Shown: positions 1 through 64,000 of the stretch, piece by piece | Layout of the letters: each line of letters opens with the position of its first letter | How positions within the stretch are numbered: position 1 is the stretch's first letter | Source: Escherichia phage EC148 | Strand: one strand, 5' to 3' | Sequence record: NC_106721.1 | Length of the DNA: 64,000 nt | Program-made: the position numbers and the translations under genes | The notes under the pieces: model-generated | Told to the model about the DNA's origin: nothing | Databases searched by the model: none | Seen by the model: only the letters and a program-made list of their open reading frames with translations

Positions 1-537
1 TAATCAGCTTGCATCCAGAGATTACGAAGAGATCGAACATTGCCCAAATTCCAGAATTTCCACGGAACTACCTCTTCATTGGTTCCAGCATGGAATGTGT
101 TTGCAGAGTAGATAGTCATATCAAACTCTGGGCCATTACCATAATACAAAGCATTTTCGCCTAGAGCCAACTCCATAATATTTTGAGCCATAGAGAAGGC
201 AGCATAGTTTGAGCCAAATTTATTAGTGCAATGATGTTTACCATTTTGGAAGGCAATCAGTTTTGGATTACGTTCCTTCATAGCTTCCATAATGTGAATA
301 GCAGACGGGCTATTTTTAGCTTGATCCATCCAGAATGCTAGAGTAGATGCTGTAACTTTAGCACCAGAATTAAGCTGATCTTGTACATCCAAAGTAACAA
401 ATACTAGATCAGGGTCTTTATCAATTCCATGCATAGCCACAAAAGCGAAAGAAGGCATTGCGATATGAGTAGTACCACAATCTCCTGGAGTTCCCAGAGA
501 TTCAATATCTAGCATACCAAATGGTTTTACTTTCATA
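1..537 (-). CDS. DEDD-family 3'-5' exonuclease (DnaQ-like), C-terminus cut by window edge
   Basis: ORF runs off the left edge; ATG at 537. My hand translation gives MKVKPFGMLDIESLGTPGD with a DxE (DIE) Exo I-like motif and a later YYGNGPEFD segment. Fold assignment is by motif only. Confidence 0.5.
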
Positions 538-564
538 AGTTATCCTTTATTGTGTAGAAAACTA

Positions 565-801
565 TTAAAGAGCTGTCTCTTTAATAGACTCCCACTTCTT
601 GGGGTCTTTAAAACCAGGGAGCATATCCTCACTGACATCCCAGTTCTCTTCCATAGAGAAGTCGGGCCATTCATCCCAACTACCTTCCAACTCTTCATAA
701 CAGGTATCCATTACCTCATGACTAGAAAGTCGTGTATAATCCCTAGCTGACTTATGGGTGGTAGCACGGTTAAAATCATTCTTTGCCACAAAATTACGCA
801 T
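565..801 (-). CDS. hypothetical acidic protein (78 aa)
   Basis: ORF track; GGAG-type RBS upstream; sits in a co-directional early operon. Confidence 0.45.
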   Translation of the reverse strand: MRNFVAKNDFNRATTHKSARDYTRLSSHEVMDTCYEELEGSWDEWPDFSMEENWDVSEDMLPGFKDPKKWESIKETAL

Positions 802-802
802 A

Positions 803-833
803 GTTTCTCCAAATAAGAGGGGCTTTCGCCCCC
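803..833 (-). terminator. intercistronic GAAA-tetraloop hairpin plus U-rich tract (attenuator or processing site)
   Basis: Minus-strand RNA GGGGGC-GAAA-GCCCC then CUUAUUUGG. Confidence 0.4.
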
Positions 834-842
834 TGATTTAAA

Positions 843-1058
843 TCACTTGCCCAGCAGTTTAAGGATATTTTCCATAATAGTTTGGGCAGATTTTTCACTC
901 TTGTTGGTTTCAGCCAACTTTAAAGCGAGTTCTTCCTGCTGTTTCTGAATATCAGCTGCGATTTTTTGATCAGCCTCAATACGAGCTTGAAGCTCATCAG
1001 TGATAGTGGTAAAGGAAGCAACGATTTCAGTAACAGAACGTGGTTTCTTAGAGAACAT
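843..1058 (-). CDS. hypothetical coiled-coil protein (71 aa)
   Basis: ORF track; followed on the minus strand by a GAAA-tetraloop hairpin. Confidence 0.45.
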   Translation of the reverse strand: MFSKKPRSVTEIVASFTTITDELQARIEADQKIAADIQKQQEELALKLAETNKSEKSAQTIMENILKLLGK

Positions 1059-1122
1059 AAAAAATATCCTTGATTAGTTAGAGAATTAGTGGATTGTAGG
1101 GGCTTCTGCCCCTATTTATCTA

Positions 1123-1638
1123 TTACTTCGCTTTACGCTTGCGAGCTGGTTTAGCAGATTTACGAGCAGAATCACCAGTGAACTTAATGCCTACACCGTA
1201 ACACAGAGCGCGAACATTATCTTTACTATACTCTACGCCAAAGATATTTGGCTTAACAGAACCAAACTGTCCACGAGTATCGCGCAATACATCTGCTGTT
1301 GGTTTACGCTTCTGGTTAACTGCCTTCTCGTAGTCTTTCATAGACATACCATTACGAGAGAACAATTCAGCCCCAGCGTTGAAACTCAAAGATACTGGGA
1401 CAGATTTGTGGCCGTAATTTTCTACATACATAACCATTTTGTAGGATTTACGGGTGGCATTTTTAGCTTTAGGCTTCTTACGAATCGGAGCCGGATTATT
1501 CAATGCTTGCGCAGCCTGAGCATCGGTAGGATGCTTACGCAGGTGACGTTCCAGACGAGCTTTGCGATTAGCCTCGGTCTGCGGGAAAGTTTTAACTGCC
1601 GGGGCTGCTTGAGTTTTTGCGTTTTTCTGCTTAGCCAT
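1123..1638 (-). CDS. hypothetical Lys/Arg-rich protein (171 aa), possible nucleic-acid binding
   Basis: ORF track; basic N- and C-terminal tails; T5-type early promoter directly upstream (1677-1705). Confidence 0.55.
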   Translation of the reverse strand: MAKQKNAKTQAAPAVKTFPQTEANRKARLERHLRKHPTDAQAAQALNNPAPIRKKPKAKNATRKSYKMVMYVENYGHKSVPVSLSFNAGAELFSRNGMSMKDYEKAVNQKRKPTADVLRDTRGQFGSVKPNIFGVEYSKDNVRALCYGVGIKFTGDSARKSAKPARKRKAK

Positions 1639-1676
1639 TATTTGTTTTCCTTTTTGTTTATCAATTTATGAAGTAT

Positions 1677-1705
1677 ATTATACGAGAATTTGAAGCGTTT
1701 AGCAA
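1677..1705 (-). promoter_or_regulatory. T5-type early promoter (TTGCTA-17-TATAAT)
   Basis: On the minus strand: -35 TTGCTA, 17-nt spacer, -10 TATAAT, then CATAAATTGATAA initial region. Confidence 0.65.
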
Positions 1706-1713
1706 ATGAATTT

Positions 1714-2163
1714 TTAATTTATTAACTGTAAGCTTCTTTTAATTTCAGACCTTACTTGCATCAAAAGGACTCCTAAAGTATTATCCCCGATGCCTCGGCA
1801 AACACCCCAATATGTATCTCCCCAGGTATTTCCTTCGATCAAAGTTGCATTTTCTGTTGCTAACAGTTTATCTCTTAAATCAGGAATTGCAAACTTTAAT
1901 CGTAAAAGCTCTAGCATTACATCATCTTTTACTTTATCCCAGTCAGAGCGTAGGGTTAATTTACGTCCTCTACGTTTAGCAACTCCTGCATTTAGGGAGC
2001 GGAGTACATGAGCTACATCATCTTTTTGGTCGGATTTCATAGCCTGAAAAGCATGTTCTACAGTATCAGCATGCCATATCTCATTTAGATATTCGAAAGT
2101 AATTGGTGATAAATAAAAGTTAGATAAGAAACTATAAGTACCTTTAAATTCAGTAATCTTCAT
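1714..2163 (-). CDS. NADAR-domain protein (YbiA-like, DUF1768)
   Basis: Motifs FLSNFYLSP, VEHAFQAMKS and GNTWGDTYWGVCRGIGDNTLGVLLMQVR line up with my recollection of E. coli YbiA (FSNF, SEHYFQAQKF, ENDAYWGDGG...LGYLLMELR). Confidence 0.8.
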   Translation of the reverse strand: MKITEFKGTYSFLSNFYLSPITFEYLNEIWHADTVEHAFQAMKSDQKDDVAHVLRSLNAGVAKRRGRKLTLRSDWDKVKDDVMLELLRLKFAIPDLRDKLLATENATLIEGNTWGDTYWGVCRGIGDNTLGVLLMQVRSEIKRSLQLIN

Positions 2164-2444
2164 TTTTTACGCCCCGCATCTTTAGCCTCCTCGGCTGTAT
2201 AGATATACTGATAAGCCCCTTTGGAGTAGGCTGGAGCAGTACACATTTTCTTACGCTCAATCTCTTCTTGAGCTTTTCTTTCGCGTTCCGCTAATTCTTC
2301 GTCCAAATAAACTAAACGTTGTTCTGGAGGAGGTGGAAGACGTGTTTCTGGCTCGCCAATATTAGCCTTTCTTATTTGACGAGGTGATTGTGCACGTTTT
2401 CTCAATGGTTTAAATCCTAATGAATTTGAGTTATAGATCCGCAT
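2160..2444 (-). CDS. hypothetical protein (94 aa)
   Basis: ORF track; ATGA overlap with the downstream gene; T5-type promoter upstream (2472-2500). Confidence 0.5.
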   Translation of the reverse strand: MRIYNSNSLGFKPLRKRAQSPRQIRKANIGEPETRLPPPPEQRLVYLDEELAERERKAQEEIERKKMCTAPAYSKGAYQYIYTAEEAKDAGRKK

Positions 2445-2471
2445 AAAGCCCTCCTCACTTTCAATACGAAT

Positions 2472-2500
2472 ATTATACTAAATTATAGGGCTTTAAGCAA
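2472..2500 (-). promoter_or_regulatory. T5-type early promoter (TTGCTT-17-TATAAT)
   Basis: Minus strand; hexamers and spacing read directly. Confidence 0.6.
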
Positions 2501-2521
2501 GAGAATTTTTTAATTTATTTA

Positions 2522-2998
2522 TCACATCTCAGCCATTTCAGCTTCAGTAATAACTGTATTACATAAGGCGTCTACAGCCTCATTACCACTAATACCAGAA
2601 TGTCCTTTAACCTTAATAAAGGTAGGGTTAGTATTATGAAAGTTGATATACTGCTGTGTTAATTTAAATGCTTCCTGCCAAAGTTCTAGATTAAGAGGAA
2701 CTTCACCATCTGCTTTCTTCCAGCCTTTCCTTTGCCAAGAAAACATCCAACTTTCCATGCCATTTTTGCAATAAGCAGAGTCAGTATAGATAGCAATTGG
2801 TCTATTATCTTTTTTAACAGACCAACGTAGGGCTTCTACGATAGCTGTGAGTTCCATCTCATTATTTGTAGTTTTAGGATTATAACCAGATTTAGAACCT
2901 AAACGATCGTCGTTATCATCATAGACAATAAAACCCCAAGCACCTGGACCTGGATTAGACTTACAAGCACCATCTGTGTAAATGTGGAAAACCGACAT
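2522..2998 (-). CDS. rnhA: ribonuclease H (RNase HI type)
   Basis: Motifs TDGAC, ELTA, YTDS and VKGHSG...NEAVDALC. Start moved to the ATG at 2998..2996 (GGGAGG RBS, TAATG overlap with the upstream gene) instead of the TTG at 3010. Confidence 0.85.
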   Translation of the reverse strand: MSVFHIYTDGACKSNPGPGAWGFIVYDDNDDRLGSKSGYNPKTTNNEMELTAIVEALRWSVKKDNRPIAIYTDSAYCKNGMESWMFSWQRKGWKKADGEVPLNLELWQEAFKLTQQYINFHNTNPTFIKVKGHSGISGNEAVDALCNTVITEAEMAEM

Positions 2999-3279
2999 TA
3001 TACCTCCCAACTAATTTTAAGACCCATGTCTACAAAGGCGGCTTCTCGGTAGTATTGAGAGAGATGATACCCCTTATCCGATAAGGTTTTTAGTACCGAT
3101 TTAGCGGCTCCTGGCATTTCTCTAGGATTATATAGCCACCTAGCGTAAGGATTATCTCGAATAATTACTTCTGTATTTCCAGACTTAGCAGCTTCTACAA
3201 TCTTTTCTTCTATAAACTTTAGAAAAGCGGGTACTTCTGTTAATCCTGCAAGTTCTTGGGCTTCTTTGGCTGAAATCAT
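2998..3279 (-). CDS. hypothetical protein (93 aa)
   Basis: ORF track; translationally coupled to neighbours. Confidence 0.5.
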   Translation of the reverse strand: MISAKEAQELAGLTEVPAFLKFIEEKIVEAAKSGNTEVIIRDNPYARWLYNPREMPGAAKSVLKTLSDKGYHLSQYYREAAFVDMGLKISWEV

Positions 3280-3479
3280 GGCTTTTCACCTTCTGCTACA
3301 CTTCTGGTTTTTGGTGGGATGGGAGGGTTAGGTTTTATAGCCGCTAATTCCCTATCTAAGAATTCCTCTATTGCTCTATCTACAAAGTAGTCATAGGGTA
3401 AATGATAATGTTCTGATAGAGTAAGAAGTTTGTGCTCTTGGCTTTCTGTTAAATAAACTTTCTTTCTAAAGAGTCCCAT
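3276..3479 (-). CDS. hypothetical protein (67 aa)
   Basis: ORF track; a 34-bp perfect palindrome lies immediately upstream. Confidence 0.45.
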   Translation of the reverse strand: MGLFRKKVYLTESQEHKLLTLSEHYHLPYDYFVDRAIEEFLDRELAAIKPNPPIPPKTRSVAEGEKP

Positions 3480-3504
3480 ATGTGTATCTCCAATCTATAA
3501 AATA

Positions 3505-3538
3505 TATTATATTTAAATTTCGAAATTTAAATATAATA
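3505..3538. repeat. 34-bp perfect palindrome
   Basis: TATTATATTTAAATTTCGAAATTTAAATATAATA equals its own reverse complement; centre between 3521 and 3522. Confidence 0.9.
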
Positions 3539-3552
3539 GCCCCGAAGGGCTA
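3525..3552 (-). terminator. intrinsic terminator after thyA
   Basis: Minus-strand hairpin UAGCCC-UUCG-GGGCUA followed by an A/U-rich run. Confidence 0.5.
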
Positions 3553-3558
3553 TTTAAA

Positions 3559-4413
3559 TTACACAGTGAATGGATATGCAATAGCAGGATGGTGTTCGTA
3601 ACCACGAACAGTAAAATCATCCTTATTTACCCAGGTCAATACATCCTCCAGAGTTCGGATATTTGGATTGATTTCTAGAGTAGGAGGTGCAAAGGGTTCA
3701 CGATCAAATTGCTTATGCTCCATCAAAACATTATACTGATCCTCATAGATATGAAGATTGATAATCTTCTGGCGTGCAATCCCTGGTTTAAGGCCTGTAA
3801 TCTGTGCCATTAATGCTAGAAGCGTATAGCACTGAACCATGTTAAATACTTGGCCTAACAGGAAGTCATTAGATCTCTGGAAAGAGTTCAGATATAATGT
3901 ATCTCCCAAAATAGAGAACTGATGAGTATGCATACATGGACGTAAGCAACCCTTTGAGAACTCCCCCGGATTCCAGAAGGTTAGAATTTCCCCACGATCA
4001 TCAATGCCCTTTTTCAGATTATGATAAATCTTGGCTAGTTGGTCAAACATAAGACCATCGGAATTAGTCCACTGACGTCCTTGAACACCATAGACTCGTC
4101 CCATATCATCCTCACCTTTACGGTATGGATTGTCTAGCCAAGCTAAGTTTTCATTTGCATTAGCATTCCATGTGTTAACACCAATAGCGCGGAATTGTGC
4201 TGCTGAATCATACCCACGTAGATACCCAATCATTTCCATTATTGCTTGTTTTGCAAACGCCTTACGAGTAGTAATAAGTGGGAATTCACCTGCACCTACG
4301 TTAAAAGTAAAATCTGCATCAATAATGGTGAGGCAACGAACCCCTGTTCTGGGATTCGTTACCCACTGACCTTCTGATAGAATACGTTTTCCAACTTCTA
4401 TATACTGATCCAT
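3559..4413 (-). CDS. thyA: thymidylate synthase
   Basis: 284 aa; RPCMHTHQF active-site region and [13 protein letters not shown] motif match the ThyA family. Confidence 0.9.
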
Positions 4414-4946
4414 TAATAAGTAACCAATTCCTGTACAAATCGCAGGCTGTTATCACTGTTTGCGCCAGTTGCGTAAACTAAACGAGTAGATTCATAGTTG
4501 TAATCTAGAATCGTATTATCCAGATATACATCTGCCTCTAGTTTTTGATTACTAAAGATTGTGGATACAAAAGCACTTTCAATATGACCATATTGATACA
4601 TTTCTAGAAGAAGGTTAGCACCACCTAGAACTACTGTCTGCTGATCTTTCAGAAATGTAGGTAAAGCATCCCCAATCTTAGAAATTGGGGTGTAAATATC
4701 ATGTGTAATATCATCTGGCAGTGGACGATCAGCACGAATAAATAGGTCAGAAGCTCCAATCATACGTTCTCTAACGGCGTATGGAAGAGCTAAATAAGTA
4801 CCCGCACCAATGATGATGTTATCTGGATTCAACACGTCCAGTTGAGAATAGAAAGCATCTAGTTCTTCTTTGAAGGAACCCCATGGAAGTTTACCGCGGA
4901 GGCCGAACTCCCCATTCGGCCCAACTGCATACATTGCTGTAATCAT
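4413..4946 (-). CDS. dihydrofolate reductase
   Basis: 177 aa; N-terminal GxxGxLPW and internal VVLGGANLL resemble DHFR; sits next to thyA as in T-odd and T-even phages. Confidence 0.75.
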
Positions 4947-6088
4947 AAGAAATCTCCAAATTCATTACCCAGATCTTTCAGAGTATCAGTAGAGGTCTCA
5001 GTTACCTGACCTACACGGTAGGCTGCACCAATCTGGATTTCTTGTGGAGCAGGCTGTAGAGAAGTAGTATCCAACCAGTTCATAATCCACGGAATAGGGT
5101 TTTTGGTGATTACTGGTAAATGACTAGGCCATTCTACACCGATGTGCATAAATGCATTACGTCCCACAAAATACAGATATTCTTCTAGAAGTTCTGCATT
5201 CAAGCCAATCAGACTACGACCTTTGAAAATGAAATGACCCCATTCAATTTCAGTTTTCAGAGTTTTCAGGAGCTGTGCTGGTGCTTTAGCCACTGCTTCA
5301 TCTACCAGATCTTTGTCAAATTGCTGAAACATAATCTGGATGATTGCTTTGGACATCTGAGTGTGCAGAGCTTCATCTTTAGCGATTAATTGCAGATTTT
5401 TAGCAATACCTTGCAGAATATCGTTCTCTGCTAATGCAAAGGTACATGCAAAGGATGCGTAAAACTGCATTGCTTCCAGACCATAGATCGCAAAGTAAGC
5501 GTCTAATAGTTTAGCCTGAGTTTCACGTTTAACTTCAGGGAACTCAGTTTCTGGATATGTATTGTCGCCACGATGATCGCGTACTGCGATGAAATACTGA
5601 CCTAACTGGTACAGTTCATCGAATAGTTCAACAGAATCAGCGATGCGCGCGAATGCTTCTTGGTTTTTGGTTACAGAATCAATAAATTCTGCTGGATCAG
5701 TCAGCACATTACGAATAATATTGCTATAAGCACGACTATGCAGGTCTTCAAAATAGCTCCACTGTTTGAGCATACCTTCCAATTCTGGACGACTTACAAG
5801 CGGCATAATAGCTGCTTCAGGGGCACGACTGATAAAGGAATCAGTTTGAGTTTGCCATGCTAAGTTCAGGAGTGTAATTTCCTGAATTTCTCGTGGGAGA
5901 TTAGGCCATTGTTTCTTATCTGCTTCCAGACTGATTTCAGTTTCAGTCCAAAATTGAGAGCGCTGCAGAAGTGCCAGACGTTCTAGTTCTGGATGTGCTA
6001 CACGTACATAATCTGCGATACCGAGAGAATCTCCCAGGAAAAGGTCGGCGTTAGTATGATCCCAATTCAGGTTTAGTAAAGTAGTCAT
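4943..6088 (-). CDS. nrdB: ribonucleotide reductase class Ia beta subunit
   Basis: 381 aa directly downstream of nrdA; ferritin-like length and position; T5-type promoter and terminator in the nrdA-nrdB spacer. Confidence 0.8.
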   Translation of the reverse strand: MTTLLNLNWDHTNADLFLGDSLGIADYVRVAHPELERLALLQRSQFWTETEISLEADKKQWPNLPREIQEITLLNLAWQTQTDSFISRAPEAAIMPLVSRPELEGMLKQWSYFEDLHSRAYSNIIRNVLTDPAEFIDSVTKNQEAFARIADSVELFDELYQLGQYFIAVRDHRGDNTYPETEFPEVKRETQAKLLDAYFAIYGLEAMQFYASFACTFALAENDILQGIAKNLQLIAKDEALHTQMSKAIIQIMFQQFDKDLVDEAVAKAPAQLLKTLKTEIEWGHFIFKGRSLIGLNAELLEEYLYFVGRNAFMHIGVEWPSHLPVITKNPIPWIMNWLDTTSLQPAPQEIQIGAAYRVGQVTETSTDTLKDLGNEFGDFL

Positions 6089-6119
6089 TGATTTTCCTCT
6101 TTCTCACTATTTCAGGAAT

Positions 6120-6148
6120 ATTATAGCAAATCTGGTAGCGATTAGCAA
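6120..6148 (-). promoter_or_regulatory. T5-type early promoter upstream of nrdB (TTGCTA-17-TATAAT)
   Basis: Minus strand; sits just after the nrdA terminator. Confidence 0.65.
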
Positions 6149-6154
6149 GTAAAA

Positions 6155-6187
6155 TTTCAAAGAAAAAGGAGACCCGAAGATCTCCTT
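6155..6187 (-). terminator. intrinsic terminator after nrdA
   Basis: Minus-strand hairpin AAGGAGAUC-UUCG-GGUCUCCUU followed by UUUUCUUUG. Confidence 0.7.
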
Positions 6188-6194
6188 GTTTTTA

Positions 6195-8525
6195 TTAAAT
6201 AGTACAACCGCCTGATGCACAACCAGCTGCTTCTTCTCCAGCACCACCACCATTTGCGGTGTTGAAGTTAGCATAATACCAAGTTTTCCACCCGTATTTA
6301 ACAGCAGTCATGAAATCACGAACTACTACTGGGCCAGGAATAATTTCATTCTCAAACTTGGTGTAGTCGTAGTACATATTAGTACTAACAGACTGGCTGA
6401 AGAATTTCTGCATAGTTGCTACCCATTTGATCCACTCGATACGATCTACATCATAAGCCAATTTATAGCTCATTAACGTTTCCCAATCGGTTGCACCTGG
6501 AGCAATTGCAATTACTTTATTTACTGCACTACCCTTGATAGATACAATCTTACGAGGTGGTTCGATAGAGTTAGTAACACCTAACAGAACAGAAGAACTT
6601 TCTCCCGGCATCTGAGCAGTCAGAACAGAGTTACGCATACCATATTTCAGAATATCTGCACGCAGAGACTCCCAGTCCATTTCTAGACCTACGGATACCA
6701 GCTCATCAACAGTTTTCTTGTACGTGTCGATTACCAGAATTCCTTTAGATGGTTTAGTACGATCAAACCACTCACATGCACCCTGTTCCTTAGCCAGGCG
6801 TACAGAGGCTTTATGCAGGAAGTAAGACAGTTTTTCAGCCTCACGGTGGATCCAGTTACGAGCTTCAATACCTTCGTAAGCCAGACCTTCTGCTGCCATT
6901 GCACCTGCTGCGTTCATTAGGCCAATACCGACATTACGACGTTTCTTAGCCGTATATTCCATAGTTGGGAACGGATAATCCTGAATTTCAATAATTGTAT
7001 CAACGAATTTCAGAAGGATGTAGCAAGTTTTTTCCCACTCAGCCAGAGATTCCATGCGTCCAAGTACAACACCACCTAAGTTACACAGAGATACTTCACC
7101 AATATCCTCCGGCTTCATTTGATCAAGCTGCTCTTTTGTCTTGTACAGCTCTGTAATGTGATGGAACGGGCGTGTAGGCTGAGTAATTTCAACACAAAGG
7201 TTTGTCATACGGATCGGATCAAGGAAGTTACCGTGACGATTAGATTCCCCAATGTGGTGAGCATACATACGTCCTGTTTCCATTCGGATACGTAGCCAAG
7301 TATCTAGGATTTCTTTTGCAGAGACTTTAGGAGCTGCAGGAACTGTTTTTCCTTCGTGGTCGATCTTTGTAAGAGATGCCACACGTTTCTCCGCTGCCAC
7401 GTAGATTTCTTCAAATTTAGCCTCGTCATCACTATAAAACGCTTCATGAACTTCTGGAGCATAGAAGTATGACATTAGCGTAATATCTTCGTTTTTAAGA
7501 TAACGTTTTAACAAAAGATTGTTAAAGCTCAGAGAATAATCCATCTTATCGATTTTATTCTCATCTGTAGCACGTTGTTGCTTAACCTGCATCAATTGAA
7601 TGATTTCAGGGTCGAAGTATGGATAAGACACTGTAGCAGAACCACCACGAGTTTGCTGAGTATTGGCCTTTACTGAGCGGTCAATGTGTCGATAATACGG
7701 CAGTTTTCCGGAATGCGGGAATGCCCCATTTCGCACCGGATCAGCAATTGATCGGCTTTCAAGATGATACCCGATTCCCGCTCTGGCTGCGACCATTTTG
7801 AAGACGATGTGCTCGGCGGTGTCGATTGAATCCAACGTGTCAGTGGAATCCACGAGACAGCAACTAGCAAATCCACGGTCACTAGAGCGCAGACCAACCA
7901 GTGGCGGCGTAGGAACGTTGATTTTGTGGAGCGACATTGCGTTGTAGAGGTCGATTGCATCTAGAATTGTCCAGTTAGGTTGAGATAACATCGCCATTGC
8001 CATACCCATGTAGGCGAATTGCGGGGTTTCATAAATTTCACCAGTGGCTATATTACGACGGGAATACTTATCAAAGAACTGCTTCAGCCCACCACTAGTA
8101 AAAAGACGGTCACGATCATGGTCGATAACCTGATTCAGAGCTTCAAATTGCTCATCGGTAATCCATGCACTCATGTCTTCCCATGCACCTACGCTAACCA
8201 TGTGGTCATGGAAGAAGCGTAAAGAAGGTGGTTCGAAAGAGTCATAAAGGCGTTTACGCATTTGCGCAAGACGTAATTCCTTTGCTGGCACATCGTATGC
8301 TGGATTATCTTTAATAAGACTTTCAGCAGCTTTAATTAATGCATCCATCAGAGTGTCGGAATCTACAACCCCTTTAGGCAGAGTTTTTTGAGCAGCCATA
8401 GTAATGGCTGACCAGCTTACATCAACTGTTTTGCAACCATACTCTGCCCAACCATTGATTTTTTCAGGAGCAAAGTCTTCTACAGTACCGTCACGTTTAA
8501 TTACTTTTTCAATGCGATGGCTCAT
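6195..8525 (-). CDS. nrdA: ribonucleotide reductase class Ia alpha subunit
   Basis: NLCVEI active-site motif present. Start set at the ATG 8525..8523 (MSHRIEKVIKRDG, AAGGAAA RBS) rather than the ORF-track start at 8630. Confidence 0.9.
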   Translation of the reverse strand: MSHRIEKVIKRDGTVEDFAPEKINGWAEYGCKTVDVSWSAITMAAQKTLPKGVVDSDTLMDALIKAAESLIKDNPAYDVPAKELRLAQMRKRLYDSFEPPSLRFFHDHMVSVGAWEDMSAWITDEQFEALNQVIDHDRDRLFTSGGLKQFFDKYSRRNIATGEIYETPQFAYMGMAMAMLSQPNWTILDAIDLYNAMSLHKINVPTPPLVGLRSSDRGFASCCLVDSTDTLDSIDTAEHIVFKMVAARAGIGYHLESRSIADPVRNGAFPHSGKLPYYRHIDRSVKANTQQTRGGSATVSYPYFDPEIIQLMQVKQQRATDENKIDKMDYSLSFNNLLLKRYLKNEDITLMSYFYAPEVHEAFYSDDEAKFEEIYVAAEKRVASLTKIDHEGKTVPAAPKVSAKEILDTWLRIRMETGRMYAHHIGESNRHGNFLDPIRMTNLCVEITQPTRPFHHITELYKTKEQLDQMKPEDIGEVSLCNLGGVVLGRMESLAEWEKTCYILLKFVDTIIEIQDYPFPTMEYTAKKRRNVGIGLMNAAGAMAAEGLAYEGIEARNWIHREAEKLSYFLHKASVRLAKEQGACEWFDRTKPSKGILVIDTYKKTVDELVSVGLEMDWESLRADILKYGMRNSVLTAQMPGESSSVLLGVTNSIEPPRKIVSIKGSAVNKVIAIAPGATDWETLMSYKLAYDVDRIEWIKWVATMQKFFSQSVSTNMYYDYTKFENEIIPGPVVVRDFMTAVKYGWKTWYYANFNTANGGGAGEEAAGCASGGCTI

Positions 8526-8563
8526 TTGGCTTTCCTTTTTATAGTTATCAGGATTTAAGGAAT

Positions 8564-8592
8564 ATTCTACTTTATTATCGGTCATTAGGCAA
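8564..8592 (-). promoter_or_regulatory. sigma70-like promoter upstream of nrdA (TTGCCT-17-TAGAAT)
   Basis: Minus strand; follows a terminator hairpin. Confidence 0.5.
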
Positions 8593-8607
8593 ATAAAATT
8601 TTCTGAT

Positions 8608-8640
8608 AGAAAAGGCCCGAGTATTTTCATACCCAGGCCC
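8608..8640 (-). terminator. intrinsic terminator upstream of the nrdA promoter
   Basis: Minus-strand 11-bp stem with GAAA loop followed by UUUUCU. Confidence 0.6.
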
Positions 8641-8667
8641 TGTATATTACCAGTCTAGCTTTTTAGC

Positions 8668-8889
8668 TTATTCAATTACTTTAGTTCTAGCTACTTCTTT
8701 TAATAGAATATCTATGGAGGTGCTCAACTCGTTATAATTGAATGGTTTATTTGGATTTGAGGTTACAATTTTCCACGCTAGGGTTGTCTTAGGACTTTCT
8801 TCCCCTTCCTTACGTGTAATCATATTAGCAGCACTCAGTGAAGTACGATGTATTTTAGTTTTACGGCTCAGATGAACGACGTTTCCCAT
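8668..8889 (-). CDS. hypothetical protein (73 aa)
   Basis: Internal ATG at 8889..8887 sits 1 nt after the phoH stop. The longer ORF-track version would overlap phoH by 68 nt. Confidence 0.4.
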   Translation of the reverse strand: MGNVVHLSRKTKIHRTSLSAANMITRKEGEESPKTTLAWKIVTSNPNKPFNYNELSTSIDILLKEVARTKVIE

Positions 8890-8890
8890 A

Positions 8891-9652
8891 TTACACCTTC
8901 CCCATGTCTTTAAAGATGTCATAGAATGCTTTAGACTCAACAGAACGAACGTTATCAATCAATTCGATCATTGAGAATGGGGCATTTTCGTATTTCTCAT
9001 AGACTTCCATAAGGAGTGCTAGACCTGAGTCACCTTTAATGTCTTTCTGAGCTATATCTCCGCAGATAATTAAACGGCAGTCTTGCCCTACACGAGTTAG
9101 AAGACAAATCATTGCCTCAACGGAAATATTCTGAGCTTCATCGACAATTACATAGGAGTTGTTGAAAGTTCTGCCACGAGCATGTTCGACAGCCAAAAAT
9201 TTAATTTTCTGACGTTCGACATATCCCTTATAGGCATGATCGCCGATGGCCCATTTCATACCATCAGCTATTGGCTCCAACCAAGGCTCTAGCTTTTCTG
9301 CTAGATCACCAGGAAGCATACCAAGAGACTTACCTAGAGGTTCATTAGGACGTACGAGGATCACTTGCTCAATATCTGAGTGAATGTCTACGAGTTCCTG
9401 AGCTGCAAGAACGGACGGAATAAAGGTTTTACCAGTACCTGGCTCACCGATGCCCACAGTCACTGTGTTGTTCTTGATCATATTGATATATGATTTTTGC
9501 TCGCGGTTTTTACCTACTAGGGATTTAGCAACTGGGTTAGCGTAATCATTAGAAAAATCAGCCTGAATTACGTTATTCTCATACTTGTTGCCACGCTTTC
9601 TTGAACCATTGCGGTTCTCTCTTTTTTGACGTGCTTTTCCCATAAATAACAC
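8891..9652 (-). CDS. phoH: PhoH-like ATPase
   Basis: 253 aa; Walker A GEPGTGKTF; typical PhoH length. Confidence 0.85.
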   Translation of the reverse strand: MLFMGKARQKRENRNGSRKRGNKYENNVIQADFSNDYANPVAKSLVGKNREQKSYINMIKNNTVTVGIGEPGTGKTFIPSVLAAQELVDIHSDIEQVILVRPNEPLGKSLGMLPGDLAEKLEPWLEPIADGMKWAIGDHAYKGYVERQKIKFLAVEHARGRTFNNSYVIVDEAQNISVEAMICLLTRVGQDCRLIICGDIAQKDIKGDSGLALLMEVYEKYENAPFSMIELIDNVRSVESKAFYDIFKDMGKV

Positions 9653-9716
9653 TCCTATAGTGTACTTCGCTAACAGAGGATCAACAAAAAGATCTTGTTT
9701 ATCAACTTACAAATAT

Positions 9717-9745
9717 ATTATACCAATATATACAGTAAAAAGCAA
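9717..9745 (-). promoter_or_regulatory. T5-type early promoter upstream of phoH (TTGCTT-17-TATAAT)
   Basis: Minus strand; divergent from the nrdD promoter. Confidence 0.65.
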
Positions 9746-9937
9746 CTACAATTTTAAATAAGCCTATGATATTGCATTTAAATAAAAAATTTGCTTGCTT
9801 TTAACGTGAGATGTGTGATACTAGATAATCATTTTATATCGCGTGCACGAGTGCGTGATTATACAATTTTTAATAGAGATTGGCAAATAAAATTTTTTGA
9901 CTCAGATCATGTTACAGAACTTTATAGTAAAATATTG

Positions 9938-9966
9938 TTGACATCCACCCTCGAATGAGTTATAAT
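9938..9966 (+). promoter_or_regulatory. consensus sigma70 promoter upstream of nrdD (TTGACA-17-TATAAT)
   Basis: Perfect -35 and -10 hexamers with a 17-nt spacer. Confidence 0.75.
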
Positions 9967-9995
9967 AGTAGTCTTAGTTAGAGAAGGAGAGTATA

Positions 9996-11870
9996 ATGAA
10001 TCGCAATGAAGAACTAAAGTATAAAGAAATGCAGGCGTTAATTAGAAACTGCAAAGAGATTATCGAAGGGTCAGCAGATGAAGAGCTGCTGTTTAATAAT
10101 GCCAATAAACCCTCAGAACGTTTCCCTACACAGAGGGATATGCTTGCAGGTGAATTGAGTAAGTATCTGATTCTAGAAGAAATGCCAATTCAGATTCGAA
10201 ATGCTCATATGATTGGGGATATTCATTTCCATGATGCTGATTATGCTGCATTAGGCATGACTAATTGTTGTCTGGTAGCTCTGGAAGATATGTTGAAGAA
10301 TGGTATGAAGGTTGGTAATGCTGAAATTAGCACTCCAAACTCTATCACTACTGCGGCAGCTATTACAGCTCAGATTATCACACAGGTTAGCTCCCATCAG
10401 TATGGTGGTACTTCCGTGGATCGCCTTGATGAAGTATTAGCTCCTTATGTTCGTAAATCCTATGACAAAAATCATGCGTTTGCAAAACGTTGGACTAAAG
10501 ATGAGGCCAAAGCATCAGTAATGGCTACGGAGATGACTGAAAAAGAAGTTTATGATGCCTGTCAGGGTCTAGAATATGAAATCAATACCATGTTCAACTC
10601 TAATGGTCAGAGTCCATTTATTACCTTTGGTTTTGGTCTAGGAACTTCTTGGGAAGCACGTCTAGTACAGAAAGCAATACTGAAAGTACGCATGGATGGC
10701 TTAGGTATCAATAAACGTACAGCTATCTTCCCGAAACTGGTATTTGTACTTCGTGATGGCGTTAACATGAAACCAGGAGATGTTAATTATGACATCAAGA
10801 AGTTAGCTATGAAATGTACTGCTGAACGTATGTATCCAGATTATATCAGCTATGATAAGGTTGTGGAAGTTACTGGTGACTATAAAGTTTCTATGGGCTG
10901 CCGTTCATTCCTAGCTGCTACAGAAGATGGTGAAACTGCCGGTCGTAATAACTTAGGTGTTGTTTCTGTAAACTTGCCTAGAATTGCTATCGAAGCTGAA
11001 GGAAATATTGATCTATTCTTTGATTTGCTTGAGCTACGTGTGGATACAGCATTAAAAGCGTTGGAGTGGAGAGTTGATCGCTTAAAATACATTCAAGCTA
11101 AAGCTGCACCCATCCTCTATATGTCAGGAGCCTTTGGACTGCGCTTGGAGCCTGATGAATACGTATTCGATCATTTCTATAACCGTGCTTCTGTATCTCT
11201 AGGATATATTGGTTGTCATGAAATGCTACAGTTCATGTTTGGCAAAGATGTAGACACAATGTCCGAGACCAGCATCAAGTTTGTTCAGCGTGTATTGCAG
11301 TACATGCGAGATAGAGTCGATCAGAAGAAGGAAGAAACTAAGTTAGGTTATAGCCTGTATGCTACACCGTCAGAGTCCCTGTGTGATAGGTTTTGCCGTT
11401 TAGATCGTGAATATTTCCCGGAGCATGAAGATATTCTGTCCAAAGGATACTACACTAACTCTCACCACCTTGATGTGGAACGTAAAGTTGCTCCCAATGT
11501 GAAATTTGATTATGAATCTAACTTTACTCCGATTGCTTCTGGTGGGTGTATTTCCTATGTAGAACTACCGGATATGAAACGATTCCCAGATGCACTAGAA
11601 TGGGTTATTAATTATGCTGCTAGTAAAGTTCATTACTTCGGTATTAATACTCCAGTGGATTCTTGTGGTAAATGTGGATTCTTAGGTGAAACAATAGCAT
11701 CCGAAGATGGATTTAAGTGCCCTATCTGTGGTAATCATGACCCCGAAACTCTTGAAGTAACTCGTCGAGTTTGTGGGTATCTTGGAAATCCAGGTGCTCG
11801 TCCATTTAACCCAGGCAAACAGCATGAGGTTATGGGCAGGGTGAAACATCAGGATATTCGAGCTAAGTAA
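9996..11870 (+). CDS. nrdD: anaerobic ribonucleoside-triphosphate reductase (class III)
   Basis: 624 aa; C-terminal glycyl-radical motif RVCGYLG and Zn ribbon CGKCGF...CPICG; consensus promoter and AAGGAG RBS upstream. Confidence 0.9.
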   Translation: MNRNEELKYKEMQALIRNCKEIIEGSADEELLFNNANKPSERFPTQRDMLAGELSKYLILEEMPIQIRNAHMIGDIHFHDADYAALGMTNCCLVALEDMLKNGMKVGNAEISTPNSITTAAAITAQIITQVSSHQYGGTSVDRLDEVLAPYVRKSYDKNHAFAKRWTKDEAKASVMATEMTEKEVYDACQGLEYEINTMFNSNGQSPFITFGFGLGTSWEARLVQKAILKVRMDGLGINKRTAIFPKLVFVLRDGVNMKPGDVNYDIKKLAMKCTAERMYPDYISYDKVVEVTGDYKVSMGCRSFLAATEDGETAGRNNLGVVSVNLPRIAIEAEGNIDLFFDLLELRVDTALKALEWRVDRLKYIQAKAAPILYMSGAFGLRLEPDEYVFDHFYNRASVSLGYIGCHEMLQFMFGKDVDTMSETSIKFVQRVLQYMRDRVDQKKEETKLGYSLYATPSESLCDRFCRLDREYFPEHEDILSKGYYTNSHHLDVERKVAPNVKFDYESNFTPIASGGCISYVELPDMKRFPDALEWVINYAASKVHYFGINTPVDSCGKCGFLGETIASEDGFKCPICGNHDPETLEVTRRVCGYLGNPGARPFNPGKQHEVMGRVKHQDIRAK

Positions 11871-11878
11871 GCTAATCA

Positions 11879-11910
11879 GCCGGGTTGCTAGTCGACCTGG
11901 CTTTTATTTT
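11879..11910 (+). terminator. intrinsic terminator after nrdD
   Basis: Stem GCCGGGU/ACCUGGC with 9-nt loop, then TTTTATTTT. Confidence 0.65.
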
Positions 11911-11912
11911 AT

Positions 11913-11941
11913 TTGCTTTCAGCCAAAAATTTATATATAAT
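11913..11941 (+). promoter_or_regulatory. T5-type early promoter (TTGCTT-17-TATAAT)
   Basis: Followed by AGATTTATAAATTTGAGAGGAG. Confidence 0.7.
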
Positions 11942-11969
11942 AGATTTATAAATTTGAGAGGAGAAAGAT

Positions 11970-12350
11970 ATGGAATTAAAGCCCTATATAGTTGAATCTA
12001 CATGTGGTAGTTTCCATCTGGGTGTAGATGATATTGCTGAGGCTGTCTTTGCTGCCACAGGTGATTACTCGCATATAGAGGGTGTTGGATACCCTACCAT
12101 TATTGGCGATTGGGTGGGAACAAATCTAGATGTATCGCCTTATAACCCATATTGCTTGTTTGATGAAGACAGAGATGAAGTAAAATGTAATCTTGAATTT
12201 GTGTATAATAGAGTGTTAAAAGTATACCAACGTAGCCCCAATGGGTACGAAGATATTACTTGGAGTATTAAACAGTATCTTAAAGATGTATACTCTAGTT
12301 TTTCTGACGAAGACCTAGAAACAGTTGCAGTGGAGTTTAATAATGACTAA
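11970..12350 (+). CDS. hypothetical acidic protein (126 aa)
   Basis: ORF track; T5-type promoter 11913-11941 and GAGGAG RBS. Confidence 0.5.
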   Translation: MELKPYIVESTCGSFHLGVDDIAEAVFAATGDYSHIEGVGYPTIIGDWVGTNLDVSPYNPYCLFDEDRDEVKCNLEFVYNRVLKVYQRSPNGYEDITWSIKQYLKDVYSSFSDEDLETVAVEFNND

Positions 12351-12549
12351 GAATGTGAAACACCTTAAATATCGCTTAATTTACAACGGACGTATGGAAA
12401 CAGAAGATCTGGCCCAATTAGCTATTAACTCTAATGAGGTTACAGTGCGTGCACTGGCAATTGAAAAGTTGCGTGCCTCTTATGAAAATCGTGTTATGGA
12501 ACTAGAGGAGAAACTTTATGGCATTCTCGAAGCCGATACTACCAGATAA
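12343..12549 (+). CDS. hypothetical protein (68 aa)
   Basis: ATG at 12343 overlaps the upstream stop (TAATG); the ORF-track start at 12325 is less likely. Confidence 0.4.
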   Translation: MTKNVKHLKYRLIYNGRMETEDLAQLAINSNEVTVRALAIEKLRASYENRVMELEEKLYGILEADTTR

Positions 12550-12739
12550 GGGTTTAAACTCCGCTTTGGAAAATGCATTAATGCAGCAGTGGGAAACTGG
12601 CTATAAGGATGGTGTTGAATCCTGCGCTACTATGCTAGAAGTTATTGCTAATACCTTAATGGAGAAAGGCAATAAAGAATTAGCTGAGCTATTAGACAGT
12701 ATTGGGCAAAACTTCAGAGAACAGGTGAAAAATGCGTAG
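12518..12739 (+). CDS. hypothetical protein (73 aa)
   Basis: ORF track; GGAGAAA RBS upstream. Confidence 0.45.
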   Translation: MAFSKPILPDKGLNSALENALMQQWETGYKDGVESCATMLEVIANTLMEKGNKELAELLDSIGQNFREQVKNA

Positions 12740-13568
12740 ATTAATTATTATTAGTGGTGCGGGTTTGAGTGTTGAAAGTGGTGTACGAGCCTTCCGTACT
12801 GATACTGCTAGTGGTAAAGCATTGTGGGATGACTATGATCTAGAAGAAGTATGTAATATTCATGCCTTTCGTGGTAATTTTTATCATAAAACCCATATGT
12901 TTTACAACAAGCGTCGTGAAGAGCTAAAAACTGTTGAACCCAATCTTGCGCATTTGCGTATTGGTGAATGGTATAAACAATATCCAGGTCAAGTAGTAAA
13001 CTTGACTACCAACGTTGATGACCTTATTGAGCGTGCTGGCGTTCCACATAGTGACATTCTGCATATTCACGGATATTTAAAAGAGGTTGTTGTAGCTGAT
13101 AGCTACAATAGTAGCAATAAACGGATTATTGATGTAGGATACAATTCTATTGATCCAGATGATTATAAATGGGTTAAACCTAATGTAATCTTCTTTGGAG
13201 AGCATGCTCCTGCATACGCAGAAATGTATAATGTTTTTGACGGTATTACCAGTCAAGATATGATCATTGTGGTTGGTTGCTCTAACCAAGTAATTAACTT
13301 CTACTGGGAATTATTTCCTGTTCTTAATAGGACTGCTGCGAAATTTATGGTAGTTAACTACTATGATAGTGCCCTCGCGGCGGAACCGGGCTATCAAGGT
13401 ATGACTCGTAGTGAGATGTACCAGCTGGAAGAACGTGGTGTCCCTTACTGGAGTAAAGGTGCGGTAGATGCTTTTAGTGATCCTGATTTTATTGCTCGTG
13501 TAGAAGCTCATTTAGAGGGTAGACCTTATGTGTCGAGAAGCAAGGGAAACAGATATGTCCATAGTTAA
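12732..13568 (+). CDS. Sir2-family protein (NAD+-dependent deacylase or NADase fold) without the zinc ribbon
   Basis: Motifs GAGLSVESGVRAFR, PNLAHLRI, TTNVDDL, HIHG, VIFFGE and IIVVGCS match sirtuin Rossmann-fold signatures; no 2xCxxC Zn module present. Confidence 0.75.
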   Translation: MRRLIIISGAGLSVESGVRAFRTDTASGKALWDDYDLEEVCNIHAFRGNFYHKTHMFYNKRREELKTVEPNLAHLRIGEWYKQYPGQVVNLTTNVDDLIERAGVPHSDILHIHGYLKEVVVADSYNSSNKRIIDVGYNSIDPDDYKWVKPNVIFFGEHAPAYAEMYNVFDGITSQDMIIVVGCSNQVINFYWELFPVLNRTAAKFMVVNYYDSALAAEPGYQGMTRSEMYQLEERGVPYWSKGAVDAFSDPDFIARVEAHLEGRPYVSRSKGNRYVHS

Positions 13569-13737
13569 ATCTGTGTATACACACCCCGATGATATATTTG
13601 TATGGGCGGATGGTAGTTGGTGCTATCGCTGTGAGCTGTGGGAGATGGACTATAAATCCGATGACTATGGTGTTATATATGTTGATACGGTTGAGTATGA
13701 TACGTTCTTAGAAAGGAACAAAAATGGAAATAAGTAA
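13555..13737 (+). CDS. hypothetical small protein (60 aa)
   Basis: ATG at 13555 (MSIVKSVY...); overlaps both neighbours; start uncertain. Confidence 0.35.
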   Translation: MSIVKSVYTHPDDIFVWADGSWCYRCELWEMDYKSDDYGVIYVDTVEYDTFLERNKNGNK

Positions 13738-14230
13738 TACTCCAATTATTTTTCTAGATATTGATGGGGTGCTCAATTCGAGCATCTCCCACCATCATGC
13801 ACCTGATGACGAAAAGATTTTCTTTGGAAGTGATTGGGTTTTCAAACCGCTTCTCAAGGCTTTTCAGGACTTTATTCGTCCTTCTCCGATAATGATTGTT
13901 GGAGTATCCTCATGGTTCTCTGTCAGGAATGAGATGGAGAACGTTCAGATTATGACCGGATTAGGTCTTATCGATCGTTTTCTTGGTACAACGGATTTTA
14001 CTGGGGGTGGATTATCTAGGGGTAATTCTGTTCTTCGCTTCGTTGAAAAGCATAAGCTCAAACATTGGTGTGTTCTGGATGACGCTGGTGCTATGATGTA
14101 CCAGTATCCAACGGTTATAGTCAACGGTAGAACTGGAATAAATCTTCAAGATTTAATGGCTGTTAGCTATATGCTAGAATTTAGTCCAGATCTTGAAATG
14201 TGTAAAGCCCTACAACAATTTAAGGTGTAA
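13724..14230 (+). CDS. HAD-superfamily phosphatase-like protein
   Basis: 168 aa; motif I FLDIDGVLN (DxDG), motif II VGVSSW, motif IV VLDDAG. Confidence 0.6.
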   Translation: MEISNTPIIFLDIDGVLNSSISHHHAPDDEKIFFGSDWVFKPLLKAFQDFIRPSPIMIVGVSSWFSVRNEMENVQIMTGLGLIDRFLGTTDFTGGGLSRGNSVLRFVEKHKLKHWCVLDDAGAMMYQYPTVIVNGRTGINLQDLMAVSYMLEFSPDLEMCKALQQFKV

Positions 14231-14232
14231 AT

Positions 14233-14661
14233 ATGTTCAATAATGTATTCTCTAAAGAAGCTAACCCAATTTTGGTTAACTTTTGGCGTACTCTACCGGC
14301 TAGCCTGTATAATGAGGCTATTAACTCCTTGAAAATATGGTGTGAGAATAACGAAATCTCCTTTGCTTTTAAAGATGATATTGATGAGGCCCCCTGTATT
14401 GGTTTAATTGTGCAGGTAGAGGATGGTCTTGAAGAGATTGTGGGCTGGAAAGAGTTAGACGAAATGGGCTTAGTTTTTGCGTTAAATTATAAGCTGTTTA
14501 TGCCTGCTAAGCATCGCCTTGTTGTTAACTATAAAACTAGTGAATCTCCTGGTTTTCAGGTTAATGAACGTTATGGTTGGTCTTACTCACCGGAAGAAGT
14601 AAATGAGGGGATTCAGAAACTTCGACGTTTCGGGTATATGATCCCAGGTTTAACTGCTTAA
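14233..14661 (+). CDS. hypothetical protein (142 aa), paralog of the next gene
   Basis: Shares ...PC[IV]G...W.EL..MGL[IV].ALN..LF.P...PGL[TN] with 14671..15063. Confidence 0.55.
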   Translation: MFNNVFSKEANPILVNFWRTLPASLYNEAINSLKIWCENNEISFAFKDDIDEAPCIGLIVQVEDGLEEIVGWKELDEMGLVFALNYKLFMPAKHRLVVNYKTSESPGFQVNERYGWSYSPEEVNEGIQKLRRFGYMIPGLTA

Positions 14662-14670
14662 GGAGGCAGA

Positions 14671-15063
14671 ATGGAACAAGTATATTGGCGTCAGATTGAT
14701 CCTAGTTTGGTGAAACGTGCGGAGAAGCTGCTACAACGTTGGTTGGGGGTAAGACAAGCCTCCTTCACTTTTCCGGAGCAGCAAATAGATGATCCCTGTG
14801 TTGGTGTTTTCCTATCCGGCTACGCGGGGGAATGGGAGTTGGATTGGAATGAGTTGTCTGCTATGGGTTTAATTGTTGCCCTAAATTTCTCTTTGTTCCA
14901 CCCACGTGGTTTGGCCATATGTCGTGTGTCGGATGATGGTTGTTCGCCCCATCTTTTACAGGTGGAAGATGATATTTGGGAGTACACTCCAGATATTCTC
15001 AAAGAAGCTAAAGAACAATTAAACCGTGTTGGGATTTATGTTCCAGGCTTAAATGATGAATGA
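14671..15063 (+). CDS. hypothetical protein (130 aa), paralog of the previous gene
   Basis: Tandem duplicate of 14233..14661; AGGAGG RBS; followed by an intrinsic terminator. Confidence 0.55.
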   Translation: MEQVYWRQIDPSLVKRAEKLLQRWLGVRQASFTFPEQQIDDPCVGVFLSGYAGEWELDWNELSAMGLIVALNFSLFHPRGLAICRVSDDGCSPHLLQVEDDIWEYTPDILKEAKEQLNRVGIYVPGLNDE

Positions 15064-15086
15064 TTTTTATTAGCTGAACTCTGATT

Positions 15087-15112
15087 ACCGAGTCATTTTG
15101 GCTCGGTTTTAT
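15087..15112 (+). terminator. intrinsic terminator after the accessory cluster
   Basis: Stem ACCGAG/CTCGGT with 9-nt loop, then TTTTA. Confidence 0.55.
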
Positions 15113-15154
15113 CCGTACTCAAGACCAATGATAGCACCATCCGGAAAATTTTAC

Positions 15155-15183
15155 TTGCAGGATGCCCAAAATCTTGATATAAT
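15155..15183 (+). promoter_or_regulatory. T5-type early promoter (TTGCAG-17-TGaTATAAT) heading a ~500-nt untranslated region
   Basis: Extended -10 TG present; conserved ATTTATATTGAATTGAGAGAC downstream; no ORF for ~500 nt. Confidence 0.6.
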
Positions 15184-15682
15184 ATTTATATTGAATTGAG
15201 AGACATTAGTAAAAATTGATTTTGCTAATTTTTCTTGTTTACAATCCGCGATACGGAACAGTTAGGCTGCCCCATTAAGGGTTGTTTTAACTGTTACGTG
15301 TTAGTTTTTAAACAAATAGTTAATAGAATACTTAGCGATCTGCGTCCCATAGGAACCCTGGTAAGGCCTCGAAGCAACCTAGTATGAGGTGGTTGTGAAG
15401 TGAGATGGGAGGAGTGAAAAACTCCGAGACGTGATTCTGTAAGTTATATTGCATCTAGTATGAGCTAGTATATGAAGCATTAGGTGAGCAAATCTGGCTT
15501 AGCGGCCATCCTCAAGGATTTGTGCGATATAGCAAAGCAGCAGCGCAGCGTGAAAGTGGAAGTTGCCACCCCCCTTCAGTATTTGCGATTAATTTGTTGA
15601 GAAATTGACAGTAACAGTTGTTCTATTCTTTCTGAATAGTCCTAAAGAAAACTTATTTTATTTCCAACACAGGAGTATTGTT

Positions 15683-18472
15683 GTGTTCTCAATCCTACAA
15701 GGTCATGCAGGATTTCATCGCGATTTAGCCACAGGCAATTGGCGAGAAGTTAAAGCAGAAGACTATCTTTTTGCTAAAAGATTTTCCTCAAAGCATCCTG
15801 AAGGTAAACCAGCCTCAATGCCCTTCAAGTTTGATGTAATTGATGAAGTTGATCCTCAAACCCTAGTAGAAATGCTTCCTCTTATGAGACGTTTAACGTC
15901 TGACCCTCATATCGTTGCGGTACGAGGTCGATGTCTTGCACCTAAAAATAATGTGCGACGTAAGAAGGGCAACTTTAATGTATCTAATCCAAGTCATATA
16001 ATTGCAATGGACGTGGATGGTATTGTAGATACAGGTGGTTGTAACAAGTTTGATCTTGTTGGCATGGCTCGACATATTATTAGGATGTTAAATAGTATTA
16101 GTGAGGATATGTTTCCTCTTGATGCAGGGTTTATCGCTCATGCATCGTCTTCGGCTGGGCTAAAACCAGGTATCCGAATGCACTTAATACTAGAATCTAA
16201 TGTTAAAGTAACTCAGGGTCAAATCAAATTCTTATTTACATCTATCAATGAAAGTAGTAGACAAAAGTACGGCTTTGATATTGCCGACTTAGCTTATTAC
16301 TCTTCCGTACAGCTCCATTATTTTGCAGATCCGTTATTTACTGATGGTATAGTAGATCCGTTTAAGGCGGAGGGTGCTTCACGTCTGGTATTTGTTAAAG
16401 GTTCTAAAGTAAATTTACCAAATAATCTGGTTGACTATGAAACAACTAGAGGTGAGTTTAAGGAGGAGTTTTACTCTTTACTCGATCAAATTAAAGGTAA
16501 AAAAGCTGCCTCTGATAAAGTAGAGGAAACTATCAGCGAACTAGAAGAAGCTGAGGATGGGGTGTACTTGCGTATTATCCCCAAACTATACCATAGAGCA
16601 TTAGAGGATGGTGTTGATTTTGCATGGCTAGAAAAAGAAATCCGTCCAGCCTTATCAGAATATATCGCAACTAAAGATAACAGTCGTAATATTCAAGATT
16701 ATTTTAATAACGGTCGTAAGCAGGCTCTGAAAGCGTTTGTTAATAATTCTAAACGCGATATACCCGATATTTTAAAAGGTATTCCACTTAAAAAGCTAGA
16801 AACTAATTCTCTAGAAACTGATAATTTCTTGAAACTAAATACTGTGCCACCAGAAGGTTATATGACTTTTGTAAAAGCGAGTTTAGGCACAGGTAAAACC
16901 ACGGCGGTTGTGCGTTGGTTAGATTCAGGAGTTATTAAAGGTAATTTTTTAGCAATTACCAATACTAGAGCACTGGTATCTTCAAATGCTAAGAAATTTA
17001 GTGCAGGACAATACGATAAGTCTGTAGATATGCTTAATTTTAAGCGTGGTGCTATTGACCGTATGTCCACAACTATTCACTCTTTGCATAAGTTCAAGAG
17101 TTTTATTGGTCAAATTGATGCAATCTTTATCGATGAATGTGATGCAGTAATGAACGACCTATTATTCGCCCCGGTTGTTAAACAACGTCGTGAATGTATT
17201 CAGGTTCTTCGGGATATTCTTGCAACTGCAAAAATCATTATATTATCTGATGGGGATATTAGTGCAGAAACAATTGAAGCATATGGTTCTTTGATTGAGT
17301 TTGATAAACCGGTTGCATTTTATAATCATCACCGTAAAATGCTATCAAAAGCTCATGCTTATGAGTTCCCTGATGAATCCAGTATTTGGGTTGCACTTCA
17401 GACTTCTCTAGAGATGGGTGAGAAATCTATCCTAGTATCTGACTGTGGGCCAGATGAACTGAATGAGAAGGGCATGGCATTGCGTCGTAATACGGGTGCG
17501 TTAGTTAAGGAAATCCACTCAAACTCTACATCTGATGTGGATATTAGACGTATTCTGGATTATACAACTAATGAGCTAATTGACCAACAAATTGATTGCT
17601 TATTATGTAGTCCATCCGTAACGAGTGGAGTTGACTTCAACTATTTTGATAACGTATTTGTTATTACTAGAACTAGTAACCAGGCGCCAAACATGCGTTT
17701 CCAAGCAATCAGGCGCGACCGTGGTGCTCAGAATATTTATTATTTTATTGATAAATCTACGAGTGGATTCTCCGCAGGTTCTGAACAATATAACATTGAT
17801 GAAGGTTGGCTGGAATTAGCACAGCAATTATACGCACGTCGTAGGGAGCTGGAGTCTAGGAACTATACTAGTACTTTACGTTATTACTTGCTTGATCAGG
17901 GTGCAACTATTGATATTTTCAGTGAAAGCTGGGGAAATATCGAAGGTGCAGGAAAAGAGTACACGGAAGAGCGAATCAAAGCCATTTTGTATTCAACTCC
18001 TGATTATTGTGCTCCACGCCATGCAGATGCGTATGAAGCTAAACTACTTCTTGTTCGCTACTATCATCTTGAGTCTATCAAAGATGTAACAGTTGAGCAT
18101 GTTGAACAATATATCAAGGATAAACCGAATGATCGAGCGGCATTCTTCCATAAGATGCACGAGATGTTCTGGGAGGATATTAAGAAGTGTTCAAATGTCA
18201 CTATCAAACCATTCATAGAAGCTCTGAAAGGTAAGAAGAAAGATTTCTTCCTTAAAACAGGTCAAAGTGCTAACCCAAAATATGCCAGAATGTATCTTGG
18301 TATGATGGGTATTGGTAAGGATATGAACACGGAGAATATTGTAGACTGGTACAGAACTTATTGTAAAATCGAGTGTATGCCAATCCCATATAAGTTTATG
18401 ACTGATGAGGAAAAACATATGCATGATGAAGCAATGGCAGAGCTAGGTGCTAGAAATGACAGTGAAGAATAA
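15683..18472 (+). CDS. large replication-initiation NTPase (T5 D2-like, origin-binding-protein/helicase type)
   Basis: Walker A SLGTGKTT and Walker B IFIDECD. Start set at GTG 15683 (AGGAG RBS 7 nt upstream) rather than TTG 15605. D2 equivalence is from position and size only. Confidence 0.6.
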   Translation: MFSILQGHAGFHRDLATGNWREVKAEDYLFAKRFSSKHPEGKPASMPFKFDVIDEVDPQTLVEMLPLMRRLTSDPHIVAVRGRCLAPKNNVRRKKGNFNVSNPSHIIAMDVDGIVDTGGCNKFDLVGMARHIIRMLNSISEDMFPLDAGFIAHASSSAGLKPGIRMHLILESNVKVTQGQIKFLFTSINESSRQKYGFDIADLAYYSSVQLHYFADPLFTDGIVDPFKAEGASRLVFVKGSKVNLPNNLVDYETTRGEFKEEFYSLLDQIKGKKAASDKVEETISELEEAEDGVYLRIIPKLYHRALEDGVDFAWLEKEIRPALSEYIATKDNSRNIQDYFNNGRKQALKAFVNNSKRDIPDILKGIPLKKLETNSLETDNFLKLNTVPPEGYMTFVKASLGTGKTTAVVRWLDSGVIKGNFLAITNTRALVSSNAKKFSAGQYDKSVDMLNFKRGAIDRMSTTIHSLHKFKSFIGQIDAIFIDECDAVMNDLLFAPVVKQRRECIQVLRDILATAKIIILSDGDISAETIEAYGSLIEFDKPVAFYNHHRKMLSKAHAYEFPDESSIWVALQTSLEMGEKSILVSDCGPDELNEKGMALRRNTGALVKEIHSNSTSDVDIRRILDYTTNELIDQQIDCLLCSPSVTSGVDFNYFDNVFVITRTSNQAPNMRFQAIRRDRGAQNIYYFIDKSTSGFSAGSEQYNIDEGWLELAQQLYARRRELESRNYTSTLRYYLLDQGATIDIFSESWGNIEGAGKEYTEERIKAILYSTPDYCAPRHADAYEAKLLLVRYYHLESIKDVTVEHVEQYIKDKPNDRAAFFHKMHEMFWEDIKKCSNVTIKPFIEALKGKKKDFFLKTGQSANPKYARMYLGMMGIGKDMNTENIVDWYRTYCKIECMPIPYKFMTDEEKHMHDEAMAELGARNDSEE

Positions 18473-18689
18473 AAAATGGGAAACAAGGAAGTTCCCAGTA
18501 AAAGAACGTAAAGTTCCTGTTTACGACACTTCGGAAAAGCTATGTAGGGTGGTACCGCATAGATTAGCTGGCATCCCTAATATATCCGAATGGTTACTTA
18601 AACAACGGAAAACAAACGTGTCTCTTCGCATCGGCTTTGAGTTAGATAAAGTCTATGCTGAACTTGCTTCTTTGCTCAAGGAATCGTAA
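18447..18689 (+). CDS. hypothetical protein (80 aa)
   Basis: ORF track; overlaps the 3' end of the D2-like gene; start uncertain (alternative ATG at 18456). Confidence 0.4.
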   Translation: MLEMTVKNKKWETRKFPVKERKVPVYDTSEKLCRVVPHRLAGIPNISEWLLKQRKTNVSLRIGFELDKVYAELASLLKES

Positions 18690-18697
18690 AAATTTAT

Positions 18698-18726
18698 TTG
18701 CATAGTGCAAAAAATTTCTGTATAAT
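18698..18726 (+). promoter_or_regulatory. PN25-like early promoter (TTGCAT-17-TATAAT)
   Basis: The -10 and following 26 nt (TATAATAGATTCATAAATTTGAGAGAGGAGTT) match phage T5 promoter N25 as I remember it. Confidence 0.8.
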
Positions 18727-18757
18727 AGATTCATAAATTTGAGAGAGGAGTTTAAAT

Positions 18758-19462
18758 ATGGCTGGTTCTCGTAGAAAGAAACATATCCATGAAATCCCGG
18801 ATGAAGTCTTTAAAAAGGTTATAGAGCATCTGGAGAACGGTGGTACCAAGAAAGCAGCATGTGAAATGCTCGGCGTATCATCCAATCCAACTATGGAAAG
18901 GATGATTGAAGAATGGCAAGACCGCCAGATTCAAGTGGCTGAAATGAAGAAAAAGAAACGTGGCACACTCATTGAAGGCATTGAGTTAGCTAACGTTATT
19001 GAACAGTATTTGTCTGGTGATTCTTTTGAAGAAATTGCCGATCGTAATTACCGCTCTGTAGCAATGGTTAAATCTGTTCTGGAACGATATGGTGCTCTGC
19101 TTCGTTTGAATGATATTGTAGATCCATTGAATCCTCCAATTATTCCTGATGATGCTGTAGCAGAAGAATTTGCAGTTGGTGAGCTTGTTTGGGTTCCTGG
19201 ATACCAGTGTATCGGTGAAATCAAAAAAGCAATGGATAACCCTGTTGGTTGTTACCGTGTATGGCTTCTATCAGAAGGCAAACAACAGAACGTTCATTAT
19301 ATGAATTACGAGCTGGCTTCTGTTAAACATCTGGAAAAGTTAGGGGTAGACGTAAAATCTCTAGGATATAAGTGGACTCGTGAAGAAATTATTACGTTGA
19401 TTAACGAAGCTGTTAAGGCTGCCCTGAAACTTGATAAAGAAAAAGGAAAACGCCGTGAGTAA
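18758..19462 (+). CDS. helix-turn-helix DNA-binding protein (234 aa)
   Basis: N-terminal HTH-like segment GGTKKAACEMLGVSSNPTMERMIEEW; driven by the PN25-like promoter. Confidence 0.6.
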   Translation: MAGSRRKKHIHEIPDEVFKKVIEHLENGGTKKAACEMLGVSSNPTMERMIEEWQDRQIQVAEMKKKKRGTLIEGIELANVIEQYLSGDSFEEIADRNYRSVAMVKSVLERYGALLRLNDIVDPLNPPIIPDDAVAEEFAVGELVWVPGYQCIGEIKKAMDNPVGCYRVWLLSEGKQQNVHYMNYELASVKHLEKLGVDVKSLGYKWTREEIITLINEAVKAALKLDKEKGKRRE

Positions 19463-19706
19463 GCTAACAGATTTGCTTAAAGATGGGGAAGTAAAAACTC
19501 TATATCGTAGAAGCTGGGATAATGACAATAATGGCTTAGTGTTACTAACTTTAGACGCTGACTCAGATGTAGTTACCCAACATACCTGGGTAGCTGGTAA
19601 TTATCCCTATAGTGAGGTTGTTACGTTAACAGTATGCGAAGCTATTGCTGACGATTGGGAGATTGCCAGCATTGATGATATGCTTGCTGTTGGCCTGGTG
19701 GAGTAA
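19455..19706 (+). CDS. hypothetical protein (about 83 aa)
   Basis: GTG at 19455 with AAGGAAA RBS; the ORF track begins at TTG 19431. Confidence 0.4.
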   Translation: MSKLTDLLKDGEVKTLYRRSWDNDNNGLVLLTLDADSDVVTQHTWVAGNYPYSEVVTLTVCEAIADDWEIASIDDMLAVGLVE

Positions 19707-19723
19707 CTACAGAAAAATTTCAG

Positions 19724-19752
19724 TTGCTTAATCCTATAATTCTTGATATAAT
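19724..19752 (+). promoter_or_regulatory. T5-type early promoter (TTGCTT-17-TATAAT, extended TG)
   Basis: Hexamers and spacing read directly. Confidence 0.65.
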
Positions 19753-19809
19753 ATTCTCATAGTTTGAAAGAACTATTCTGTTTAATTCTTAATTAAGGAA
19801 ATATAAAAT

Positions 19810-20220
19810 ATGACTACTCCAACTCAGTGGACTGATGAACTGTTCGAAAAAATGTCTTCCGAATACGTTGCTCGTATGGAGCAATTCCCAGAGGATGAAC
19901 GTCCGGGTGTTAGCATGGAAATTGTTAGCGAAATTGCTCAGGAAAATGGTGTAACTCCGAACGGTTTTCGTATGAAGTTGACCAAAGCAGGTGTATATAT
20001 CAAGAAAGCTGCTGGCTCTGCTTCTAAATCTAGTGCATCTACTGGAGAAAAAGCTTCTGGTGGTTCTCGCACTTCCAAAGCCCAAGCTCATGCCGATCTT
20101 CGTTCAGCATTCTCTGATGCTGGCCTAGCACCAGATTTTCTGGATGATGCAATTATCGACAAACTGACCGGTAAAGCGGCTGCTCATCTGGCAGAAGCAA
20201 TCCGAGCTATCACTAAGTAA
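19810..20220 (+). CDS. hypothetical protein (136 aa)
   Basis: ORF track; AAGGAAA RBS; T5-type promoter 19724-19752. Confidence 0.5.
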   Translation: MTTPTQWTDELFEKMSSEYVARMEQFPEDERPGVSMEIVSEIAQENGVTPNGFRMKLTKAGVYIKKAAGSASKSSASTGEKASGGSRTSKAQAHADLRSAFSDAGLAPDFLDDAIIDKLTGKAAAHLAEAIRAITK

Positions 20221-20256
20221 TTTTTAGATAAATCCACCAACAAAAGGAACACAGTT

Positions 20257-20553
20257 ATGACCAAAGCTGAAATTATCGCACAATGTGAAAAATTTGGTGA
20301 GTTTTATCTTCATTACGAGAAACTTCGTCAGAAAGGAACCACGTACCTTCAGGGTACGATGGAATTTGATCCAGCCCAAGATAAATATCTGGCTGAGCGT
20401 ATTAAACGTGAACGTATTCGTAAAGCGAAAGATGATGAGATCCTTGTCTTCTCTCGTACTAATGATAGCTTCCGTTTTATTCCTGTCGAGAAAGTCCGTC
20501 GTGTGACTAGCCTCCAATCAGAGTTAGATCGTGCTTCTCCAGTAGGCCGATAA
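20257..20553 (+). CDS. hypothetical protein (98 aa)
   Basis: ORF track; AAGGAA RBS; terminator downstream. Confidence 0.5.
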   Translation: MTKAEIIAQCEKFGEFYLHYEKLRQKGTTYLQGTMEFDPAQDKYLAERIKRERIRKAKDDEILVFSRTNDSFRFIPVEKVRRVTSLQSELDRASPVGR

Positions 20554-20563
20554 GAAACCAATT

Positions 20564-20587
20564 AGCCCCTATATGGGGCTTTTTGTG
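20564..20587 (+). terminator. intrinsic terminator
   Basis: AGCCCC-TATAT-GGGGCT followed by TTTTTGTG. Confidence 0.7.
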
Positions 20588-20603
20588 TATTTGGGATATG
20601 TAA

Positions 20604-20912
20604 ATGAGCGAACAGGTAAATCAAAACTATGAAGGACACGTTGATGACCAGTCCATCATACTTTGGGAGAAGGAGGGGGAACAAGTAAGATTAACAGTAT
20701 CTGAATTTCGTGGGAATCTATACATGGGTATTCGTTACTGGCTTCTTGATATTAATGATGAATGGTTTCCAACGAAATCTGGCTTCTCTTTTCCTTACAC
20801 CCTAGAAACAACATCACAGCTTTTCTATGCGTTTACACAGATTCTTAGCGAATCTGAGGTTTTACATGAAGTACAGAAACGAGCTGAAGAACTCAAAGCC
20901 AAGAATGCCTAG
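20604..20912 (+). CDS. hypothetical protein (102 aa)
   Basis: ORF track; terminator hairpin overlaps the stop codon. Confidence 0.5.
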   Translation: MSEQVNQNYEGHVDDQSIILWEKEGEQVRLTVSEFRGNLYMGIRYWLLDINDEWFPTKSGFSFPYTLETTSQLFYAFTQILSESEVLHEVQKRAEELKAKNA

Positions 20913-20929
20913 TTCTTGGCTTTTTCTTT
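20898..20929 (+). terminator. intrinsic terminator overlapping a stop codon
   Basis: GCCAAGAA-TGCCTAG-TTCTTGGC followed by TTTTTCTTT. Confidence 0.7.
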
Positions 20930-20939
20930 ATAAATGTAT

Positions 20940-20968
20940 TTGCTTTCAACTCAGTTTTGTTATATAAT
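20940..20968 (+). promoter_or_regulatory. T5-type early promoter (TTGCTT-17-TATAAT)
   Basis: Followed by ATTTATATAAATTAATGAGAGGG. Confidence 0.65.
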
Positions 20969-20998
20969 ATTTATATAAATTAATGAGAGGGTTGCAAA

Positions 20999-21271
20999 GT
21001 GAAAAAGATAAGTATAAGTACACTTAAACCTTTCCCGTACATCGGACAGCCTCTTATACTTATGTGGGAGGGGAAGATTAATGGAGAAAAGTATACTAAA
21101 ACTAGAAGTGGGTATAAGCTGATTTCACTTCATTACGAAAAAGAAGTATTAGTAGCTGAAATATACTCTCCGTTGTCAGATAGGCTAGTAAAAACTACAT
21201 ATTTGCATCTTTGCAAAAATTATACATGGCACGGATCCACTAGACAACCCACATACTATGAGGCAGAATAA
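20999..21271 (+). CDS. hypothetical protein (90 aa)
   Basis: GTG start; T5-type promoter 20940-20968. Confidence 0.45.
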   Translation: MKKISISTLKPFPYIGQPLILMWEGKINGEKYTKTRSGYKLISLHYEKEVLVAEIYSPLSDRLVKTTYLHLCKNYTWHGSTRQPTYYEAE

Positions 21272-22243
21272 ATGACCAATGTAAAAGACTTTATTAAACG
21301 TTGCCAAGAAGCATATTATCAAGGTATGTCTTTAATCTCTGATGAAGAGTATGATTGCCTGGTAAAACGCTTTCCGTTAGAAGAAGAGATCGGACCTAAG
21401 GGCGATATTCCACATCTGTATCGTATGTATTCTTTACAGAAAGTTTATTATAATCGTGGAGATAAACCTCCGTTTAACCCGTTAGGTCAAGTAGAAACTG
21501 ATAAGTTAGATGGTTGTGCAATTTCTCTGTTATATATTAATGGCGAATTTGTTCAAGCACTAACTCGTGGTAATGGTATTCTAGGGAATGATGTCACAAG
21601 CAACGTAAGATTGCTGAATATCCCTAAAAAGATTTCCCAAAAAGTACCTACTCAAATCACTGGTGAAGTTCTAATTACAAAAGAAGTAGAAAATAAACGT
21701 AACTTTGCCTCTGGTGCTATTAACCTCAAAGATAGTGATGATTTTGTACAACGTATCGGAGAAGGTGGTTTAATCTTCGTTGCATATGGTATCCAGTGTT
21801 CTGCTGAATCTGTAGGTATTACAGAAGCATATTTAAAAGATATGCTTTGGCTGGAGAATGAGAACTTCTTAACAGTTGTTAATGTGCGTTCCTTCTTTAA
21901 ATGGATTCCGACGGATGGTAAAGTTGTTCGTATTAATGACAACAACAAATTCTTCCGTGAAGGCTGGACTAATAAATTCCCTCGTGGAGCATTCGCTATT
22001 AAAGAGGATGAAGAAGGCGAGGTTACAACTCTTACTAAAGTTGAATGGCAGGTAGGGGCTTCTGGTAAAGTAACTCCAGTTGGTTATTTCGAACCGGTAA
22101 TTATTGATGATGCTACAATTGTTAAAGCGACTCTTAATAACGTTGATTATATTAACTCTCTTGATCTAGAGATCGGTTGCCAGATTCGAGTGATTCGTGC
22201 TGGTGGTGTAATCCCGTGCATAGTAGAGCGAGTATACGAGTAA
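21272..22243 (+). CDS. NAD+-dependent DNA ligase, N-terminal subunit (adenylation and OB domains)
   Basis: 323 aa; KxDG adenylation motif KLDGCA; ends before the Zn-finger region. Confidence 0.8.
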   Translation: MTNVKDFIKRCQEAYYQGMSLISDEEYDCLVKRFPLEEEIGPKGDIPHLYRMYSLQKVYYNRGDKPPFNPLGQVETDKLDGCAISLLYINGEFVQALTRGNGILGNDVTSNVRLLNIPKKISQKVPTQITGEVLITKEVENKRNFASGAINLKDSDDFVQRIGEGGLIFVAYGIQCSAESVGITEAYLKDMLWLENENFLTVVNVRSFFKWIPTDGKVVRINDNNKFFREGWTNKFPRGAFAIKEDEEGEVTTLTKVEWQVGASGKVTPVGYFEPVIIDDATIVKATLNNVDYINSLDLEIGCQIRVIRAGGVIPCIVERVYE

Positions 22244-22293
22244 TACATAACCCTTTGCTACCCATCTACCATATCGGAATTATAAAGTGGTTA

Positions 22294-22322
22294 TTGACAT
22301 TTTCGCCGCTTAGGTATATACT
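22294..22322 (+). promoter_or_regulatory. sigma70 promoter in the ligase spacer (TTGACA-17-TATACT)
   Basis: Consensus -35, 17-nt spacer, near-consensus -10. Confidence 0.6.
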
Positions 22323-22386
22323 AGTATCATTCAGTTGAGGGATAGAAAGTTATGGCGAGGGTAAGCAAAGTTAGTTAAAATTGTAG

Positions 22387-22415
22387 TTGCTAAATGCTTA
22401 AATACTTGCTATAAT
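22387..22415 (+). promoter_or_regulatory. T5-type early promoter in the ligase spacer (TTGCTA-17-TATAAT)
   Basis: Followed by ATTTATATAAATTGATAAGGAAG and the ligase C-subunit start. Confidence 0.7.
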
Positions 22416-22445
22416 ATTTATATAAATTGATAAGGAAGAAATTTG

Positions 22446-23216
22446 ATGAAAATCGAAATTCCAACACAATGTCCCTCTTGTGGTTCTAAGCTAGATCTTG
22501 TCAACGGACAATTATTTTGTCGGAATAAGTCCAACTGTCCAGCGCAATCAAGTAAGTTAATTGAGAACTTCTGTACAAAAATGAAGTTAAAGGGTTTTGG
22601 TCCAAAAACTATTGAGAAGCTGGAGCTGACGAAGATTTCAGAACTATTTTACCTAACCGAAGAAGATTTGGTTAGAGCCGTGGGTAGCAAGGTTGCCGCT
22701 AAGTTAATTAGCGAATTAAATACTAAAGTTCGCGGAGACATTGACTTTGGTTCAGTTCTCGGTTCTTTAGGAATCCCTCTAATTGGAGAGGTTGCAGCAA
22801 AGAAATTATCCCAAAATTGCACTAGCTTCCACGATGTGAAGGCTGACGGCAAGGCTGGAGAAAATTATAAAGCCTGGCTAAATTCCCCACAAGGCAAGGA
22901 TGTTATCGAATTACCGTGGAAATTCTCAACTGGTGCTAAAGCTAAAACCGTCGTTACTGATGATTTAGTTGCCCAGCCAAATGGAATCGCGGTATGTATT
23001 ACCGGATCTTTGCAAGACTTTGCAAATCGAACGGATGCAACAAACTATTTAGAAGGTCTAGGATATACGGTTAAGAAATCTGTTACCAAAGACGTCAAAT
23101 ACCTAATCTGTGAGGATGAATCGAAGCGTTCTTCCTCATCTTATAAGAAAGCCGAAACGAATGGGATAGAAATCCTGTCGATTAAAGAACTATTGGAGAA
23201 AAATAATAATGTCTAA
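22446..23216 (+). CDS. NAD+-dependent DNA ligase, C-terminal subunit (Zn finger, HhH, BRCT-like)
   Basis: Cys4 Zn finger CPSCGSKLDLVNGQLFCRNKSNCPAQ at the N-terminus; ATG at 22446 with AAGGAAG RBS. Confidence 0.8.
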   Translation: MKIEIPTQCPSCGSKLDLVNGQLFCRNKSNCPAQSSKLIENFCTKMKLKGFGPKTIEKLELTKISELFYLTEEDLVRAVGSKVAAKLISELNTKVRGDIDFGSVLGSLGIPLIGEVAAKKLSQNCTSFHDVKADGKAGENYKAWLNSPQGKDVIELPWKFSTGAKAKTVVTDDLVAQPNGIAVCITGSLQDFANRTDATNYLEGLGYTVKKSVTKDVKYLICEDESKRSSSSYKKAETNGIEILSIKELLEKNNNV

Positions 23217-23976
23217 ACTGAACTGGAACGTAGAAGGTGTAACCGAGTCTCTGAAAGCAAAAGCCACTGCTCTGGGTGTTTCTGTAATCTCTCAAGAACA
23301 AGTAGCCGCTATCGCCGCTGAACTGGCTGCTGAAACTGGCAAAGATGTTACCGCCCGCTCTGTTGGCTCTAAACTGCGTAAAGAAGGTTTTGAAGTACAG
23401 AAAGCTAACGAAGTACAGAAATCCCCGTGGACTCCTGAGCAGGAAGCTGAACTGGTTGATTTCCTGAACGCTCATGCTGGTCAGTATACCTATGCTGAAA
23501 TCGCTGCTGCTGTAGCTGGTGGTCAGTTCGGTGCTAAGCAGGTACAGGGTAAGATTCTGAGCCTGGAAATGACCGCTTCTGTTAAACCAACTGAAAAAGC
23601 TGCTGCTGTTCGTTCCTTTACTCCGGATGAAGAAACTGATTTTGTTAATCAGGTTGTTGCTGGTGCTACTATTGAAGCTATCGCTGCTCACTTCGGTCGC
23701 AATATTAAGCAGATCCGTGGTAAAGCTCTGAGTCTGCTTCGTGAAGGTCGTATCGCTGCTATGCCGGTACAGGAAACCTCAAGTGCTAAAACTCGTGAAG
23801 ATCTGTTAGAAGGTCTGGATCTGGTTAACATGACTGTTGCTGAGATCGCTGAGAAAACTGGTAAATCTGAGCGCGGTGTTAAATCTATGCTGTCTCGTCG
23901 TGGTCTGGTTGCTAAGGACTATGATGGTGCCGCTAAGCGTGCTAAACTGGATGCAAAAGCTGCGGCTGCTGAATAA
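23209..23976 (+). CDS. abundant repeat-containing DNA-binding protein (possibly T5 D5-like)
   Basis: 255 aa; host-optimal codons throughout; four internal ~55-aa repeats with an HTH-like core; strong terminator downstream. D5 equivalence is positional inference. Confidence 0.45.
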   Translation: MSKLNWNVEGVTESLKAKATALGVSVISQEQVAAIAAELAAETGKDVTARSVGSKLRKEGFEVQKANEVQKSPWTPEQEAELVDFLNAHAGQYTYAEIAAAVAGGQFGAKQVQGKILSLEMTASVKPTEKAAAVRSFTPDEETDFVNQVVAGATIEAIAAHFGRNIKQIRGKALSLLREGRIAAMPVQETSSAKTREDLLEGLDLVNMTVAEIAEKTGKSERGVKSMLSRRGLVAKDYDGAAKRAKLDAKAAAAE

Positions 23977-23994
23977 TCTGGTAAATTAAACCTA

Positions 23995-24025
23995 AGGGGA
24001 GGGGGCTATGCTCCTTCCCCTTTTT
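23995..24025 (+). terminator. intrinsic terminator after the D5-like gene
   Basis: G-rich stem pairing with CCTTCCCC (one bulge), then TTTTT. Confidence 0.65.
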
Positions 24026-24058
24026 GCATTTAGAAGGCACGAAAGCGTGCAAAGGAGA

Positions 24059-25531
24059 ATGACCTTGTTTAACGTGCAAGCTGTAGTGTTGAAGATGCTT
24101 CTAGCTTCCGAACAGAAGCAAATAGCATTGGAAACATTCTCAAAACTGCATAAAGATCATTTTAATGACGCTTTCTCCTCAATTTACCAAGCCGTCCAGA
24201 ATTATTATAAAAAATATAACACAATGCCGTCCATTGACGCACTTATGCTTGAAGCTAATAGGAACGCCCGCCTTTCTCAAGCCCTAGTCGTCTTAGCTAA
24301 CACTCAAATTCCAGAAGTGAGCATGGAACAGGCACTTGAAGTCCTAGAGGCCGAGTATACACAGGATTTATTCCTGAAGCTTCTAGAAACAGACGTGCTT
24401 CAAGATTTAACAATGCTGGATCAGGGAGAAATTCTCAACCGAGTTGCCTCCCTTCACTTAAAATTAGAAGAGAAAGTAACGAATACTGGAAAAGTATTCA
24501 ACGCAGATAACATGCGTATTTTCCAGAGAGAAGAAGATACCAAACTGAACTTAATCGCTCTTGGTATTTGTAATGAGTTCGATGCTCAAATTGGTTTAGC
24601 TCGCACAGAAACGTTACTGCTTGGTGGTTGGCGTGGTACTGGTAAATCCATTATCTGTTCAAACATACAGGTTCAGCAATATTTGAATGGAGATATTGCT
24701 CCATACTTCTCAATTGAGATGAAAGAACATGAAGTATTTAGACGTAATCTAGCCATGTTAGCCGGGGTATCAGCACTAGCAATGCGTAATAATACTCTAG
24801 AAGGTGCAGCTCTATTGAGATTAGCCAGAACTAGAGCTAGAATGTTCAACGGGGGTGAAGAGCTTTTCGATAACTTCGTTAAACAGTATACAATGGCTAA
24901 GATGAGTGATTTCTACGATATGGAGAGTAAGCTAATAGAGGGGTATGAACTACATACTCCTATGATTATCGTTTATGACCCTGAACTGTCCATTACAACA
25001 GTTGACGTAGAATTAAATAAATTAGTTGCTAGATATGGTGATAAAGTTACAGTAGCTTTACTGGACTATATTAACCAAACCCGACTTCCAGATTCTAAAA
25101 CCATTGATATGTATGACTGGAAGGAACAGATGGTTGTTAGCTCGTCTTTCAAATCCATCTGCCAGAAACATAACGTGGCTGGCGTAGCTCCCTACCAGAT
25201 CGATCAAGATGGTAGAACACGTATGTCAAAGGGGATTCTTGATTCCGCAGACATGGCTGCTAATCTTAATGCTGCTAAAGCTGATAATGGTCAAGGTGCT
25301 ATTATGTTTGACTTTGTTAAGACTCGTTCTTCTGATAGCGTGAAGTTTATGCCTAAAATGAATTGGGAAACTCTGCGAATGGATAATACTACCAACCTAG
25401 CAATGGAAGATATATCTCAAATGGAAGCTGAGTTCGTTATCCCTATTGAGAAGGATAAGCCGGCTCAACCTAAACGTTCTAAGAAAGACAAAACTGAAAA
25501 TTCAACAGGTGAACAGGCCAGCGATATATGA
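24059..25531 (+). CDS. DnaB-like replicative helicase
   Basis: Walker A GGWRGTGKS, FSIEM (DnaB H1a-like) and VALLDY (Walker B-like). Start set at ATG 24059 (AAGGAG RBS), downstream of the terminator the ORF-track start would overlap. Confidence 0.7.
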   Translation: MTLFNVQAVVLKMLLASEQKQIALETFSKLHKDHFNDAFSSIYQAVQNYYKKYNTMPSIDALMLEANRNARLSQALVVLANTQIPEVSMEQALEVLEAEYTQDLFLKLLETDVLQDLTMLDQGEILNRVASLHLKLEEKVTNTGKVFNADNMRIFQREEDTKLNLIALGICNEFDAQIGLARTETLLLGGWRGTGKSIICSNIQVQQYLNGDIAPYFSIEMKEHEVFRRNLAMLAGVSALAMRNNTLEGAALLRLARTRARMFNGGEELFDNFVKQYTMAKMSDFYDMESKLIEGYELHTPMIIVYDPELSITTVDVELNKLVARYGDKVTVALLDYINQTRLPDSKTIDMYDWKEQMVVSSSFKSICQKHNVAGVAPYQIDQDGRTRMSKGILDSADMAANLNAAKADNGQGAIMFDFVKTRSSDSVKFMPKMNWETLRMDNTTNLAMEDISQMEAEFVIPIEKDKPAQPKRSKKDKTENSTGEQASDI

Positions 25532-26418
25532 GTAGAATAACAGAACTACTTGATCTGAAAGGCATTGAATATAAAGACACAGGTGGGGACATCCTCATCT
25601 GTTGTCTCAATCCAGATCATGACGATAAACACCCAAGTTTGCGTATTGATCCTGAAACAGGTATTATGCACTGCTTGAGTTGTGGCTTCGGTAAAGGTAT
25701 ACCGAGCATTTACCATTATTTTAATGAGACTCAGTACCGACAGTCTCCAAGACTATCGCAGGTACGTAAAAAGATTTCAGAGATTAGGAATGGATCTACA
25801 AATCTTGCAATTCCTGAATCTGCTTACCTTTTCGAAGGTGATTTCCGAGGTATAAGTTCTAAGACCTTGAAGAAATACTTTGCTTTCCAACACCAAGCAG
25901 ACTGGGAAGGCAGAATTGTATTCCCAATCACAGATGCTGTTGGACGCAATATCCTATTTTTGGGTCGTTCTATAAACAGTTCTGCCCCTCCTAAATACTT
26001 AGTAAAACCAAAACAAGTTTCACCACCGATTTTCCCTGTACGATATAATACTCCAGTTCTTATTCTAGTTGAAGGTATCTTTGATATGCTGAACCTAGAG
26101 GATAATGGTATAGACTATGCTTCTTGCTGCTTTGGTACACATCAGTTTACTTCAGATAACATTGCAGATAAGTTTAGCCCTTATATTATTGCTGGTGTAA
26201 AAGTTGTTGTTATCTTACTAGATAATGATGCTTCTGGTAATAAAGCTGCACAAGCGTTGGCCAAGCTAATTCGTACAAAAACGCGTTTAACACCTGTAGT
26301 GGCTAACTTTCTTCTACCCGAAGGTAAAGACCCTGGTGACTTAAATAAAGAAGAAATTGATATGTTAGCAAAACGTATTGAAATTTTAGTTGCTGAATCG
26401 CTTAAAGATTTGGTATAA
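25528..26418 (+). CDS. DNA primase (DnaG-like, Zn-binding plus TOPRIM)
   Basis: 296 aa; N-terminal CHC2-type Zn motif (CCLNPDHDDKH...HCLSCG); ATGA overlap with the helicase. Confidence 0.75.
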   Translation: MSRITELLDLKGIEYKDTGGDILICCLNPDHDDKHPSLRIDPETGIMHCLSCGFGKGIPSIYHYFNETQYRQSPRLSQVRKKISEIRNGSTNLAIPESAYLFEGDFRGISSKTLKKYFAFQHQADWEGRIVFPITDAVGRNILFLGRSINSSAPPKYLVKPKQVSPPIFPVRYNTPVLILVEGIFDMLNLEDNGIDYASCCFGTHQFTSDNIADKFSPYIIAGVKVVVILLDNDASGNKAAQALAKLIRTKTRLTPVVANFLLPEGKDPGDLNKEEIDMLAKRIEILVAESLKDLV

Positions 26419-26419
26419 T
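26390..26419 (+). promoter_or_regulatory. sigma70-like promoter inside the primase 3' end, reading into the DNA polymerase gene
   Basis: TTGCTG, 18-nt spacer, TGgTATAAT with extended TG. Confidence 0.5.
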
Positions 26420-26480
26420 ATATTGGTAAGTTAGAGAAGAAACACTGAAGTTATACTTACTTACCAAGAGGAGATTAAAT

Positions 26481-29048
26481 TTGAAAATCGCAGTAGTTGA
26501 TAAAGCTCTAAATAACACTCGTTACGATAAACATTTCCAGCTATACGGCGAGGAAGTTGATGTATTTCATATGTGTAACGAGAAGTTATCTGGTCGTTTG
26601 CTTAAAAAGCACATTACTATTGGAACACCAGAAAATCCATTTGATCCGAATGATTACGATTTTGTTATACTAGTAGGTGCTGAACCTTTCCTGTATTTCG
26701 CAGGTAAGAAAGGCATTGGTGACTATACTGGTAAACGTGTAGAATATAATGGATATGCTAACTGGATTGCAAGTATCAGCCCAGCCCAGTTACACTTTAA
26801 GCCTGAAATGAAACCAGTTTTCGATGCAACAGTAGAGAATATCCACGATATTATCAATGGTCGTGAAAAGATTGCAAAAGCTGGTGATTACCGTCCTATT
26901 ACTGACCCTGATGAGGCGGAAGAATATATCAAGATGGTGTATAATATGGTTATCGGACCTGTCGCATTCGACTCCGAAACCTCAGCACTATACTGTCGAG
27001 ATGGTTATCTGCTTGGTGTTTCTATATCTCACCAAGAGTATCAGGGTGTATATATCGATTCTGATTGTCTCACAGAGGTTGCAGTATATTATCTCCAGAA
27101 AATTCTGGATAGTGAAAACCACACTATTGTTTTTCACAACTTGAAGTTTGATATGCACTTTTATAAGTACCATCTGGGACTTACTTTTGATAAAGCACAT
27201 AAAGAACGCAGGCTCCATGATACAATGTTGCAGCATTATGTTCTAGATGAGCGTCGTGGTACTCATGGCTTGAAATCTCTAGCAATGAAGTATACCGATA
27301 TGGGTGACTATGACTTTGAACTAGATAAGTTCAAAGATGATTACTGCAAAGCACATAAAATCAAGAAAGAAGATTTCACCTATGATTTAATTCCGTTTGA
27401 TATTATGTGGCCTTACGCTGCAAAAGATACCGATGCCACCATACGCTTGCACAACTTCTTCTTACCAAAAATTGAGAAGAATGAAAAACTTTGCAGTCTG
27501 TATTATGATGTTCTAATGCCTGGTTGTGTATTTCTCCAGCGTGTTGAGGATCGTGGTGTACCAATTTCTATTGATCGCTTGAAAGAAGCTCAGTATCAGT
27601 TAACTCATAATCTGAATAAAGCTCGTGAGAAACTATATACTTATCCAGAAGTCGTTCAGCTAGAAAAAGATCAGAATGAAGCGTTTAATCCAAACTCTGT
27701 TAAGCAGCTACGTGTTCTTCTGTTTGATTATGTTGGCTTAACTCCAACAGGTAAATTGACGGATACTGGAGCAGACTCTACAGATGCAGAAGCTCTGAAC
27801 GAACTGGCTACGCAGCATCCAATTGCTAAGACTCTACTAGAGATTCGTAAGCTGACCAAGCTGATCTCTACTTATGTTGAGAAGATTCTTCTGAGTATTG
27901 ATGCAGATGGTTGCATTCGTACTGGTTTCCACGAACATATGACTACTTCTGGTCGTCTGAGTTCTTCTGGTAAACTGAACTTGCAACAGTTACCTCGTGA
28001 TGAATCTATTATCAAGGGTTGTGTAGTAGCTCCTCCTGGGTATCGTGTAATCGCATGGGACTTAACAACTGCGGAAGTTTATTATGCTGCTGTTCTATCT
28101 GGGGATAGAAATATGCAACAGGTATTTATCAATATGAGAAATGAACCTGATAAATACCCGGACTTCCACTCTAACATCGCACACATGGTATTTAAACTCC
28201 AATGCGAGCCTCGTGATGTTAAAAAGTTATTCCCAGCTCTGCGTCAGGCTGCTAAGGCAATTACCTTCGGTATTTTGTATGGTTCTGGCCCAGCTAAAGT
28301 AGCTCATTCTGTTAACGAAGCTCTTCTGGAACAGGCTGCTAAGACAGGAGAACCGTTTGTTGAATGTACTGTTGCGGATGCGAAGGACTATATCGAAACT
28401 TACTTCGGTCAGTTCCCACAGCTTAAGCGTTGGATTGATAAGTGCCACGATCAGATTAAGAATCATGGATTTATCTATAGTCACTTTGGTCGTAAGCGTC
28501 GTCTGCACAATATCCACTCCGAAGACCGTGGTGTTCAGGGTGAAGAAATTCGTTCTGGATTTAACGCAATCATTCAGTCTGCTTCCTCTGATAGCCTCCT
28601 TTTAGGTGCTGTAGATGCAGATAATGAGATCATTTCTCTTGGCCTAGAACAAGAGATGAAGATTGTTATGCTGGTTCATGACTCCGTGGTTGCTATTGTT
28701 CGTGAGGATTTGATCGACCAATACAATGAAATCCTGATTCGTAATATTCAGAAAGACCGTGGTATCAGTATTCCTGGCTGTCCGATTGGTATTGATTCAG
28801 ATTCTGAAGCTGGAGGTTCTCGTGACTATTCTTGTGGTAAGATGAAGAAACAGCACCCATCAATCGCTTGTATTGATGATGATGAATATACTCGTTATGT
28901 CAAGAGTGTATTACTTGATGCAGAGTTCGAGTATAAGAAACTAGCTGCAATGGATAAAGAGCATCCAGATCATAGCAAATACAAGGATGATAAGTTTATT
29001 GCTGTATGTAAAGATTTGGATAACGTAAGAAGGATTCTCGGTGCTTGA
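26481..29048 (+). CDS. DNA polymerase, family A, with 3'-5' exonuclease domain
   Basis: 855 aa; Exo I AFDSETSALY; motif B RQAAKAITFGILYGSG; motif C VHDSVV. TTG start at 26481 with GAGGAG RBS. Confidence 0.9.
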   Translation: MKIAVVDKALNNTRYDKHFQLYGEEVDVFHMCNEKLSGRLLKKHITIGTPENPFDPNDYDFVILVGAEPFLYFAGKKGIGDYTGKRVEYNGYANWIASISPAQLHFKPEMKPVFDATVENIHDIINGREKIAKAGDYRPITDPDEAEEYIKMVYNMVIGPVAFDSETSALYCRDGYLLGVSISHQEYQGVYIDSDCLTEVAVYYLQKILDSENHTIVFHNLKFDMHFYKYHLGLTFDKAHKERRLHDTMLQHYVLDERRGTHGLKSLAMKYTDMGDYDFELDKFKDDYCKAHKIKKEDFTYDLIPFDIMWPYAAKDTDATIRLHNFFLPKIEKNEKLCSLYYDVLMPGCVFLQRVEDRGVPISIDRLKEAQYQLTHNLNKAREKLYTYPEVVQLEKDQNEAFNPNSVKQLRVLLFDYVGLTPTGKLTDTGADSTDAEALNELATQHPIAKTLLEIRKLTKLISTYVEKILLSIDADGCIRTGFHEHMTTSGRLSSSGKLNLQQLPRDESIIKGCVVAPPGYRVIAWDLTTAEVYYAAVLSGDRNMQQVFINMRNEPDKYPDFHSNIAHMVFKLQCEPRDVKKLFPALRQAAKAITFGILYGSGPAKVAHSVNEALLEQAAKTGEPFVECTVADAKDYIETYFGQFPQLKRWIDKCHDQIKNHGFIYSHFGRKRRLHNIHSEDRGVQGEEIRSGFNAIIQSASSDSLLLGAVDADNEIISLGLEQEMKIVMLVHDSVVAIVREDLIDQYNEILIRNIQKDRGISIPGCPIGIDSDSEAGGSRDYSCGKMKKQHPSIACIDDDEYTRYVKSVLLDAEFEYKKLAAMDKEHPDHSKYKDDKFIAVCKDLDNVRRILGA

Positions 29049-29538
29049 TTTCAAATTGCCCGTCTATGCGTTACGGGCGTTTGTATCAATTGAGCAAGAA
29101 GGTGATTATTCCGTAATTACAACAAGATATAATAAATATGTGCTAGATAACAGGAAGTTGCCTGGCACGTTTTCTCAACGTAGGCTCATTCTATTTGAGA
29201 AACGGAAAGAATTACCGTACAAGCTCTATCCTATTAGAGGTAGAATATCAATGTTGTCCCAATTAGTTGGGTCAAAGCGTAGCCAATTTATAGATTCTGA
29301 TGGAAATCTTATTAATTGGAAGAAAACTACGTTCTATGATGTTGTTACCTCTAAAGTTTTGAATTCAGCTAGAATTTATAACGGAAAATACCAATGCTAT
29401 GTAGCTAAAGTTCCATACCCATTTGTATTATCCTATGTTCCAGCTTATATAAGCTATATTCTGGTAAATAATAGCCCTGTTATTTATCAAGTCCATCAAG
29501 AGGAGCCTGAAATTCCTAGACTTAGAATAAAATTATGA
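29041..29538 (+). CDS. hypothetical protein (165 aa)
   Basis: GTG start overlapping the polymerase stop (GTGCTTGA). Confidence 0.45.
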   Translation: MLDFKLPVYALRAFVSIEQEGDYSVITTRYNKYVLDNRKLPGTFSQRRLILFEKRKELPYKLYPIRGRISMLSQLVGSKRSQFIDSDGNLINWKKTTFYDVVTSKVLNSARIYNGKYQCYVAKVPYPFVLSYVPAYISYILVNNSPVIYQVHQEEPEIPRLRIKL

Positions 29539-30887
29539 AGGTTGTTATATCTAATAAAGCCTATTTCAAGCCCGATGATGAACTTTGGGATTATTGTAGT
29601 AAGCAAACCACTTATCACATAGAGACAATGACTAGTAAATACCCTATTATGTATAAGAATAGTGGTGTTGTTGCTAAAGAGATTAAGTGGATTCCTATCA
29701 CGCGTCTGGATTTATTAGATGCTAAAGGAGTAAAATACGAATTAGTAGATAAACGTACATTAGCTCCGGTAGATATACCAAAACCTAAGTTCAAGCTGCG
29801 TGAAGAAGACCAGCTCCCAATATATGAAGAGTGCGATGATACCTGTATTATTAATGGTAAGCCTGGGTTTGGTAAAACTATCCTAGCCCTTGCACTTGCG
29901 TATAAATTTGGCCAGAAAACTTTGGTAATCTGTACGAATACATCCATTCGTGAAATGTGGGCAGCAGAAGTTCGTAAATGGTTTGGGTTTGAACCGGGCA
30001 TTATAGGTTCTGGGAAATACAATATTGATCCACCAATTGTAGTCAGTAATATTCAAACAGTGAATAAACATGCGAATAATCTTTCTAAAGTATTCGGTAC
30101 TGTTATAGTTGATGAAGTTCACCATTGTGTGGCTACAACTTTCACCAACTTCCTAGAAATATCATGTGCTCGCTATAAGATTGGACTATCTGGAACATTA
30201 AAACGGAAAGATGGTCTACAAGTTATGTTCAAAGATTTCTTTGGATATAAGATCTTTAGCCCACCGGTTAATAATACTGTTGCACCTACAATCCATAGGT
30301 ACTCCGTGCCTGTTGAGTTATCAGGAAACCAAAACGTACCATGGGCATTACGTGCTAATGATGTGTATAACCATCCTGAATATCGAGAGACTATTATAAA
30401 CTTAGCACACTTATACGTGAATATGGGGCATAAAGTACTCATTGTAAGTGACAGAACAGAGTTAATCCAAACAGTACTAGAAGCTCTCGCACAGCGTGGT
30501 GTTACAACATATGAAATTATAGGGGCAACCCACTTGGATGACCGATTAAAAATTCAGGAAAATATAGCAAAAGGTGGGCCTTGTGTACTTGCAGCAGCTC
30601 AAAGTATCTTCTCTGAAGGTATTTCCCTTAATGAGCTATCTTGTTTAATAATGGGGAGTCTCATTAATAATGAATCTCTCATTGAACAGCTTGCAGGACG
30701 TGTTCAACGTATTGTCGATGGTAAACTCGACCCTATTGTTGTAGATCTAATTATGAAAGGTGGCACTGGACTAAGACAGGCTTCTGGACGTATGGCAGTA
30801 TATCGTAACAACGGGTGGAAAACTATTACCATGACTCCTGAGAAAGCAGTTCAATTAGCTAAAATTGCATTTGGCAACAGCTCATAA
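29535..30887 (+). CDS. SF2 helicase (T5 D10-like)
   Basis: 450 aa; Walker A GKPGFGKT, Walker B VDEVHH. Confidence 0.75.
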   Translation: MKVVISNKAYFKPDDELWDYCSKQTTYHIETMTSKYPIMYKNSGVVAKEIKWIPITRLDLLDAKGVKYELVDKRTLAPVDIPKPKFKLREEDQLPIYEECDDTCIINGKPGFGKTILALALAYKFGQKTLVICTNTSIREMWAAEVRKWFGFEPGIIGSGKYNIDPPIVVSNIQTVNKHANNLSKVFGTVIVDEVHHCVATTFTNFLEISCARYKIGLSGTLKRKDGLQVMFKDFFGYKIFSPPVNNTVAPTIHRYSVPVELSGNQNVPWALRANDVYNHPEYRETIINLAHLYVNMGHKVLIVSDRTELIQTVLEALAQRGVTTYEIIGATHLDDRLKIQENIAKGGPCVLAAAQSIFSEGISLNELSCLIMGSLINNESLIEQLAGRVQRIVDGKLDPIVVDLIMKGGTGLRQASGRMAVYRNNGWKTITMTPEKAVQLAKIAFGNSS

Positions 30888-30899
30888 ATGATGTATAAT
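30871..30899 (+). promoter_or_regulatory. sigma70-like promoter (TTGGCA-17-TGTATAAT)
   Basis: Overlaps the D10-like stop; followed by ATATACATAAATTTGAGAGAG. Confidence 0.55.
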
Positions 30900-30970
30900 A
30901 TATACATAAATTTGAGAGAGAAAGTTTCGGATTGATAAGAAAGTCCGAAGCAGAAAAATAAAAATTTTAG

Positions 30971-31000
30971 TTGCTAAATTCTCTCGAAATCTAGTATAAT
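30971..31000 (+). promoter_or_regulatory. T5-type early promoter (TTGCTA-18-TATAAT)
   Basis: Second tandem promoter; followed by ATATACATAAATTCGAGGAG with no start codon nearby. Confidence 0.55.
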
Positions 31001-31107
31001 ATATACATAAATTCGAGGAGAAAACAAAAATTAAATTCTTCGATTATGAAAAGCTATACTTACTAGCTAGAGGAAATTCCGACCTAATTATCAAGCTATT
31101 CAAAAGA

Positions 31108-31392
31108 ATGCTTACAGAGCCTGATGCTCATCAATTATTGGTCGGTTCCTCATTCATTTTGAATGAATCAACAATAGTTGATAATCCAAATAAATTGTCT
31201 AATAGACAACTGGCAGAATATCTAGGAATTTTAAGTCTACGAAATTATGCCGAATACAAGTTTACAAACGATCCTAGTTTGGACATACAATATGTTCCAG
31301 TATGGATACCACGTTTAGTAATCGACACTAACCCACTAATCGCAATTAACAAATCGAAATTAATCTTTAAAGAGGAAATAAAATATGGCTAA
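31108..31392 (+). CDS. hypothetical protein (94 aa)
   Basis: ORF track; weak RBS; lies downstream of two tandem promoters. Confidence 0.4.
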   Translation: MLTEPDAHQLLVGSSFILNESTIVDNPNKLSNRQLAEYLGILSLRNYAEYKFTNDPSLDIQYVPVWIPRLVIDTNPLIAINKSKLIFKEEIKYG

Positions 31393-32158
31393 GTCTTGGG
31401 GCGAAACTACTGGCGGTTCTAACGATAAAATCGAATTCCTGAAGTTCAACAACGGTATCACTCGTGTTCGTATCGTTTCTGGTGTTCTTCCACGTTATGT
31501 CTATTGGCTGACTAATAAAGAGGGTAACGTAGCTCCTTTCGAATGTCTCCGTTTTAACCGTGACAAAGAGAGCTTTGTTCGTGGTAAAGCTGATCCGGTT
31601 CATGAGATGGGCTTCTTCGAGAAAGAGCTGGATAAAGATGGTAATCGTGTTCCGCTGAAACCGAAGAAAAACTATATCGCTTTTGTTATCGACCGTTCTG
31701 ATAACAAACTGAAAGTAATGGAAGTCAAGGCTACTATTCTGAAAGGCATCCAGTCTATCATGAAGCAGCTGAGCCTGGCAACTCCGTTTGATATTGATAT
31801 TTCTATCGAGAAAAAAGGTAAAGGTTTCGATACTGAGTATGATGTACAGCAGATTGCTGCTATGCAGTTCCAGATTAAGCTGCAAGATCCTAACAGTGCA
31901 GAATCTAAGCAATATGCTGCAGATGTAGATCTGATCGGTGAAGCTATGTGTGATGAAGATGGCGACATCATTAAGTTCGAAAAAGTTCCTTCTCTGGAAC
32001 AAACCTATCCGGTTCCTACCTATGAAGAGCAGAAAGAAGCAATTCTAGCCTTCATGGAAGGTCGTGAGAATAAAGATGATGATGCCAAATCTGGTAATAG
32101 CAATGCAGGCTCCCAGAAAGGTATTGACACAGAAGCTGCAAGCGATCTGGATGACTAA
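31385..32158 (+). CDS. putative ssDNA-binding protein
   Basis: 257 aa; strongly host-optimised codons; acidic C-terminal tail (EAASDLDD); strong terminator downstream. Function is inferred. Confidence 0.4.
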   Translation: MAKSWGETTGGSNDKIEFLKFNNGITRVRIVSGVLPRYVYWLTNKEGNVAPFECLRFNRDKESFVRGKADPVHEMGFFEKELDKDGNRVPLKPKKNYIAFVIDRSDNKLKVMEVKATILKGIQSIMKQLSLATPFDIDISIEKKGKGFDTEYDVQQIAAMQFQIKLQDPNSAESKQYAADVDLIGEAMCDEDGDIIKFEKVPSLEQTYPVPTYEEQKEAILAFMEGRENKDDDAKSGNSNAGSQKGIDTEAASDLDD

Positions 32159-32164
32159 TAAATA

Positions 32165-32189
32165 GAGGGGCTTCGGCCCCTTTCTTTTT
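32165..32189 (+). terminator. intrinsic terminator after the SSB-like gene
   Basis: AGGGGC-TTCG-GCCCCT followed by TTCTTTTT. Confidence 0.75.
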
Positions 32190-32194
32190 AACCA

Positions 32195-33172
32195 ATGAGA
32201 ATATTATTTAGTGCTGATCATCATATCAAACTAGGACAAGATAAAGTTCCAAAGGAATGGCAGAAGCGTCGCTTCCTGATGCTAGGAGAACGGTTAAATG
32301 ATATATTCCATAATCATAACTGTGATCTTCATATTGCTGGTGGTGATATACTTGATGTTGCCGACCCGTCGTCAGAAGAAATAGAACTGCTTGAACAGTT
32401 CATGTCAAGACTTGACCATCCAGGCAAAATCTTTACTGGAAATCATGAAATGTTAACGAAAACCATTTCATGTCTATATCATTATGCAGGAGTTATTAAT
32501 AAAGTAACGAGTGGTAAGTGGGAAGTAATTACCAAACCATATCGTTCCCCTGAATTTGATATTGTTCCATATGACGAAATCCATAAATCTAAGTGGAAAC
32601 CATCTGAATCAAAACTATGTTTCACGCATGTTCGTGGTGAAATCCCTCCACATGTAAAACCAGAAATTGATCTAACTAAGTACAACTGTTATGATACTGT
32701 AATTGCTGGCGATTTACATTCTTATACTAATAGCCAGACTATCGGATCTACTAGACTCCTCTACCCAGGGTCTCCATTAACTACATCGTTCCATAGAGAA
32801 CGCACAAAAGGTACAAATGGTTGCTTTATCGTTGATACCGACACATTAAAAGTAGAATGGATTGAACTCGGTGATTTACCACAACTGATTCGTAAAACAA
32901 TCGGAGCTGGTGAAGAGATGGAACCTAGTGATTATGATCGTGTAGTCTATGAAGTTACTGGTGACGTTGTTCAATTAAAGTCTATCAAAGACTCTGATTT
33001 ATTAGATAAGAAGATTAACCATCGAGTTACTAAAGACGCTAAGTTAAATCTTGTTGATCTTGATATGTTAGGCGAACTTGAACTTTACTTCCGTGAAGTT
33101 GAGAAGCTATCTCAAGGCGACATTGATAGAATCTTGGCTAGAGCTGCGAAATATGTCAAAGATTACAATTAA
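32195..33172 (+). CDS. Mre11/SbcD-like nuclease (metallophosphatase)
   Basis: 325 aa; motifs FSADHH, GGDILD, GNHE. Confidence 0.8.
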   Translation: MRILFSADHHIKLGQDKVPKEWQKRRFLMLGERLNDIFHNHNCDLHIAGGDILDVADPSSEEIELLEQFMSRLDHPGKIFTGNHEMLTKTISCLYHYAGVINKVTSGKWEVITKPYRSPEFDIVPYDEIHKSKWKPSESKLCFTHVRGEIPPHVKPEIDLTKYNCYDTVIAGDLHSYTNSQTIGSTRLLYPGSPLTTSFHRERTKGTNGCFIVDTDTLKVEWIELGDLPQLIRKTIGAGEEMEPSDYDRVVYEVTGDVVQLKSIKDSDLLDKKINHRVTKDAKLNLVDLDMLGELELYFREVEKLSQGDIDRILARAAKYVKDYN

Positions 33173-34991
33173 GACACTAAAATTTAGTAACGTTATGTCT
33201 TACGGTAAGGACATCGTAATTCATCTCGATAAGAATCCCGTTACTCAACTAATCGGGGGCAATGGGCTAGGGAAATCTACAATTGCTACTGTTATTGAAG
33301 AACTATTCTATAATAAGAACTCACGCGGTATTAAGAAAGATGCTCTGTTCTCTTGGTCTTCTCCGAAAAAAGAATACGATATGCACGCTTATTTCTCGAA
33401 AGATGAGGATGAGTATGAACTGCATAAAGTAGTTAAGTCAACTGCTAAAGTAACTCTTATTAAGAATGGGGAAGATATTAGTGGACACACGGCAACCCAA
33501 ACATACAAGATGATTGAAGAAATTATGGGTGGTGACTTCCAAACATTCACCAAACTGATTTATCAATCGGTGGGCTCCAATCTAGACTTTCTAAAAGCAA
33601 CGGATGCAACACGTAAGGCTTTTCTTGTTAACTTGTTCAATCAAGAACAGTATAAAGAAATGTCAGAAACTATTAAGGCTGACCGTAAAGAAATAGCAAA
33701 TACCTTAAACAATTTGCAAGGCCAAATGGCTGTAATTACGAAAATCCTTAATGGAAAGAATAATCTAGGAACTCTACAGGAACCTGTAGAAGTACCGGAG
33801 TTTGATGAAGAACCATTAGCACAAGAACTTACTGAATCGAAAATTAAGGCGGCATTAGCCAAGTCTCAAGAGGCTAATATTACTAAATTGCGTAATTTGG
33901 ACAAAGCTGTACAAGTTGCCGAACAATCTTTCGAACCTTTCAAAAATTTACCCGCGCCCACCGACCAAAACGAAGAGATCTCAAGTGTTACGCGTGACCT
34001 AACGATTGTGACCTCACGTGCGGGTGAAGTTAAGAAACGTTATCAGAAGTTCAAGCAAGAGGCTTCAAATACTGAATGTCCTACTTGTGGTACTCATCTG
34101 GATACAACTGCCGCTCAAAAAGCAATGGATATGGCTAGAACAGAATATGATCCTCTGTTCAAAGAGAAGCAATCTCTTGAAGCTAAGCTAGAACAGTTGA
34201 GGAAAGAACAACTTGAGTACGTTGCGTATATTAGAGCAAAGGATGCCTTGGATAAAGCAGTGGTAGCTAGGGACGAGTTCAAAAATTCAATGAGTGATGC
34301 TTCTTTTGAAGAACTCAATGTGCAAATCCTACAGGTGCAAATCCGACAATTAGAACAGGAAATCGCTGATGGACGTTCTAAGGTTGCAATTGCCAAAGAG
34401 CATAATGCAAATGTCGAATTAGCCAATGCAAAATATAAAGCGAAACTAGAACAGATTGAGAAAGCTGAAGCAGAAATGTCCGAGATTACTTCCAAATTAA
34501 ATGAAGTATCAGAAGCTGTTGCTGATCTCGATATTCTGATTGCTGCATTGAAGAATTTAGTAGGATATAAACTAGAGCATAGTGTGAAAGTATTTGAAGA
34601 ACTAATTAATAAATACCTTTCTATTATGACTGGCGGTAAATTCGCACTTGGATTTGAACTTGATGAAACAAAATTACAAGTAGTAATCTTCAATGATGGA
34701 AATCGTACCAGTATGGAGAACTGCTCTACTGGTCAACAGAGTCGAATTAACCTAGCAACCCTGTTAGCTATTCGGATGCTGTTAACATCTATTAGTAAAG
34801 TTAATATTAATCTTCTATTCCTTGATGAAGTAATTAGCTTTATTGATACGAAAGGACTTGACACTCTTGTTGAATTATTAAACGAGGAAGAAAGTCTAAA
34901 TTCTATCATTGTTTCTCATGGGCATACGCATCCACTAGCTCATAAGATTACTGTCAAAAAAGATGCAGAAGGATTTTCCTACTTAGAATAA
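33153..34991 (+). CDS. Rad50/SbcC-like ATPase
   Basis: Walker A GGNGLGKST, long coiled coil, signature-like CSTGQQS, Walker B LFLDEV. Start set at ATG 33153 (MSKITIK). Confidence 0.8.
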   Translation: MSKITIKTLKFSNVMSYGKDIVIHLDKNPVTQLIGGNGLGKSTIATVIEELFYNKNSRGIKKDALFSWSSPKKEYDMHAYFSKDEDEYELHKVVKSTAKVTLIKNGEDISGHTATQTYKMIEEIMGGDFQTFTKLIYQSVGSNLDFLKATDATRKAFLVNLFNQEQYKEMSETIKADRKEIANTLNNLQGQMAVITKILNGKNNLGTLQEPVEVPEFDEEPLAQELTESKIKAALAKSQEANITKLRNLDKAVQVAEQSFEPFKNLPAPTDQNEEISSVTRDLTIVTSRAGEVKKRYQKFKQEASNTECPTCGTHLDTTAAQKAMDMARTEYDPLFKEKQSLEAKLEQLRKEQLEYVAYIRAKDALDKAVVARDEFKNSMSDASFEELNVQILQVQIRQLEQEIADGRSKVAIAKEHNANVELANAKYKAKLEQIEKAEAEMSEITSKLNEVSEAVADLDILIAALKNLVGYKLEHSVKVFEELINKYLSIMTGGKFALGFELDETKLQVVIFNDGNRTSMENCSTGQQSRINLATLLAIRMLLTSISKVNINLLFLDEVISFIDTKGLDTLVELLNEEESLNSIIVSHGHTHPLAHKITVKKDAEGFSYLE

Positions 34992-34994
34992 AAC

Positions 34995-35477
34995 ATGGCT
35001 GTAGATAGTAGAGAGAAAGGTAAACGTGGTGAATATCAGGTAAGAGATATTCTACGTGAGCGTACAGGTCTTGAGTGGGAACGTGTTCCTGGCTCTGGTG
35101 CTTTTGGCCAGAGCCACGGACTGAAAGGTGACATCTACCTTCCACCACAAAGCGGACACATTAGTAAATACTGCTTCGAAGTTAAGTGGTATAAAGATGA
35201 TAATATATCAAGTAATTTATTTAATGTTGGTGAATCCACTCTAGAGAAGTGGTGGCAGCAGTGCTCACGTGAAGGTGAGCAGATGAACTCCAAACCTGCA
35301 TTAATATTCAAAAAAGACAGAGGACAGTGGTTAATAGCTTTGGATAGCTCAGACCCAATGGTTGACAACTTAATGAGTCGTACCCATATGGTGTTAAATA
35401 AGAAAGACATGGAAATCGTAATTGGTTTATTTGAACCGTGGCTACATCATGCATCTGTTGAGGACTTAATTAAATAA
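34995..35477 (+). CDS. PD-(D/E)xK nuclease, possible Holliday-junction resolvase
   Basis: 160 aa; GDIY...FEVK pattern fits a PD-(D/E)xK core. Confidence 0.45.
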   Translation: MAVDSREKGKRGEYQVRDILRERTGLEWERVPGSGAFGQSHGLKGDIYLPPQSGHISKYCFEVKWYKDDNISSNLFNVGESTLEKWWQQCSREGEQMNSKPALIFKKDRGQWLIALDSSDPMVDNLMSRTHMVLNKKDMEIVIGLFEPWLHHASVEDLIK

Positions 35478-36352
35478 TGAGTAAATCCTGGGGAAAATTT
35501 ATTGAAGAAGAGGAAGCTGAAATGGCTTCCCGTCGTAACCTAATGATTGTCGATGGAACTAACTTAGGCTTTCGCTTCAAACATAACAACAGTAAAAAAC
35601 CATTTGCCTCAAGTTATGTTTCCACTATTCAGTCTCTAGCAAAATCTTATTCTGCTAGAACTACAATAGTTTTAGGAGATAAGGGGAAGTCTGCATTCCG
35701 CTTAGAGCATTTACCTGAGTATAAGGGTAATCGAGATGAGAAATACTCTCAGCGTACGGAAGAGGAGAAAGCGTTAGATGAGCAGTTCTTCGAGTATTTG
35801 AAAGATGCTTTCGAGTTATGTGAAACTACATTCCCAACTTTCACTATTCGGGGTGTAGAAGCAGATGATATGGCAGCTTATATTGTTAAACTGATCGGGC
35901 ATCTATATGATCACGTTTGGCTGATTTCTACTGATGGTGACTGGGATACTTTATTAACTGATAAAGTATCTCGCTTCTCTTTCACAACACGTCGTGAATA
36001 CCATCTTCGTGATATGTATGAGCATCATAATGTTGACGATGTAGAGCAGTTTATCTCCCTGAAAGCAATTATGGGTGATTTAGGGGATAATATCCGAGGT
36101 GTTGAAGGTATTGGGGCAAAGCGCGGGTATAATATTATTCGTGAATTTGGTAACGTTCTGGATATTATTGATCAGCTTCCACTGCCTGGAAAACAGAAAT
36201 ATATACAGAATTTAAATGCTTCGGAAGAATTGCTTTATCGAAACCTAATTCTGGTTGATTTACCTACCTACTGTGTGGATGCTATTGCTGCTGTAGGTCA
36301 AGATGTATTAGATAAATTTACAAAAGATATTTTGGAGATTGCAGAACAATGA
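35477..36352 (+). CDS. flap endonuclease / 5'-3' exonuclease (T5 D15-like)
   Basis: 291 aa; N-terminal LMIVDGTNLGFR resembles the Pol I 5'-nuclease family; size matches T5 D15 as I recall it. Confidence 0.85.
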   Translation: MSKSWGKFIEEEEAEMASRRNLMIVDGTNLGFRFKHNNSKKPFASSYVSTIQSLAKSYSARTTIVLGDKGKSAFRLEHLPEYKGNRDEKYSQRTEEEKALDEQFFEYLKDAFELCETTFPTFTIRGVEADDMAAYIVKLIGHLYDHVWLISTDGDWDTLLTDKVSRFSFTTRREYHLRDMYEHHNVDDVEQFISLKAIMGDLGDNIRGVEGIGAKRGYNIIREFGNVLDIIDQLPLPGKQKYIQNLNASEELLYRNLILVDLPTYCVDAIAAVGQDVLDKFTKDILEIAEQ

Positions 36353-36795
36353 TTAAAATTAAATTAACTCATCCAGATTGTATGCCTAAGATTGGTTCCG
36401 AAGATGCCGCAGGTATGGATCTGCGAGCATTCTTTGGTACTAATCCTGCCGCAGACTTACGCGCTATTGCACCAGGCAAATCTCTTATGATTGACACCGG
36501 TGTCGCGGTAGAAATTCCGCGAGGTTGGTTCGGTTTGGTAGTTCCTCGTAGTTCTTTAGGTAAACGCCATTTGATGATTGCAAATACCGCAGGAGTGATT
36601 GACTCAGACTATCGTGGAACTATTAAGATGAATCTGTTTAACTACGGTTCTGAAATTCAAACTCTGGAGAATTTTGAAAGACTTTGTCAGCTAGTAGTAG
36701 TACCACACTACTCAACTCATAATTTTGAAATCGTTGACGAACTAGAGGAGACTGATCGTGGGGAAGGCGGATTTGGAAGTTCAGGAAGCAAATAA
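36349..36795 (+). CDS. dut: dUTPase
   Basis: 148 aa; motif GVIDSDYRG. Confidence 0.9.
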   Translation: MIKIKLTHPDCMPKIGSEDAAGMDLRAFFGTNPAADLRAIAPGKSLMIDTGVAVEIPRGWFGLVVPRSSLGKRHLMIANTAGVIDSDYRGTIKMNLFNYGSEIQTLENFERLCQLVVVPHYSTHNFEIVDELEETDRGEGGFGSSGSK

Positions 36796-37021
36796 TTTTA
36801 CTGATCCTAATATGATAGGTATTGATACTAATATGTTAACTTATCAGATTAAAACTGCTGAACCAGAAACGTTTGTGCTAAAAACAGATAAAGAAGGTAA
36901 TGTTACTTTCTGGGACCCTGAAGGTTTTGTAGAGCTTTGTACTAATACGGATAATGAGCATTTAAAACTACTATTAGCTATTTATAATCTTGGTATTATA
37001 GAAGGTTGTAGAAGCAAGTAA
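36758..37021 (+). CDS. hypothetical protein (87 aa)
   Basis: ORF track; last gene before the bidirectional terminator. Confidence 0.4.
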   Translation: MGKADLEVQEANNFTDPNMIGIDTNMLTYQIKTAEPETFVLKTDKEGNVTFWDPEGFVELCTNTDNEHLKLLLAIYNLGIIEGCRSK

Positions 37022-37024
37022 TAG

Positions 37025-37061
37025 AAAAACCCCGGTGGATTTTGTCCACCGGGGTTTCTTT
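37025..37061. terminator. bidirectional intrinsic terminator between the convergent early and late operons
   Basis: AAAAA, 10-bp stem CCCCGGTGGA/TCCACCGGGG with 5-nt loop, then TTTCTTT. Confidence 0.8.
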
Positions 37062-37077
37062 GTACTATGTATATGTA

Positions 37078-39846
37078 CTATGAGTTATCTGGCTTAATAA
37101 GCTCGCTAACAAGTTTCTTCAGTTCGGTTAATTCTTGCTCAAGTTTGTTAACTTTATCAGCTTGATAACGAAATGCGCAAGCTAGATCTGCCATAATGAC
37201 GTTGTTATCAAGTGCTAATGTGTCATCTGCTTTGTCAACAACAATTTGGCGGTCTACATATTCTTCACCGTCATCGTTAACACCTATAACATCTGCAAAA
37301 ATATCTCCACCAGGAATTAATTTTACATATTCCGGGTCTATTTTTAGAAGGTCTTGGGCTATTAAGCCAAATCGCTGTATGTTGCTTCCATTGTATTTAA
37401 ACATTGTCGGAAGCCACTGCATAACGCGATCATAGCTTTCTTTTCCATCTGTATAGATTATATCGTGCTTTAAATCTCTGTCAGAGTTAGCGGCCTTTTG
37501 AAAAATGAAGTTTCCATTTGATGACCATGTGGTTATATCGTTTGAGGCTGGTTGAAACTGGAAGTTACAGAAAAAATTACCATCACCACGAAGTCTTAAC
37601 GAGCAAAAAGGCCAAGCATTATTTCCCTGTGGGATAAGACCCCAAGTTGCACGAATTGGATAACCACCAGTTGATTGTGTACCCCATGAAAGGCCAGGCG
37701 CCCATCCACCATCATTGTTAGGAATAATCTCGCCCCAAACAAGAGCATTACCCCAATAGTTAGGATCATCCCAGCCCATTTGTTGGGTTTTGCCAGTGTA
37801 TTGAGCAGAATGAGTTCTGCCGTCAGGGTAAAACTTGTGCATATAGGACTGTATCCCTGCTTGATACAATTCTATTCCAAAAGATTCAACGTGTGTGTCG
37901 CCTCTTCTGATTAAACCAGCGATAGCGTAATCGTCATACCAGTTGTAACGACTTACACCAGTCCATGTGTTTATTGGTGGATTCATGATTGAGAATAGTT
38001 GTGACGCATTGCGTTCATTCCCGTCTGCATAAATACCAGCCCCAGGAGCTAAGGAAATACTTTTCGCTCCCGAAAAAGTACCATTTTCATTAAACTGATA
38101 ATACTGTGCTAACCCATTATGAAATACGCCTATTGTATGCTTTCCTACGCCTACTTGAGTCTCAAAATACGACTGAGAAGAACCAATATCTTCGCCTTGG
38201 GTATTCTTTAGTTTTGAATGGTATATACCTGCGTTTGCAGTAACTGCATTTTCCGTTTCATTTTCAACATTAAGACTAAGGAACTTTGGCGCATGTTTCT
38301 CACCAAGCCCTATATTATTTCTGATACCATTCGCATCCTTAGCACCTGTACCACCAAATTGAATACCTAGTGGTAGCCATTGATCGGTGGTAGCATCATA
38401 AACGCCCCAATGATCCCCGTCAGCTGGAATGGTTAGATACTTGTTTTTATTTGGAGAATATAAAACTGTTTCTCCAGAATTCTGAAACAGCCTATCAACT
38501 CCTAAATTATATCTAGCACCTTCAGGAGTATCTGCTCCTGTACCCCCAGCCGCAGTTGATAATGGAAGAGTTTCCCATGAAATTCCGTCACCTGTTGCAT
38601 TTCTCTGAAGTACAATAAGACCATCATCTCTAATAACAAATCTATATAATCTATTATGTGAATATAAAAAAGTATGAACCCCATCTTGCACAAGTGAGTC
38701 TATAAGGAGTGTCTGACGAGAAGCATTGATATCCAACAGATCTGAAAGATTATTTTCTTTTAATAACGATTTACTAATGATACCTTCAGCTTTTCCAGCA
38801 GCCACTTCCGCGCGCCCAGCGTCTGTAGATGCGCTTTGTGCGCTACCAGCAGCATTGCTAGCTTGTTGTCCTGCTTCGATAGCGCTATTGCTTGCTTGTG
38901 CAGCGGAAGCAGCAGCAGCATCTTTTAGCGTGGTAGTTTCGGACACAGCAGCGTCCTTAATTCCCTGTGTGTCTATTTTTAGCTGCTCAACGTCTGATTT
39001 TAAAGCTACTGTCTCTGCTACTGCAGTATCCTTAATACCTTGTGTATCTATTTTTAGCTGTTCAACATCTGATTTTAAGCCTTGAATAGTAGTTACTGAT
39101 TGGCTAGCTGAGGCTGCGGAATGGGCTGCATTGGTTTCACTAGTTTTTGCATTGGTTTCACTAGTTTTTGCATTAGTTTCACTAGCTTTTGCATTAGTTT
39201 CCGAGGTTTTTGCAGCGGATGCTGATGCGGCGGCTTGTGCAGAGAATATTTCTGCCCCATCTCTATAGCCTTTAGAATCCGAAGCAGAAGCAGCAGCATT
39301 AGTTTCACTAGCCTTTGCCTTATCTTCACTAGTCTTTGCTGCAATAGCAGAAGCAGCAGCATTAGTTTCACTAGCCTTTGCATTAGTCTCACTAGTTTTT
39401 GCGTTAGTCTCACTAGTTTTTGCGTTAGTCTCACTAGTTTTTGCATTAGTTTCACTAGCCTTTGCCTTATCTTCGCTAGTTTTAGCATTAGTCTCAGATA
39501 TTTTAGCTGCAGCTGCTGATTCCTCCGATTTAGTAGCTGATGCAGCAGATTGAGTAGCAGATGTAGCGGACTGAGTGGCAGAGGCTTCAGAAGCTCCAGC
39601 AGAAATAGCAGCTTCCTGTTCAGAGTTCTTAGCATTAAGCTCCGAAGTTTTAGCCGCTATCTCAGAATCTTTTGCAGCTGCAGCAGACTTAGCTGCAGCC
39701 TCAATAGAAGATACTAACTCACTTGCAGTAATAGAGCTAATAGAATTACCTAGAGTTACTGTATATCTAGGAAACTTACTAGCAGTAGCTTTAGTATCAT
39801 CAATATTTAATATTTGTTGTACAATAATTTTAGTAGTTACTGCCAT
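37078..39846 (-). CDS. ltf: L-shaped tail fibre protein with C-terminal intramolecular chaperone
   Basis: 922 aa; N-terminal K(T/A)SETNA heptad repeats; C-terminal ...NVIMADLACAFRYQ...LEQELTELKK segment resembles self-cleaving chaperone domains. Confidence 0.75.
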   Translation of the reverse strand: MAVTTKIIVQQILNIDDTKATASKFPRYTVTLGNSISSITASELVSSIEAAAKSAAAAKDSEIAAKTSELNAKNSEQEAAISAGASEASATQSATSATQSAASATKSEESAAAAKISETNAKTSEDKAKASETNAKTSETNAKTSETNAKTSETNAKASETNAAASAIAAKTSEDKAKASETNAAASASDSKGYRDGAEIFSAQAAASASAAKTSETNAKASETNAKTSETNAKTSETNAAHSAASASQSVTTIQGLKSDVEQLKIDTQGIKDTAVAETVALKSDVEQLKIDTQGIKDAAVSETTTLKDAAAASAAQASNSAIEAGQQASNAAGSAQSASTDAGRAEVAAGKAEGIISKSLLKENNLSDLLDINASRQTLLIDSLVQDGVHTFLYSHNRLYRFVIRDDGLIVLQRNATGDGISWETLPLSTAAGGTGADTPEGARYNLGVDRLFQNSGETVLYSPNKNKYLTIPADGDHWGVYDATTDQWLPLGIQFGGTGAKDANGIRNNIGLGEKHAPKFLSLNVENETENAVTANAGIYHSKLKNTQGEDIGSSQSYFETQVGVGKHTIGVFHNGLAQYYQFNENGTFSGAKSISLAPGAGIYADGNERNASQLFSIMNPPINTWTGVSRYNWYDDYAIAGLIRRGDTHVESFGIELYQAGIQSYMHKFYPDGRTHSAQYTGKTQQMGWDDPNYWGNALVWGEIIPNNDGGWAPGLSWGTQSTGGYPIRATWGLIPQGNNAWPFCSLRLRGDGNFFCNFQFQPASNDITTWSSNGNFIFQKAANSDRDLKHDIIYTDGKESYDRVMQWLPTMFKYNGSNIQRFGLIAQDLLKIDPEYVKLIPGGDIFADVIGVNDDGEEYVDRQIVVDKADDTLALDNNVIMADLACAFRYQADKVNKLEQELTELKKLVSELIKPDNS
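39128..39505 (-). repeat. two arrays of 21-bp tandem repeats inside ltf, encoding K(T/A)SETNA heptads
   Basis: Units such as GCATTGGTTTCACTAGTTTTT repeat 4 times (39128-39211) and about 9 times with variants (39296-39505). Confidence 0.9.
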
Positions 39847-40268
39847 TATTTAGTTACCCCATCACTGATAAATACTTTACCCTCCATTATACGAAAGGAG
39901 CTAATTGCAGATCCTATAACATCTCTAGTCATAATTATATCATAGTATCCTGCGAATCGCTGACGAGGGTTATATTTATCTCTATCTTTAGATGCTCTAG
40001 CCCCTATATTTTCCACAGATTCTACTGGCAAACTTATAGCTACAGCCCCTTGAGCAGCATCAATAATATTAGTAGTAAAGGATGCTAATATCTCCGCATT
40101 CTCATCTAGGCTATTTTTTATAGTACCCCTTAGAGAATACCCGGTTAAGTTAACGGGGGTATTTGTAGGTGGATAAGTACTATCATCAACATCTAAGAAC
40201 TGCATCATTAAACCATATGGTACTTTCTCATCTATTACTAAATCTATAACTCTATTTTCAGTACTCAT
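39846..40268 (-). CDS. tail collar protein (p132-like)
   Basis: 140 aa; assigned by size and position next to ltf. Confidence 0.45.
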
Positions 40269-40271
40269 TAT

Positions 40272-42344
40272 TTACCTTATATGGATGTACCCGTTTTGCA
40301 GGTCTATCTTCATTCTGTAATAGGCTTCCGGATTATCAGATAATGCAGCGTTTCTATCATAAATAACGTTAACACCGATCTGAGATAAGAAGGCATTATT
40401 TGCTACAATCTTACTGGCGGTTACCGTACCATTAACTATCATATCGCCATGCAGTACCATTGCTGGGTTAACCCAACCGGAACCATTCCATTGACGAGTA
40501 AATGCAGATTGCGGAGCATTACTATTAAACTCTGTCAATACATCATATCTAACTGGAGGACTACCAAAGTTATTCTGGAAGAAGGCATTAGCCTGCCCAT
40601 CATCCCAACCACCAAGACCAGGAATACCTAAGGAATACATTCCAGAACCACGTTGTCCATCATGTCCTATAGTACCTTCAGTACCACTCCACTGAACTAC
40701 ATCAGACCAGCTAGTACCTGCAAGTAGCTTATTAGTAACTGGGTCAAGTGTACCCGTAGTCGCATAGATATTTTGTGTCATATCTGTACGATTAGGTGGA
40801 GTTTTTGACCAACCAGGAGGCGGATAATCTTGTTCTAGTGGCTTTGCTGGAAGTGCAGTTGATATCTTATAAACAAATACTGTTTGCTTGCCCTGTATAC
40901 CTGTTTGGATATCTACATCGCCATTTGGTGTTCCAATTACTACTCCACTAGAAATACGTAGTACATCACCATCATAACGAATCCACTGTGTGGCATTACC
41001 AATGTCTAACTTAGCTTTGGCAGAGGTATTATCCATGCCCATCCAAATACCGGAGTTATTATCCCCCCAAGATTTACCTTGAGTGTAAATTGCTGGATTA
41101 TCCTTACCGGATAAGTTAGTCATGATAAAATTCGCAGCATTAATATCTCTAGTAATTACTTTACCATCAACGTTAACAACACGGTTTATAGGATCAAAAG
41201 AAATAGGTGCTTTTCCCTCTTCATCTAGCAGACCAATGTTAATAGCACCAGTAGCTGCATCGATTAAGAATGTCTGTCTCCAGATTTCTCCATCTTTCAT
41301 GCTGCCCTTAATAAAGGCATAGTTAACATCAATACCAGTCTCATTGACAAAGCTGTTATCTAGAGGAGTATCTTCATTCAATATAAATGTTACAGGAGCT
41401 GATTCTGTTATATCTTGTTTATTTGGTCCCCAGGCAATTGATGATACCTTAAAGGTATGTTCAACTTTCCATGGGAATGATATAATTGTTGCAGCTCTGG
41501 CAGCACCAACGTTTATCTTTTGAGCTTTAGCCCAGCCAGTCTTAGCGTATTCTTCAGAATTTATATATGTAACCAAGAACTCACGAACATTAGCACCACC
41601 ACCGCGTTCCCAATCCCACTCAATTCTAACATCATATCGTTCTTTACCATCAGCAATTCGTGCAGCTTTAAAAACAATATTGATAGGTGCAGTAGGAGGA
41701 ACAAAATTATAAGCTACTGTTAAAATATTAGGGAATTCATAGTACCCAGAAGAATCAACTGTAACACCATCAGGCATAGTTACTTGACCAGATATTCTGA
41801 TCTTATAATCTCCGATAGGAACTCCACCAAATTTAATAGTAGAACCTAAAGCCCCAATGTAATACTTAGTCCAAGGACTGTCTTCAGTAGCTGTACTTTT
41901 TAACTCAATAGTACAGTAGCTTGCTTCACCAGTTGTTTCTACGACAACTATCGGTGCACCTACCCCAACATCCACAGGTTCTGATTCAGATCTTGCTGCA
42001 ACAATTATTGGCTTCTCTTTTGTCCTAAAGTTAGTCTCATTAGAGAGATTGATACCAATCTTAGCCTCTAGCAGTTCAGAATCAATAATAGAGTCGTAGA
42101 AAGCCCCTTGAATCTCGTAAGAGGTTGAAGGGGTCAGGTTATTAATCATTATGAAGAAAGTATCTATACCAGTATAATCACGTCTATCTATACTTTCTCC
42201 TGTCTTTAACCAAAAAGATCTACCAATAACGTCATAGTCAGTATATATAGAGTGCTGGACATATGCCATTGTATATCCAGTCATTATACTATTTAAGACC
42301 ATTTTGGCTGGTGCATTATTCGAAATCATTAAATGGATGCCCAC
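40272..42344 (-). CDS. baseplate/central fibre protein (pb4-like)
   Basis: 690 aa; assigned by size and order; no search run. Confidence 0.55.
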   Translation of the reverse strand: MGIHLMISNNAPAKMVLNSIMTGYTMAYVQHSIYTDYDVIGRSFWLKTGESIDRRDYTGIDTFFIMINNLTPSTSYEIQGAFYDSIIDSELLEAKIGINLSNETNFRTKEKPIIVAARSESEPVDVGVGAPIVVVETTGEASYCTIELKSTATEDSPWTKYYIGALGSTIKFGGVPIGDYKIRISGQVTMPDGVTVDSSGYYEFPNILTVAYNFVPPTAPINIVFKAARIADGKERYDVRIEWDWERGGGANVREFLVTYINSEEYAKTGWAKAQKINVGAARAATIISFPWKVEHTFKVSSIAWGPNKQDITESAPVTFILNEDTPLDNSFVNETGIDVNYAFIKGSMKDGEIWRQTFLIDAATGAINIGLLDEEGKAPISFDPINRVVNVDGKVITRDINAANFIMTNLSGKDNPAIYTQGKSWGDNNSGIWMGMDNTSAKAKLDIGNATQWIRYDGDVLRISSGVVIGTPNGDVDIQTGIQGKQTVFVYKISTALPAKPLEQDYPPPGWSKTPPNRTDMTQNIYATTGTLDPVTNKLLAGTSWSDVVQWSGTEGTIGHDGQRGSGMYSLGIPGLGGWDDGQANAFFQNNFGSPPVRYDVLTEFNSNAPQSAFTRQWNGSGWVNPAMVLHGDMIVNGTVTASKIVANNAFLSQIGVNVIYDRNAALSDNPEAYYRMKIDLQNGYIHIR

Positions 42345-45178
42345 TCCACAGACTGTTCTCCATCATCTCCTTCTGCTCTAATACGAAAATATAGTTTTCT
42401 ATTTATTCCTAGAGCATCACTGTTATGAAGAGCAAAATCTGCCTTATTATACATTAATAAATAGTCATAAGTATACTGATTTTCAATACGTACACTTCTT
42501 AGCATTCTATTCTGGGAGTCATAGATTTCCAGAGTATAGAATATACTTTCTATTATATCTTCTTCTGGTATCCTATCCCAAGCTAGTTTTACATCTGGGC
42601 CTACAAATTCAGTTACATCCCCAGAAGCCGTATTAGTTACCCTAAAATTAGATACTACACTTAGGTTTTTAGCAGAGTTAAGTTCTATAGATAAGGTTAC
42701 TGGAGAACTTCTTCTACCATTTATATCCACAGCCCTTATTTCAAATATCGCTAAGCCTGCAGGCTCTCCAATTATCTCTTGGATCATGCGTTCATTGGGA
42801 TTTGTTTCTAGTTGCTGCACAATATAAGGCTCAGCATGCCCGGAATGCACGATAGAGTAATAAACTACGTTATTAGTTAAGCTTGGAAGCCAAGATAACT
42901 CACCATTTTTTCCTATAGAACCAACTAAACCACCGGGTGTAGGAGTATATTTAAAATCTCTAGGAGGAAGAACGTTGTTACTAATATCTGGTATATCATT
43001 ACCACTATTATCTACTTGATCAGAGTTGATAAATACATCTTCCCCATACTCCTGTAGAGTAACATTTATCTTTCCTTCTCTAGAGTTTTCGACTTCATCT
43101 ACTAAAAAGTACTTCTTATCCCATCCGTAACGGTCGTATGTAAATGCAATAGCATCGTTAGGCTCAATACCAATGAATTGATATGGTAAAGAAAATGAGA
43201 GGGTTCTAGAATACCTAGATTTCTTAAGTTCTCTGTCTGCAAAACTTCTAGCAGTATAGTAGTTAGTTATATTTGCAAAAGATAATTGTAATTTTTTATC
43301 TAAATTTTTATCCTGCTCTTTATATTTAGAGTTATAAAAGGTAATAGAGTTAGTTTTCCAGCTAAGAGCTGGGTCTACTATGGATGCTTGAACTGAGTTG
43401 AATTTATTTCTACCAGTAGTATCTGATAGCTCTAAATCACCATAAGTATCCAGAAAATTAATCTCTAATGGAGTATTAGAATATTTTTCTACAGTAATCC
43501 TATATTGACCAGATAAGTTGTTAATAGCCCCACCGTAGGATTCTAGTAAACCTTGCACATTTTTAAATACTGATTCAGATGTATCTAGAATAGTATTCAT
43601 TTGTACTATTTGTCTATTTTCTGCTAATGGATCAGTCCACCCAACATATCTCCAGTATGGCTGCCAGGATACTTGGTAAGATTCATCTATAATATCTAAG
43701 ATAGCAGCTTCTTGTACCAATTGTTGTAGGGGGAACTGATCAATAGCAATGTTTGCACCATACCTATCTGAAGTTAAGTAGTCAAGTGTTTGCCAAATAC
43801 CATTTAAACTAGTACTATTAGCAGTTACTCTACCATCAGGATGATAGATTTTTATCTTCTTACCCTGAATCTCAGCACTAACTTCTGGAATCTCAGTTCT
43901 ATTTTCATTAATAGTAAAGCGTACTACCGCGTATGCAGTATCTAATAGTTTATATCTAGCATCCCAGTACTCAGGCCCATTACCGTTCATATTTTGGAGA
44001 TAGAACCCACGTTCCTTCGCTATATTTACTAATACTTCAGAAGCCGTTTGATCAGCTTTTCCATGATAAGTCCAAATCCTTATATCACCATTACCATCAT
44101 TATATTTATATTCCTGACCGTGCACAGAAGGACTACTAGAAGATATTCCTGATGCTATTCTTTGCATGGTGTCTCCTGCTACTTTTTTAACACCGAAACA
44201 GGTTCTAGCAGAGCTATCATTAGAGTCCATACAAATCATAGGGTTATCCCCAAAGGAAAAGTCAAGAAAACCGTCTATCTCTCCTTCAGCAAAAGCGTAT
44301 ACTACGTAAACTATATTAGGATTGTGTAATTCCGTATCCGCAAAAATAGGTATTCCCGGTATTTTCTGTACACCATAAACTACTGGTATATACTTAGCAG
44401 CAAGGTTAAAATCTATATCTACTTCTTTAGTAACAGTCTCATAATACTTTTTAAGACTATAACTTCTAGATAGTCCAAATAGCTTTTTCTTAGACTTTAG
44501 CTTGTATCTTTCTTCCTGTACCTGATACTTTGCTAGAATAGAGATACTTTTATTGGCATGAAAGAACCCATAATCTTCCTGGTATTCAAGTCTTTTAGCC
44601 CCGTTAGATGGAACTAATTGTCCTGCTACAACCTCAAGCCCTCTATGAGAAGCATCATCAGTAAACCTACCGTTAACCCTATCAAAATCATAGAATTGGT
44701 TAGAACAATTCCAAGTAATTGTAGAGGTTCCAACCCCAGAAGTACTAATGTTGTCCTTAATACCTCCACCAGTAATTCTCCCTCTAAAGTATAATAAAGG
44801 GCCATTTGTGTCTGGGTCTACAGGTAAAATAGAACCATCCTCTGTAATAATTGCTTGGTGGATTGATACTAGTCTATCTAAAAAGGATACACCATTCTGC
44901 ACTAATTTCAGTACTTCATCCTGTGCTGTACCTGTAATAGTAAAAGATAGGCTGCCAATAGATAAATCTCTATTTTGTTTATGTGTGCTAATAGACTTAA
45001 CTTTACCGGCCTGGTACAAAATACCATTATATAGTACATCTCTAAAATAGTCAGTTAAGTAAATAAAAGCAGTACTAGTACCTGTAGAGCCGGGTAATTC
45101 TAGAGAAATTAGACTAGCAGTTTTTATTCTGCTATTATTTTTTAAGTAGTTTCTAGCACTATCTAATATTTTTTTCAT
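42329..45178 (-). CDS. baseplate hub protein (pb3-like)
   Basis: 949 aa; size and position between the Dit-like and pb4-like genes. Confidence 0.65.
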   Translation of the reverse strand: MKKILDSARNYLKNNSRIKTASLISLELPGSTGTSTAFIYLTDYFRDVLYNGILYQAGKVKSISTHKQNRDLSIGSLSFTITGTAQDEVLKLVQNGVSFLDRLVSIHQAIITEDGSILPVDPDTNGPLLYFRGRITGGGIKDNISTSGVGTSTITWNCSNQFYDFDRVNGRFTDDASHRGLEVVAGQLVPSNGAKRLEYQEDYGFFHANKSISILAKYQVQEERYKLKSKKKLFGLSRSYSLKKYYETVTKEVDIDFNLAAKYIPVVYGVQKIPGIPIFADTELHNPNIVYVVYAFAEGEIDGFLDFSFGDNPMICMDSNDSSARTCFGVKKVAGDTMQRIASGISSSSPSVHGQEYKYNDGNGDIRIWTYHGKADQTASEVLVNIAKERGFYLQNMNGNGPEYWDARYKLLDTAYAVVRFTINENRTEIPEVSAEIQGKKIKIYHPDGRVTANSTSLNGIWQTLDYLTSDRYGANIAIDQFPLQQLVQEAAILDIIDESYQVSWQPYWRYVGWTDPLAENRQIVQMNTILDTSESVFKNVQGLLESYGGAINNLSGQYRITVEKYSNTPLEINFLDTYGDLELSDTTGRNKFNSVQASIVDPALSWKTNSITFYNSKYKEQDKNLDKKLQLSFANITNYYTARSFADRELKKSRYSRTLSFSLPYQFIGIEPNDAIAFTYDRYGWDKKYFLVDEVENSREGKINVTLQEYGEDVFINSDQVDNSGNDIPDISNNVLPPRDFKYTPTPGGLVGSIGKNGELSWLPSLTNNVVYYSIVHSGHAEPYIVQQLETNPNERMIQEIIGEPAGLAIFEIRAVDINGRRSSPVTLSIELNSAKNLSVVSNFRVTNTASGDVTEFVGPDVKLAWDRIPEEDIIESIFYTLEIYDSQNRMLRSVRIENQYTYDYLLMYNKADFALHNSDALGINRKLYFRIRAEGDDGEQSVEWASI

Positions 45179-45789
45179 AGACTTTCCCGTAAATTTAGTG
45201 AGATGTTGGAGTATGTTCCGTTATTATTTAGTGTAGATCCAAAAGCATCACCATTCATGAGTTTTGTTCTAAATAGGATTCCATTAAATACTGGCTTCTC
45301 CGCTCCAGTAGTAGTTATAAATAAATCAGGGTATAAGTTTATAGACCATGTATTACCTGATTTGTTAAATGATGTTATTTTATATACTTTTGGGTGGTTA
45401 GACAGCTTAAATAGATCCCCCGGTTTTGGGGTACCTGTAAGAAACCCTTTTGTATCCATAGTTATATTAGAACCCTTCTGTCCAGCAGGTATATTTACTA
45501 GACTAGTATTACCTCTAACTCTAAAAGCTTCGTATTGGGGTAATATAACATCTATATAACCACCAGTCCTTTTGTATTCTAGAATAAAAGCATCTAGAAC
45601 ACTATATTCATCTGGAAATAATTCTGGATAAGAAATATTTATACCCCAGTATTGAGCAGATACCTTAACTTCGTTAACTTTACCATTTGGTAACTCATCA
45701 CGAATTACTGGGTCATTATCAATCAGGTTAACACTTTCGAATCCTAAGCCTGAAAGTTCTGGATTCGTGTATGGGTCTGGTAATCTCAT
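45175..45789 (-). CDS. distal tail protein (pb9/Dit-like)
   Basis: 204 aa; immediately downstream of the tape-measure gene; own sigma70-like promoter and AAAGAGGAGAAA RBS. Confidence 0.6.
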   Translation of the reverse strand: MRLPDPYTNPELSGLGFESVNLIDNDPVIRDELPNGKVNEVKVSAQYWGINISYPELFPDEYSVLDAFILEYKRTGGYIDVILPQYEAFRVRGNTSLVNIPAGQKGSNITMDTKGFLTGTPKPGDLFKLSNHPKVYKITSFNKSGNTWSINLYPDLFITTTGAEKPVFNGILFRTKLMNGDAFGSTLNNNGTYSNISLNLRESL

Positions 45790-45816
45790 AGTTAATTTCT
45801 CCTCTTTAATAACAAT

Positions 45817-45845
45817 ATTATAATAGTATTAGAAAATTTTATCAA
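45817..45845 (-). promoter_or_regulatory. sigma70-like promoter upstream of the Dit-like gene (TTGATA-17-TATAAT)
   Basis: Minus strand; located just after the tape-measure terminator. Confidence 0.55.
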
Positions 45846-45862
45846 GAAATTTTTATTTTTCC

Positions 45863-45891
45863 ATAAAGAAAAGGAGGACTCAAAGTCCTCC
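45863..45891 (-). terminator. intrinsic terminator after the tape-measure gene
   Basis: Minus-strand GGAGGACU-UUG-AGUCCUCC followed by UUUUCUUUAUGG. Confidence 0.65.
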
Positions 45892-45898
45892 TCCAGTT

Positions 45899-48800
45899 TT
45901 AAGAATTTCCTAATGTTTTCAGACTAGCACCGTTCTCATTCAGAGCTAATTCTACTGCGTCTCTTAGAGCACTACTATTACTAGAAGCAAACTCTCTAAA
46001 ACTTGCAGCATCCATAGCACTAATATTCAAGATGATAGGTCTTCCTGAAGTTGAGTTAGATGAAGTTTTTAGCTCATCATTAGGTGTAGCTTTCATAGGA
46101 ATCATAGGGGTAACTACTTCTGTACCATGCTCACCCATTTGATAGCTAACCCCAGGGTACATATTACCACCCTCAGCACGAGGAACGAAAGAGTTAGCGC
46201 TACCTATACCTTGATCGCCACGAATATAAGACAGTTCACCTGCATTAGCAGACATGGACACATCTATATTCTTCTGACGTTCTCCTAAGGTTAGGTAACT
46301 AGTTGTATCCGCTCCAGAATCTGCAATACTTGACATACCAGATGCAGAAGATGCTTGAGCAAGAGCTAAGGCACCTGCCAAACCTGCCGCCACCATCAAA
46401 GGAATAGAGAACGGGTACGGTACAGCTGTCGCCGCTTGCATTACAGCTACTGCAGTTTGGATGATGATCTGCTTCTTAGCTGCGTCTTGTTGAATCTTCA
46501 ACTTTTCAGCTTCTAGTTTCTTCAACTTAGCTTTAGATGCTTCTGATTTACCATCACGTTTCTGCTCTGCTGCAATAGCCTGATCAATTGCACTAACCTG
46601 TTGACTAGTACTATATTGAATCATAGAGGCCACAGTCTGCATACCTGCTGCGATCGTGGAAGTAGTGTCTAAAGACCCCATAGAGAACTGAATCATAGCA
46701 TTGGTTAAATTACCCATGCTTTGAGCTACAGCAGTTGCTTCGGAATTTAACTCAGATAGTTTAGAAATTGCCTGATCATAAGAAGCCATTCTATTTCCCA
46801 TATCAGCAAAATCTTTATCTTCTCCAGATAGTCCAGTTGTAGGAGTGTACACAGCACCTAAAGAAGATCCAACAGAAGCTTGCATCTCCGCATTTCTCTG
46901 TGCCCTTAAACCTGCTAGTTGTGCCCTAGTTTCAGCTATCTTTTTATTATATTCCGCTTGTGCCGCAGCATTACCTAATGTTTTCTGCTTTAAGTCTTCA
47001 TATAATTTTAGCTGTTCCTGTAAGCGCTCCGCATTTCCCATTAATGGTTTAGCAGTAAATTGTCTTTGCTGTTCTTCCTCTCTACCAGCAGCCATTGAAG
47101 CAATCTGATCTTGGCGGAATTTCCAGATTTCACGTTCAATTTGGGCTTGAGCACGTCTAGACTGTTCCGCCTCTTTCTGTTTATCAGCTTGTTTTGTATA
47201 CCATTCGTACTTCTCTTTTTCAATGGTCAATTCAAGATTTAACTGTGCTAAACGATACTGAGTATCTGTCATAGTACGGTTATTTAAGAGAGCTATCTCA
47301 CGGTCTACACCCAGAATTTTATCTGTATAATCCTTAACTTTCTTCTGAGCTTCCATACCCTGATTGGTAAGCTTAAGTTTCTCCAGCTGAATTTTTTCAA
47401 TCTCTTTCTCAACAGCTTTATTTCCCTGATTAGTTTGAAGTACACGGCGTAAAGCAGCCTCTTGCTCTTCTAACTGTTGGAGTTCTAAACGCCTACCGGC
47501 TTCCTGTGCTTTTTCTTTATCTTTAGTTTGGTTGTATACGTCAGCTATCTTCTGTTGAACTGCTAACTGGTTCTTAGTCTCATTACCGGTTAGTTTAACG
47601 TACTCAGATAAGGCCTGAGACGCAGTTTTCATTTCAGACAGAGTATTATAGCCTAGGTTAAGGTTTTTAACATACTCGTCTGCACTTTTACCAGTACCTT
47701 GAGATAGTGATTCTATATTTTTTATAGCATCTGCTAAAGTAGCACTAGTCTTAGCAGCAGTATCTGTATTCTGAGCAACGTTCTGTATATCATTAGCTAA
47801 GTCACTAGCAGTTTTCTTAGTCTGATTATATGCCTTTTGTTGTTCAGTTAGTCCTTTTAATACAGTAGAGTTAAAATCGTATACAGCATCAGGATCAGTA
47901 GTATCTCTCTGTAGATTAATCTGTTTCTGAAACTCTGGATTAGCTTTTGCAGCAGCAGCTCCAGCAGCCTGATAAGCTGATTTCCAAGCATTGAGGTTCT
48001 CTGTAGAATCCTCTACTTCCTTACCGAGTCTAGTTACTTGTAGACCCATAGCTGCGGTTTCTTCTACAAACTTTTTATTAGCTTCGGAAGCACCCGCGGC
48101 TGCAATACCAACAGGAATACCTTCACCAACTTGACGTATAGCTAGTTTTGTATAGAAATCTGCTTGTTCCATTCGTTTATCGAACTCAGATTTTAGCTTA
48201 TTACGCTTATCAAGAGATTCCTTATACATATCTAGAGCTTTATTATAGCCTTCTTCAGAAGCAGCTAAACTTAAAGCAACAGCACCAACGTTGGTAGGGT
48301 CTATCTGTCTATTAGTTTTTTCTTGAGCTCTAGCTGCCTCAGCAGATATAGAAGCCTGAGATGTATAAAATACTGTGTTGATAGCATCAATTACTGGCCC
48401 TAAATACTTAGCAGCAGCTTGTTGTATTTTTCTTAGTGCAGCATCTGCATTAGCAGCAAATTGCTCCCATGGAGTTGCACGTAGTACTTCATCTAGATAG
48501 CCAAACCGTTTAGTAGATTCAGCAATTACTGCATTAGCATATGCTTGTTGCTTCTGGAAAGTGGTAAGACTATTAACATTATATGTTATACCTGTGTTTG
48601 CAGCATTTAACTGTTTAACATAATCAGCGTATGCGTCATTAAGACGGATAGTGACACCAAGTTCATCCAGAAGTTCGATTTCTTGTTTAGATACGCCCTT
48701 AATTACACGGTTAAGTGCATCAGTCATATCAACGCCAAGAACAGCAGCCGCACGACGAGCTACTAAACCAAATTTATTAAGTTGTTCAGCATCAAATCCA

Positions 48801-49579
48801 TAAGCAGATGCTGAAGATGCCTGTCTCATTGCTTCCTCAAAAGAAATAGCATATCCAGCAGCTTCTTGTAGTGATCTAGCAAGGGTCTGAACAGGAGTAC
48901 CTGTCTGAGTACCTACTATAACACCAAATTTTTCTAGACGATTTAGCTGATCACCTAGTTTAAGTTGTTCAAATGCTGATTGCAAAACGAAGATGTTGGA
49001 AGCAAGAGCTGCGTACATAATAGGTAGACTACCACCGATCTTAGCCATTGCCGCAAAATCACGAGTTGCACCACGTGCTGAACCAGAGGTATTACCAATA
49101 GCTCTAGAAGCTCTACCAGCGGCACCAGCAGTGTCGTTAAAACCTCTAGCTGTACCACCTAATGCTCTATTAGTATCGTATAATCTATCCTGGACTTTTT
49201 CTGTTGCAGCTGCAACATCATTACCCATTGTTTTAACAGATCTAGAAACTCCATCAAATCCAATTTCTAGTTTATCTGTTACTTCAATAAGTTGGATAGC
49301 CAGGTAATCTAGCTTATCACCAATACCATCAATGGATTTAGTAATACCAGCCATACCCCTACTAGCTTGCATTTTAGTAAGACTTTTCGCTGCTCTGTCT
49401 GCTGCCCTCTCAATGGAATAAAGAGTTCTGGGCATTTTACCTAACTGCTCATTTGTCAGTTCGGAAGCAGCAGCAGCATTTTCCAACGCATCAGATACGT
49501 TTTCAATAGACTTTGCAGTACGAGTTGCCCCCTTCTGTTTAACGTCTATTAGTAATTCTCGTATTAGCTTATCAGTCAT
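45899..49579 (-). CDS. tail tape measure protein (pb2-like)
   Basis: 1226 aa; largest tail-module ORF; Ala/Gln-rich, charged, helix-prone composition. Confidence 0.85.
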   Translation of the reverse strand: MTDKLIRELLIDVKQKGATRTAKSIENVSDALENAAAASELTNEQLGKMPRTLYSIERAADRAAKSLTKMQASRGMAGITKSIDGIGDKLDYLAIQLIEVTDKLEIGFDGVSRSVKTMGNDVAAATEKVQDRLYDTNRALGGTARGFNDTAGAAGRASRAIGNTSGSARGATRDFAAMAKIGGSLPIMYAALASNIFVLQSAFEQLKLGDQLNRLEKFGVIVGTQTGTPVQTLARSLQEAAGYAISFEEAMRQASSASAYGFDAEQLNKFGLVARRAAAVLGVDMTDALNRVIKGVSKQEIELLDELGVTIRLNDAYADYVKQLNAANTGITYNVNSLTTFQKQQAYANAVIAESTKRFGYLDEVLRATPWEQFAANADAALRKIQQAAAKYLGPVIDAINTVFYTSQASISAEAARAQEKTNRQIDPTNVGAVALSLAASEEGYNKALDMYKESLDKRNKLKSEFDKRMEQADFYTKLAIRQVGEGIPVGIAAAGASEANKKFVEETAAMGLQVTRLGKEVEDSTENLNAWKSAYQAAGAAAAKANPEFQKQINLQRDTTDPDAVYDFNSTVLKGLTEQQKAYNQTKKTASDLANDIQNVAQNTDTAAKTSATLADAIKNIESLSQGTGKSADEYVKNLNLGYNTLSEMKTASQALSEYVKLTGNETKNQLAVQQKIADVYNQTKDKEKAQEAGRRLELQQLEEQEAALRRVLQTNQGNKAVEKEIEKIQLEKLKLTNQGMEAQKKVKDYTDKILGVDREIALLNNRTMTDTQYRLAQLNLELTIEKEKYEWYTKQADKQKEAEQSRRAQAQIEREIWKFRQDQIASMAAGREEEQQRQFTAKPLMGNAERLQEQLKLYEDLKQKTLGNAAAQAEYNKKIAETRAQLAGLRAQRNAEMQASVGSSLGAVYTPTTGLSGEDKDFADMGNRMASYDQAISKLSELNSEATAVAQSMGNLTNAMIQFSMGSLDTTSTIAAGMQTVASMIQYSTSQQVSAIDQAIAAEQKRDGKSEASKAKLKKLEAEKLKIQQDAAKKQIIIQTAVAVMQAATAVPYPFSIPLMVAAGLAGALALAQASSASGMSSIADSGADTTSYLTLGERQKNIDVSMSANAGELSYIRGDQGIGSANSFVPRAEGGNMYPGVSYQMGEHGTEVVTPMIPMKATPNDELKTSSNSTSGRPIILNISAMDAASFREFASSNSSALRDAVELALNENGASLKTLGNS

Positions 49580-49594
49580 GTTTTATTTTTCCCA

Positions 49595-49628
49595 ATAAAA
49601 AAGGCTCTGGGCAAATCACCCAGAGCCA
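49595..49628 (-). terminator. intrinsic terminator between the chaperone genes and the tape-measure gene
   Basis: Minus-strand GGCUCUGGG-UGAUUUG-CCCAGAGCC followed by UUUUUUAUUGGG. Confidence 0.65.
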
Positions 49629-49662
49629 AGCCTCATCGTGGAACGCCCATTGGAGGAAACTT

Positions 49663-50031
49663 TTACCGTGCACGAGATCTAGCATGTGGCTTAACGTTAG
49701 GAATCCTTCCGTTTTGCGGTTTATGCTGCTCAGCACGCTTACGTGCAGCATCTACAGCTTTAGCATCAAATATATTGATAATGTGTAGAACGAATTCTTT
49801 TTCTATAGGATCAGTAATCCCATAAATATCAAATAAAACACCTAATGCAGCCTTATCCTTACCTATAAAAATAGGGAAGTCACCCGGTATGAAACAGTCA
49901 ATTAGACTGTTATAAATATTCATACTAATAGATACAATAGGTGGAAAATCTTCGAGTTCAACGGGCATAGCCTTAGGATCAGGCTCTATACCCATTGACT
50001 CGCAAAGTATTAAATATTGTTGTTTAGTCAT
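49663..50031 (-). CDS. putative tail assembly chaperone (122 aa)
   Basis: Position immediately upstream of the tape-measure gene. Confidence 0.4.
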   Translation of the reverse strand: MTKQQYLILCESMGIEPDPKAMPVELEDFPPIVSISMNIYNSLIDCFIPGDFPIFIGKDKAALGVLFDIYGITDPIEKEFVLHIINIFDAKAVDAARKRAEQHKPQNGRIPNVKPHARSRAR

Positions 50032-50092
50032 TTTAGATGCTGAGCTTTTAATACATTTGTCTGCAAAATCAGCAACAGCATCTAGGAGTTCT

Positions 50093-50497
50093 TTACGCTT
50101 TTGGGCTACGAAAAGTGTCTAAGTGGAACACTGTTTGGTTGATCCAAGAATCAAACGCAGCAGAGTTCTGCATAAGCATTACAGCATTATCGCGGCTAAA
50201 AGGAACTTCAGTAGCGGGATCAGCATCTGTTTCAATCAGCATCAGTTTTTCAACGTCACCTACAGTCAAACCAGTCCAACCTTTAATAGCTGCGTCAACA
50301 AATGCTTCAATGAACTTATCATCATCCTGCACTTGTATCAGTGTACCATTAACCCATTCGTCACGTTTAGCAGAAGAAATAACACGTTTAGAGGTAGCGC
50401 GAGACATATAGTTAAGTTCTAGTTTAAAGTTTGGCATACCTGGGTAGGAAAGAGTAATAGTACGAGTATCAAGAGTAATATCTTTTAAATTAATCAT
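50093..50497 (-). CDS. putative tail assembly chaperone (134 aa)
   Basis: Position between the tail tube and tape-measure genes. Confidence 0.4.
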   Translation of the reverse strand: MINLKDITLDTRTITLSYPGMPNFKLELNYMSRATSKRVISSAKRDEWVNGTLIQVQDDDKFIEAFVDAAIKGWTGLTVGDVEKLMLIETDADPATEVPFSRDNAVMLMQNSAAFDSWINQTVFHLDTFRSPKA

Positions 50498-51393
50498 TTT
50501 TTAATTTCTCCAAAGAAATCTATTCTCACTGGGTCTGAAGAAGCAGTAGGTATAATATCCCACTCAACTCTATACACATCTGAGAAATCTAGGCGTTTTG
50601 TAATACGTGCTGAAGGAAAATCTATAGAAATATTATTATTTCTTATATTTAAAGGTACATCTACCTCTGGTTCGACATTGTAAACCATATCTCCTGCAAA
50701 ACGTTTTAAGTAATATAGAGAAATAGTTGCCGAAGCATTCATTTCATTTACATAAGCTCTTTTATTATTATAGATTTTATTTATATCAAAAACACTCTTA
50801 TCTTCTCTCCAAGAGCACTGCTGCTGGAAAGATAAAGAGGCAGAGATAAGACCTGGTAAGACGCTACCATTAGTAGAAGCTATTACTGGGCTATAAGACA
50901 TTACTTCACCCTGTATAATAGAACCTGCTTCTCTATATGTAGATACTTCGGAAAATTTCCCCGATTCAATACCAACATTAAGAATTGGTATGTTCTTATC
51001 TAAAGAAAAATCTACCGTAGATACATAACAGTTTTCAAAATATACACAGTTATTATCTTTATTTACTATATAGATATTGAACATAATAGGTTCAATATTA
51101 TTACTATATAGTGGGAGTAAGAAAGTATTACCTTTTCTATCAAAACCTAACCATTCAAAGAAGTTAGCCTCAGTAAGAGTATTACTGAAATTTACTGCTA
51201 GAGAGATAGAAGAGGGGGTTTGAGCATTTATAATAGAGTCTGCATAGTTAGTTCTACGATGAACAGTCCTACGAAGAGTCTTGAATTCCTCGTAGGAAGT
51301 CTGTATATCATAGTTTGATAGGGCATCAAAATGAAATGCCCTACCATCATACTCAACTATAACTTTTGACTCTCTCATTAGAGAGTAGTACAT
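50494..51393 (-). CDS. minor tail protein (p140-like)
   Basis: 299 aa; ATGA overlap with the downstream gene. Confidence 0.45.
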   Translation of the reverse strand: MYYSLMRESKVIVEYDGRAFHFDALSNYDIQTSYEEFKTLRRTVHRRTNYADSIINAQTPSSISLAVNFSNTLTEANFFEWLGFDRKGNTFLLPLYSNNIEPIMFNIYIVNKDNNCVYFENCYVSTVDFSLDKNIPILNVGIESGKFSEVSTYREAGSIIQGEVMSYSPVIASTNGSVLPGLISASLSFQQQCSWREDKSVFDINKIYNNKRAYVNEMNASATISLYYLKRFAGDMVYNVEPEVDVPLNIRNNNISIDFPSARITKRLDFSDVYRVEWDIIPTASSDPVRIDFFGEIKK

Positions 51394-51397
51394 TTAA

Positions 51398-52804
51398 TTA
51401 GCCACCAGCAGTAACTGTAATGCTCTTAGTACCTTCTACACCAGAACCGTCTTTAGCTACAGCTTTGACAGTAACAGAACCTGTCTTAGTAGTGTCCGCA
51501 GTTAATAAACCAGATTCTGGATCAATTGTAGCTGCATCACCACTAGAAATAGACCAAGTTACAGCACTATTAGTAGCATCTGGCGGAGTTACTTCAACAG
51601 ACATCTGTAGAGTATTACTGTTCTGTACTGAAGTAGCATTACCAGCAGATTTAACTGTGATTGATTCAACTAGTTTTGGTGGAGTTTTAGCTCCATCTCC
51701 TGTAGCAATCAGATTAGCCACAGTGGTTTTAGTATACTTGTTAGAGAAACCAAGATAACCTTCATCACCAGTATCCAAATCTGTAGGGATAGCTTTAAAC
51801 TCTACTGAAGTACCAAGTACATCATCAGTCTCAATAGTAGGAATGTTAACGTGAGCCTGTTTAGCAACCAGCACAGCTGCCGGACGTTCATCATCGTATT
51901 CACCACCAAGGATAAGTGCGATTTCAAACTTGTTAACTACCTTCAAGGTTTTGATAAGATCTTTGTACAGTTCCATAGAACCAAGAGATTTATCATTTAG
52001 ATAGGCAGTTAGTGAACCAGTTAATTCAAATGCACCAGTAAATGAACCGATCGGAATATTTACACGGGACATAATATTCGGGGTTAGGTACGTGATGTTG
52101 TTATTAATGGTGAAAGTACCACCAGTAATAGGGATATCATATGCCTTATCAGAATCCATATCCTTAATTTTCAGGATAGTCAGTTTGTTCTTAATATAAG
52201 AACTCTGAATAGTCATATAAGTTTCATCATCAATACCTACAGTATCAGGATCAAATGGTTGCTCATCCAAAGGAATAAGCTGGTTACCATTACCTGACCA
52301 AGTTACACGACCAATATCCTCAATATCAACGTTAACTTCTGCCTGGTTGATCTGGCAAGAGTCGATGTAACTCCATGCTTTGTCAGTCAGGATGTAGATA
52401 TGCAGCATTGCCAGTTCGTGGTACGCGTTATCTTTAAAGTTAACCATAAAATTGGTTTCGTTATTATGTGCTCCTGTGTCACCTTCTAGGTTAAGAGCTT
52501 TACCACTAGAAAGAGCGTGCCATAACATATAGTCAGGAACAATCTGTTTGTTAGTAGTTTTATCTTTATACGGAAGGATATAAGTAGAGAAACTCCACTC
52601 AGCCGCGTTTAAAGAGTCATTAAAACGTTTAGAACCACGAGTTGGACGCGGACCAGCTTCATTAACAGTAATATCTGTTGAGTTACTGTCCTGACCCCAA
52701 GAAATATCATCCTGAACTAGAATCTCTTGCGTGTTGGTCTTATTATGACCAGTCTTAACCGTAGACACGAAGATTCGAGTATTACGTAATAGTTGTAAAG
52801 ACAT
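51398..52804 (-). CDS. tail tube protein with C-terminal Ig-like domain (pb6-like)
   Basis: 468 aa; C-terminal Ig-like segment ...SVTVKAVAKDGSGVEGTKSITVTA; host-optimised codons. Confidence 0.7.
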   Translation of the reverse strand: MSLQLLRNTRIFVSTVKTGHNKTNTQEILVQDDISWGQDSNSTDITVNEAGPRPTRGSKRFNDSLNAAEWSFSTYILPYKDKTTNKQIVPDYMLWHALSSGKALNLEGDTGAHNNETNFMVNFKDNAYHELAMLHIYILTDKAWSYIDSCQINQAEVNVDIEDIGRVTWSGNGNQLIPLDEQPFDPDTVGIDDETYMTIQSSYIKNKLTILKIKDMDSDKAYDIPITGGTFTINNNITYLTPNIMSRVNIPIGSFTGAFELTGSLTAYLNDKSLGSMELYKDLIKTLKVVNKFEIALILGGEYDDERPAAVLVAKQAHVNIPTIETDDVLGTSVEFKAIPTDLDTGDEGYLGFSNKYTKTTVANLIATGDGAKTPPKLVESITVKSAGNATSVQNSNTLQMSVEVTPPDATNSAVTWSISSGDAATIDPESGLLTADTTKTGSVTVKAVAKDGSGVEGTKSITVTAGG

Positions 52805-52830
52805 TTAATTATTTTCTCCTAATCTGTAAC

Positions 52831-53316
52831 TTATCTGCGAAGTGACCTACGTGGAGGCTGATACCTCACTGTTACATTTATTTCTGCTAAACCATATGGG
52901 GCCAGTAGACCCTCATCTGTACTAACTGATGTAATGATCATATCAGTTGCCTCACATGGGAAGATCGATCCATTAGGTTTACTAACAGTATATTCTAAAT
53001 TTCCACCTGTGTCAATAACGGTTTTTATATCCGCTACGAGTTTTTCAAGTTGCTCTTGAATGTCTGTTTTCTCTTTATCGTACACCAGGATTGGAAGTTC
53101 TAAAAACATCCACTGTTGGCCTGAAGGAAGATACTGCCCAGTTTCAGTTCCGATATGAACTGCCACATAAGGAAACTCTCGTATTTCCTCAAATTTATAA
53201 GTTTGACGAGAAACGTTTCCATATAGGTTATTAAAATATTCGTCAGGTTGAGAACCGTCCAACTGTTTAGATATACGGTCAACCAGAGCTTGTGCAATAC
53301 TTGTTCTATGATCCAT
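52831..53316 (-). CDS. tail terminator protein (p142-like)
   Basis: 161 aa; position between the head-completion and tail-tube genes. Confidence 0.45.
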   Translation of the reverse strand: MDHRTSIAQALVDRISKQLDGSQPDEYFNNLYGNVSRQTYKFEEIREFPYVAVHIGTETGQYLPSGQQWMFLELPILVYDKEKTDIQEQLEKLVADIKTVIDTGGNLEYTVSKPNGSIFPCEATDMIITSVSTDEGLLAPYGLAEINVTVRYQPPRRSLRR

Positions 53317-53319
53317 TTA

Positions 53320-54087
53320 TTAGGTTCCTTGATTAACCTTGATTTTATATCTAGAGTGAATCAGGTCTCTTGCAGCTTTTGCTATAGCCTCACCAATAAG
53401 TTTTTGTGGGTTTCTAGCACCTGGGTAGGGTCGTAAAGATAATCTTCTATATGTAGATACTGCTGGATTAAATACAGAATATGGACGTACCATATAATTA
53501 TACGTCACGTTTAGTTCGGGGGCACCTTTACTAGTCTCTGCATCCCTAAGCATAACATCTTTAATTTTTAGAGAATTTGCAAATCTACCAGTTCTAAACT
53601 TTAATGGCGCTCCTGCCTTTTTCATATCTTTTATCAAATATTCCTTAGCAACTATTTCAAGAATAGTACGCATATTACTATTTGATACAAAACGACCGGA
53701 AGCACCTGTTACTGCACCAGAATAACCATCTTCCACATCTCTAGGATCACCGAAGTTTACCTGTACTCTACCTGTAGAACGTTTTTTACCTACAGCAGAT
53801 TTTTTACCAGCGGTTGCTTGTATTAAGTTCTCTAGAGCACCTAAATCTCCCGAAAGATCTAAACTAGAGGATACCGCTTTTAGTATAGAGGCTGTTCTAA
53901 CATCAAGAAGATCTTGTGATACGGGTTTTGAAAACTTAAAAGATACTTGAGCAACAGTACCATCTCTGGTAGGATCTTTTAACCCTGTCTCAACAGAGTA
54001 CACAACAGTATTCTTATTATTTTCAGATCGTCCTGCAGTATCTAGCTGCTCTTTAATAATTTGTTTAGCTAGATCGGAAAGAGACAT
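53320..54087 (-). CDS. tail completion / connector protein (p143-like)
   Basis: 255 aa; assigned by position. Confidence 0.4.
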   Translation of the reverse strand: MSLSDLAKQIIKEQLDTAGRSENNKNTVVYSVETGLKDPTRDGTVAQVSFKFSKPVSQDLLDVRTASILKAVSSSLDLSGDLGALENLIQATAGKKSAVGKKRSTGRVQVNFGDPRDVEDGYSGAVTGASGRFVSNSNMRTILEIVAKEYLIKDMKKAGAPLKFRTGRFANSLKIKDVMLRDAETSKGAPELNVTYNYMVRPYSVFNPAVSTYRRLSLRPYPGARNPQKLIGEAIAKAARDLIHSRYKIKVNQGT

Positions 54088-54599
54088 TATACTCTCCTGT
54101 ATACTTCAATAATAGTACGAATATGCTCTGGAATACCAGACTTAGTGCTATTGAAGGTTACTGTTTCACCACCAATTGTTTTAGCTTGGCGATAATCTTG
54201 TTTATGCCAATGATCTACTAGCATACACGCTGCTAACTTAAGATCTTCAGGCACTGGGTTAAATCCACCTTGTGTATACGCTACGTCCATATAACCTTCT
54301 GGAGGATTAAATTTGAGAAGGATAATACCGTCAGAGTATAGTTTATACTGCTCTGGGTCAATCTCATTATCATTAATCGTCACTTTAGTTACGGAGGTAG
54401 CAGATGGTGAACTCAGAAAATATTTCCTACGTGTAGGTTTTGTATTGATTAACTGGTCTACCGCATCAGCATCATCCATGCCTAGAAGGCTCGTAATCAG
54501 CGCATTGGCAGCAGTAATCATCATTTCTACACCGGATTCTAGTTCAGGTCGCTTTAAGCTACCATATAATCTATAATCTTCGGCTGTAATGATTTGCAT
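54087..54599 (-). CDS. head completion protein (p144-like)
   Basis: 170 aa; immediately downstream of the capsid terminator. Confidence 0.45.
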   Translation of the reverse strand: MQIITAEDYRLYGSLKRPELESGVEMMITAANALITSLLGMDDADAVDQLINTKPTRRKYFLSSPSATSVTKVTINDNEIDPEQYKLYSDGIILLKFNPPEGYMDVAYTQGGFNPVPEDLKLAACMLVDHWHKQDYRQAKTIGGETVTFNSTKSGIPEHIRTIIEVYRRV

Positions 54600-54611
54600 T
54601 TATTTTTCCCC

Positions 54612-54640
54612 AATAAAAAAGGAGAGCCGAAGCTCTCCTT
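54612..54640 (-). terminator. intrinsic terminator after the major capsid gene
   Basis: Minus-strand GGAGAGC-UUCG-GCUCUCC followed by UUUUUUAUUGGGG. Confidence 0.75.
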
Positions 54641-54659
54641 ATCGGCTGAAAAGCCTGTA

Positions 54660-56036
54660 TTAAGATGCAGCGTAAGCACCAGATACAACGCCGTTATTAA
54701 AGTAACGTTGCAGGTTAACACGCTGAGTAACGTAGTACGCATCACGCTGTTTACCAGCTTGGCGCTCACGTTCAACAGTAACAGCACGCTGACGCGGCAT
54801 TACGAAGTTATCTTTATAAACAATAACTGCGAACTCTGCAGAGTTAGCTTTAGCCGGGAAGAACTCAGAAACTACAACCGGCAGACCGTAAATACGACCA
54901 ACCTGACCTTGCAGTTTAACAGCATCATTACCAACTTGGGCAACATCCTGCCATTCTTCATCTTCCAGCAGATCGTAATAAGCATCCATAGATACAATCA
55001 GTACCAGTTTGCTCAGTTTCAGACCATGACGGCCCAGTTTACGGCGCAGTTTAGAGATAGTTTTAGCAGTTACCAGAACAGAACCATCAGCTTTAGCTTC
55101 AGTAATAACTTTAGCACTATCGCCTTCAGCCAGTTTCAGCAGACCCTTAGGCTTACCAGTACCGTCACCAGTCATGAAAGCTTCTTCGATAGAAACAGCG
55201 TGTGCTTCAATCAGACGCTTACGCAGCAGCGGTAGCAGGGAGAAGATTGCATCTTCTTCAGTTTCATCAGTAATGAAGGACTTAGCAGCCAGTTTATAGG
55301 TTTTGAACTGAATTTCAGTCAGAGCACCTTTAACTTCGTCACCAGTAGTAGCATCAGTACCATATGCGCTAGCATCTACCCAAGTAGCTTTACCAGCATC
55401 TGGTTCAACCAGCATAGTAAGAATTTTGCTGGACATTGGCAGTTCTTCAAACAGAGCACCAACTACTAGTTCTTTCTGCAGGTCACGAATAATACGCTGG
55501 GAGAAAATAGTTTCGTAGCTTTCACTAGAAACTTCTACTGAAGAGGACTGGTTTACAGTTTTCAGGTGTCTCTGGCCATGTTCGGTATCAAATACACCTT
55601 TTTCCATCACGTAAGACAGAAGAACCAGTTTTTCAACTTCATCTTCAAAGTTTTCCTGAGTACCGTACAGTGCTTTAGCTACGCTATCACCAACGAAGGA
55701 ACGACCTTCACGAGCTGCTAGCAGAGATTTGATTTCGTCCTGAAGACCAACAATAGTTTCCTGCTGTTTTTCTACAGTCTGTGCAAACAGTTCTGCGCTC
55801 TTCTTAGATTTCTCATCCAGGGATTTAACCAGTTCCAGAGCTTCTTCTAGCTTCTGACGATCTTCGCCAACTGCTTTAGAAACCAGGTCATTCATACGAG
55901 CCAGTTCTTTTTCTTCCTGCTCTTTACGCATACGTTCAGCTTCAGCAGCTTTCTGAGCAGCGGTCAGACCTTCCAGAGATTTAGCCAGATCACCCAGACC
56001 AAGTTCTTCTTTCAGCTTATTAATATCAATAGTCAT
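54660..56036 (-). CDS. major capsid protein with N-terminal scaffolding domain (pb8-like, HK97 fold)
   Basis: 458 aa; coiled-coil N-terminal ~150 aa then capsid-like body; host-optimised codons; strong terminator downstream. Confidence 0.85.
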   Translation of the reverse strand: MTIDINKLKEELGLGDLAKSLEGLTAAQKAAEAERMRKEQEEKELARMNDLVSKAVGEDRQKLEEALELVKSLDEKSKKSAELFAQTVEKQQETIVGLQDEIKSLLAAREGRSFVGDSVAKALYGTQENFEDEVEKLVLLSYVMEKGVFDTEHGQRHLKTVNQSSSVEVSSESYETIFSQRIIRDLQKELVVGALFEELPMSSKILTMLVEPDAGKATWVDASAYGTDATTGDEVKGALTEIQFKTYKLAAKSFITDETEEDAIFSLLPLLRKRLIEAHAVSIEEAFMTGDGTGKPKGLLKLAEGDSAKVITEAKADGSVLVTAKTISKLRRKLGRHGLKLSKLVLIVSMDAYYDLLEDEEWQDVAQVGNDAVKLQGQVGRIYGLPVVVSEFFPAKANSAEFAVIVYKDNFVMPRQRAVTVERERQAGKQRDAYYVTQRVNLQRYFNNGVVSGAYAAS

Positions 56037-56053
56037 TTTTAAATAATTCTCCG

Positions 56054-56686
56054 TTATTCTTTAACGTAGCCTAAAGCTATCGCAAGTTTTTCTAGTTCAG
56101 AAAGATTACGTTCTTGAGCTGGGACAGCTTTAGAACTTATTGCAGTAAAAGATTTACGCCATTCAGTATAATCATGACCATTCATACTCTTAGCGAGATT
56201 GAATGTTGAGTCCTGATTACAAGGTACAGAAACTACCGAAACTTCGTATAGTTCTAAATCTTTAATAATAAATATATCAGTAGCTTCATCCCACTCTGCA
56301 TCTAGGCAGCGGAATCCGATACTAAAAGTTTTCAGTACACCGTTTTTAATTAGCGAAAAGATAGCCGGGTCAGAACTTTCATAGATCTCACATTCGATTT
56401 CGAGACCCATTTCAGTAGGATTAAGATCAATACACTTGCCGATTGGACGACGATGGTCGTGTCCGAAAAGAATAATCGGGTTTTTCATGTAGTTAGCAAG
56501 TGCATTAGATGTTTTCCATGCAGAGGCAGGAATTACATCACCAGCGCGATCTTTACTAATTGTATTAGCGAATCCACGGATTTTTACAACACCCTCTTTG
56601 GATTCGCTATCAATAGATTTAATATAAGCATCTAAATGAACCGGTGCTGATTTTAACTTGTTATAGTCAATAGCAGCTTGTGTCAT
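56054..56686 (-). CDS. prohead maturation protease (HK97-family)
   Basis: 210 aa; FGHDH motif; located between the portal/decoration and capsid genes. Confidence 0.7.
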   Translation of the reverse strand: MTQAAIDYNKLKSAPVHLDAYIKSIDSESKEGVVKIRGFANTISKDRAGDVIPASAWKTSNALANYMKNPIILFGHDHRRPIGKCIDLNPTEMGLEIECEIYESSDPAIFSLIKNGVLKTFSIGFRCLDAEWDEATDIFIIKDLELYEVSVVSVPCNQDSTFNLAKSMNGHDYTEWRKSFTAISSKAVPAQERNLSELEKLAIALGYVKE

Positions 56687-56689
56687 TTA

Positions 56690-57172
56690 TTAGCCTCCAA
56701 CACCGGGATTAACCGTTACTGTGCATGCAGTAGAAGGTTTACTAACTTTCTTGCTATCTGTAACCGTTACTTTATAGACTCCCGAATCATCAGTAGCTGC
56801 TGCAGGCTTAGTATAGGTAGCTCCTGAAGCATCTGGAATAGGAGAACCATCTTTAGTCCATGCATAAGTATAAGGACCAGTTCCGCCGGTTGCAGTAACA
56901 GAAAGTGTTAATGCTGTACCTTCTGTAATAGACATACTAGCAGTTAAATCTTTAGAAAGAGTTAATGGTGGAGCAGGAGGAACTGCTTTACCATAAGCCT
57001 CTACAAATTTCTTCCATACTTTACGGTTAGTATGCGCAGATGAAAGTCCTAGTTCTCTACGCAGAAAAGCATAGCTAGGAACATATTTATGCGCAGCAAC
57101 CGTAGCAAAGAAGATATGAGATTCTGGTAGTTTTTCACCAAAAATGGTCTTTAGACCATTATAATCAATCAT
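56690..57172 (-). CDS. capsid decoration protein with Ig-like domain (pb10-like)
   Basis: 160 aa; C-terminal Ig-like segment ...TYAWTKDGSPIPDASGATYTKPAAATDDSGVYKVTVTD. Confidence 0.6.
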   Translation of the reverse strand: MIDYNGLKTIFGEKLPESHIFFATVAAHKYVPSYAFLRRELGLSSAHTNRKVWKKFVEAYGKAVPPAPPLTLSKDLTASMSITEGTALTLSVTATGGTGPYTYAWTKDGSPIPDASGATYTKPAAATDDSGVYKVTVTDSKKVSKPSTACTVTVNPGVGG

Positions 57173-58386
57173 TCTTTATCTCCCTCGGTGGAACCTTGAG
57201 GTCTGCCACCTTCTTGACCAGATACACCTGTTGCAGAACCAGCAACGTTAGCAGGAATACGAATCTTATCCATCTGCTCATCATCTAAAGGTTCAAGGTT
57301 CAGCTCTAAACGAGCTTCGTTACCAGTCATAATACCATTATTAACCAATGAGGTTAAATGTTTAGCCTCAGCTTCTTTATCTGGTGTTAATGCAGCTACT
57401 TCCTTAGTATTAGGAGTAATCTTATAACCAAAAAAGAAAGTAAGAGAACTAGTCAGTTTGTTCAGCATAGGAATGATAGTCATATAATAGAACAGTTCGA
57501 TATTTGGTCGAATGTTCGCATTATTACCACCATCAAGCAGTACTTGCGGAACACCAAAGGCTAGACAGATAGATTTATTAAATCCTTCAATGTCTTCCTT
57601 GAAGTCTAGGTCTTTAAAAGAGGATATTTGGGAGTACGGTTTAGCTTTCATACCACCATCTAGAATCAGGACAGAGGACTGACCAGTACTAGGATTATAA
57701 TCTAGTTGTAATTCTTCTTGTTTACGCTCACGCAATTTCTTGTTCAGGATTTCATCCGTCTCAAGAATAAGACCAATCACAGTTCCATTATCGAGGAATT
57801 TCTCTTTAAAGTTAAGCATCTTAGAACGCTTCTCAAGAGAGTCAATAACAGTAGCAACACGAGATTGTCCAGAAATTTGAGAATTTGTGCCACACACGTA
57901 ACTGTTATCCTTTATAAAGATAATCTCATCTACGCGATAGTCTATCTGGTTATTAAATATAAATTTTTTGATAAACTTATTGGCATCTGCCTCTACTTGC
58001 ATTAATGCAGCAGGGACATGGTAAAGTGCTGTGCCATCCCAATAGATGTATGCACAACCTTCAAAAAGTAGGTCAGTGACTACAAGTCTACGGAATGTGC
58101 TTATATCCATGAATGGATTAGGTCGTACATTTAAGAGAGTGTCTAGAGTCTTTGCCTTGATGCCATTGGCATACGTGACAATATTATATTTATCTCCGAC
58201 AGTATAAGAACACTCCGCCGCACTATCTATAACCATATTAGCAGTTCTATTGAGAATCTCAATTTTACTGTAGGCTTGTCCAGTGGTAAAAGGCTTACGG
58301 TTAGTGCGATGACTAACTGGTTCCATGTCTCTTATAATACGTTGACCCGGATTTAGCTTTTCAGTAATCCAGCTTTTAAAACCCAT
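57169..58386 (-). CDS. portal protein
   Basis: 405 aa; position between terminase/HNH and the head genes. Confidence 0.7.
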   Translation of the reverse strand: MGFKSWITEKLNPGQRIIRDMEPVSHRTNRKPFTTGQAYSKIEILNRTANMVIDSAAECSYTVGDKYNIVTYANGIKAKTLDTLLNVRPNPFMDISTFRRLVVTDLLFEGCAYIYWDGTALYHVPAALMQVEADANKFIKKFIFNNQIDYRVDEIIFIKDNSYVCGTNSQISGQSRVATVIDSLEKRSKMLNFKEKFLDNGTVIGLILETDEILNKKLRERKQEELQLDYNPSTGQSSVLILDGGMKAKPYSQISSFKDLDFKEDIEGFNKSICLAFGVPQVLLDGGNNANIRPNIELFYYMTIIPMLNKLTSSLTFFFGYKITPNTKEVAALTPDKEAEAKHLTSLVNNGIMTGNEARLELNLEPLDDEQMDKIRIPANVAGSATGVSGQEGGRPQGSTEGDKE

Positions 58387-58823
58387 TATAAGAACCTTGC
58401 GAATCCTGATTTTGTTTCAGTCTTGACTTGTGTCTTTTCTTGAGGATTCTGTAATTTGTCTTTCTGCTTTTGAACCCACACTTTTTGCTTATTAGCAGAA
58501 AATAAAGGAGGTTCTTTTGTGTAAACCTTATGTAATAATTGGTGATGGTGTACACAAAGGGTAACAGTGTCTTCTACTAGCTCATGCCTATATCGATCAT
58601 AGAATGCCGTCCTATTTGAAAGGACTATTTCTTCGTCAGTGAAATCCAATTGGAGTTCTTTAGCAAATTTTTTAACTAGTAGAGACACCGTATGGTAATG
58701 ATGAAGCTCTAATTCTTCAGCACAACCGCAGATAGCACATTGAGAGTCTTTTTTATATTGACTTTTTATTCCGTCTCTCATAAGGGATATAGCATCGCGT
58801 TTATATTTTATATTGCTTGCCAT
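58386..58823 (-). CDS. HNH endonuclease
   Basis: CAICGCAEELELHHYH ... CVHHHQLLHK (HNH/Zn motif). Start set at ATG 58823..58821 (GAGGAG RBS) instead of the ORF-track start at 58910. Confidence 0.7.
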   Translation of the reverse strand: MASNIKYKRDAISLMRDGIKSQYKKDSQCAICGCAEELELHHYHTVSLLVKKFAKELQLDFTDEEIVLSNRTAFYDRYRHELVEDTVTLCVHHHQLLHKVYTKEPPLFSANKQKVWVQKQKDKLQNPQEKTQVKTETKSGFARFL

Positions 58824-58937
58824 AGTGTTCTCCTCAACTGTATGAATATAGTATACATAATCGTATCGAATTTGTAAAGGGGATTTTAAAATGCAGGAAT
58901 GGGATACCAACTGAGTAGTATCCCTTCCTATACTTAT

Positions 58938-60254
58938 TTATTTACCACGGGAAATAGAGTAAATTCCATAGCGCAGAGCATCACAGAGGTGAGAGTTAGC
59001 ATCATGACGTGGTTTTTCACGTGATAATTTTTCTTCACCTTCTTGGAAATCCCACTTGTAATTCTGCAATGCGTGAATTAATGAGGAACATGAAGCATCC
59101 ACAATAATCTTGCCTTGTTGGAATAGTGCTTGTAAACATGCTAATCCATCTAGGACAGATTTTTTAGCTGGAGCCGATGCAATTTCATGTTCATAAGCTA
59201 AGTCCTGACGGAACTGAGCTGCGGCAGAGTCAACAAAAACACGATCAACTTTATAACGATCTATACAGTGCTGAATGTAAGCCGCATGCTGAGCTGTGGT
59301 TTTCTCCGCCTGCTGGTACTCTTCTAATACATAGTAGGTATCTGTATCATAGTGGTACTTAATAGTAAGAACTGCTGTAGGATCACGATAACCAACGTCA
59401 ATACCAAGCAACGTTTCGAATGCTTCATCATCTTTAAAGAAGTGACGCATACCTTTAAGGTCTTTAACATGGTCTATAGCATTAAAGGTATCAAAGATCT
59501 GACCTTCGAATACAGAGAAGTCAGCCTCATATTCCTGACGAAAGTAGTTTTTACTAACTGTACGACGTGCTTCTTCGATATCATTCAGATCAGCACGTGG
59601 GTTATCACGATACGTACCATGAATAGATACCCAGTTAGGTAATGTATCATCAAATCCATAGGCATAAAACTCTTTAAACCAGTTACCACCACGAGGAGTA
59701 GAGATAAATAGAGCCTTAGAGTTTGGTTTATCTAGGGTAGGACGCAACTGAACTCTAAAGGCATCACCACCCACATCGGAAATTGCCGCCTCATCAAAGA
59801 TGATAAAGTCATATGAACGCCCAACTGCGGAGTCAGCCTGCGCCGCAGAAGCTAGTTTAAACAGAGAACCATTAGCTAACTCAATCTCTTTATCTTTAGC
59901 ATTCTCACGTTCGGTTTGTAGGCCATATTTTTTAATAAGACCACGAATCTGAGACCATCCGATGTTGGCCAGTGAGTAGTTAGGAGCAACTACTAGCACC
60001 TTTACGTTAGGCTCCAGCAACTTTAGAAACCCAAGTGTGTATGCGATGAAGGATTTACCTACACGGCGTGATACACACGCCGTTACAAAACGATGTCTAG
60101 GGTCTTCTAGCGCATTGATAATCGCTATTTGAGGACCATTAGGTGTAATACCCTCTTGAGCTAGTATTCCTGAAACAGGTAGACGAAAGAAACGTTTGTC
60201 TATTCCGAAATCAATAACATCAACTGTGTTAACGTAGGGTCTTGATACTTCCAT
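58938..60254 (-). CDS. terminase large subunit
   Basis: 438 aa; P-loop VSRRVGKSF; C-terminal nuclease-like half. Confidence 0.85.
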   Translation of the reverse strand: MEVSRPYVNTVDVIDFGIDKRFFRLPVSGILAQEGITPNGPQIAIINALEDPRHRFVTACVSRRVGKSFIAYTLGFLKLLEPNVKVLVVAPNYSLANIGWSQIRGLIKKYGLQTERENAKDKEIELANGSLFKLASAAQADSAVGRSYDFIIFDEAAISDVGGDAFRVQLRPTLDKPNSKALFISTPRGGNWFKEFYAYGFDDTLPNWVSIHGTYRDNPRADLNDIEEARRTVSKNYFRQEYEADFSVFEGQIFDTFNAIDHVKDLKGMRHFFKDDEAFETLLGIDVGYRDPTAVLTIKYHYDTDTYYVLEEYQQAEKTTAQHAAYIQHCIDRYKVDRVFVDSAAAQFRQDLAYEHEIASAPAKKSVLDGLACLQALFQQGKIIVDASCSSLIHALQNYKWDFQEGEEKLSREKPRHDANSHLCDALRYGIYSISRGK

Positions 60255-60736
60255 TACTTCTTACCTCCAGTAGCTAGGGAAGTAATTAAGTCCATGTAGT
60301 TTTGATCCCCAGCTCCAGCAATAATATTATTCTGGATATTGGTCTGATTAGCAGGAGCACGGACGGCAGCTTTAGCTTTTTCTAGCTCCACCATCATTTT
60401 CATCTCTTCCATCTTCATTTTATGTGCCTTCCAGAGAATATCCATAATATCCTGGTCAGAACCCATGCCAGTTTCTTCCAGTTCCTCCAGCTTACGTTTA
60501 ATAACTTCATCTAGAACACCGAACAAACGATCTCTGTTACGGAATCCACTCTCCATAAAAATATCGTTCAAGTAATTCTTAACTTCACTACGATTCATAA
60601 TATCTCGGAAAGCAATTTCAGACATTCCAAGACTACGTGCGGCAGAAGGCACATCGCTACCGCACTGTAAATAAGCTTCAATCACATCCATCCCTTCAGG
60701 GGACATAAGATCTGGTACTAATACATCATTTGCCAT
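60254..60736 (-). CDS. terminase small subunit (putative)
   Basis: 160 aa; N-terminal HTH-like segment; immediately upstream of the large subunit with ATGA overlap. Confidence 0.55.
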
Positions 60737-60746
60737 ATTTCCTCCT

Positions 60747-62504
60747 TTAGGTAAGGCGTTGAACTGTTACTCTTAATCTAGGTAGAAAAACTGCACTACC
60801 TAAACTTACGTGCATAACTACCCCTAACTCTACATTTCCATTCCCCAGATTTTTAGCAGTATATATAAAACTATTTCTACTTAGGGCATTGTTAGGTGTG
60901 TATCTAAAAGCAGATGTAGTATGAAAAGGTACTAAATACCCTACTGGTAATGTTAAAATCTGGTGGAATATCGCGTCACCATTACTATAACTATATGCTC
61001 TTCTTCCTTGCACCTGAAACACACCGTTATTCCATGTATTAGCAGGGACACCTGCACAGTTAAGATTACCTGATATAACTTCAGTGGTAAGAATTACTGT
61101 AGCATTGCCACCCGGTATACCTAGCCCAATAGTTGATAAACCAACGTATCTATCTCCTGTTCCTGGGTAGCTGGGGGTAATATCATCTCCCATATAAGAA
61201 CTACCTACATTTCCACCAAAAAGTCGTAATGGAACTGCTGATGGTCCCCAAACAACCCCGTGTTCATTACCGATAGTATTATCATTAGAGTTTACGTACC
61301 ATTGCTTACCAGCTCCGAATTTGTAAATACTAATTTGAGACTTAGCCCCTCCATAGTCCACAGGAGACCATAAACTCCCGTTACTAGAACCTACAAGTTC
61401 ACACCTTGCGGTGGTATCCCCAAAGGCCCCAGTATATGCTGCATTATTTCCAATATATTCCATATCTGGTCTATAACCTAAGTTACCGAAAGCGTTCTGG
61501 TTAATAAACTTGTATCCAGTATTGGGAAGACTAACCCCTTTAATTATGAAATTAGAAGGAGATATAAGAATATCTGAACCAGTAAAAGGATTACCAGAGA
61601 TACTCATACCACCATTTGAGTATCTTAAATTCAAAACGTACCAAATAACTTTAGTAGGAGTTATGTTATACCAATCTTGTAGTATTGTAGAATCACCAGA
61701 TTGATTAGCTAAATTAGTTGTAGAACCCCTACAAACAAACCTATTACCCCCATCATGATACATAGTATTTACATTACCAGGAAGACCTTGTCTTACCCCA
61801 CCATACCCACGTATGTTAGAGTTACAAACATAGAACCAATCGTGCCCTCTGTGTGCTGATCCTAAAGGAGACATCCATCCTGGGTCCCAGTAATTTTGGT
61901 TATTCCCATCTATAGGTACTGTACTACTATTAGTAGGGAATCCTAACTGTGCAAAAGCTTCTGCAACAGTAACCCCTACTGGAGCTCCTGCACCTGGCCT
62001 AACTATACCATGATACGTACTATGTAGGGTAGTTCCACCAGTACCATTCCTAGAAATAGATTCTTCATGCCCTATAGATGGATTATAGTTATATGTACCA
62101 GATGCCAGGCTATTACCAAATGCAAATCCACTAGTCTGGGAAACACTAGCAAAAGATCTAAAAGGATCTGCTTGAGTGGCAACTATAGTTTGACCCACCT
62201 TACTCTGAGTACCATTAAGAAAAGCTCTGTGAGTACCATTAATCTCAATAGCAGTTAATATAACTCTACCAGGATCGTTAGATTTAATATTTATTATGTC
62301 AGAGGGCATCTGACATACAAAAAACCCATTTCCGGCATTTCCTAACCCAGCCTCATAAGTACCATCAACTAGGACAAATGGCATATCACTATGAAAAATA
62401 CTATTGGCATTTGGACTATAGTGACGATTAATGTCACCACCAGATTCAGTATTTAAAGATAGTACGGTCTTACCATCGCTATATTTTCCAGCGAAAAAAC
62501 CCAT
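60747..62504 (-). CDS. receptor-binding tail protein (pb5/Oad functional analog)
   Basis: 585 aa; Gly/Asn/Ser/Tyr-rich; divergent from an llp-like lipoprotein gene as in the T5 oad-llp arrangement. Confidence 0.6.
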
Positions 62505-62529
62505 ATAATCTCCTATTATAAAAATGTAT

Positions 62530-62558
62530 TTGCTTTCATCCCTCTATTTTGCTATAAT
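62530..62558 (+). promoter_or_regulatory. T5-type early promoter driving llp (TTGCTT-17-TATAAT)
   Basis: Followed by AGATTCATAAATTAGAAATGGAGAG and the llp ATG. Confidence 0.7.
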
Positions 62559-62589
62559 AGATTCATAAATTAGAAATGGAGAGATAAAT

Positions 62590-62856
62590 ATGAAAAAGTT
62601 TGTGATTGCACTAGTTGCCGCAGTTATGTTATCTGGTTGTGCACCTGCTCCCAAACCATTTTGTACTGGATTTGTAAAATCTTTTGGTGGTGCGGGAGAA
62701 GAACATTACGGCCTCAAGGTTCAAAAAGTTCGTATTAAGGGAGATCGCTTCCCAGTAGTACAGCTCCGTACTAAGTTTGGATGGTGGGATCTCAGTCAGT
62801 TTGACCTTAAATATGGTGATTGTAAATTTAAACTAGAGCAATCTAACTACCTGTAA
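62590..62856 (+). CDS. llp: receptor-blocking lipoprotein (Llp-like)
   Basis: 88 aa; signal peptide with lipobox LSGC; T5-type early promoter 62530-62558. Confidence 0.7.
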   Translation: MKKFVIALVAAVMLSGCAPAPKPFCTGFVKSFGGAGEEHYGLKVQKVRIKGDRFPVVQLRTKFGWWDLSQFDLKYGDCKFKLEQSNYL

Positions 62857-63034
62857 TTAGTATAAAGCAAAAAGACATCTAAGTAAACTAAATTTTTTAT
62901 TTTTTGGATGGTATATTGGCAGAAACCACTATGTAAGAAAATGAGAAGTCCTTCTAGGAAGTCACAAGCATGGTTGGTTATATACAAATTATAAAATATT
63001 TTTAAAATACCATACTCATAGGAGCAAGAAAGAT

Positions 63035-63163
63035 ATGTCAAATAAAAGAAAGAACAGACGCGGAGAAGTGTACGAAGCGTGGATTAATATTTACGGATTT
63101 GGTTTTGTATTATTCCTAATCTTCGTAGGTTTTTGGTTAGCAGCTATGGCGGGGTGGATTTAA
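63035..63163 (+). CDS. small membrane protein (42 aa)
   Basis: Found by hand (below the ORF-track cutoff); AGGAG RBS; basic N-terminus then one hydrophobic helix. Confidence 0.4.
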   Translation: MSNKRKNRRGEVYEAWINIYGFGFVLFLIFVGFWLAAMAGWI

Positions 63164-63318
63164 TGGAATGGGTAATTATTGGCATATTCGTCTTATTGAT
63201 ACTTCTCTTTGTAGGCTTACGTGTAATAGATACCTCTGTAACCCAAACAGAAATTAAATTAATGCAGTTGAGTAATAGATTATCTAGAATTGAAACTTTA
63301 TTAGAGGAGCGTAAATAA
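63163..63318 (+). CDS. small membrane protein (51 aa), MEWVII family
   Basis: ATG at 63163 overlaps the upstream stop; N-terminal TM helix and C-terminal SRIETLLEERK. Confidence 0.45.
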   Translation: MEWVIIGIFVLLILLFVGLRVIDTSVTQTEIKLMQLSNRLSRIETLLEERK

Positions 63319-63425
63319 TGGAATGGGTAATTATTGCACTACTGGGGATTGTGATTATTGGGCAATGTATTTTAGATAATCATTTAGCTAGAATTGAAAC
63401 CTTACTATCGGAGAAACGTAAATGA
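63318..63425 (+). CDS. small membrane protein (35 aa), MEWVII family
   Basis: Found by hand; MEWVIIALLGIVIIG...ARIETLLSEKRK; paralog of the previous gene; TAATG overlap. Confidence 0.4.
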   Translation: MEWVIIALLGIVIIGQCILDNHLARIETLLSEKRK

Positions 63426-63616
63426 TGGAAGTGGGAATTACACTAATAGTAATATTAGTCTGGGTAATCCTCATTGTCTCTCGTATCGTGTATCTCCGCC
63501 TAAAAACTCTAGAAGCTCAGGTGAAACAACAACAAGTTATTCTAGAAAAGTTAGTACTACTGCAACGTTGTGATAGCACCCGTATTCTGCAAATTGAGAG
63601 GGAATTAGATGTTTAG
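63422..63616 (+). CDS. small membrane protein (64 aa)
   Basis: ORF track; N-terminal TM helix then predicted coiled coil; ATGA overlap. Confidence 0.45.
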   Translation: MMEVGITLIVILVWVILIVSRIVYLRLKTLEAQVKQQQVILEKLVLLQRCDSTRILQIERELDV

Positions 63617-63854
63617 TATTGTAATTGCTTTTATTATCGGGATACTTGCGGGAGTTTTCGGGACAACTGCGGCAATCAACAAGCATCGTAAATATATTGC
63701 GGAAGTATCGCGGGAGATTGCGGAAAGGGAGCGGAAGTTTGACGAGAAACGTGCGGAGTTTGAGCGGGAGTGGTCGGACGGATCTCGGGCGTCGCGGAAG
63801 AGATTCCGTGAGTTCAGACCAGAACACAGGTTTGATGACCATTCTATGCGCTAA
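63609..63854 (+). CDS. small membrane protein (81 aa) with charged GC-rich C-terminal half
   Basis: ORF track; N-terminal TM helix; C-terminal Arg/Glu-rich region encoded by unusually GC-rich DNA. Confidence 0.45.
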   Translation: MFSIVIAFIIGILAGVFGTTAAINKHRKYIAEVSREIAERERKFDEKRAEFEREWSDGSRASRKRFREFRPEHRFDDHSMR

Positions 63855-63967
63855 TTTGACTTTTGCCAAATTTCATAAGATTACACATGGAGGTGTGTCC
63901 AGTGGGTCGGGGGAGAATACTTAGTCTGCTAACCGCCACCCCCCGTTACTATTATCATGGTAATTGT

Positions 63968-64000
63968 TTCACCCTGCAACCATTTTAATTGCAGGGTGAA
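63968..64000. other. 12-bp perfect inverted repeat (hairpin) at the window edge
   Basis: TTCACCCTGCAA (63968-63979), 9-nt loop, TTGCAGGGTGAA (63989-64000). Confidence 0.7.

Follow-up and report, generated by a model that had tools for sequence, protein, structure and literature searches.

Stem-loops at the very 5′ end of a message, of the kind present in the ompA 5′ UTR, reportedly act as mRNA stabilizers in Escherichia coli, a description said to go back to Emory, Bouvet and Belasco in 1992. A second type of leader structure, the autogenous translational operator of the T4/RB69 DNA polymerase gp43, is said to have been worked out by Andrake, Karam, and Tuerk and Gold, and autoregulation is known for these family B polymerases. 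In phage T5 little is understood of gene regulation past the pre-early stage, and the control of early genes in the literature found is transcriptional. According to the excerpted text of Klimuk et al. 2020 (PMC7472727), the T5 early promoter Ppol was validated in vivo by primer extension and has early kinetics, its transcripts were reported to be gone after 30 min, and the discriminator ATATT is common to all T5 early promoters.

The window analysed here, a stretch of 64 000 nucleotides from Escherichia phage EC148, is 100 % identical in sequence to T5_ev212, and its phage is T5. The features of the leader that precedes the DNA polymerase gene are collected in Table 1. A first-pass annotation had described a perfect 9-bp pairing of TTGGTAAGT (26423–26431) with ACTTACCAA (26459–26467) around a 27-nt loop, a promoter within the 3′ end of the primase gene, GAGGAG as the ribosome site and a TTG start codon. 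All of these were found where it had placed them, and the start codon is additionally borne out by the alignment of MKIAVVD with the ATG-MKIAVVD of Sugarland, Kamaji and PM135. The length of the loop was confirmed as well, but the loop is not unstructured, its interior having two small helices and a conserved hexaloop. Several positions that appear as conserved loop are in fact pairs of P2 or P3.

Table 1. Promoter, hairpin and initiation features of the polymerase leader, with their positions in the window
Feature	Coordinates	Strand	Basis or remark
−35 hexamer TTGCTG	26390–26395	+	Inside the primase coding region; preceded by AAATTTTAG, as at other T5 promoters
Extended −10 TGgTATAAT	26411–26419	+	TGnTATAAT in all relatives bearing the hairpin
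ATATT discriminator	26420–26424	+	T5 early promoter signature
Putative transcription start, G26425 or G26426 (first stem bases)	26425–26426	+	N25 analogy and T5 promoter alignment
P1 5′ arm GGUAAGU	26425–26431	+	Folding and alignment of relatives
P2 5′ side AAG (partner CUU, 26456–26458)	26437–26439	+	RNAalifold consensus
P3 5′ side AAC (partner GUU, 26450–26452)	26441–26443	+	Covariation in relatives
Apical hexaloop ACUGAA, consensus AYUGAM	26444–26449	+	A, U, G and A invariant
3′ sides of P3 (26450–26452) and P2 (26456–26458), internal loop AUA between	26450–26458	+	
P1 3′ arm ACUUACC	26459–26465	+	Sequence and alignment of relatives
Shine–Dalgarno GAGGAG	26468–26473	+	2 nt past the core stem
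TTG start codon, DNA polymerase	26481–26483	+	7 nt past GAGGAG
DNA polymerase gene, 855 aa, family A	26481–29048	+	

The promoter was missed by a generic promoter scan; its −35 hexamer agrees with TTGACA at 3/6 positions. The T5 promoter pattern AAATTTTAG-TTGCTn-17/18-TATAAT-AtAtt is matched here and at ~13 other sites in the window, and the features of T5 early promoters (TTGCTn, a spacer of 17–18 nt, TGnTATAAT, ATATT and an A/T-rich upstream block) are all present at 26380–26424, the spacer between the −35 and the −10 measuring 18 nt. The primase ORF ends at 26418, with its stop codon TAA (26416–26418) inside the −10 hexamer. T5 st0 and S114 have a putative promoter annotated at this site, which, judging by name and by the ATATT motif, is most probably Ppol, an early promoter already published.

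For the promoter N25, TATAATAGATTCAT is given as −12 to +2, which makes +1 the 7th nucleotide past the −10 (PMC7472727). This numbering, the ATATT rule and an alignment of the T5 promoters would together place the start of the polymerase transcript at G26425 or G26426; a literature search returned no nucleotide-level data set of T5 start sites. Because this putative +1 lies inside the stem, the two outer pairs (T26423 with A26467 and T26424 with A26466) would be absent from the promoter's own transcript and would form only in RNA begun further upstream. Given a +1 assigned by analogy with N25, the hairpin in the promoter's own transcript would be 5′-terminal, its stem beginning at +1 with 7 bp (from G26425) or 6 bp (from G26426). 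The first-pass annotation was right about the promoter; the two outer pairs of its 9-bp stem would lie outside that promoter's transcript. In the Proteus phages the 7th nucleotide past the −10 falls inside the stem, and in 5/6 lineages pairing runs 2–4 bp upstream of the canonical +1, which suggests that selection also acts on RNA begun further upstream or on processed RNA. The 5′ arm of P1 looks like the initial transcribed region that T5 promoters all conserve, so that part of its conservation is promoter-related.

Taken by itself, the window sequence makes a weak case for the hairpin. The leader hairpin has a minimum free energy (MFE) of −10.7 kcal/mol with z = −1.53, and 15/200 shuffles fold as well. 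The window gives 58 hits (~30 distinct) for perfect inverted repeats of 9 bp whose loop is ≤40 nt, with ~15 k-mer hits expected per 64 kb of Markov-1 random sequence. On single-sequence statistics alone the hairpin is thus not beyond chance, and it is the comparative evidence that carries it. The MFE structure uses an alternative register of P2 with GAG at 26434–26436, and a second register of P1 exists through two overlapping copies of ACTTAC in ACTTACTTACC. The modelled probability of P1 is 0.98 with +1 at G26425 and 0.05–0.33 with +1 at G26426, which leaves 6 bp. The Shine–Dalgarno sequence and start codon are modelled as 0.5–0.67 unpaired with or without the stem, as judged from folded stem mutants; in these models the ribosome site is not hidden by the hairpin, which cannot repress translation unaided. 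At the long-leader T5 promoters 19747, 30995 and 15178 the MFE structure of the transcript begins 0–1 nt from the inferred 5′ end, and no such MFE structure was found at the inferred 5′ end for the short-leader T5 promoters in the window.

The stem proved to be conserved and covarying in T5-like relatives, as the regulatory proposal of the first-pass annotation presupposed. It is kept in 5 enterobacterial T5-like lineages and is degenerate in Pectobacterium My1. In T5, Epseptimavirus, Sugarland, Kamaji, the PR1-like phages and the Proteus phages it starts 3–7 nt past the −10 and ends 3–5 nt before GGAG, the Shine–Dalgarno sequence of the relatives being AAGGAG or TAGGAG. In BF23-type phages an ORF is inserted after the primase gene, and a second promoter lies directly before the same hairpin. 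Only ~6 independent lineages enter the comparison, with coding DNA that is ~60–70 % identical; the non-coding leader, at 0.70–0.79 identity to T5, is on a par with the better parts of the flanking genes. A loop-anchored pattern with the stems as N returned 34 IMG/VR contigs and 13 metagenome contigs (~10 true), and was specific but added no new lineages.

In P1 it is base pairing rather than sequence that is conserved. GGUAAGU/ACUUACC in T5 corresponds to GUUGGAU/AUCCAAC in Proteus Novosibvirus, with 4/7 pairs changed on both sides, and in the Vibrio pVp-1-like phages pair 6 of P1 and both outer pairs are changed. Where only one side of a P1 pair has changed and pairing is kept (L012, Sugarland, Kamaji, L036 and L037), the change is always A-to-G opposite U; the two exceptions to pairing are a terminal pair broken in L032 (U.C) and an outer pair lost in L014. 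The presence of G opposite U in nearly all one-sided changes fits RNA on the + strand. Pairs were counted in a manual structural alignment and, conservatively, in the MAFFT alignment A6, in which the Proteus stem is mis-registered. In the manual alignment 41/42 cells pair at the true register versus 9–21/42 when slid by 1–3 nt; in A6 94.5 % of cells pair, a level reached by 0/500 shuffles, with slid controls at 27–44 %. Alignments A4 and A5 of covariance model R1, where the Proteus stem is one column out of register as in the seed, were excluded from the pair counts. With a permissive placement window, 7 % of shuffles do as well as the Proteus stem taken on its own.

P1, P2 and P3 were also returned independently by RNAalifold. 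P2 covaries from A-U to G-C in the Proteus phages in the RNAalifold consensus, P3 from C-G to U-A in L032 and PM135, and at 26440:26453 T5 has A.A, Sugarland A-U, and both Kamaji and L032 U-A. In the apical loop AYUGAM, 10/10 distinct leaders share the bases A, U, G and A. A search of Rfam 15 returned only SpR08, whose 15.6 bits (E = 7.9) fall short of the gathering score of 80, and when the window was searched for more instances of the stem or the loop motif only the polymerase leader matched, loop-motif hits being at chance level. As judged by comparison of relatives, the hairpin is a genuine, conserved and covarying RNA element that heads the polymerase message, with a defined structure and a defined placement relative to the −10 and the Shine–Dalgarno sequence.

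The reading that we tentatively prefer is that of a 5′-terminal leader stem-loop which protects the polymerase message, leaves its ribosome site open and may provide a docking site for a factor. The segment 26425–26465 corresponds to a conserved three-tier stem-loop, with 7 bp in P1, 3 bp in P2, 3–5 bp in P3 and the AYUGAM hexaloop, which ends 2 nt ahead of the Shine–Dalgarno sequence and would stand at the extreme 5′ end of polymerase mRNA begun at the early promoter. Capping a 56-nt leader, it would shield the message from 5′-end-dependent decay by RppH and RNase E while leaving GAGGAG and UUG single-stranded for the ribosome, and its apical loop, together with its position against the ribosome-binding site, could serve as a docking site for a trans-acting factor. 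We infer the exact start point, the stabilizing effect and any binding of a factor, whereas the open ribosome site follows from the folding models. The reading is weakened by the conserved apical loop, which a pure stabilizer does not need, and by the Ppol transcripts, which, reported to be gone after 30 min, are not notably long-lived.

A translational operator is possible but less probable. A phage protein, either the polymerase or another early protein, would bind the hairpin and its AYUGAM loop and block or trap the 30S subunit at the Shine–Dalgarno sequence, so that polymerase synthesis is limited or shut off. The bases of the apical and internal loops are invariant while the sequence of P1 is replaced, a pattern typical of protein-recognized hairpins, and the end of P1, at −16 as counted from the start codon (26465, or 26467 with the outer pairs), adjoins the Shine–Dalgarno sequence. 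The known operators of T4 gene 43, thrS and rpsO occupy the same position relative to the Shine–Dalgarno sequence. As the hairpin alone leaves the ribosome site open, a translational effect would need a trans factor, and the weak TTG start would be easier to out-compete at initiation.

The start codon is nevertheless separable from the hairpin. The first-pass annotation had taken the weak start codon and the hairpin as a regulatory pair, and this did not hold up: ATG stands at the aligned start position in Sugarland, Kamaji, PM135 and My1, and since relatives with ATG starts keep the hairpin, the two are uncoupled. Further points against an operator are that the T5 polymerase, which matches the Klenow and Taq structures, belongs to family A, none of whose polymerases is known to be autoregulating, and that several of the conserved loop positions are accounted for by P2 or P3. 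The loop motif also lacks a second copy upstream of other genes in the window, and hence any regulon signal expected of a general repressor. A literature search returned nothing on autoregulation of the T5 polymerase, and binding and autoregulation by the polymerase through the hairpin is best regarded as a candidate role. In its narrower form, with the hairpin as a dedicated operator through which the T5 family A polymerase or another early protein represses polymerase synthesis, the proposal appears unlikely.

Still less likely is an element acting on read-through RNA from the helicase-primase genes, whether as a processing site and 5′ cap for the polymerase message, as a hairpin protecting the 3′ end of the primase message or as the relic of an intercistronic terminator or attenuator. 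The pairing 2–4 bp upstream of the canonical +1 occurs in T5, Sugarland, Kamaji (second register) and the Proteus and Vibrio phages and would be expected of longer RNA. The homologous GGUAAU stem of the Vibrio pVp-1-like phages is a hairpin of 13 bp that lies directly past the stop of the upstream ORF, overlaps the promoter and has UCUUUUUUAUUUU after it. A terminator is absent between primase and polymerase in T5, and AUAUU stands directly 5′ of the stem; RNase E prefers AU-rich single strands beside a hairpin, which AUAUU fits. However, the T5 stem lacks a U-tract, and a terminator scan of 25400–27000 finds no terminator. The sequence after the T5 stem, AAGAGGAG, does not supply the intrinsic terminator combination of a G+C-rich stem and a U-tract, which is present only in the Vibrio relatives L035–L037. 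A strong terminator-like hairpin is located upstream at 23994–24022, and the fixed spacing of 3–5 nt to the Shine–Dalgarno sequence would be left unexplained.

It is improbable that only a DNA-level promoter function (discriminator and initial transcribed sequence) is conserved and that the complementarity of the 3′ arm is incidental. T5 promoters do carry functional information in the transcribed region, and GGTAAGTTAGAGAAG agrees at 9/13 positions with the (C/T)ATAAATTTGAGAG block that follows nearly every T5 promoter. The 3′ arm, however, lies 28–40 nt downstream and tracks every change of the 5′ arm, and neither the G.U-compatible direction of nearly all one-sided changes nor the covariation of P2 and P3 would be explained. 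A functionless hairpin arising by chance in an AT-rich leader would agree with a folding z of −1.5 and with the abundance of similar 9-bp repeats in the window, but conservation, covariation and fixed placement across lineages as diverged as these in coding DNA make it very improbable, and from the sequence comparisons it is disfavoured.

Initiation at the apical YUG (CUG in T5, UUG in PM135 and L032, 4–6 nt past a purine tract, GAGAAG or AGGAGG), which would yield a short ORF in the leader or a polymerase with an N-terminal extension and open P1 by translation, can hardly be credited: the YUG position is conserved, a perfect AGGAGG precedes it in PM135 and its frame runs into the polymerase in T5 and Kamaji or stops at UAA right before the Shine–Dalgarno sequence in Sugarland and L032, but the relation of this frame to the polymerase varies among lineages, the substitution pattern follows base pairing rather than codons, and CUG works very poorly as a start codon in E. 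coli.

A leader RNA that is conserved, covarying and absent from Rfam lies between the ribosome site of the polymerase and a validated early promoter. Its hairpin offers an easily mutated handle on the question whether the replication enzymes of T5-like phages are also under post-transcriptional control. Promoter, hairpin and Shine–Dalgarno sequence move as one module across Demerecviridae, gene insertions included, which is useful for annotation and engineering, many such phages being therapy candidates for Salmonella, E. coli and Klebsiella. If the operator reading were true, a post-transcriptional layer would be added to the poorly understood early-to-late switch of T5; if the repressing protein were the polymerase, T5 would provide the first described case of a family A phage polymerase under autogenous translational control.

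Set against the closest described systems, the polymerase promoter is like the T5 early promoters, including Ppol, in its TTGCTn −35, TGnTATAAT and ATATT; the excerpted text of Klimuk et al. 2020 (PMC7472727) treats the promoter only, and the transcribed hairpin is not described there. The terminator-over-promoter arrangement of the Vibrio pVp-1-like relatives L035–L037 shares with T5 a homologous GGUAAK 5′ arm, 3–5 nt past the −10, whereas the T5 hairpin has a structured 27-nt interior and no U-tract. As with the gp43 operator, the T5 hairpin is found in a polymerase leader, directly 5′ of the Shine–Dalgarno sequence of a replication gene of a lytic phage. The two differ in that the T5 polymerase belongs to family A and T4/RB69 gp43 to family B, and the T5 hairpin, a three-tier structure of ~41 nt where the gp43 operator has a stem of 5 bp and a loop of 8 nt, has no resemblance to that operator in sequence or size. 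Relative to stabilizers of the ompA type, the T5 element differs in the additional conservation of its apical loop and inner helices, in a start assigned by analogy and in the transience reported for Ppol transcripts in the excerpted text (PMC7472727). It agrees with them in the retention of structure over stem sequence and in a ribosome site modelled as open just downstream, and with the putative start it would also lie, as they do, 0–1 nt from the 5′ end of a long leader.

The promoter, 9-bp stem, GAGGAG ribosome site and TTG codon described ahead of the DNA polymerase gene (pol) by the first-pass annotation are all present, with the 27-nt spacing reported for the stem arms. A database sequence search matched positions 25528-27000 to 547 phage records, with 100% identity to Escherichia phage T5_ev212. 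Structure comparison placed the polymerase in family A, with Klenow and Taq as the best solved relatives. The pol promoter was not among the sites listed by a generic promoter scan; it fits the pattern AAATTTTAG-TTGCTn-17/18-TATAAT-AtAtt common to other T5 promoters in the window, and in T5 st0 and S114 it carries a "putative promoter" annotation. It is most likely the published early promoter Ppol, which was validated by primer extension, gave transcripts seen at 20 min and absent after 30 min, and shares the ATATT discriminator of all T5 early promoters (Klimuk et al. 2020, PMC7472727).

Features of the pol leader and flanking genes (window coordinates)
Feature	Coordinates	Details
Primase ORF	25528-26418	
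Promoter -35	26390-26395	TTGCTG; 18-nt spacer to extended -10
Promoter extended -10	26411-26419	TGgTATAAT; contains primase stop codon
Discriminator	26420-26424	ATATT
Leader stem	26423-26431 with 26459-26467	TTGGTAAGT with ACTTACCAA; perfect pairing, 27-nt intervening loop
P2 (middle helix)	26437-26439 with 26456-26458	A-U to G-C in Proteus phages
P3 (inner helix)	26441-26443 with 26450-26452	C-G to U-A in L032 and PM135
Apical hexaloop		ACUGAA; A, U, G, A invariant in 10/10 distinct leaders
Shine-Dalgarno (SD)	26468-26473	GAGGAG; TTG after 7-nt gap
DNA polymerase ORF	26481-29048	855 aa, TTG start

On its own statistics the hairpin is unremarkable. Its minimum free energy (MFE) was -10.7 kcal/mol (z = -1.53 against shuffles), and approximately 15 perfect 9-bp inverted repeats with loops of up to 40 nt are expected in a random 64 kb sequence; such repeats were also common in the window.

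Leaders were compared among relatives gathered from annotated phages and IMG/VR, which represent only about six independent lineages. The stem begins 3-7 nt past the -10 box and finishes 3-5 nt ahead of GGAG in T5, Epseptimavirus, Sugarland, Kamaji, a PR1-like phage (L032, L173) and Proteus Novosibvirus. The outer helix, P1, reads GUUGGAU/AUCCAAC in the Proteus phages versus GGUAAGU/ACUUACC in T5, with 4/7 pairs altered in both arms and 7/7 still paired, and in the Vibrio pVp-1-like phages pair 6 is changed from G-C to U-A along with both outer pairs. All one-sided P1 changes that preserve pairing (an L012 variant, Sugarland, Kamaji, L036 and L037) were A-to-G opposite U, which keeps a G.U wobble only in RNA read from the + strand; the exceptions were L032, whose terminal pair is broken, and L014, which has lost an outer pair. 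Sliding the 3' arm by 1-3 nt lowers the number of paired cells from 41 of 42 in the true register to 9-21 of 42. RNAalifold recovered three helices even from a MAFFT alignment in which the Proteus stem is shifted by one column; in that mis-registered alignment 94.5% of cells pair (slid controls 27-44%), a value reached by 0/500 shuffles, and four pairs show double changes. The stem is thus kept with compensating changes across T5-like genomes, and the 27-nt "loop" is itself structured, holding P2, P3 and the hexaloop. Pair 26440:26453, adjoining P3, is A.A in T5, A-U in Sugarland and U-A in Kamaji and L032. Conservation of this non-coding leader equals that of the better-conserved parts of the flanking genes. 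With a permissive window for placement, 7% of shuffles equal the Proteus stem considered alone.

The element is not universal. My1 has only a weak outer helix of 4-5 bp enclosing a different inner hairpin, and other Vibrio and metagenomic relatives have the promoter with a short, unstructured leader. Within one metagenomic T5-like group (L051-L091), where the short leader lacks the hairpin, a conserved inverted repeat, GATAC-gctataataaa-GTATC, spans the -10 box of the pol promoter, between approximately 30 and 10 nt ahead of the pol start.

The start position was correctly assigned, since ATG opens the same MKIAVVD-type N-terminus at the aligned position in Klebsiella phage Sugarland, Serratia phage Kamaji, Proteus phage PM135 and Pectobacterium phage My1. 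TTG characterises the T5 and Epseptimavirus group and also occurs in a PR1-like phage. The proposed partnership of TTG and hairpin does not hold, because lineages with ATG retain the hairpin.

The N25 promoter sequence TATAATAGATTCAT is given as -12 to +2 (PMC7472727), so that +1 is the seventh nucleotide after the -10 box. By this rule +1 would be G26426; G26425 is a plausible alternative, in our view, from the pyrimidine-purine step T26424-G26425. Either start would make the hairpin 5'-terminal and exclude the two outer T-A pairs of the 9-bp stem from the promoter's own transcript. In folding models, the probability of P1 was 0.98 for RNA from G26425 and 0.05-0.33 for RNA from G26426. The 5' arm and the start of the interior, GGTAAGTTAGAGAAG, can be aligned with (C/T)ATAAATTTGAGAG, a conserved block in the initial transcribed region of other T5 promoters; this likeness explains part of the sequence conservation there but leaves the complementary 3' arm unaccounted for. 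BF23-type phages (L002 (BF23) 1891-2344; also L180 and L181) carry a hypothetical 110-aa ORF inserted exactly past the primase -10. The unchanged hairpin in these phages is directly preceded by a second promoter, TTGCTA-17-TATAAT, indicating that promoter, hairpin and SD behave as one module. At the pol start L181 has one additional A (TTTAGAAAATC), which is probably an assembly error.

The hairpin is not a self-contained translational block, as folding models left the SD and start codon about equally open in wild type, arm mutants and the compensatory mutant. Stem-loops of the ompA type, at the 5' terminus, shield mRNA from 5'-end-dependent decay. We favour this as the most likely role of the pol hairpin, given its placement at the predicted +1 and the structured 5' ends of other long leaders: at three further promoters with a long leader (19747, 30995 and 15178, all in the window) the MFE structure begins 0-1 nt from the predicted 5' end, which is not the case for short-leader promoters. 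The stem-loop would then protect the message while keeping the ribosome site free. A pure stabiliser, however, fits poorly with the conserved apical loop, which leaves a modest chance that the hairpin is a translational operator; with its end at -16, directly against the SD, the element occupies the usual operator position. No further copy of the motif was found in the 64-kb window, which counts against a repressor with a general regulon but does not count against autogenous control. In 5/6 lineages the pairing reaches 2-4 bp further upstream than the canonical +1, which is also at odds with a pure stabiliser and points to a function in RNA that is read through or processed. The homologous stem of the Vibrio pVp-1-like phages (L035-L037, approximately 485-560) is in keeping with this: a 13-bp hairpin and U-tract begin 3 nt past the promoter TTGCAA-17-TGaTATAAT, just beyond the upstream ORF stop and approximately 45 nt ahead of the pol SD, so that a terminator overlaps the pol promoter. 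The T5 leader, however, has no U-tract and received no terminator call in the scan.

Other structured sites were observed on the + strand of the window. At 19747-19790 the predicted transcript opens at +1 with a 7-bp hairpin, AUAGUUU-GAAA-GAACUAU, in front of a 52-nt leader. At 15178-15245 the transcript of a T5-type promoter would contain, from approximately nucleotide 17, a 10-bp hairpin, ATTAGTAAAA/TTTTGCTAAT, and then TTTTTCTTGTTT; this terminator-like site, given how near it is to a promoter, may yield a short RNA or act as an attenuator. Directly past the D10 helicase gene, two tandem T5-type promoters (30871-31000; -10 boxes 30894 and 30995) flank a 10-bp hairpin (approximately 30923-30950), a layout shared with Sugarland. 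The long leader of the 30995 promoter holds GAAAAGCTATACTTACTAGCTAGAGGAAAT (31046-31080) and has TATACTTACT and AGAGGA in common with pol leader 26452-26473, partly kept in PM135. At 23994-24022 a G+C-rich 13-bp hairpin, AAGGGGAGGGGGCTATGCTCCTTCCCCTT, precedes TTTGCATTT. The SD-like GGGGAGGGGG forms part of the 5' arm, and the tip carries the helicase ATG (24008); this hairpin may terminate the 22410 unit, mask the helicase ribosome site, or do both. Among relatives, an HNH-type ORF absent from the window lies between helicase and primase in T5 st0 (L169, 1575-2108), and the PM135 polymerase (L188, 2588-4601) is annotated as two CDS with an intervening ORF; both cases suggest that mobile elements have inserted into the replication module.

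As to the autoregulation proposed in the first-pass annotation, the analysis turned up nothing that speaks for or against binding of the leader by the polymerase. The T4/RB69 gp43 polymerase has its own autogenous operator, but it is a family B enzyme, unlike the family A enzyme here, and its operator is quite unlike the T5 pol leader hairpin. No Rfam entry and no description in the accessible literature was found for a structured pol leader. The promoter is already known, and the structured leader is a new example of cis-acting 5'-leader stem-loops.

Follow-up and report, generated by a model that had tools for sequence, protein, structure and literature searches.

What do the near-identical 21-bp repeats near the start of a phage tail fibre gene encode, and does their number change as these phages diverge? 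We address this question in a 64,000-nt window, the whole stretch of DNA that was analysed, which belongs to the Tequintavirus group. The repeats are situated in a 922-aa ORF (ltf, a pb1/LtfA homologue) defined by its translation at 37078-39846 on the minus strand. Its product is an exact match to protein URF91869.1 of Escherichia phage EC148 and also matches PHROG tail fibre families, and the gene is 99.7% identical in nucleotides to annotated tail fibre genes in T5_ev212 and the SUT phages. Directly upstream is the collar protein gene ltfC/p132 (39846-40268, minus), recognized by the Pfam LtfC domain (PF23926, E=1.6e-14) and by annotations in relatives, and its stop overlaps the start of ltf. 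Pfam matches to LtfC, PB4 domains and Phage-tail_3 on three upstream ORFs define a tail-tip module with the order pb3-pb4-ltfC-ltf, which is repeated in annotated relatives. Judged by synteny, homology and the annotation of relatives, the 922-aa ORF is the L-shaped tail fibre, which upholds the identity that an earlier note on this DNA had given to the gene. The ORFs and annotation of the window contain a single ltf gene, and ltfB is absent.

Two ends of the protein are recognizable by homology. Alignment to DT57C LtfA and T5 pb1 delimits an N-terminal anchoring domain of aa 1-40 (39727-39846, minus), with limits as given in PMC12750041 and PMC10713586. By homology to these two proteins, this segment would be the part that inserts into the LtfC collar; the AF2 model of aa 1-40 is non-helical and of low confidence. 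Toward the C-terminus, aa 788-842 (37321-37485, minus) match the Peptidase_S74 intramolecular chaperone domain (PF13884, E=7.3e-8, 33 bits against a cutoff of 22), from which self-cleavage is predicted only.

At the DNA level, Tandem Repeats Finder (TRF) detected a 21-bp array at 39127-39214 (4.2 copies, 91% matches, score 132), a second at 39296-39496 (6.6-9.3 copies, score up to 183) and a degenerate, older one at 39532-39582. The consensus 21-mer GCAAAAACTAGTGAAACTAAT has 9 matches at no more than 3 mismatches, all on the minus strand and within 39130-39465, and 100 dinucleotide-preserving shuffles gave 0 matches. Read on the minus strand in the frame of the 922-aa ORF, the units translate as AKTSETN, AKASETN and AKTSEDK, and 13 near-identical 21-bp units encode AK(T/A)SE(T/D)(N/K) heptads. 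These 13 form a subset of a longer region of 28 consecutive heptads at aa 58-253 (39088-39675, minus), in which a register table and position-specific composition reveal a single unbroken register with uninterrupted 7-residue periodicity.

TRF, the register table and the 21-mer scan together define two blocks of near-identical units, so that the two blocks described earlier as K(T/A)SETNA heptads are confirmed as the same AK(T/A)SETN unit shifted by one residue. Block 1 (39298-39507, minus; units 9-15 and 17-18) has the order AKISETN, AKTSEDK, AKASETN, three copies of AKTSETN, AKASETN, a spacer AAASAIA, AKTSEDK and AKASETN, and takes in a higher-order repeat of 63 bp at 39283-39402 (1.9 copies, 93%, TRF). 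Block 2 (39130-39213, minus; units 23-26) reads AKTSETN, AKASETN, AKTSETN, AKTSETN, with its last 21-bp unit ending at aa 239, and non-repeat heptads stand between the blocks. The older array found by TRF corresponds in the register table to degenerate units 5-7 (SEASATQ, SATSATQ and SAASATK; 39529-39591, minus). The units are near-identical even at synonymous sites; for example, units 12 and 13 of block 1 are the same at all 21 bases, and units 11, 15 and 18 are mutually identical. A repeat search additionally found a 75-bp tandem duplication further along the helical arm (38936-39078, minus), with a 25-aa unit beginning LKSDVEQLKIDTQGIKD and 82% identity. A related 36-aa unit is duplicated once more in phage OSYSP.

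The repeats also leave a trace in the alternative reading frames. A spurious 180-aa ORF of KLVKLMQ repeats occupies 39093-39635 on the minus strand in the +1 frame of ltf, a frame without a stop from 39095 to 39659, and frame analysis reveals a spurious 94-aa antisense ORF with a low-complexity translation across block 1 (39235-39519, plus). Judged from the sequence, these overlapping ORFs are by-products of stop-free repeats, as had been proposed earlier. The repeats thus account for spurious ORFs of which one is already in GenBank, since the SA001 record carries the 180-aa ORF as a 'hypothetical protein'.

The earlier note had spoken of the fibre shaft; the arrays lie in the proximal coiled-coil arm that adjoins the collar and not in the distal rod. 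An AF2 monomer model (pTM 0.29), together with homology to DT57C LtfA and T5 pb1, predicts an alpha-helical (coiled-coil) arm at aa 41-364 (38755-39726, minus), composed of helices at aa 41-188 and 197-364 with pLDDT of about 72-95. On this model the 28-heptad region is part of the N-terminal helical arm. The sole break in the predicted helix is the SKGYRDG motif at aa 189-196 (39259-39282, minus; pLDDT <50), which falls between the two blocks and has a counterpart, GFRDE/GFRNE, in relatives and in DT57C LtfA; this motif may act as a hinge. In DT57C LtfA a helix begins at T40 and assembles into a three-helix coiled coil directed radially outward from the LtfC collar (PMC10713586), and the coiled-coil domain of T5 pb1 comprises residues 41-218 (PMC12750041). 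By analogy with DT57C and T5 we infer trimeric coiled-coil packing for the exact heptad segment; the equivalent of this segment is outside the DT57C model, which appears to end at about residue 52 (PMC10713586), and the T5 pb1 coiled-coil domain is outside the parts that were solved (PMC12750041). Within the heptads, position 1 is always A or S and position 4 is S, rarely F or Y, and positions 3 and 6 are T or A with some I, V or L and are only 7-20% hydrophobic. Both pairs of positions, 1/4 and 3/6, have a/d spacing and neither is classically hydrophobic, a point against the coiled-coil reading, and composition leaves the a/d assignment ambiguous.

Comparison with relatives indicates how the units change. 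The Ltf of VEc33 (940 aa) matches a 933-aa P0128 protein, known from E. coli assemblies, at 933 of 933 residues, with one heptad as the sole difference. PK7 and Elw, at 97.6% identity, differ by two clean 21-bp gaps, VEc33 and MET_P1 by one 21-bp gap, and OSYSP and MET_P1 by one 108-bp gap that reflects a unit duplication in OSYSP; short-read misassembly of repeats is unlikely but possible for individual records. Unit indels fully explain the gene-length differences among these compared phages (PK7, Elw, VEc33, MET_P1 and OSYSP), and the frame is kept in every indel observed among them. A 44-bp duplication in the ltf of SA001 would be a further length change. The 38 T5-like N-termini compared have between 2 and 17 canonical heptads each. 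Measured from aa 58, where the heptad register begins, to the conserved marker SQSVTTIQGLK, most of them span 92, 176, 183, 190 or 197 aa, all of which equal 1 mod 7; exceptions to these 7-aa steps span 152, 172 or 193 aa or differ by +9 nt. Repeat counts thus differ among relatives and are not identical everywhere.

Within the lineage of the window itself, one repeat count is common to about ten records, and the only variation is in-register replacement of a unit without net change of length. Comparison with T5_ev212, SUT, MM-1, Elw and ABTNLsp4 locates this whole-unit replacement to unit 14 and the last base of unit 13 (39382-39403, minus), where 8 substitutions within 22 bp turned AKASEDK into AKTSETN at unchanged length; the outgroups all have AKASEDK at unit 14. 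When the window is compared with T5_ev212 over 8.8 kb, 12 differences are seen, 9 of which are inside the arrays, and these 9 constitute the only cluster of at least 3 differences between 13.6 and 58 kb. The overall length found in the window is moreover the commonest among relatives of 84-86% identity, many of which have no net length difference. Because the count is constant in its own lineage and the same length is commonest in distant relatives, the repeats, as far as these sequences tell, are not hypervariable. The constant count, together with the many relatives of equal length, points to infrequent slippage or to selection on length, so that turnover is slow or length constrained. Of the earlier proposal that slippage alters fibre length by units, the gain and loss of whole units is upheld by VEc33 and PK7, and in the window's own lineage the count is constant. 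Viewed as a contingency locus, copy number differs between VEc33 and P0128 and is constant in the window's lineage of about ten records. A phase-variation locus was ruled out, as the 21-bp units are in frame inside the coding sequence and the observed indels preserve the frame.

Taken together, these data make it very probable that the arrays encode heptads of the coiled-coil arm and turn over occasionally by whole 21-bp units. The 13 AKxSExN heptads would contribute about 91 residues, equal to some 13 nm, to a helix about 324 residues long; three such helices would together build a trimeric coiled-coil arm that extends outward from the LtfC collar and bears the distal receptor-binding part. 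The units are near-identical in DNA and would therefore be subject to occasional replication slippage or to unequal recombination and gene conversion; slippage or conversion is what we infer as the mechanism of turnover from the sequence comparisons. Such events would insert, delete or replace whole units of 21 bp, leave reading frame and heptad register intact in each case, and alter the length of the arm by some 1 nm for every unit.

Whether these changes matter to the phage is a separate issue. It is quite plausible, although we lean slightly away from it, that the repeats are what remains of duplications by which a low-complexity coiled-coil spacer arose, with unit indels and conversions being selectively neutral and without functional consequence. 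AKxSExNA arrays of very different length do occur in many unrelated fibre proteins, and the near-identity of units, synonymous sites included, is expected from recent duplication or conversion. However, lineages that have diverged, and in which the sequences of the units have been replaced, still share the commonest length (VEc33, for example, has AKTSEIN/AKASEDK versus AKTSETN here, with overall length equal), and heptad positions 1 and 4 are strictly conserved. The recurring length and these conserved positions suggest a constraint on length or structure. This neutral explanation overlaps the one that we prefer, turnover of arm heptads by whole units, and the sole difference between them is the effect on fitness.

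At the other extreme, heptad number could be under diversifying or host-specific selection, with the reach of the arm matched to the depth of O-antigen or capsule and the arrays serving as an evolvability device. The range of heptad counts (2-17) and of distances to the marker (92-197 aa) in T5-like phages would fit such tuning, as would the one-unit polymorphism between the otherwise identical proteins of VEc33 and P0128, and a helical arm of about 324 aa here against 178 aa in T5, with a much shorter distal part here. Yet we consider it rather unlikely, given that equal length is found in about ten records from varied hosts and countries (E. coli K-12, O157:H7 and Salmonella), that the same length is the commonest at 84-86% identity, which looks like stabilising selection or neutrality, and that the window's own unit change left length unaltered. 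A broader form of this proposal, in which heptad number is a selected, quantised length dial of ~1 nm per unit that matches reach to O-antigen or capsule, and AKxSExNA a portable module serving this purpose in unrelated fibres and some bacterial trimeric adhesins, is in our view unlikely. If it is true that arm length affects adsorption, the arrays would provide a simple natural handle on host reach.

A role of the repeats mainly as homology patches for swapping distal receptor-binding modules is very unlikely. The fibre is indeed mosaic, with the N-terminal roughly 310-370 aa common to T5-like phages that have unrelated distal parts, and with a distal part that, at 88-92% identity, resembles the fibres of ~50-kb siphophages. 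However, the similarity breakpoints, at aa ~308, ~332 and ~369 (query positions 1846, 1772 and 1663 of the nucleotide comparison), coincide with the distal end of the helical arm, 70-130 residues past the last 21-bp unit, and 0 are inside the arrays. Finally, it is extremely improbable that copy-number differences are assembly errors or that the repeats act as non-coding DNA, for instance as a regulatory signal in antisense. Assemblies from short reads are prone to errors at short tandem repeats, but an artefact is unlikely because each array is short (<210 bp) and independent records agree exactly, P0128 being present under two NCBI accessions. On the strand opposite ltf, the T5 RefSeq record places a rho-dependent terminator that spans the 5' part of the gene; yet unit boundaries always hold frame and heptad register, and coding content explains the repeats fully.

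Arrays that gain and lose units are an ordinary feature of phage fibre genes. In T5-like side fibres the repeats mark the coiled-coil arm, which is of use in annotation and engineering, and the observed indels reveal sites of natural tolerance for insertion or deletion of whole heptads that are useful for the design of chimeric or length-altered fibres.

Among known systems, T5 pb1 resembles the fibre described here in three respects: its gene follows the collar gene, its anchoring domain and its helical region, which contains AAKTSETNA, are homologous (45% identity over aa 1-254), and a C-terminal S74-type chaperone domain is present (PF13884 here; in pb1 per PMC4690869). It differs in having fewer tandem units, as AAKTSETNA is mostly scattered with only a short run at the end, in a helical domain of 178 rather than about 324 aa, and in an unrelated distal part, with 1396 aa overall versus 922 aa here. 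DT57C LtfA (PDB 8HQZ chain d; PMC10713586) resembles it over the N-terminal 100 or so residues (E=9.6e-36, in an alignment that covers residues 1-161), and its T40 and helix start are conserved here; in contrast, DT57C has few SETNA-type units and a branched fibre of LtfA plus LtfB rather than a single ltf. Further fibre and adhesin proteins also contain AKxSExNA heptads, in tandem runs of 10-20 units; they include proteins with a T7-type tail fibre N-terminus (PF03906), BppU-like proteins, lambda Stf-like proteins, YadA-type adhesins and DpK2, but the flanking domains are unrelated, so that a motif or module is shared without orthology. DpK2, the Klebsiella phage RAD2 depolymerase, has similar AKxSE heptads at residues 121-177, and the unmodelled N-terminal part around them (residues 1-190) has an extended triple helical bundle at low-resolution cryo-EM (PDB 7LZJ), a point in favour of a helical arm here. 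No Pfam or NCBIfam model covering the AKxSExNA motif was found, and literature searches for the heptad strings returned nothing relevant. A protein search with aa 1-380, in which 8000 candidates were scored and the matches listed were all of 663 aa or less, was swamped by low-complexity sequence and thus yielded no clean census of T5-like fibres, although it did turn up this heptad in unrelated fibres; its E-values, inflated by this composition, were left out as homology evidence. A further parallel is T4 fibritin (gp wac), a segmented trimeric coiled coil whose heptad segments, like the Ltf arm, vary in number and length among related phages. Its sequence is unrelated to Ltf, and the fibritin segments are split by loops and are not near-identical 21-bp tandem units.

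Direct reading of 38900-39800 and Tandem Repeats Finder both confirmed the 21-bp tandem arrays that the earlier note had described in the L-shaped tail fibre gene, ltf. Tandem Repeats Finder placed these arrays at 39127-39214 (4.2 copies, 91% matches) and 39296-39496 (6.6-9.3 copies, varying with the consensus), together with a 63-bp higher-order repeat at 39283-39402 and a degenerate 21-bp array at 39532-39582. When the window was scanned with the consensus 21-bp unit, allowing up to 3 mismatches, nine sites matched, each of them on the minus strand and between 39130 and 39465; 100 shuffles gave no match. The arrays do encode heptads of the fibre, as had been claimed, since they lie inside the 922-aa ltf ORF (37078-39846, minus strand) and are translated in its frame as AKTSETN, AKASETN and AKTSEDK. 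When the protein is set out in sevens, 28 consecutive heptads occupy a single register from aa 58 to aa 253 (39088-39675). Canonical AKxSExN-type units make up 13 of the 28 and fall into block 1 (units 9-15 and 17-18; 39298-39507, minus strand) and block 2 (units 23-26; 39130-39213, minus strand), with units 12 and 13, units 25 and 26, and units 11, 15 and 18 identical base for base. Repeats in ltf are already annotated as repeat_regions in the bombadil record. A further kind of repeat occurs distally in the helical arm, where 75 bp (25 aa) are duplicated in tandem at 38936-39078, and in phage OSYSP a related 36-aa unit is duplicated one extra time (+108 bp). Since 25 and 36 are not divisible by seven, such units would shift the heptad register.

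The window is that of a Tequintavirus. The fibre protein exactly matches an Escherichia phage EC148 protein, and ltf shares 99.7% identity with the tail fibre genes of T5_ev212 and three SUT phages. Upstream on the same strand are the genes for the collar protein ltfC/p132 (Pfam LtfC), pb4 (four PB4 domains) and the baseplate hub, and a Peptidase_S74 chaperone domain lies at the C-terminus of the fibre. The N-terminus of the fibre matches DT57C LtfA (PDB 8HQZ, E=9.6e-36); alignment to T5 pb1 shows 45% identity across aa 1-254, beyond which the two proteins are unrelated. The T5 RefSeq record (NC_005859) annotates a 'rho-dependent transcription terminator' of ~2.5 kb at 84346-86822, antisense to the 5' part of ltf and ltfC, and divides ltfC into two CDS, a split that the DT57C paper (PMC10713586) puts down to an erroneous frameshift in the T5 sequence.

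The DT57C helix that begins at T40 forms a three-helix coiled coil extending radially outward from the collar (PMC10713586). For aa 1-420, an AF2 monomer model based on 15 aligned sequences has helices at 41-188 and 197-364 (pLDDT about 72-95), the sole break falling at the conserved SKGYRDG motif. Given the position of the DT57C coiled coil and these modelled helices, the repeats encode part of the predicted proximal helical arm rather than of the distal rod. Position 1 of the heptad is A or S throughout, S occupies position 4 except in the GYRD region, which has F/Y, and positions 3 and 6 are T/A plus some I/V/L. Pairs 1/4 and 3/6 both have a/d spacing and the composition fits either as core-facing. 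The putative core is not classically hydrophobic.

The repeats also explain the spurious overlapping ORFs, as had been suggested. The +1 frame of ltf is stop-free over 39095-39659, which yields a 180-aa ORF at 39093-39635 containing KLVKLMQ repeats, and two plus-strand frames are largely open, yielding ORFs at 39235-39519 and 38726-39085. These ORFs are by-products of stop-free repeated codons, and one of them stands as a 'hypothetical protein' in the record of Salmonella phage vB_SalS_SA001 (MN445182.1). That record splits ltf into three CDS, one being the spurious ORF read from the repeats in another frame. In it, 44 bp close to the 5' end (ltf codons 19-33) are duplicated in tandem, which frameshifts the gene and reflects either misassembly or a genuine fibre-less mutant.

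Repeat counts differ among isolates, and sequence comparison indicates that they change by whole units. For example, VEc33 Ltf, of 940 aa, is one heptad longer than a 933-aa protein from E. coli assemblies and matches it at 933 of 933 aligned positions. PK7 and Elw, at 97.6% identity over the first kilobase, are separated by two clean 21-bp gaps, one per block, while VEc33 and MET_P1_179_112 are separated by a single 21-bp gap, and OSYSP and MET_P1 by a single 108-bp gap corresponding to the duplicated 36-aa unit farther along the helix. These gaps fully explain the gene-length differences among these relatives. In a set of 38 T5-like N-termini, between 2 and 17 canonical heptads occur, and the spacing from the register start (aa 58) to the conserved marker SQSVTTIQGLK is 92, 176, 183, 190 or 197 aa in most, all equal to 1 modulo 7, with 152, 172 or 193 aa in a few.

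Unit replacement is also apparent in the EC148 lineage. Relative to T5_ev212, nine of 12 differences in 8.8 kb fall within the arrays, eight of them in 39382-39403, and this cluster is the only grouping of at least three differences between 13.6 and 58 kb in the whole-window comparison. At the unit level, unit 12 of T5_ev212 is duplicated in the window and the AKASEDK unit 14 is lost, leaving net length unchanged. The EC148 state is derived, because AKASEDK is kept in SUT, MM-1, Elw and ABTNLsp4, and could have arisen by one shifted-register conversion or by a gain paired with a loss. Remaining differences from T5_ev212 include a patch at 10800-13600 around the anaerobic ribonucleotide reductase gene and downstream genes, and a lone 15-bp indel at 3521. 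Additionally, T5_ev212 has ~720 bp extra (~8824-9563 of its record) relative to window ~58550-58842, between portal-proximal genes and the large terminase gene, overlapping an additional 'Phage protein (ACLAME 141)' beside a nicking endonuclease. Identity drops to 95% in the next 4.3 kb, which covers terminase and receptor-binding protein, versus 99.7% elsewhere. A mobile endonuclease gene, accompanied by a recombination patch, is the probable cause.

Whole-heptad changes among relatives fit the proposal that slippage would alter fibre length in 7-residue steps. EC148, T5_ev212, three SUT phages, MM-1, MM-2, Elw, ABTNLsp4 and an E. coli-assembly copy have one repeat count in common, and many relatives at only 84-86% identity show zero net length difference over the 800-nt array region, with occasional records alone differing by -42, -21 or +21 nt. 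Thus, the arrays are not hypervariable: units seldom slip, or the length of the arm is under constraint. An on/off contingency locus is rejected because every change keeps frame.

The N-terminal arm, unlike the distal part, is specific to T5-like phages. The distal fibre (37176-38356, the C-terminal half of ltf) has 88-92% nucleotide identity to tail fibre genes of ~50-kb siphophages (Salmonella phage slyngel and Escherichia phages G29-2, atuna and MikeNSara) and also matches several Campylobacter phage-labelled records and Aeromonas phage SD04, whose odd host labels may be mislabelling. These matches suggest that phage families have exchanged modules for receptor binding.

The AKxSExNA motif has no covering model in Pfam or NCBIfam. 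Arrays of 10-20 such heptads occur in unrelated T7-type, BppU-like and lambda Stf-like fibre proteins and in YadA-type trimeric adhesins (P0014, P0019, P0022, P0030, P0033, P0038, P0045, P0069 and others among the matches listed from a protein search with fibre aa 1-380). Similar heptads are present in the unmodelled N-terminal part of the RAD2 depolymerase DpK2, a part that includes an extended triple helical bundle. Among known cases, the ltf repeats come nearest to the coiled-coil domains of T5 pb1 and DT57C LtfA. At the standard alpha-helical rise of about 0.15 nm per residue, the 13 units would make up some 13 nm of a ~48-nm arm, as compared with about 26 nm for the T5 arm on the same reckoning.

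Follow-up and report, generated by a model that had tools for sequence, protein, structure and literature searches.

The 64,000-nucleotide stretch of DNA analysed here (the window) belongs to a T5-like phage (Tequintavirus), and three gene junctions on its minus strand are of interest: the capsid/head completion junction (S1), the chaperone/tape-measure junction (S2), and the tape-measure/distal tail protein junction (S3). The gene names that the original prediction had assigned from the letters alone were confirmed; the 170-aa product downstream of S1 matches the Pfam head completion protein family HCP (E = 1e-78), and the 1226-aa gene downstream of S2 carries a tape-measure annotation in a database record that is 100% identical over positions 45000–55000. 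The three predicted hairpin-motif units were likewise found on the minus strand at the positions first proposed; each consists of a strong hairpin and T-run terminator, followed by the 11-mer GGAAAAATAAA. This 11-mer occurs in three exact copies in the 64-kb window, all of them on the minus strand and 3′ of these hairpins, compared to an expectation of approximately 0.06 copies per strand, and it is absent from the remaining 44 kb of the genome; the genome-wide search that had been suggested as a check thus confines the motif to the late block, and a chance origin of the three copies is excluded. Among 25–28 close relatives, the intergenic elements at S1 to S3 differ at 1–3% of positions, and the flanking third codon positions in the same phages differ at 11–28%.

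The S1 hairpin (54619–54640, minus strand; 9 bp with a UUCG loop, AAGGAGAGC-TTCG-GCTCTCCTT) begins 19 nt past the stop codon of the major capsid protein gene (54662–54660), with a folding energy of about −14.5 kcal/mol, or −19.4 kcal/mol when a small upstream hairpin is included. The S2 hairpin (49603–49627, minus strand; 11 bp) lies 3′ of the tail chaperone genes and begins 35 nt past the chaperone stop codon, and the S3 hairpin (45870–45894, minus strand; 10–11 bp) begins only 4 nt past the tape-measure stop codon (45901–45899). Folding energies across the three sites range from about −14.5 to −19 kcal/mol, and a U-tract follows directly after each stem (TTTTTTATT at S1 and S2, TTTTCTTTAT at S3); in 12 of the 14 lineages compared, no gap separates stem and T-run. 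S1 to S3 are the three best terminator-like sites between 42 and 60 kb, also in a separate scan of our own. Bidirectional terminators were considered and rejected upon reading the sequences, as no T-run follows the hairpins on the opposite strand.

Terminators occupy the same three junctions in Sugarlandvirus, in Erwinia phage KEY, in Vibrio and Aeromonas phages and in metagenomic relatives, and the S3 junction carries one in all lineages examined. For S2, RNAalifold on 11 lineages recovered 10 base pairs, six of which show compensatory (double) changes. At the S1 junction, hairpins are found in about 18 lineages with differing stem sequences, and stem positions 3–8 are occupied by several pair types; this comparison is based on folds of the individual sequences and on base-anchored pair counts. 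No structure was obtained by RNAalifold from S1 sequences aligned with MAFFT, an alignment in which the stems did not line up. The S1 hairpin and its flank are nearly identical in phages whose capsid proteins share just 56–70% identity, a degree of conservation that exceeds what a generic terminator needs. Since each site combines a hairpin, a U-tract and a co-oriented intergenic position, and the helix covaries at S1 and S2, S1 to S3 are predicted to be canonical Rho-independent terminators, whose termination efficiency we infer; literature searches on T5 and T5-like phages yielded no usable transcript 3′-end or RNA-seq mapping.

At S1 and S2 the sequence past the hairpin runs directly into the next gene, whose ribosome site occupies these 20–25 nt. 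The S1 hairpin is followed by TTTTTTATTGGGGAAAAATAA and the head completion ATG at 54599; this interval (54600–54620, minus strand) comprises the T-run (54620–54615), ATT, GGGG (54611–54608) and an A-rich spacer, AAAAATAA (54607–54600). The S2 hairpin is followed by TTTTTTATTGGGAAAAATAAAAC and the tape-measure ATG at 49579, and the corresponding interval (49580–49602, minus strand) comprises the T-run (49602–49597), ATT, GGGA (49593–49590) and again an A-rich spacer; the motif parts at these two gene starts are GGG(G/A) and AAAAATAAA. The predicted duplex of the S1 GGGG with 16S rRNA has an energy of −5.5 kcal/mol at 7 nt from the AUG, and that of the S2 GGGA −4.2 kcal/mol at 9 nt from the AUG, within a range of −0.1 to −9.3 for late genes. 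In diverged Demerecviridae the same layout is found with canonical GGAG or GGAGG in place of the G-run; at S1, the variants GGAG, GGAGG, AGGAG and GAGG occur, and the element that follows the T-run lies 3–10 nt from the ATG in 18 distinct sequences. In close relatives the G-run varies from GG to GGGG and the spacer from 8 to 12 nt, variation that fits a spacer and not a fixed binding site. The degenerate pattern GGRRAAAWWWA has nine sites versus 2.3 expected, and six of these stand directly in front of genuine start codons, namely those of the tail tube, chaperone 1, distal tail protein, tape-measure and head completion genes and of one early gene. At S2 of wild-type T5, a gene of 760 bp with a CapR/T5orf172 domain is inserted between TTTTTTATT and GGAAAACATTAG-ATG, so that the G/A-rich half (GGAAAAC..ATG) remains with the tape-measure gene and is parted from the terminator. 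Close packing of a terminator against a start codon is not specific to the late region either, since an early-region terminator on the plus strand (20564–20580) is likewise followed by ATTTGGGATATGTAA-ATG.

These observations identify the G-run at S1 and S2 as the predicted Shine-Dalgarno sequence for the gene that follows; the unstructured, A-rich stretch would be its spacer. The motif does adjoin two start codons, as originally noted, but the Shine-Dalgarno sequence that seemed to be displaced there is not missing; it is the G-run itself. Similarly, the two copies do belong to translation initiation regions, yet of a common phage ribosome-site pattern and not of an unusual kind. As for the suggested low expression, the S1 and S2 ribosome sites are just moderately weak relative to those of other late genes, and the Shine-Dalgarno strength of the head completion gene is near the late-gene median; the ribosome site alone is therefore not clearly setting low expression.

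The S3 hairpin is followed by TTCTTTATGGAAAAATAAAAATTTC, and the motif precedes no start codon, which removes any Shine-Dalgarno role at this site; the T-run and GGAAAAATAAAAATTTC (45846–45869, minus strand) form instead an upstream region resembling an UP element. The adjoining sigma-70 type promoter, TTGATA-17-TATAAT (45817–45845, minus strand), matches the consensus at 11 of 12 positions, and the S3 A-tracts fall at about −40/−44 and −46/−50 relative to it. It may correspond to PG25, a classical late promoter. Downstream, the distal tail protein gene starts behind a strong ribosome site (ATTAAAGAGGAGAAATTAACTATG; 45787–45810, minus strand; −9.1 kcal/mol). A promoter-like site after the S3 terminator is shared by the 13 sequences compared, namely those of this window, of wild-type T5 and of 11 diverged lineages; 11 of the 13 have an exact TATAAT. 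In every one, the 24-nt stretch preceding the −35 hexamer contains an A-run and is 62–92% A+T. T5-like promoters carry an AAAAATT in the −43 region (PMC3326045), and AAAAATT at S3 ends 3 nt upstream of the −35 hexamer, as in the published description; an UP element has been described for T5 late promoters (Fig. S5 in PMC7472727), among which PG25 and PJ5 have been mapped (PMC7472727). The A-rich part of the S3 copy is accordingly assigned, from its sequence and position, as a predicted UP-type “−43” region of a sigma-70 promoter. The S3 copy alone belongs to this published class of T5-type promoters (PMC3326045; PMC7472727), and differs from its published members in that its upstream region overlaps the T-run of the preceding terminator.

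Two further elements lie in the block. A sigma-70-like promoter, TTGACA-17-TATACT, is located within a gene (52987–53015, minus strand), some 200 nt ahead of the tail tube gene. Of 16 diverged lineages, 13 have a recognisable counterpart (exact hexamers in 10, TTGACA-17-TATAAT in lineage L080, TTGATA or TTGACT in three), and the residues encoded there vary; this promoter is likely the start of the transcription unit that S2 is predicted to end. The second element is a conserved noncoding CCUCC box (GTTTCCTCCAATGGGCGTTCCACGATGAGGCTT; 49628–49660, minus strand), located past the chaperone stop codon and ahead of the S2 terminator. A coding role for this box, as a frameshift extension or a leader ORF reading through the terminator, was rejected, as every reading frame is closed in at least one lineage; the terminator-crossing ORF of this window is absent from KEY and from lineages L030 and L080. 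An Rfam search of positions 45000–56500 found no family match; the single sub-threshold chance match lies elsewhere. It is very improbable that the S1 hairpin with its flank and, above all, the invariant UUUCCUCC box form a phage-factor site or a small-RNA seed that controls translation of the tape-measure gene or of other genes; in the small-RNA version, the seed may resemble an anti-Shine-Dalgarno sequence, and the RNA may be a 3′-terminal product of the tail tube-chaperone message.

The restriction of the 11-mer to three sites in the late block, far in excess of the expected 0.06, and its very strong conservation among close relatives would be accounted for by one dedicated late-gene cis element, either a late promoter or a binding site for a phage factor, at all three sites. 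Yet downstream of the first two copies there is no usable −35/−10 pair, the best candidates lacking key −10 bases, and a transcript starting after a motif that adjoins the start codon would miss that codon and could not encode the gene; the late-promoter proposal thus survives for the third copy only, as the A-rich flank of the sigma-70 promoter downstream. The proposal that the motif would recur in relatives holds to the same limited extent, since it is near-invariant in close relatives, but diverged lineages do not share the 11-mer and have only the layout of T-run, Shine-Dalgarno sequence, spacer and ATG in common with it; the exact 11-mer is a feature of the T5-like group only. The variable G-run and spacer lengths and the lack of an intact S2 motif in wild-type T5 also argue against a fixed element. 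Finally, the resemblance of S1 to S2 is no closer within a genome than between genomes (mean edit distance 6.2 and 6.7, respectively; permutation p = 0.18), a result that does not support concerted evolution or gene conversion between the two sites either. A single dedicated element at all three sites is, on balance, extremely improbable. The anti-termination role that had been considered for the motif is not supported, since the motif lies 3′ of the U-tract and would be transcribed after the termination decision; a search of the late region's sense strand revealed no boxA-like sequence.

Explanations that act on the RNA or on termination itself bear on the same segment. RNase E sites typically lie in a U/A-rich segment beside a stable hairpin, and the segment between hairpin and ribosome site is predicted to be unpaired at S2 and S3 and, less clearly, at S1. 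RNase E-type processing in this single-stranded segment, possibly alongside termination, is nevertheless rather unlikely, as the U-tract and the ribosome site fully explain the segment; the same degree of doubt applies to the version in which a retained 3′ hairpin would protect the upstream message, with faster decay of the message downstream. RNase III is disfavored, as hairpins of 9–11 bp are too short. Work on the T3 and T7 early terminators has established that downstream sequence affects intrinsic terminators, and A/T-rich DNA beginning with ATT or TAT follows all three terminators here and most of their orthologues; but other T5 terminators precede different sequences, and at S2 of wild-type T5 the DNA after TTTTTTATT is unrelated, which makes it improbable that the A/T-rich DNA past the U-tract is kept mainly for tuning termination efficiency. 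A reading of the sequences also reveals complementary U- and A-rich stretches (UUUAUU and AAUAAA) on both sides of the G-run in S1, S2 and several relatives, which could pair in read-through RNA, hold the Shine-Dalgarno sequence in a loop and act as a translational operator; since such a helix would consist of A-U pairs only, does not appear in the thermodynamic fold of S2, and is expected from base composition alone, this operator is barely credible.

The repeated motif is therefore ordinary gene-expression punctuation, and neither a new regulatory element nor a single element shared by late genes; very probably, it combines ordinary signals placed directly one behind another, within a model of leaky terminators. 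The three copies are alike because a U-tract followed by purine- and A-rich sequence typifies both the T5 ribosome site and the region upstream of its promoters. The exact 11-mer identity of S3 with S1 and S2 is closer than A-richness alone predicts, and is left as coincidence or old common descent.

In the proposed mechanism, most RNA polymerases would stop after the genes for high-copy proteins, that is, the capsid protein and the tail tube protein with the chaperones, and the released mRNAs would carry a protective hairpin at their end. Since the gap from terminator to start codon is too short to accommodate a promoter, read-through by a minority of polymerases would be the sole transcription route for the head completion, tail completion, tail terminator and tape-measure genes, and these low-copy proteins would consequently be made in small amounts. 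The capsid protein is present in 13 copies per asymmetric unit, and each virion contains 12 head completion proteins, six tail completion proteins and three tape measures (PMC10713586). After the tape-measure gene, transcription would be stopped and restarted from the conserved promoter. As a caveat, the proteins served by the strong promoter and ribosome site downstream of S3 are present in just 3–6 copies, and copy number is thus not the whole logic of this arrangement.

Comparable arrangements are known from other systems. In phage T7, the terminator T-phi after major capsid gene 10 is a partially efficient intrinsic terminator that follows the most abundant structural gene, and so is the terminator after major coat gene VIII of filamentous phages; in both cases, minor structural genes downstream rely on read-through. 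These phages use other polymerase systems or belong to other phage families than the T5-like phages, where, in addition, just ~20 nt separate the hairpin from the next start codon and two junctions show this arrangement. In the Escherichia coli rpsU-dnaG-rpoD operon, the internal terminator T1 and a poor dnaG ribosome site hold a low-copy protein at a low level; this is a cellular operon with less tight spacing than in the T5-like phage. Within the phage family, the records of Klebsiella phage Sugarland (MG459987.2) and Erwinia phage KEY (MZ616364.1) have terminators annotated after the capsid gene and before and after the tape-measure gene, and the Sugarland record (MG459987.2) places a ribosome_binding_site feature directly after the first two; the sequence similarity between the sites is not pointed out in either record.

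The practical value of these results is modest, and they reveal no new mechanism; they provide a map of transcription units for the structural region of T5-type phages. On this map, one or more upstream promoters would serve the capsid gene, followed by a leaky terminator and the low-copy head and neck genes; the intragenic promoter would then serve the tail tube and chaperone genes, followed by a second leaky terminator, the tape-measure gene and a third terminator, after which the conserved promoter would serve the tail-tip genes. The map holds across the Demerecviridae and helps to annotate and engineer these phages, being useful for engineering since cargo placed at these junctions would alter the dosage of structural genes.

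The late structural block of Escherichia phage EC148 is read from the minus strand and runs from the receptor-binding protein, terminase, portal, decoration protein, protease and major capsid protein (54660-56036), through head completion (54087-54599, the protein confirmed by Pfam), tail completion, tail terminator protein, tail tube (51398-52804) and minor tail protein, to two chaperone ORFs, tape measure (45899-49579), distal tail protein (45175-45789) and baseplate hub. The stretch 45000-55000 matches 549 phage records and shares 100% identity with Escherichia phage T5_ev212 (LR597659.1, Tequintavirus). This identity does not hold throughout the window; a 675-bp ORF between the large terminase and nicking endonuclease genes of LR597659.1 is absent, and a 114-nt gap with a promoter-like TTTACA-17-TATACT (58878-58850) is left at 58823-58938. 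Where the plus-strand early and minus-strand late genes converge, the strongest hairpin of the window (37028-37056, both strands; 12 bp, -22.8 kcal/mol, T-runs on both sides) is probably a bidirectional terminator.

Three minus-strand sites inside this block combine a terminator with a shared motif: S1, between the major capsid protein and head completion genes (hairpin 54640-54619, then TTTTTTATTGGGGAAAAATAA and ATG at 54599); S2, between the chaperone and tape-measure genes (hairpin 49627-49603, then TTTTTTATTGGGAAAAATAAAAC and ATG at 49579); and S3, between the tape-measure and distal tail protein genes (hairpin 45894-45870, then TTCTTTATGGAAAAATAAAAATTTC). They are the top three terminator-like sites within 42-60 kb, and all three sequences of the original prediction, a repeated terminator-coupled late-gene motif, were recovered in place. 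Their common 11-mer GGAAAAATAAA, expected by chance about 0.06 times per strand in 64 kb, occurs three times in the window, only at S1-S3, and a search of the other 44 kb of the genome found no copy. Among 25-28 close relatives the intergenic elements diverge by 1-3%, versus 11-28% at the flanking third codon positions, which indicates, on comparative sequence evidence, that they are real and under selection.

S1 and S2 were compared in 29 close relatives and some 60 more distant ones, whose regions were located by probing with the tail tube protein and with an alignment of capsid proteins; the annotated entries for Klebsiella phage Sugarland, Erwinia phage KEY, Aeromonas phage Akh-2 and Vibrio phage Brizo were added. 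Within the set, capsid proteins are as little as about 50% identical, or 34% in a few metagenomic contigs. The post-capsid junction is laid out uniformly as hairpin (-15 to -21 kcal/mol), T-run (directly abutting the stem in 12 of 14 lineages), G-rich element, 3-10 nt spacer and ATG. Stem sequences at this junction vary between lineages with pairing retained, and six of the ten pairs in the S2 stem show compensatory changes (RNAalifold). The G-rich element has textbook Shine-Dalgarno forms (GGAG, GAGG, GGAGG or AGGAG) in diverged lineages and is now GGG, GGGG or GGGA in the T5-like group; in the window its predicted pairing with the 16S 3' end gives head completion -5.5 kcal/mol and tape measure -4.2 kcal/mol, within a range of -0.1 to -9.3 kcal/mol over the late genes (median near -6). 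This pairing, together with the forms in relatives, places a moderate to weak Shine-Dalgarno element inside the motif, against the original view that the motif stands in its place. The A-rich half is this phage's normal spacer; GGRRAAAWWWA occurs at nine sites (2.3 expected), six of them directly ahead of real gene starts, and the genes so preceded include tail tube, chaperone 1 and distal tail protein. Close relatives carry two to four G and spacers of 8-12 nt, a length variation that fits the behaviour of a spacer rather than a fixed recognition site. Directly upstream of the S1 terminator, a small hairpin (54641-54655, minus strand; GGCT-TTTC-AGCC, then GAT) covaries (GGC..GCC, GGCT..AGCC), and its GCCGA is retained in Sugarland, KEY and four other relatives (L066, L067, L070, L080).

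No start codon was found after the S3 copy, which is followed by TTGATA-17-TATAAT (45845-45817, minus strand; 11 of 12 consensus positions) and then by the block's strongest type of ribosome site, that of the distal tail protein gene. All 13 sequences compared (the window, wild-type T5 and 11 diverged lineages) have a sigma-70-like promoter after the tape-measure terminator, 11 of them with an exact TATAAT, and each carries an A-run within 24 nt upstream of the -35 hexamer. Counting from the hexamers puts the two A-tracts of the S3 motif at roughly -40 to -44 and -46 to -50, positions that match the '-43 region AAAAATT' of T5-like promoters (PMC3326045) and the UP element that the legend of Fig. 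S5 in PMC7472727 assigns to T5 late promoters. The GG of the S3 copy is GC in KEY, GA in L066 and absent elsewhere; since it is not retained, it plays no Shine-Dalgarno part at S3. The promoter just upstream of ATTAAAGAGGAGAAATTAACTATG, the distal tail protein ribosome site (45787-45810, minus strand), may be the classical PG25. This ribosome site has the exact letters of that in pQE/ASKA-type expression-vector primers (13 papers), a match that suggests a natural origin, in a T5 late gene, for the commercial 'synthetic RBSII'.

A single dedicated late element common to S1-S3 is unlikely on several grounds. In wild-type T5 (L024/L049), a 760-bp gene for a CapR/T5orf172-domain protein is inserted exactly between TTTTTTATT and the GGAAAACATTAG-ATG of the tape-measure gene, leaving the T-run beside the S2 terminator and the G/A-rich part beside the tape-measure gene; the halves of the motif are thus separable and belong to different signals. 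G-run and spacer lengths vary even among close relatives, and S3 has a promoter in place of a start codon. Nor is the packing of terminator against ribosome site late-specific, as it is found in the early region too, where a plus-strand terminator (20564-20580) is followed by ATTTGGGATATGTAA-ATG (gene start 20604; region 20564-20606). The likeness of S1 and S2 is no greater within than between genomes (permutation p = 0.18), and so reflects a family-wide layout rather than a lineage-specific co-evolving pair. What this account does not fully explain is that the 11-mer identity of S3 with S1 and S2 exceeds what shared A-richness predicts, and that the S1 hairpin and flank are near-identical across lineages with capsid proteins only 56-70% identical. 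Some phages, but not others, carry mobile-nuclease-like genes of 650-760 bp, with CapR plus T5orf172 / treble-clef domains, at the S1 or S2 terminator junction (at S2 in L024/L049, at S1 in L005, L017 and L023); in SP3-like phages the insertion lies between capsid stop codon and terminator.

The functions first proposed for the motif were partly right: a translation-initiation region describes S1 and S2, with their Shine-Dalgarno element, spacer and ATG, and not S3; a promoter describes the context of S3 and not S1 or S2. Anti-termination fits none of them, as such sites act upstream of terminators and the motif lies downstream, and no boxA-like sequence was found on the sense strand of the late region. 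A hairpin between U-tract and A-tract was not supported by folding, and no Rfam family matched. Alongside the attenuation by leaky terminators proposed below, RNase E could cleave the single-stranded U/A segment, or the A/T-rich downstream DNA could affect termination efficiency. The S1-S3 arrangement is already known in kind, since the Sugarland and KEY records annotate terminators at all three junctions with ribosome sites directly after them, in Sugarland at the first two, and published T5 promoters have A-rich upstream regions, as at S3. A similar logic is seen in T7, whose T-phi terminator follows gene 10, in filamentous phages, which have a terminator behind gene VIII, and in E. coli, where dnaG is preceded by a terminator and a poor ribosome site.

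The interval from the chaperone stop codon to the S2 terminator holds a noncoding box, GTTTCCTCCAATGGGCGTTCCACGATGAGGCTT (49660-49628, minus strand), unique within the window and without an Rfam match. Despite indels of 1-2 nt, the TTTCCTCC box is retained across Demerecviridae genera, from T5 through to Aeromonas phages, and in altered form in Vibrio phages; no reading frame across it is open in all lineages. It can pair with a downstream G-run (GAGG or GGAGG), and its sequence resembles an anti-Shine-Dalgarno partner of that run. The two chaperone ORFs (49663-50497, minus strand) resemble a frameshift pair of the G/GT type. No Shine-Dalgarno element (dG -0.1) precedes the second ORF (ATG at 50031), whose frame, open from 50118, overlaps the last eight codons of the first in the +1/-2 frame; CCCAAAAG lies at about 50104.

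A further sigma-70-like promoter, TTGACA-17-TATACT (53015-52987, minus strand), with ATATAAAAAC upstream, lies some 200 nt ahead of the tail tube gene, within the gene for the tail terminator protein. Of 16 diverged lineages, 13 have a recognisable version of it (exact hexamers in 10; TTGACA-17-TATAAT in L080, and TTGATA or TTGACT as -35 in three lineages), and the residues encoded across it vary throughout. The terminators, promoters and ribosome sites are present as signals, and with strengths as predicted the block would most likely work as follows. Because S1 and S2 each lie too close to the following start codon for a promoter to fit in, the genes for head completion, tail completion, the tail terminator and the tape measure would be transcribed only by read-through polymerases, with the S1 and S2 terminators acting as leaky attenuators that would also give the upstream messages a protective 3' hairpin. 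This model matches virion copy numbers: the capsid protein is present at 13 per asymmetric unit, whereas a whole virion has 12 copies of head completion protein, 6 of tail completion protein and 3 of tape measure (PMC10713586). The promoter at 53015-52987 probably lifts transcription once more to serve the tail tube protein, which is abundant, S2 would close the unit begun there, and S3 with its promoter would open the tail-tip unit.

Follow-up and report, generated by a model that had tools for sequence, protein, structure and literature searches.

In Escherichia phage EC148, a Tequintavirus (T5-like phage), a small protein with an HNH-type motif is encoded between the genes for the large terminase subunit and the portal protein. 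Is it an accessory of DNA packaging, the enzyme that nicks virion DNA, or a homing endonuclease? These three options were left by a sequence-only reading of the 64,000-nucleotide stretch of NC_106721.1 analysed here (the window). Our analysis assigns the gene to the T5-type nicking endonuclease SciA, and hence it is termed sciA below.

Organization of the terL-portal locus

The gene arrangement described earlier, an HNH-motif protein between the large terminase and portal genes, was confirmed. The locus contains the following features.

57169..58386, minus strand: portal gene (Pfam Phage_portal, 1.8e-50); its ATG overlaps the sciA stop codon (TAATG)
58386..58823, minus strand: sciA, predicted 145-aa nicking endonuclease, probably a divergent HNH (beta-beta-alpha-metal) nuclease
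58830..58835, minus strand: Shine-Dalgarno sequence GAGGAG, read from the sequence, 6 nt upstream of the sciA ATG at 58823
58938..60254, minus strand: gene of the large terminase subunit TerL (Pfam Terminase_6N, 7.7e-15; Terminase_6C, 4.2e-11)
60254..60736, minus strand: gene of the small terminase subunit TerS, 160 aa (PHROG 3802, terminase small subunit, 1.2e-90)

The range originally quoted for the HNH protein, 58386-60254, does cover the small open reading frame; given the mapped gene order, it also takes in TerL and so comprises two genes. The order on the minus strand is TerS, TerL, sciA, portal, pb10, protease and capsid. TerL has its own RNase H-like nuclease domain and shares 99.8% amino acid identity with TerL of T5. 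The TerS gene is named 'sciB', with a role in the formation of single-chain interruptions, in the T5 records AY692264 and AY587007, and a note of the DT57C record supports this annotation.

The true start of sciA is almost certainly the ATG at 58823, since it is preceded by the GAGGAG sequence, yields the 145-aa form present in Swiss-Prot and PDB, and opens a frame whose stop overlaps the portal start. A TTG start at 58910, which gives a mechanical open reading frame of 174 aa, was dropped in favour of this ATG with its strong ribosome-binding site. The gene is part of the late packaging/head operon, with its translation coupled to that of portal. It is not a chance open reading frame, because its homologues occur in 898 phage records.

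Identification of SciA

The EC148 protein is 84% identical to T5.153; the two are collinear over 145 aa, and all family-invariant residues are retained. T5.153 is the Swiss-Prot entry ENDON_BPT5, 'Nicking endonuclease' (the UniRef representative), and the DT57C record lists the gene as sciA, 'nicking site-specific endonuclease (T5p149, ORF142)'. Over residues 1-145 the protein matches PDB 9QGV/9QGX (E 1e-80), deposited as the SciA endonuclease from phage T5 in complex with GCGC DNA. A match to PF26848 (the ENDON_BPT5 family) is precomputed for the identical cluster representative, P0001. In the T5 reference records T5.153 remains a 'hypothetical protein', and a literature search yielded neither primary proof, biochemical or genetic, of its identity with SciA nor a paper on 9QGV/9QGX. 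Taking the nickase assignment from database names and PDB titles, we consider it very probable that 58386-58823 encodes the SciA of EC148, the site- and strand-specific nicking endonuclease of the T5 family. The GCGC DNA in the crystals is the core of the T5 nick consensus, which supports this reading; among the three options, orthology to T5 SciA thus favours the nicking enzyme.

SciA of T5 (T5.153/T5p149) occupies the same terL-portal position as that of EC148, and the fold predicted for the EC148 protein is that of the solved T5 SciA (TM 0.97). The proteins differ by 23 amino acids, nearly all within residues 1-100, because EC148 carries the 'empty-site' 5' allele of the gene and T5 carries the allele linked to T5.154 (see below).

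The novelty implied for the small HNH gene did not hold. It is named in Swiss-Prot and GenBank, its structure has been solved, and a protein identical to that of EC148 is already public as 'Nicking endonuclease' or 'putative nicking site-specific endonuclease'. The finding, although real, is an ordinary one and, as stated, matters little. What the field asks is the purpose of nicking in T5-like phages and the basis of strand choice. To this question the locus may contribute three leads, which are not results: a natural lineage without sciA (My1), in which T5-type terminal repeats nevertheless occur; two alleles of the catalytic part of sciA, with sharp boundaries and linked to a neighbouring mobile endonuclease gene; and a conserved motif in the C-terminal tail of SciA.

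Sequence motif and predicted fold

The CxxC...HH...HHH pattern is present as described and, in full, reads CxxC...HH...C..HHH (C29-A-I-C32, H41-H42, C90, H92-H93-H94, H98). Among 27-34 homologues, with identities as low as 41%, no variation was seen at C29, C32, H41, H42, C90, H94 and H98. The invariant residues of SciA are R16, D17, K20, Y23, C29, C32, H41, H42, Y43, R71, L89, C90, H94, L97, H98, Y101, P105, Q113, W116 and V117.

The label HNH is based on the motif, on the family match in PHROG and on the modelled topology; it has no significant counterpart in Pfam or NCBIfam. A scan of the 145-aa protein against Pfam (without PF26848) and NCBIfam gave no HNH or other match, even at E 10, and a few homologues have sub-threshold matches only, to PF01844, PF13391, PF21368 and PF16784. 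The PHROG HNH family phrog_8048 matches EC148 SciA with E 5.7e-6 and is matched by 32 of the 34 homologues. The predicted structure has a beta-beta-alpha topology, in which strand 38-42 ends at the H41-H42 pair and is followed by a helical insert of about 40 residues inside the beta-hairpin; strand 86-90 and helix 91-101 bear C90, H94 and H98. Judged by motif, phrog_8048 and model topology, SciA is probably a small, divergent HNH (beta-beta-alpha-metal) nuclease.

The putative zinc-site residues, C29-x2-C32 together with C90 and H94, are all invariant, as expected for a CxxC...CxxC/H-type site. C29, C32, C90 and H94 would hold a structural zinc ion, H42 could serve as the general base, and H98 may assist in binding of the catalytic metal. 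For the T5 SciA crystal structures, the DNA complexes were trapped by mutation of H42.

SciA resembles the HNH proteins of the HK97 gp74 and phage gamma type, which, according to PMC3592412, are small zinc-containing proteins encoded beside terminase and portal genes, many of them being sequence-specific nicking enzymes. These proteins come from cos-type phages, match canonical HNH models and have a [CxxC]2 zinc site. In contrast, SciA falls below the Pfam HNH thresholds, has the helical insert, and carries a CxxC...C...H site, whose second half is C...H in place of the second CxxC of the canonical HNH domains of cos-type phages. It is encoded by phages of the T5 type, whose genomes end in long direct repeats.

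A conserved motif of the [GS]-F-x-[RK]-F-L type lies on the disordered C-terminal tail of SciA and is duplicated in some homologues.

Predicted nick sites

SciA would recognise GCGC-containing sites and cut the minus strand of the window only, 5' of GCGC (R|GCGCRGG). These cuts would give the fixed single-strand interruptions of virion DNA. The major interruptions of T5 annotated in AY543070 are all R|GCGCRGG on the minus strand. The window contains four matches to the consensus RGCGCRGG.

12621..12628, minus strand: match on the predicted nicked strand
33951..33958, minus strand: G|GCGCGGG within D13, a predicted nick site of SciA, homologous to the T5 major interruption at 78573/78574
36120..36127, plus strand (the other strand): the sole match on that strand in the window
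59837..59844, minus strand: match inside terL

The D13 site was located by the T5 misc_feature and its flanks, and its context in EC148 is near-identical. RGCGCRGG is kept at this position in 29/29 relatives, and all substitutions seen inside the 8-mer preserve the consensus. At least one major nick site of T5 is conserved, as a predicted site, in the EC148 window. With conservation in only 5 of 22 scorable relatives, the match inside terL is probably either incidental or a minor site of particular strains. On the opposite strand the consensus is found as well, once in the window and at five sites on the un-nicked strand of T5 (PMC3517423); hence sequence alone fails to explain the strand specificity.

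Neither the number of RGCGCRGG matches in the window (4 versus 1.7 expected; 13 of 100 shuffles reach 4) nor their strand bias (3 to 1) is significant. Avoidance of GCGC in the window was considered and dropped. Against dinucleotide shuffles, 45 occurrences are observed and 83 +/- 8.7 expected; the trinucleotide-based expectation gives an observed-to-expected ratio of 0.76 (z -1.8), on par with CATG and GATC.

According to PMC3517423, the late region of T5 contains sciA and sciB, and mutants lacking the nicks are viable. Strand-specific nicks at a short consensus are also found in virion DNA of phiKMV-like and LUZ24-like (tf) Pseudomonas phages, where they arise late in infection and their benefit is unknown; their consensus sequences differ from that of T5 (e.g. 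TACT/RTGMC in tf) (PMC3517423).

A mobile endonuclease gene and two alleles of sciA

In T5 and some of its relatives, a T5.154-type gene lies just upstream of sciA; it is absent from the EC148 window. Two features of EC148 are related to this difference.

58831..58842, minus strand: empty insertion point, at which T5, T5_ev212 and others have a T5.154-like free-standing endonuclease gene
58520..58823, minus strand: 'empty-site' allele of the 5' two-thirds of sciA (first ~300 nt), delimited by sliding identity

The homology of EC148 to T5, T5_ev212 and DT57C breaks at about 58842. The terL-sciA spacer is 114 nt long without the insertion versus 517-835 nt with it. Within 58520-58823 the DNA is 67-83% identical to the T5/T5_ev212/DT57C allele, compared with 98-100% in the flanks. 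Across 27 IMG/VR loci, allele type and presence or absence of the upstream insertion go together without exception. T5.154 contains T5orf172/MUG113, CapR and zinc treble clef domains. Like SciA, the T5.154-type protein belongs to a nuclease family and is encoded in the terL-portal locus (in T5, T5_ev212 and others); unlike SciA, it is sporadic, and its fold family is unrelated. The homing-endonuclease-like behaviour at this locus belongs to the T5.154-type gene, not to SciA.

Distribution of sciA

The sequence-only reading had proposed to look for the gene at the same position in related genomes. All loci examined have it between terL and portal, with the same orientation in loci from distant subfamilies, and 28/28 IMG/VR loci carry it. 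The TerS-TerL-SciA-portal synteny is kept in the Vibrio phages Ceto and D386, which belong to another subfamily. In total, 898 phage records have sciA, compared with 906 records that have a T5-type TerL. No presence/absence polymorphism of sciA was seen among the close relatives examined, and no SciA homologue outside T5-like phages was found among 114 protein clusters or the 898 phage records.

Myunavirus is the only lineage found to be truly without sciA. Four other TerL-positive records, all of Salmonella phages, gave no SciA match. Salmonella phage Stp1, the single suspect followed up, was rejected as a sciA-less phage: in its draft contig short blocks are missing from sciA and also from portal, an essential gene, and its gap is therefore probably due to faulty assembly rather than to a true loss.

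In Pectobacterium phage My1, a member of the same family with T5-type terminal repeats of 12.85 kb, portal directly follows TerL with no sciA between them. A SciA homologue was not found in the whole My1 genome (best E 0.95; control 3e-68), and the D13 nick site is absent. To judge from this genome, at least one lineage of the family can do without sciA.

Alternative roles of SciA

The option of a free-standing homing endonuclease, with sciA as a selfish mobile gene that entered the terL-portal junction, would fit the HNH-type motif, which is common among homing endonucleases, several of which occur in T5, and also the character of the locus as a hot spot for a mobile endonuclease gene. However, the insertion-polymorphic element there is another gene, of the T5.154 type with a T5orf172 domain, and sciA itself is a near-universal core gene with constant position and orientation in the loci examined, shows no such polymorphism among the close relatives examined and is truly absent from a single lineage found, Myunavirus. 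This distribution effectively refutes the homing option, the probability of which we regard as negligible. Slightly less remote, though still very unlikely, is a nuclease with a different target, such as host or competitor DNA or repair and recombination intermediates, which received the name 'nicking endonuclease' from its position alone. The 'hypothetical protein' label in the T5 reference records would agree with this, but the protein is called SciA by its PDB depositors, whose crystals contain GCGC duplexes in agreement with the nick consensus; expression in the late head/packaging operon suits a nickase of progeny DNA better than an enzyme directed against the host; and My1 lacks both sciA and the D13 site.

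The last alternative is a packaging accessory like HK97 gp74, whose main job would be to help the terminase in end cleavage and formation of long terminal repeats, with nicks as a by-product. Several observations agree with it: sciA lies between terL and portal in all loci examined and is translationally coupled to portal; HNH genes beside terminase genes are a known theme (PMC3592412); the sciB annotation of the adjacent small-terminase gene suggests a genetic link between terminase and nicking; and the conserved C-terminal motif on the disordered tail could be a docking peptide. On the other hand, My1 has long terminal repeats of the T5 type without a SciA homologue, so an obligate role of sciA in packaging is weakened. 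Viable nick-less T5 mutants have also been reported (PMC3517423), and with these two observations an essential role in the gp74 sense is not supported, though SciA may be coupled to packaging more loosely. Moreover, TerL possesses a nuclease domain of its own, and the DNA in the crystal complexes is the GCGC nick-site core and not a terminus. We consider this alternative improbable, and prefer SciA as the nicking endonuclease proper.

For the nicking endonuclease we tentatively speculate, with rather low confidence, that SciA is recruited to the packaging machinery via its tail motif, that TerS/sciB tunes its activity, and that nicks are made on DNA entering the head. Nicking during threading of the DNA into the head would explain why a single strand is cut despite the consensus being present on both. 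Motor-coupled nicking of this kind is hinted at by the order of the genes, by the coupling of sciA translation to portal, by the name sciB and by the motif in the tail.

Conserved elements in the terL-sciA spacer

Two elements were found between terL and sciA.

58889..58935, minus strand: conserved hairpin just past the TerL stop codon, followed by a U-rich stretch
58850..58878, minus strand: promoter-like element upstream of sciA, TTTACA-17 nt-TATACT (10/12 consensus match)

The 117-nt spacer stretch 58824-58940, which includes the hairpin, has a predicted folding energy of -25.4 kcal/mol (z -2.3). The first 96 nt of the spacer average 96% identity in 28 loci, whether the insertion is present or absent. 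The same promoter-like element (TTTACAAATTCG...ATTATGTATACTATA) is present in the gap between TerL and portal of My1, which has no sciA.

The terL-sciA-portal locus

The 54-62 kb part of the window is a T5-type late region encoded on the minus strand, with a small ORF between the genes for the large terminase (TerL) and the portal protein. A 4-kb stretch here shares 99.6% identity with Escherichia phage vB_EcoS_MM-1, and 470 Tequintavirus/Epseptimavirus-type records match it.

Genes of the late region surrounding sciA
54660-56036, minus strand, major capsid protein
56054-56686, minus strand, prohead protease
56690-57172, minus strand, decoration protein pb10
57169-58386, minus strand, portal protein
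58386-58823, minus strand, small ORF (sciA), 145 aa
58938-60254, minus strand, large terminase
60254-60736, minus strand, small terminase, 160 aa (PHROG 3802)
60747-62504, minus strand, receptor-binding protein pb5

Mechanical reading of the small ORF opens at TTG 58910; the ATG at 58823 gives a 145-aa protein and is preceded, 6 nt ahead, by a strong ribosome-binding site (GAGGAG, 58830-58835). The stop codon overlaps the portal start codon in the sequence TAATG. The sequence-only reading had placed an ORF with a CxxC...HH...HHH motif between the terminase and portal genes, and this ORF is real: the protein contains C29-x2-C32, H41-H42, C90, H92-H94 and H98. The range assigned to it, 58386-60254, holds the small ORF and also takes in the terminase gene.

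Assignment to the T5 nicking endonuclease family

Three roles had been proposed for the protein: packaging accessory, nicking enzyme or homing endonuclease. The nicking enzyme is backed by a full-length match (E 1e-80) to the PDB chains 9QGV_A and 9QGX_A, named "Nicking endonuclease", by 84% identity to T5.153/T5p149 and by database names. The PDB entries, released on 2026-03-25, are SciA(H42Q) and SciA(H42A) of Escherichia phage T5 in complexes with 10 bp DNA (GCGC sequence 2 and 1, respectively). In UniRef, T5.153 is represented by ENDON_BPT5, "Nicking endonuclease", and the DT57C GenBank record gives the gene as sciA, "nicking site-specific endonuclease (T5p149, ORF142)"; in the original T5 records T5.153 is labelled hypothetical. 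Public databases already list the exact window protein, both under the name "Nicking endonuclease" and under [quoted passage not shown]. A literature search found no primary proof that T5.153 is the nickase, so the function is assigned from database names and from the titles of PDB entries. The predicted function is the one already recorded publicly for T5 SciA; the finding is known from public databases, and the window copy shows no departure from the family.

Pfam and NCBIfam HNH models gave no significant match to the window protein, and a few of its homologues have sub-threshold HNH matches. The PHROG HNH family phrog_8048 matches the window protein (E 5.7e-6) and 32 of 34 homologues. The precomputed Pfam family PF26848 is assigned to all 114 homologous clusters. 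In the structural model, a strand (38-42) terminating in H41-H42 is followed by three to four helices (46-84), a second strand (86-90) and a helix (91-101) bearing H94 and H98. The modelled core resembles a beta-beta-alpha fold with a large insert.

Distribution of sciA and its relation to packaging

By tblastn, sciA was found in 898 phage records, an equal number being retrieved with a 41%-identical query, and T5-type TerL in 906. The TerS-TerL-SciA-portal order is held in Vibrio phages of another subfamily. Presence in 898 of the 906 TerL-positive records and this distant synteny refute the homing endonuclease option. Of the eight TerL-positive records in which SciA found no match, four are from Salmonella phages and, judging from organism tallies, four from Pectobacterium phages. 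Assembly errors may explain the former: in the one examined, the draft of Salmonella phage Stp1 (KY775453 33878-40191), blocks of 36, 59 and 55 nt are missing in sciA and portal relative to the window, most likely erroneously since the portal is essential.

Pectobacterium phage My1 (Demerecviridae, Mccorquodalevirinae; 122-kb genome with NAD-ligase genes) has a 287-nt non-coding gap between TerL and portal (NC_018837 105823-106109; 15824-16110 in comparison locus L071). Profile search of six frames of the whole My1 genome detected no SciA (best E 0.95 versus 3e-68 for the window control), and the D13 nick-site motif is also missing there, yet My1 has 12.85-kb terminal repeats. This weakens an obligate role of SciA as a packaging accessory. 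Viable nick-less T5 mutants have been cited (PMC3517423), and TerL itself carries an RNase H-like nuclease domain. SciA may still be coupled to packaging in a non-essential way: T5 records AY692264 and AY587007 give the adjoining gene, which encodes the small terminase, the name sciB, "involved in formation of single-chain interruptions", so that sciA and sciB, both mapped to the late region (PMC3517423), flank terL.

Predicted nick sites

The T5 record AY543070, which shares the orientation of the window, annotates major single-chain interruptions at 9748/9, 22336/7, 39746/7 and 78573/4 of the minus strand. All four coincide with R/GCGCRGG (the slash marks the interruption), in agreement with the published nick consensus (PMC3517423).

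Matches to the nick consensus in the window
33951-33958, minus strand, predicted nick site G/GCGCGGG inside D13, homologue of T5 78573/4 in near-identical context
12621, minus strand, consensus match
59837-59844, minus strand, consensus match inside terL, kept in 5 of 22 relatives
36120, plus strand, consensus match

The D13 8-mer reads RGCGCRGG in 29 of 29 sequences (28 distinct; comparison loci L043-L070 included). All substitutions inside it keep the consensus, and one third of the third-codon positions in the segment vary. This conservation is supportive, although statistically modest. The terL match is common to T5 (position 107524) and missing in T5_ev212, DT57C and most relatives; a nick there, if made, would be minor and strain-specific. 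Neither the count nor the strand bias of RGCGCRGG in the window is significant. An apparent depletion of GCGC in the window vanishes under a trinucleotide model.

Variation around sciA

Several side findings offer small leads on the purpose of DNA nicking in T5-like phages and on the choice of strand. The first 96 nt after the TerL stop codon (58842-58937, minus strand) have a mean conservation of 96%, often 100%, above that of the flanking coding DNA, and include a stable hairpin with a 15-bp stem (58889-58935, minus strand). These 96 nt also contain a promoter-like TTTACA-17-TATACT, which is present in the sciA-less My1 gap as well. At spacer position 13 (the first base after the TerL stop being 1) the window has a private substitution, missing in 27 of 28 relatives.

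The SciA tail (residues ~122-145; 58386-58460) is modelled with low confidence (pLDDT <50 at 132-140), and the solved structures of T5 SciA cover only about 120 of the 148 residues. After a variable, low-confidence linker comes a conserved C-terminal motif of the [GS]-F-x-[RK]-F-L type, present in 69 of 114 homologues, compared with 2.5% of shuffled tails, and doubled in some (e.g. P0010 and P0016). It could serve to dock SciA to another protein.

In T5, T5_ev212 and others, a further gene lies between terL and sciA: T5.154 (224-277 aa; T5orf172/MUG113, CapR and zinc treble clef domains). A gene of this type is not in the window, and is missing in phage Key too (PMC10194208). The window is ~100% identical to T5.154-bearing genomes up to 58842, where the insertion follows; past it, identity is 67-83% (~26% divergent) in the opening ~300 nt of sciA (58520-58842, minus strand, for the insertion point and this tract together), with an abrupt return to 98-100% at 58519 that extends through portal. 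Because of this divergent 5' tract, SciA is 84% identical to its T5 counterpart, versus 99.8% for TerL and 98% for portal. Among 27 IMG/VR loci, the 114-115-nt spacer occurs with the window-type 5' allele in 17 of 17 and the 517-835-nt spacer with the T5-type allele in 10 of 10, a perfect link (27/27, p about 1e-7); the 3' third of sciA assorts independently (loci listed for allele linkage: L002, L003, L008, L015-L042). In sequence comparison the pattern looks like a free-standing homing endonuclease cassette that would move with, or shield, a divergent flank (co-converted or immunising).

DT57C, which has the T5-type sciA allele, shows an unannotated 518-nt gap where T5 has T5.154 (L008 2483-3000), possibly what is left of the endonuclease gene after decay. 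The same 517-518 nt spacer is seen in two IMG/VR loci (L037 and L040).
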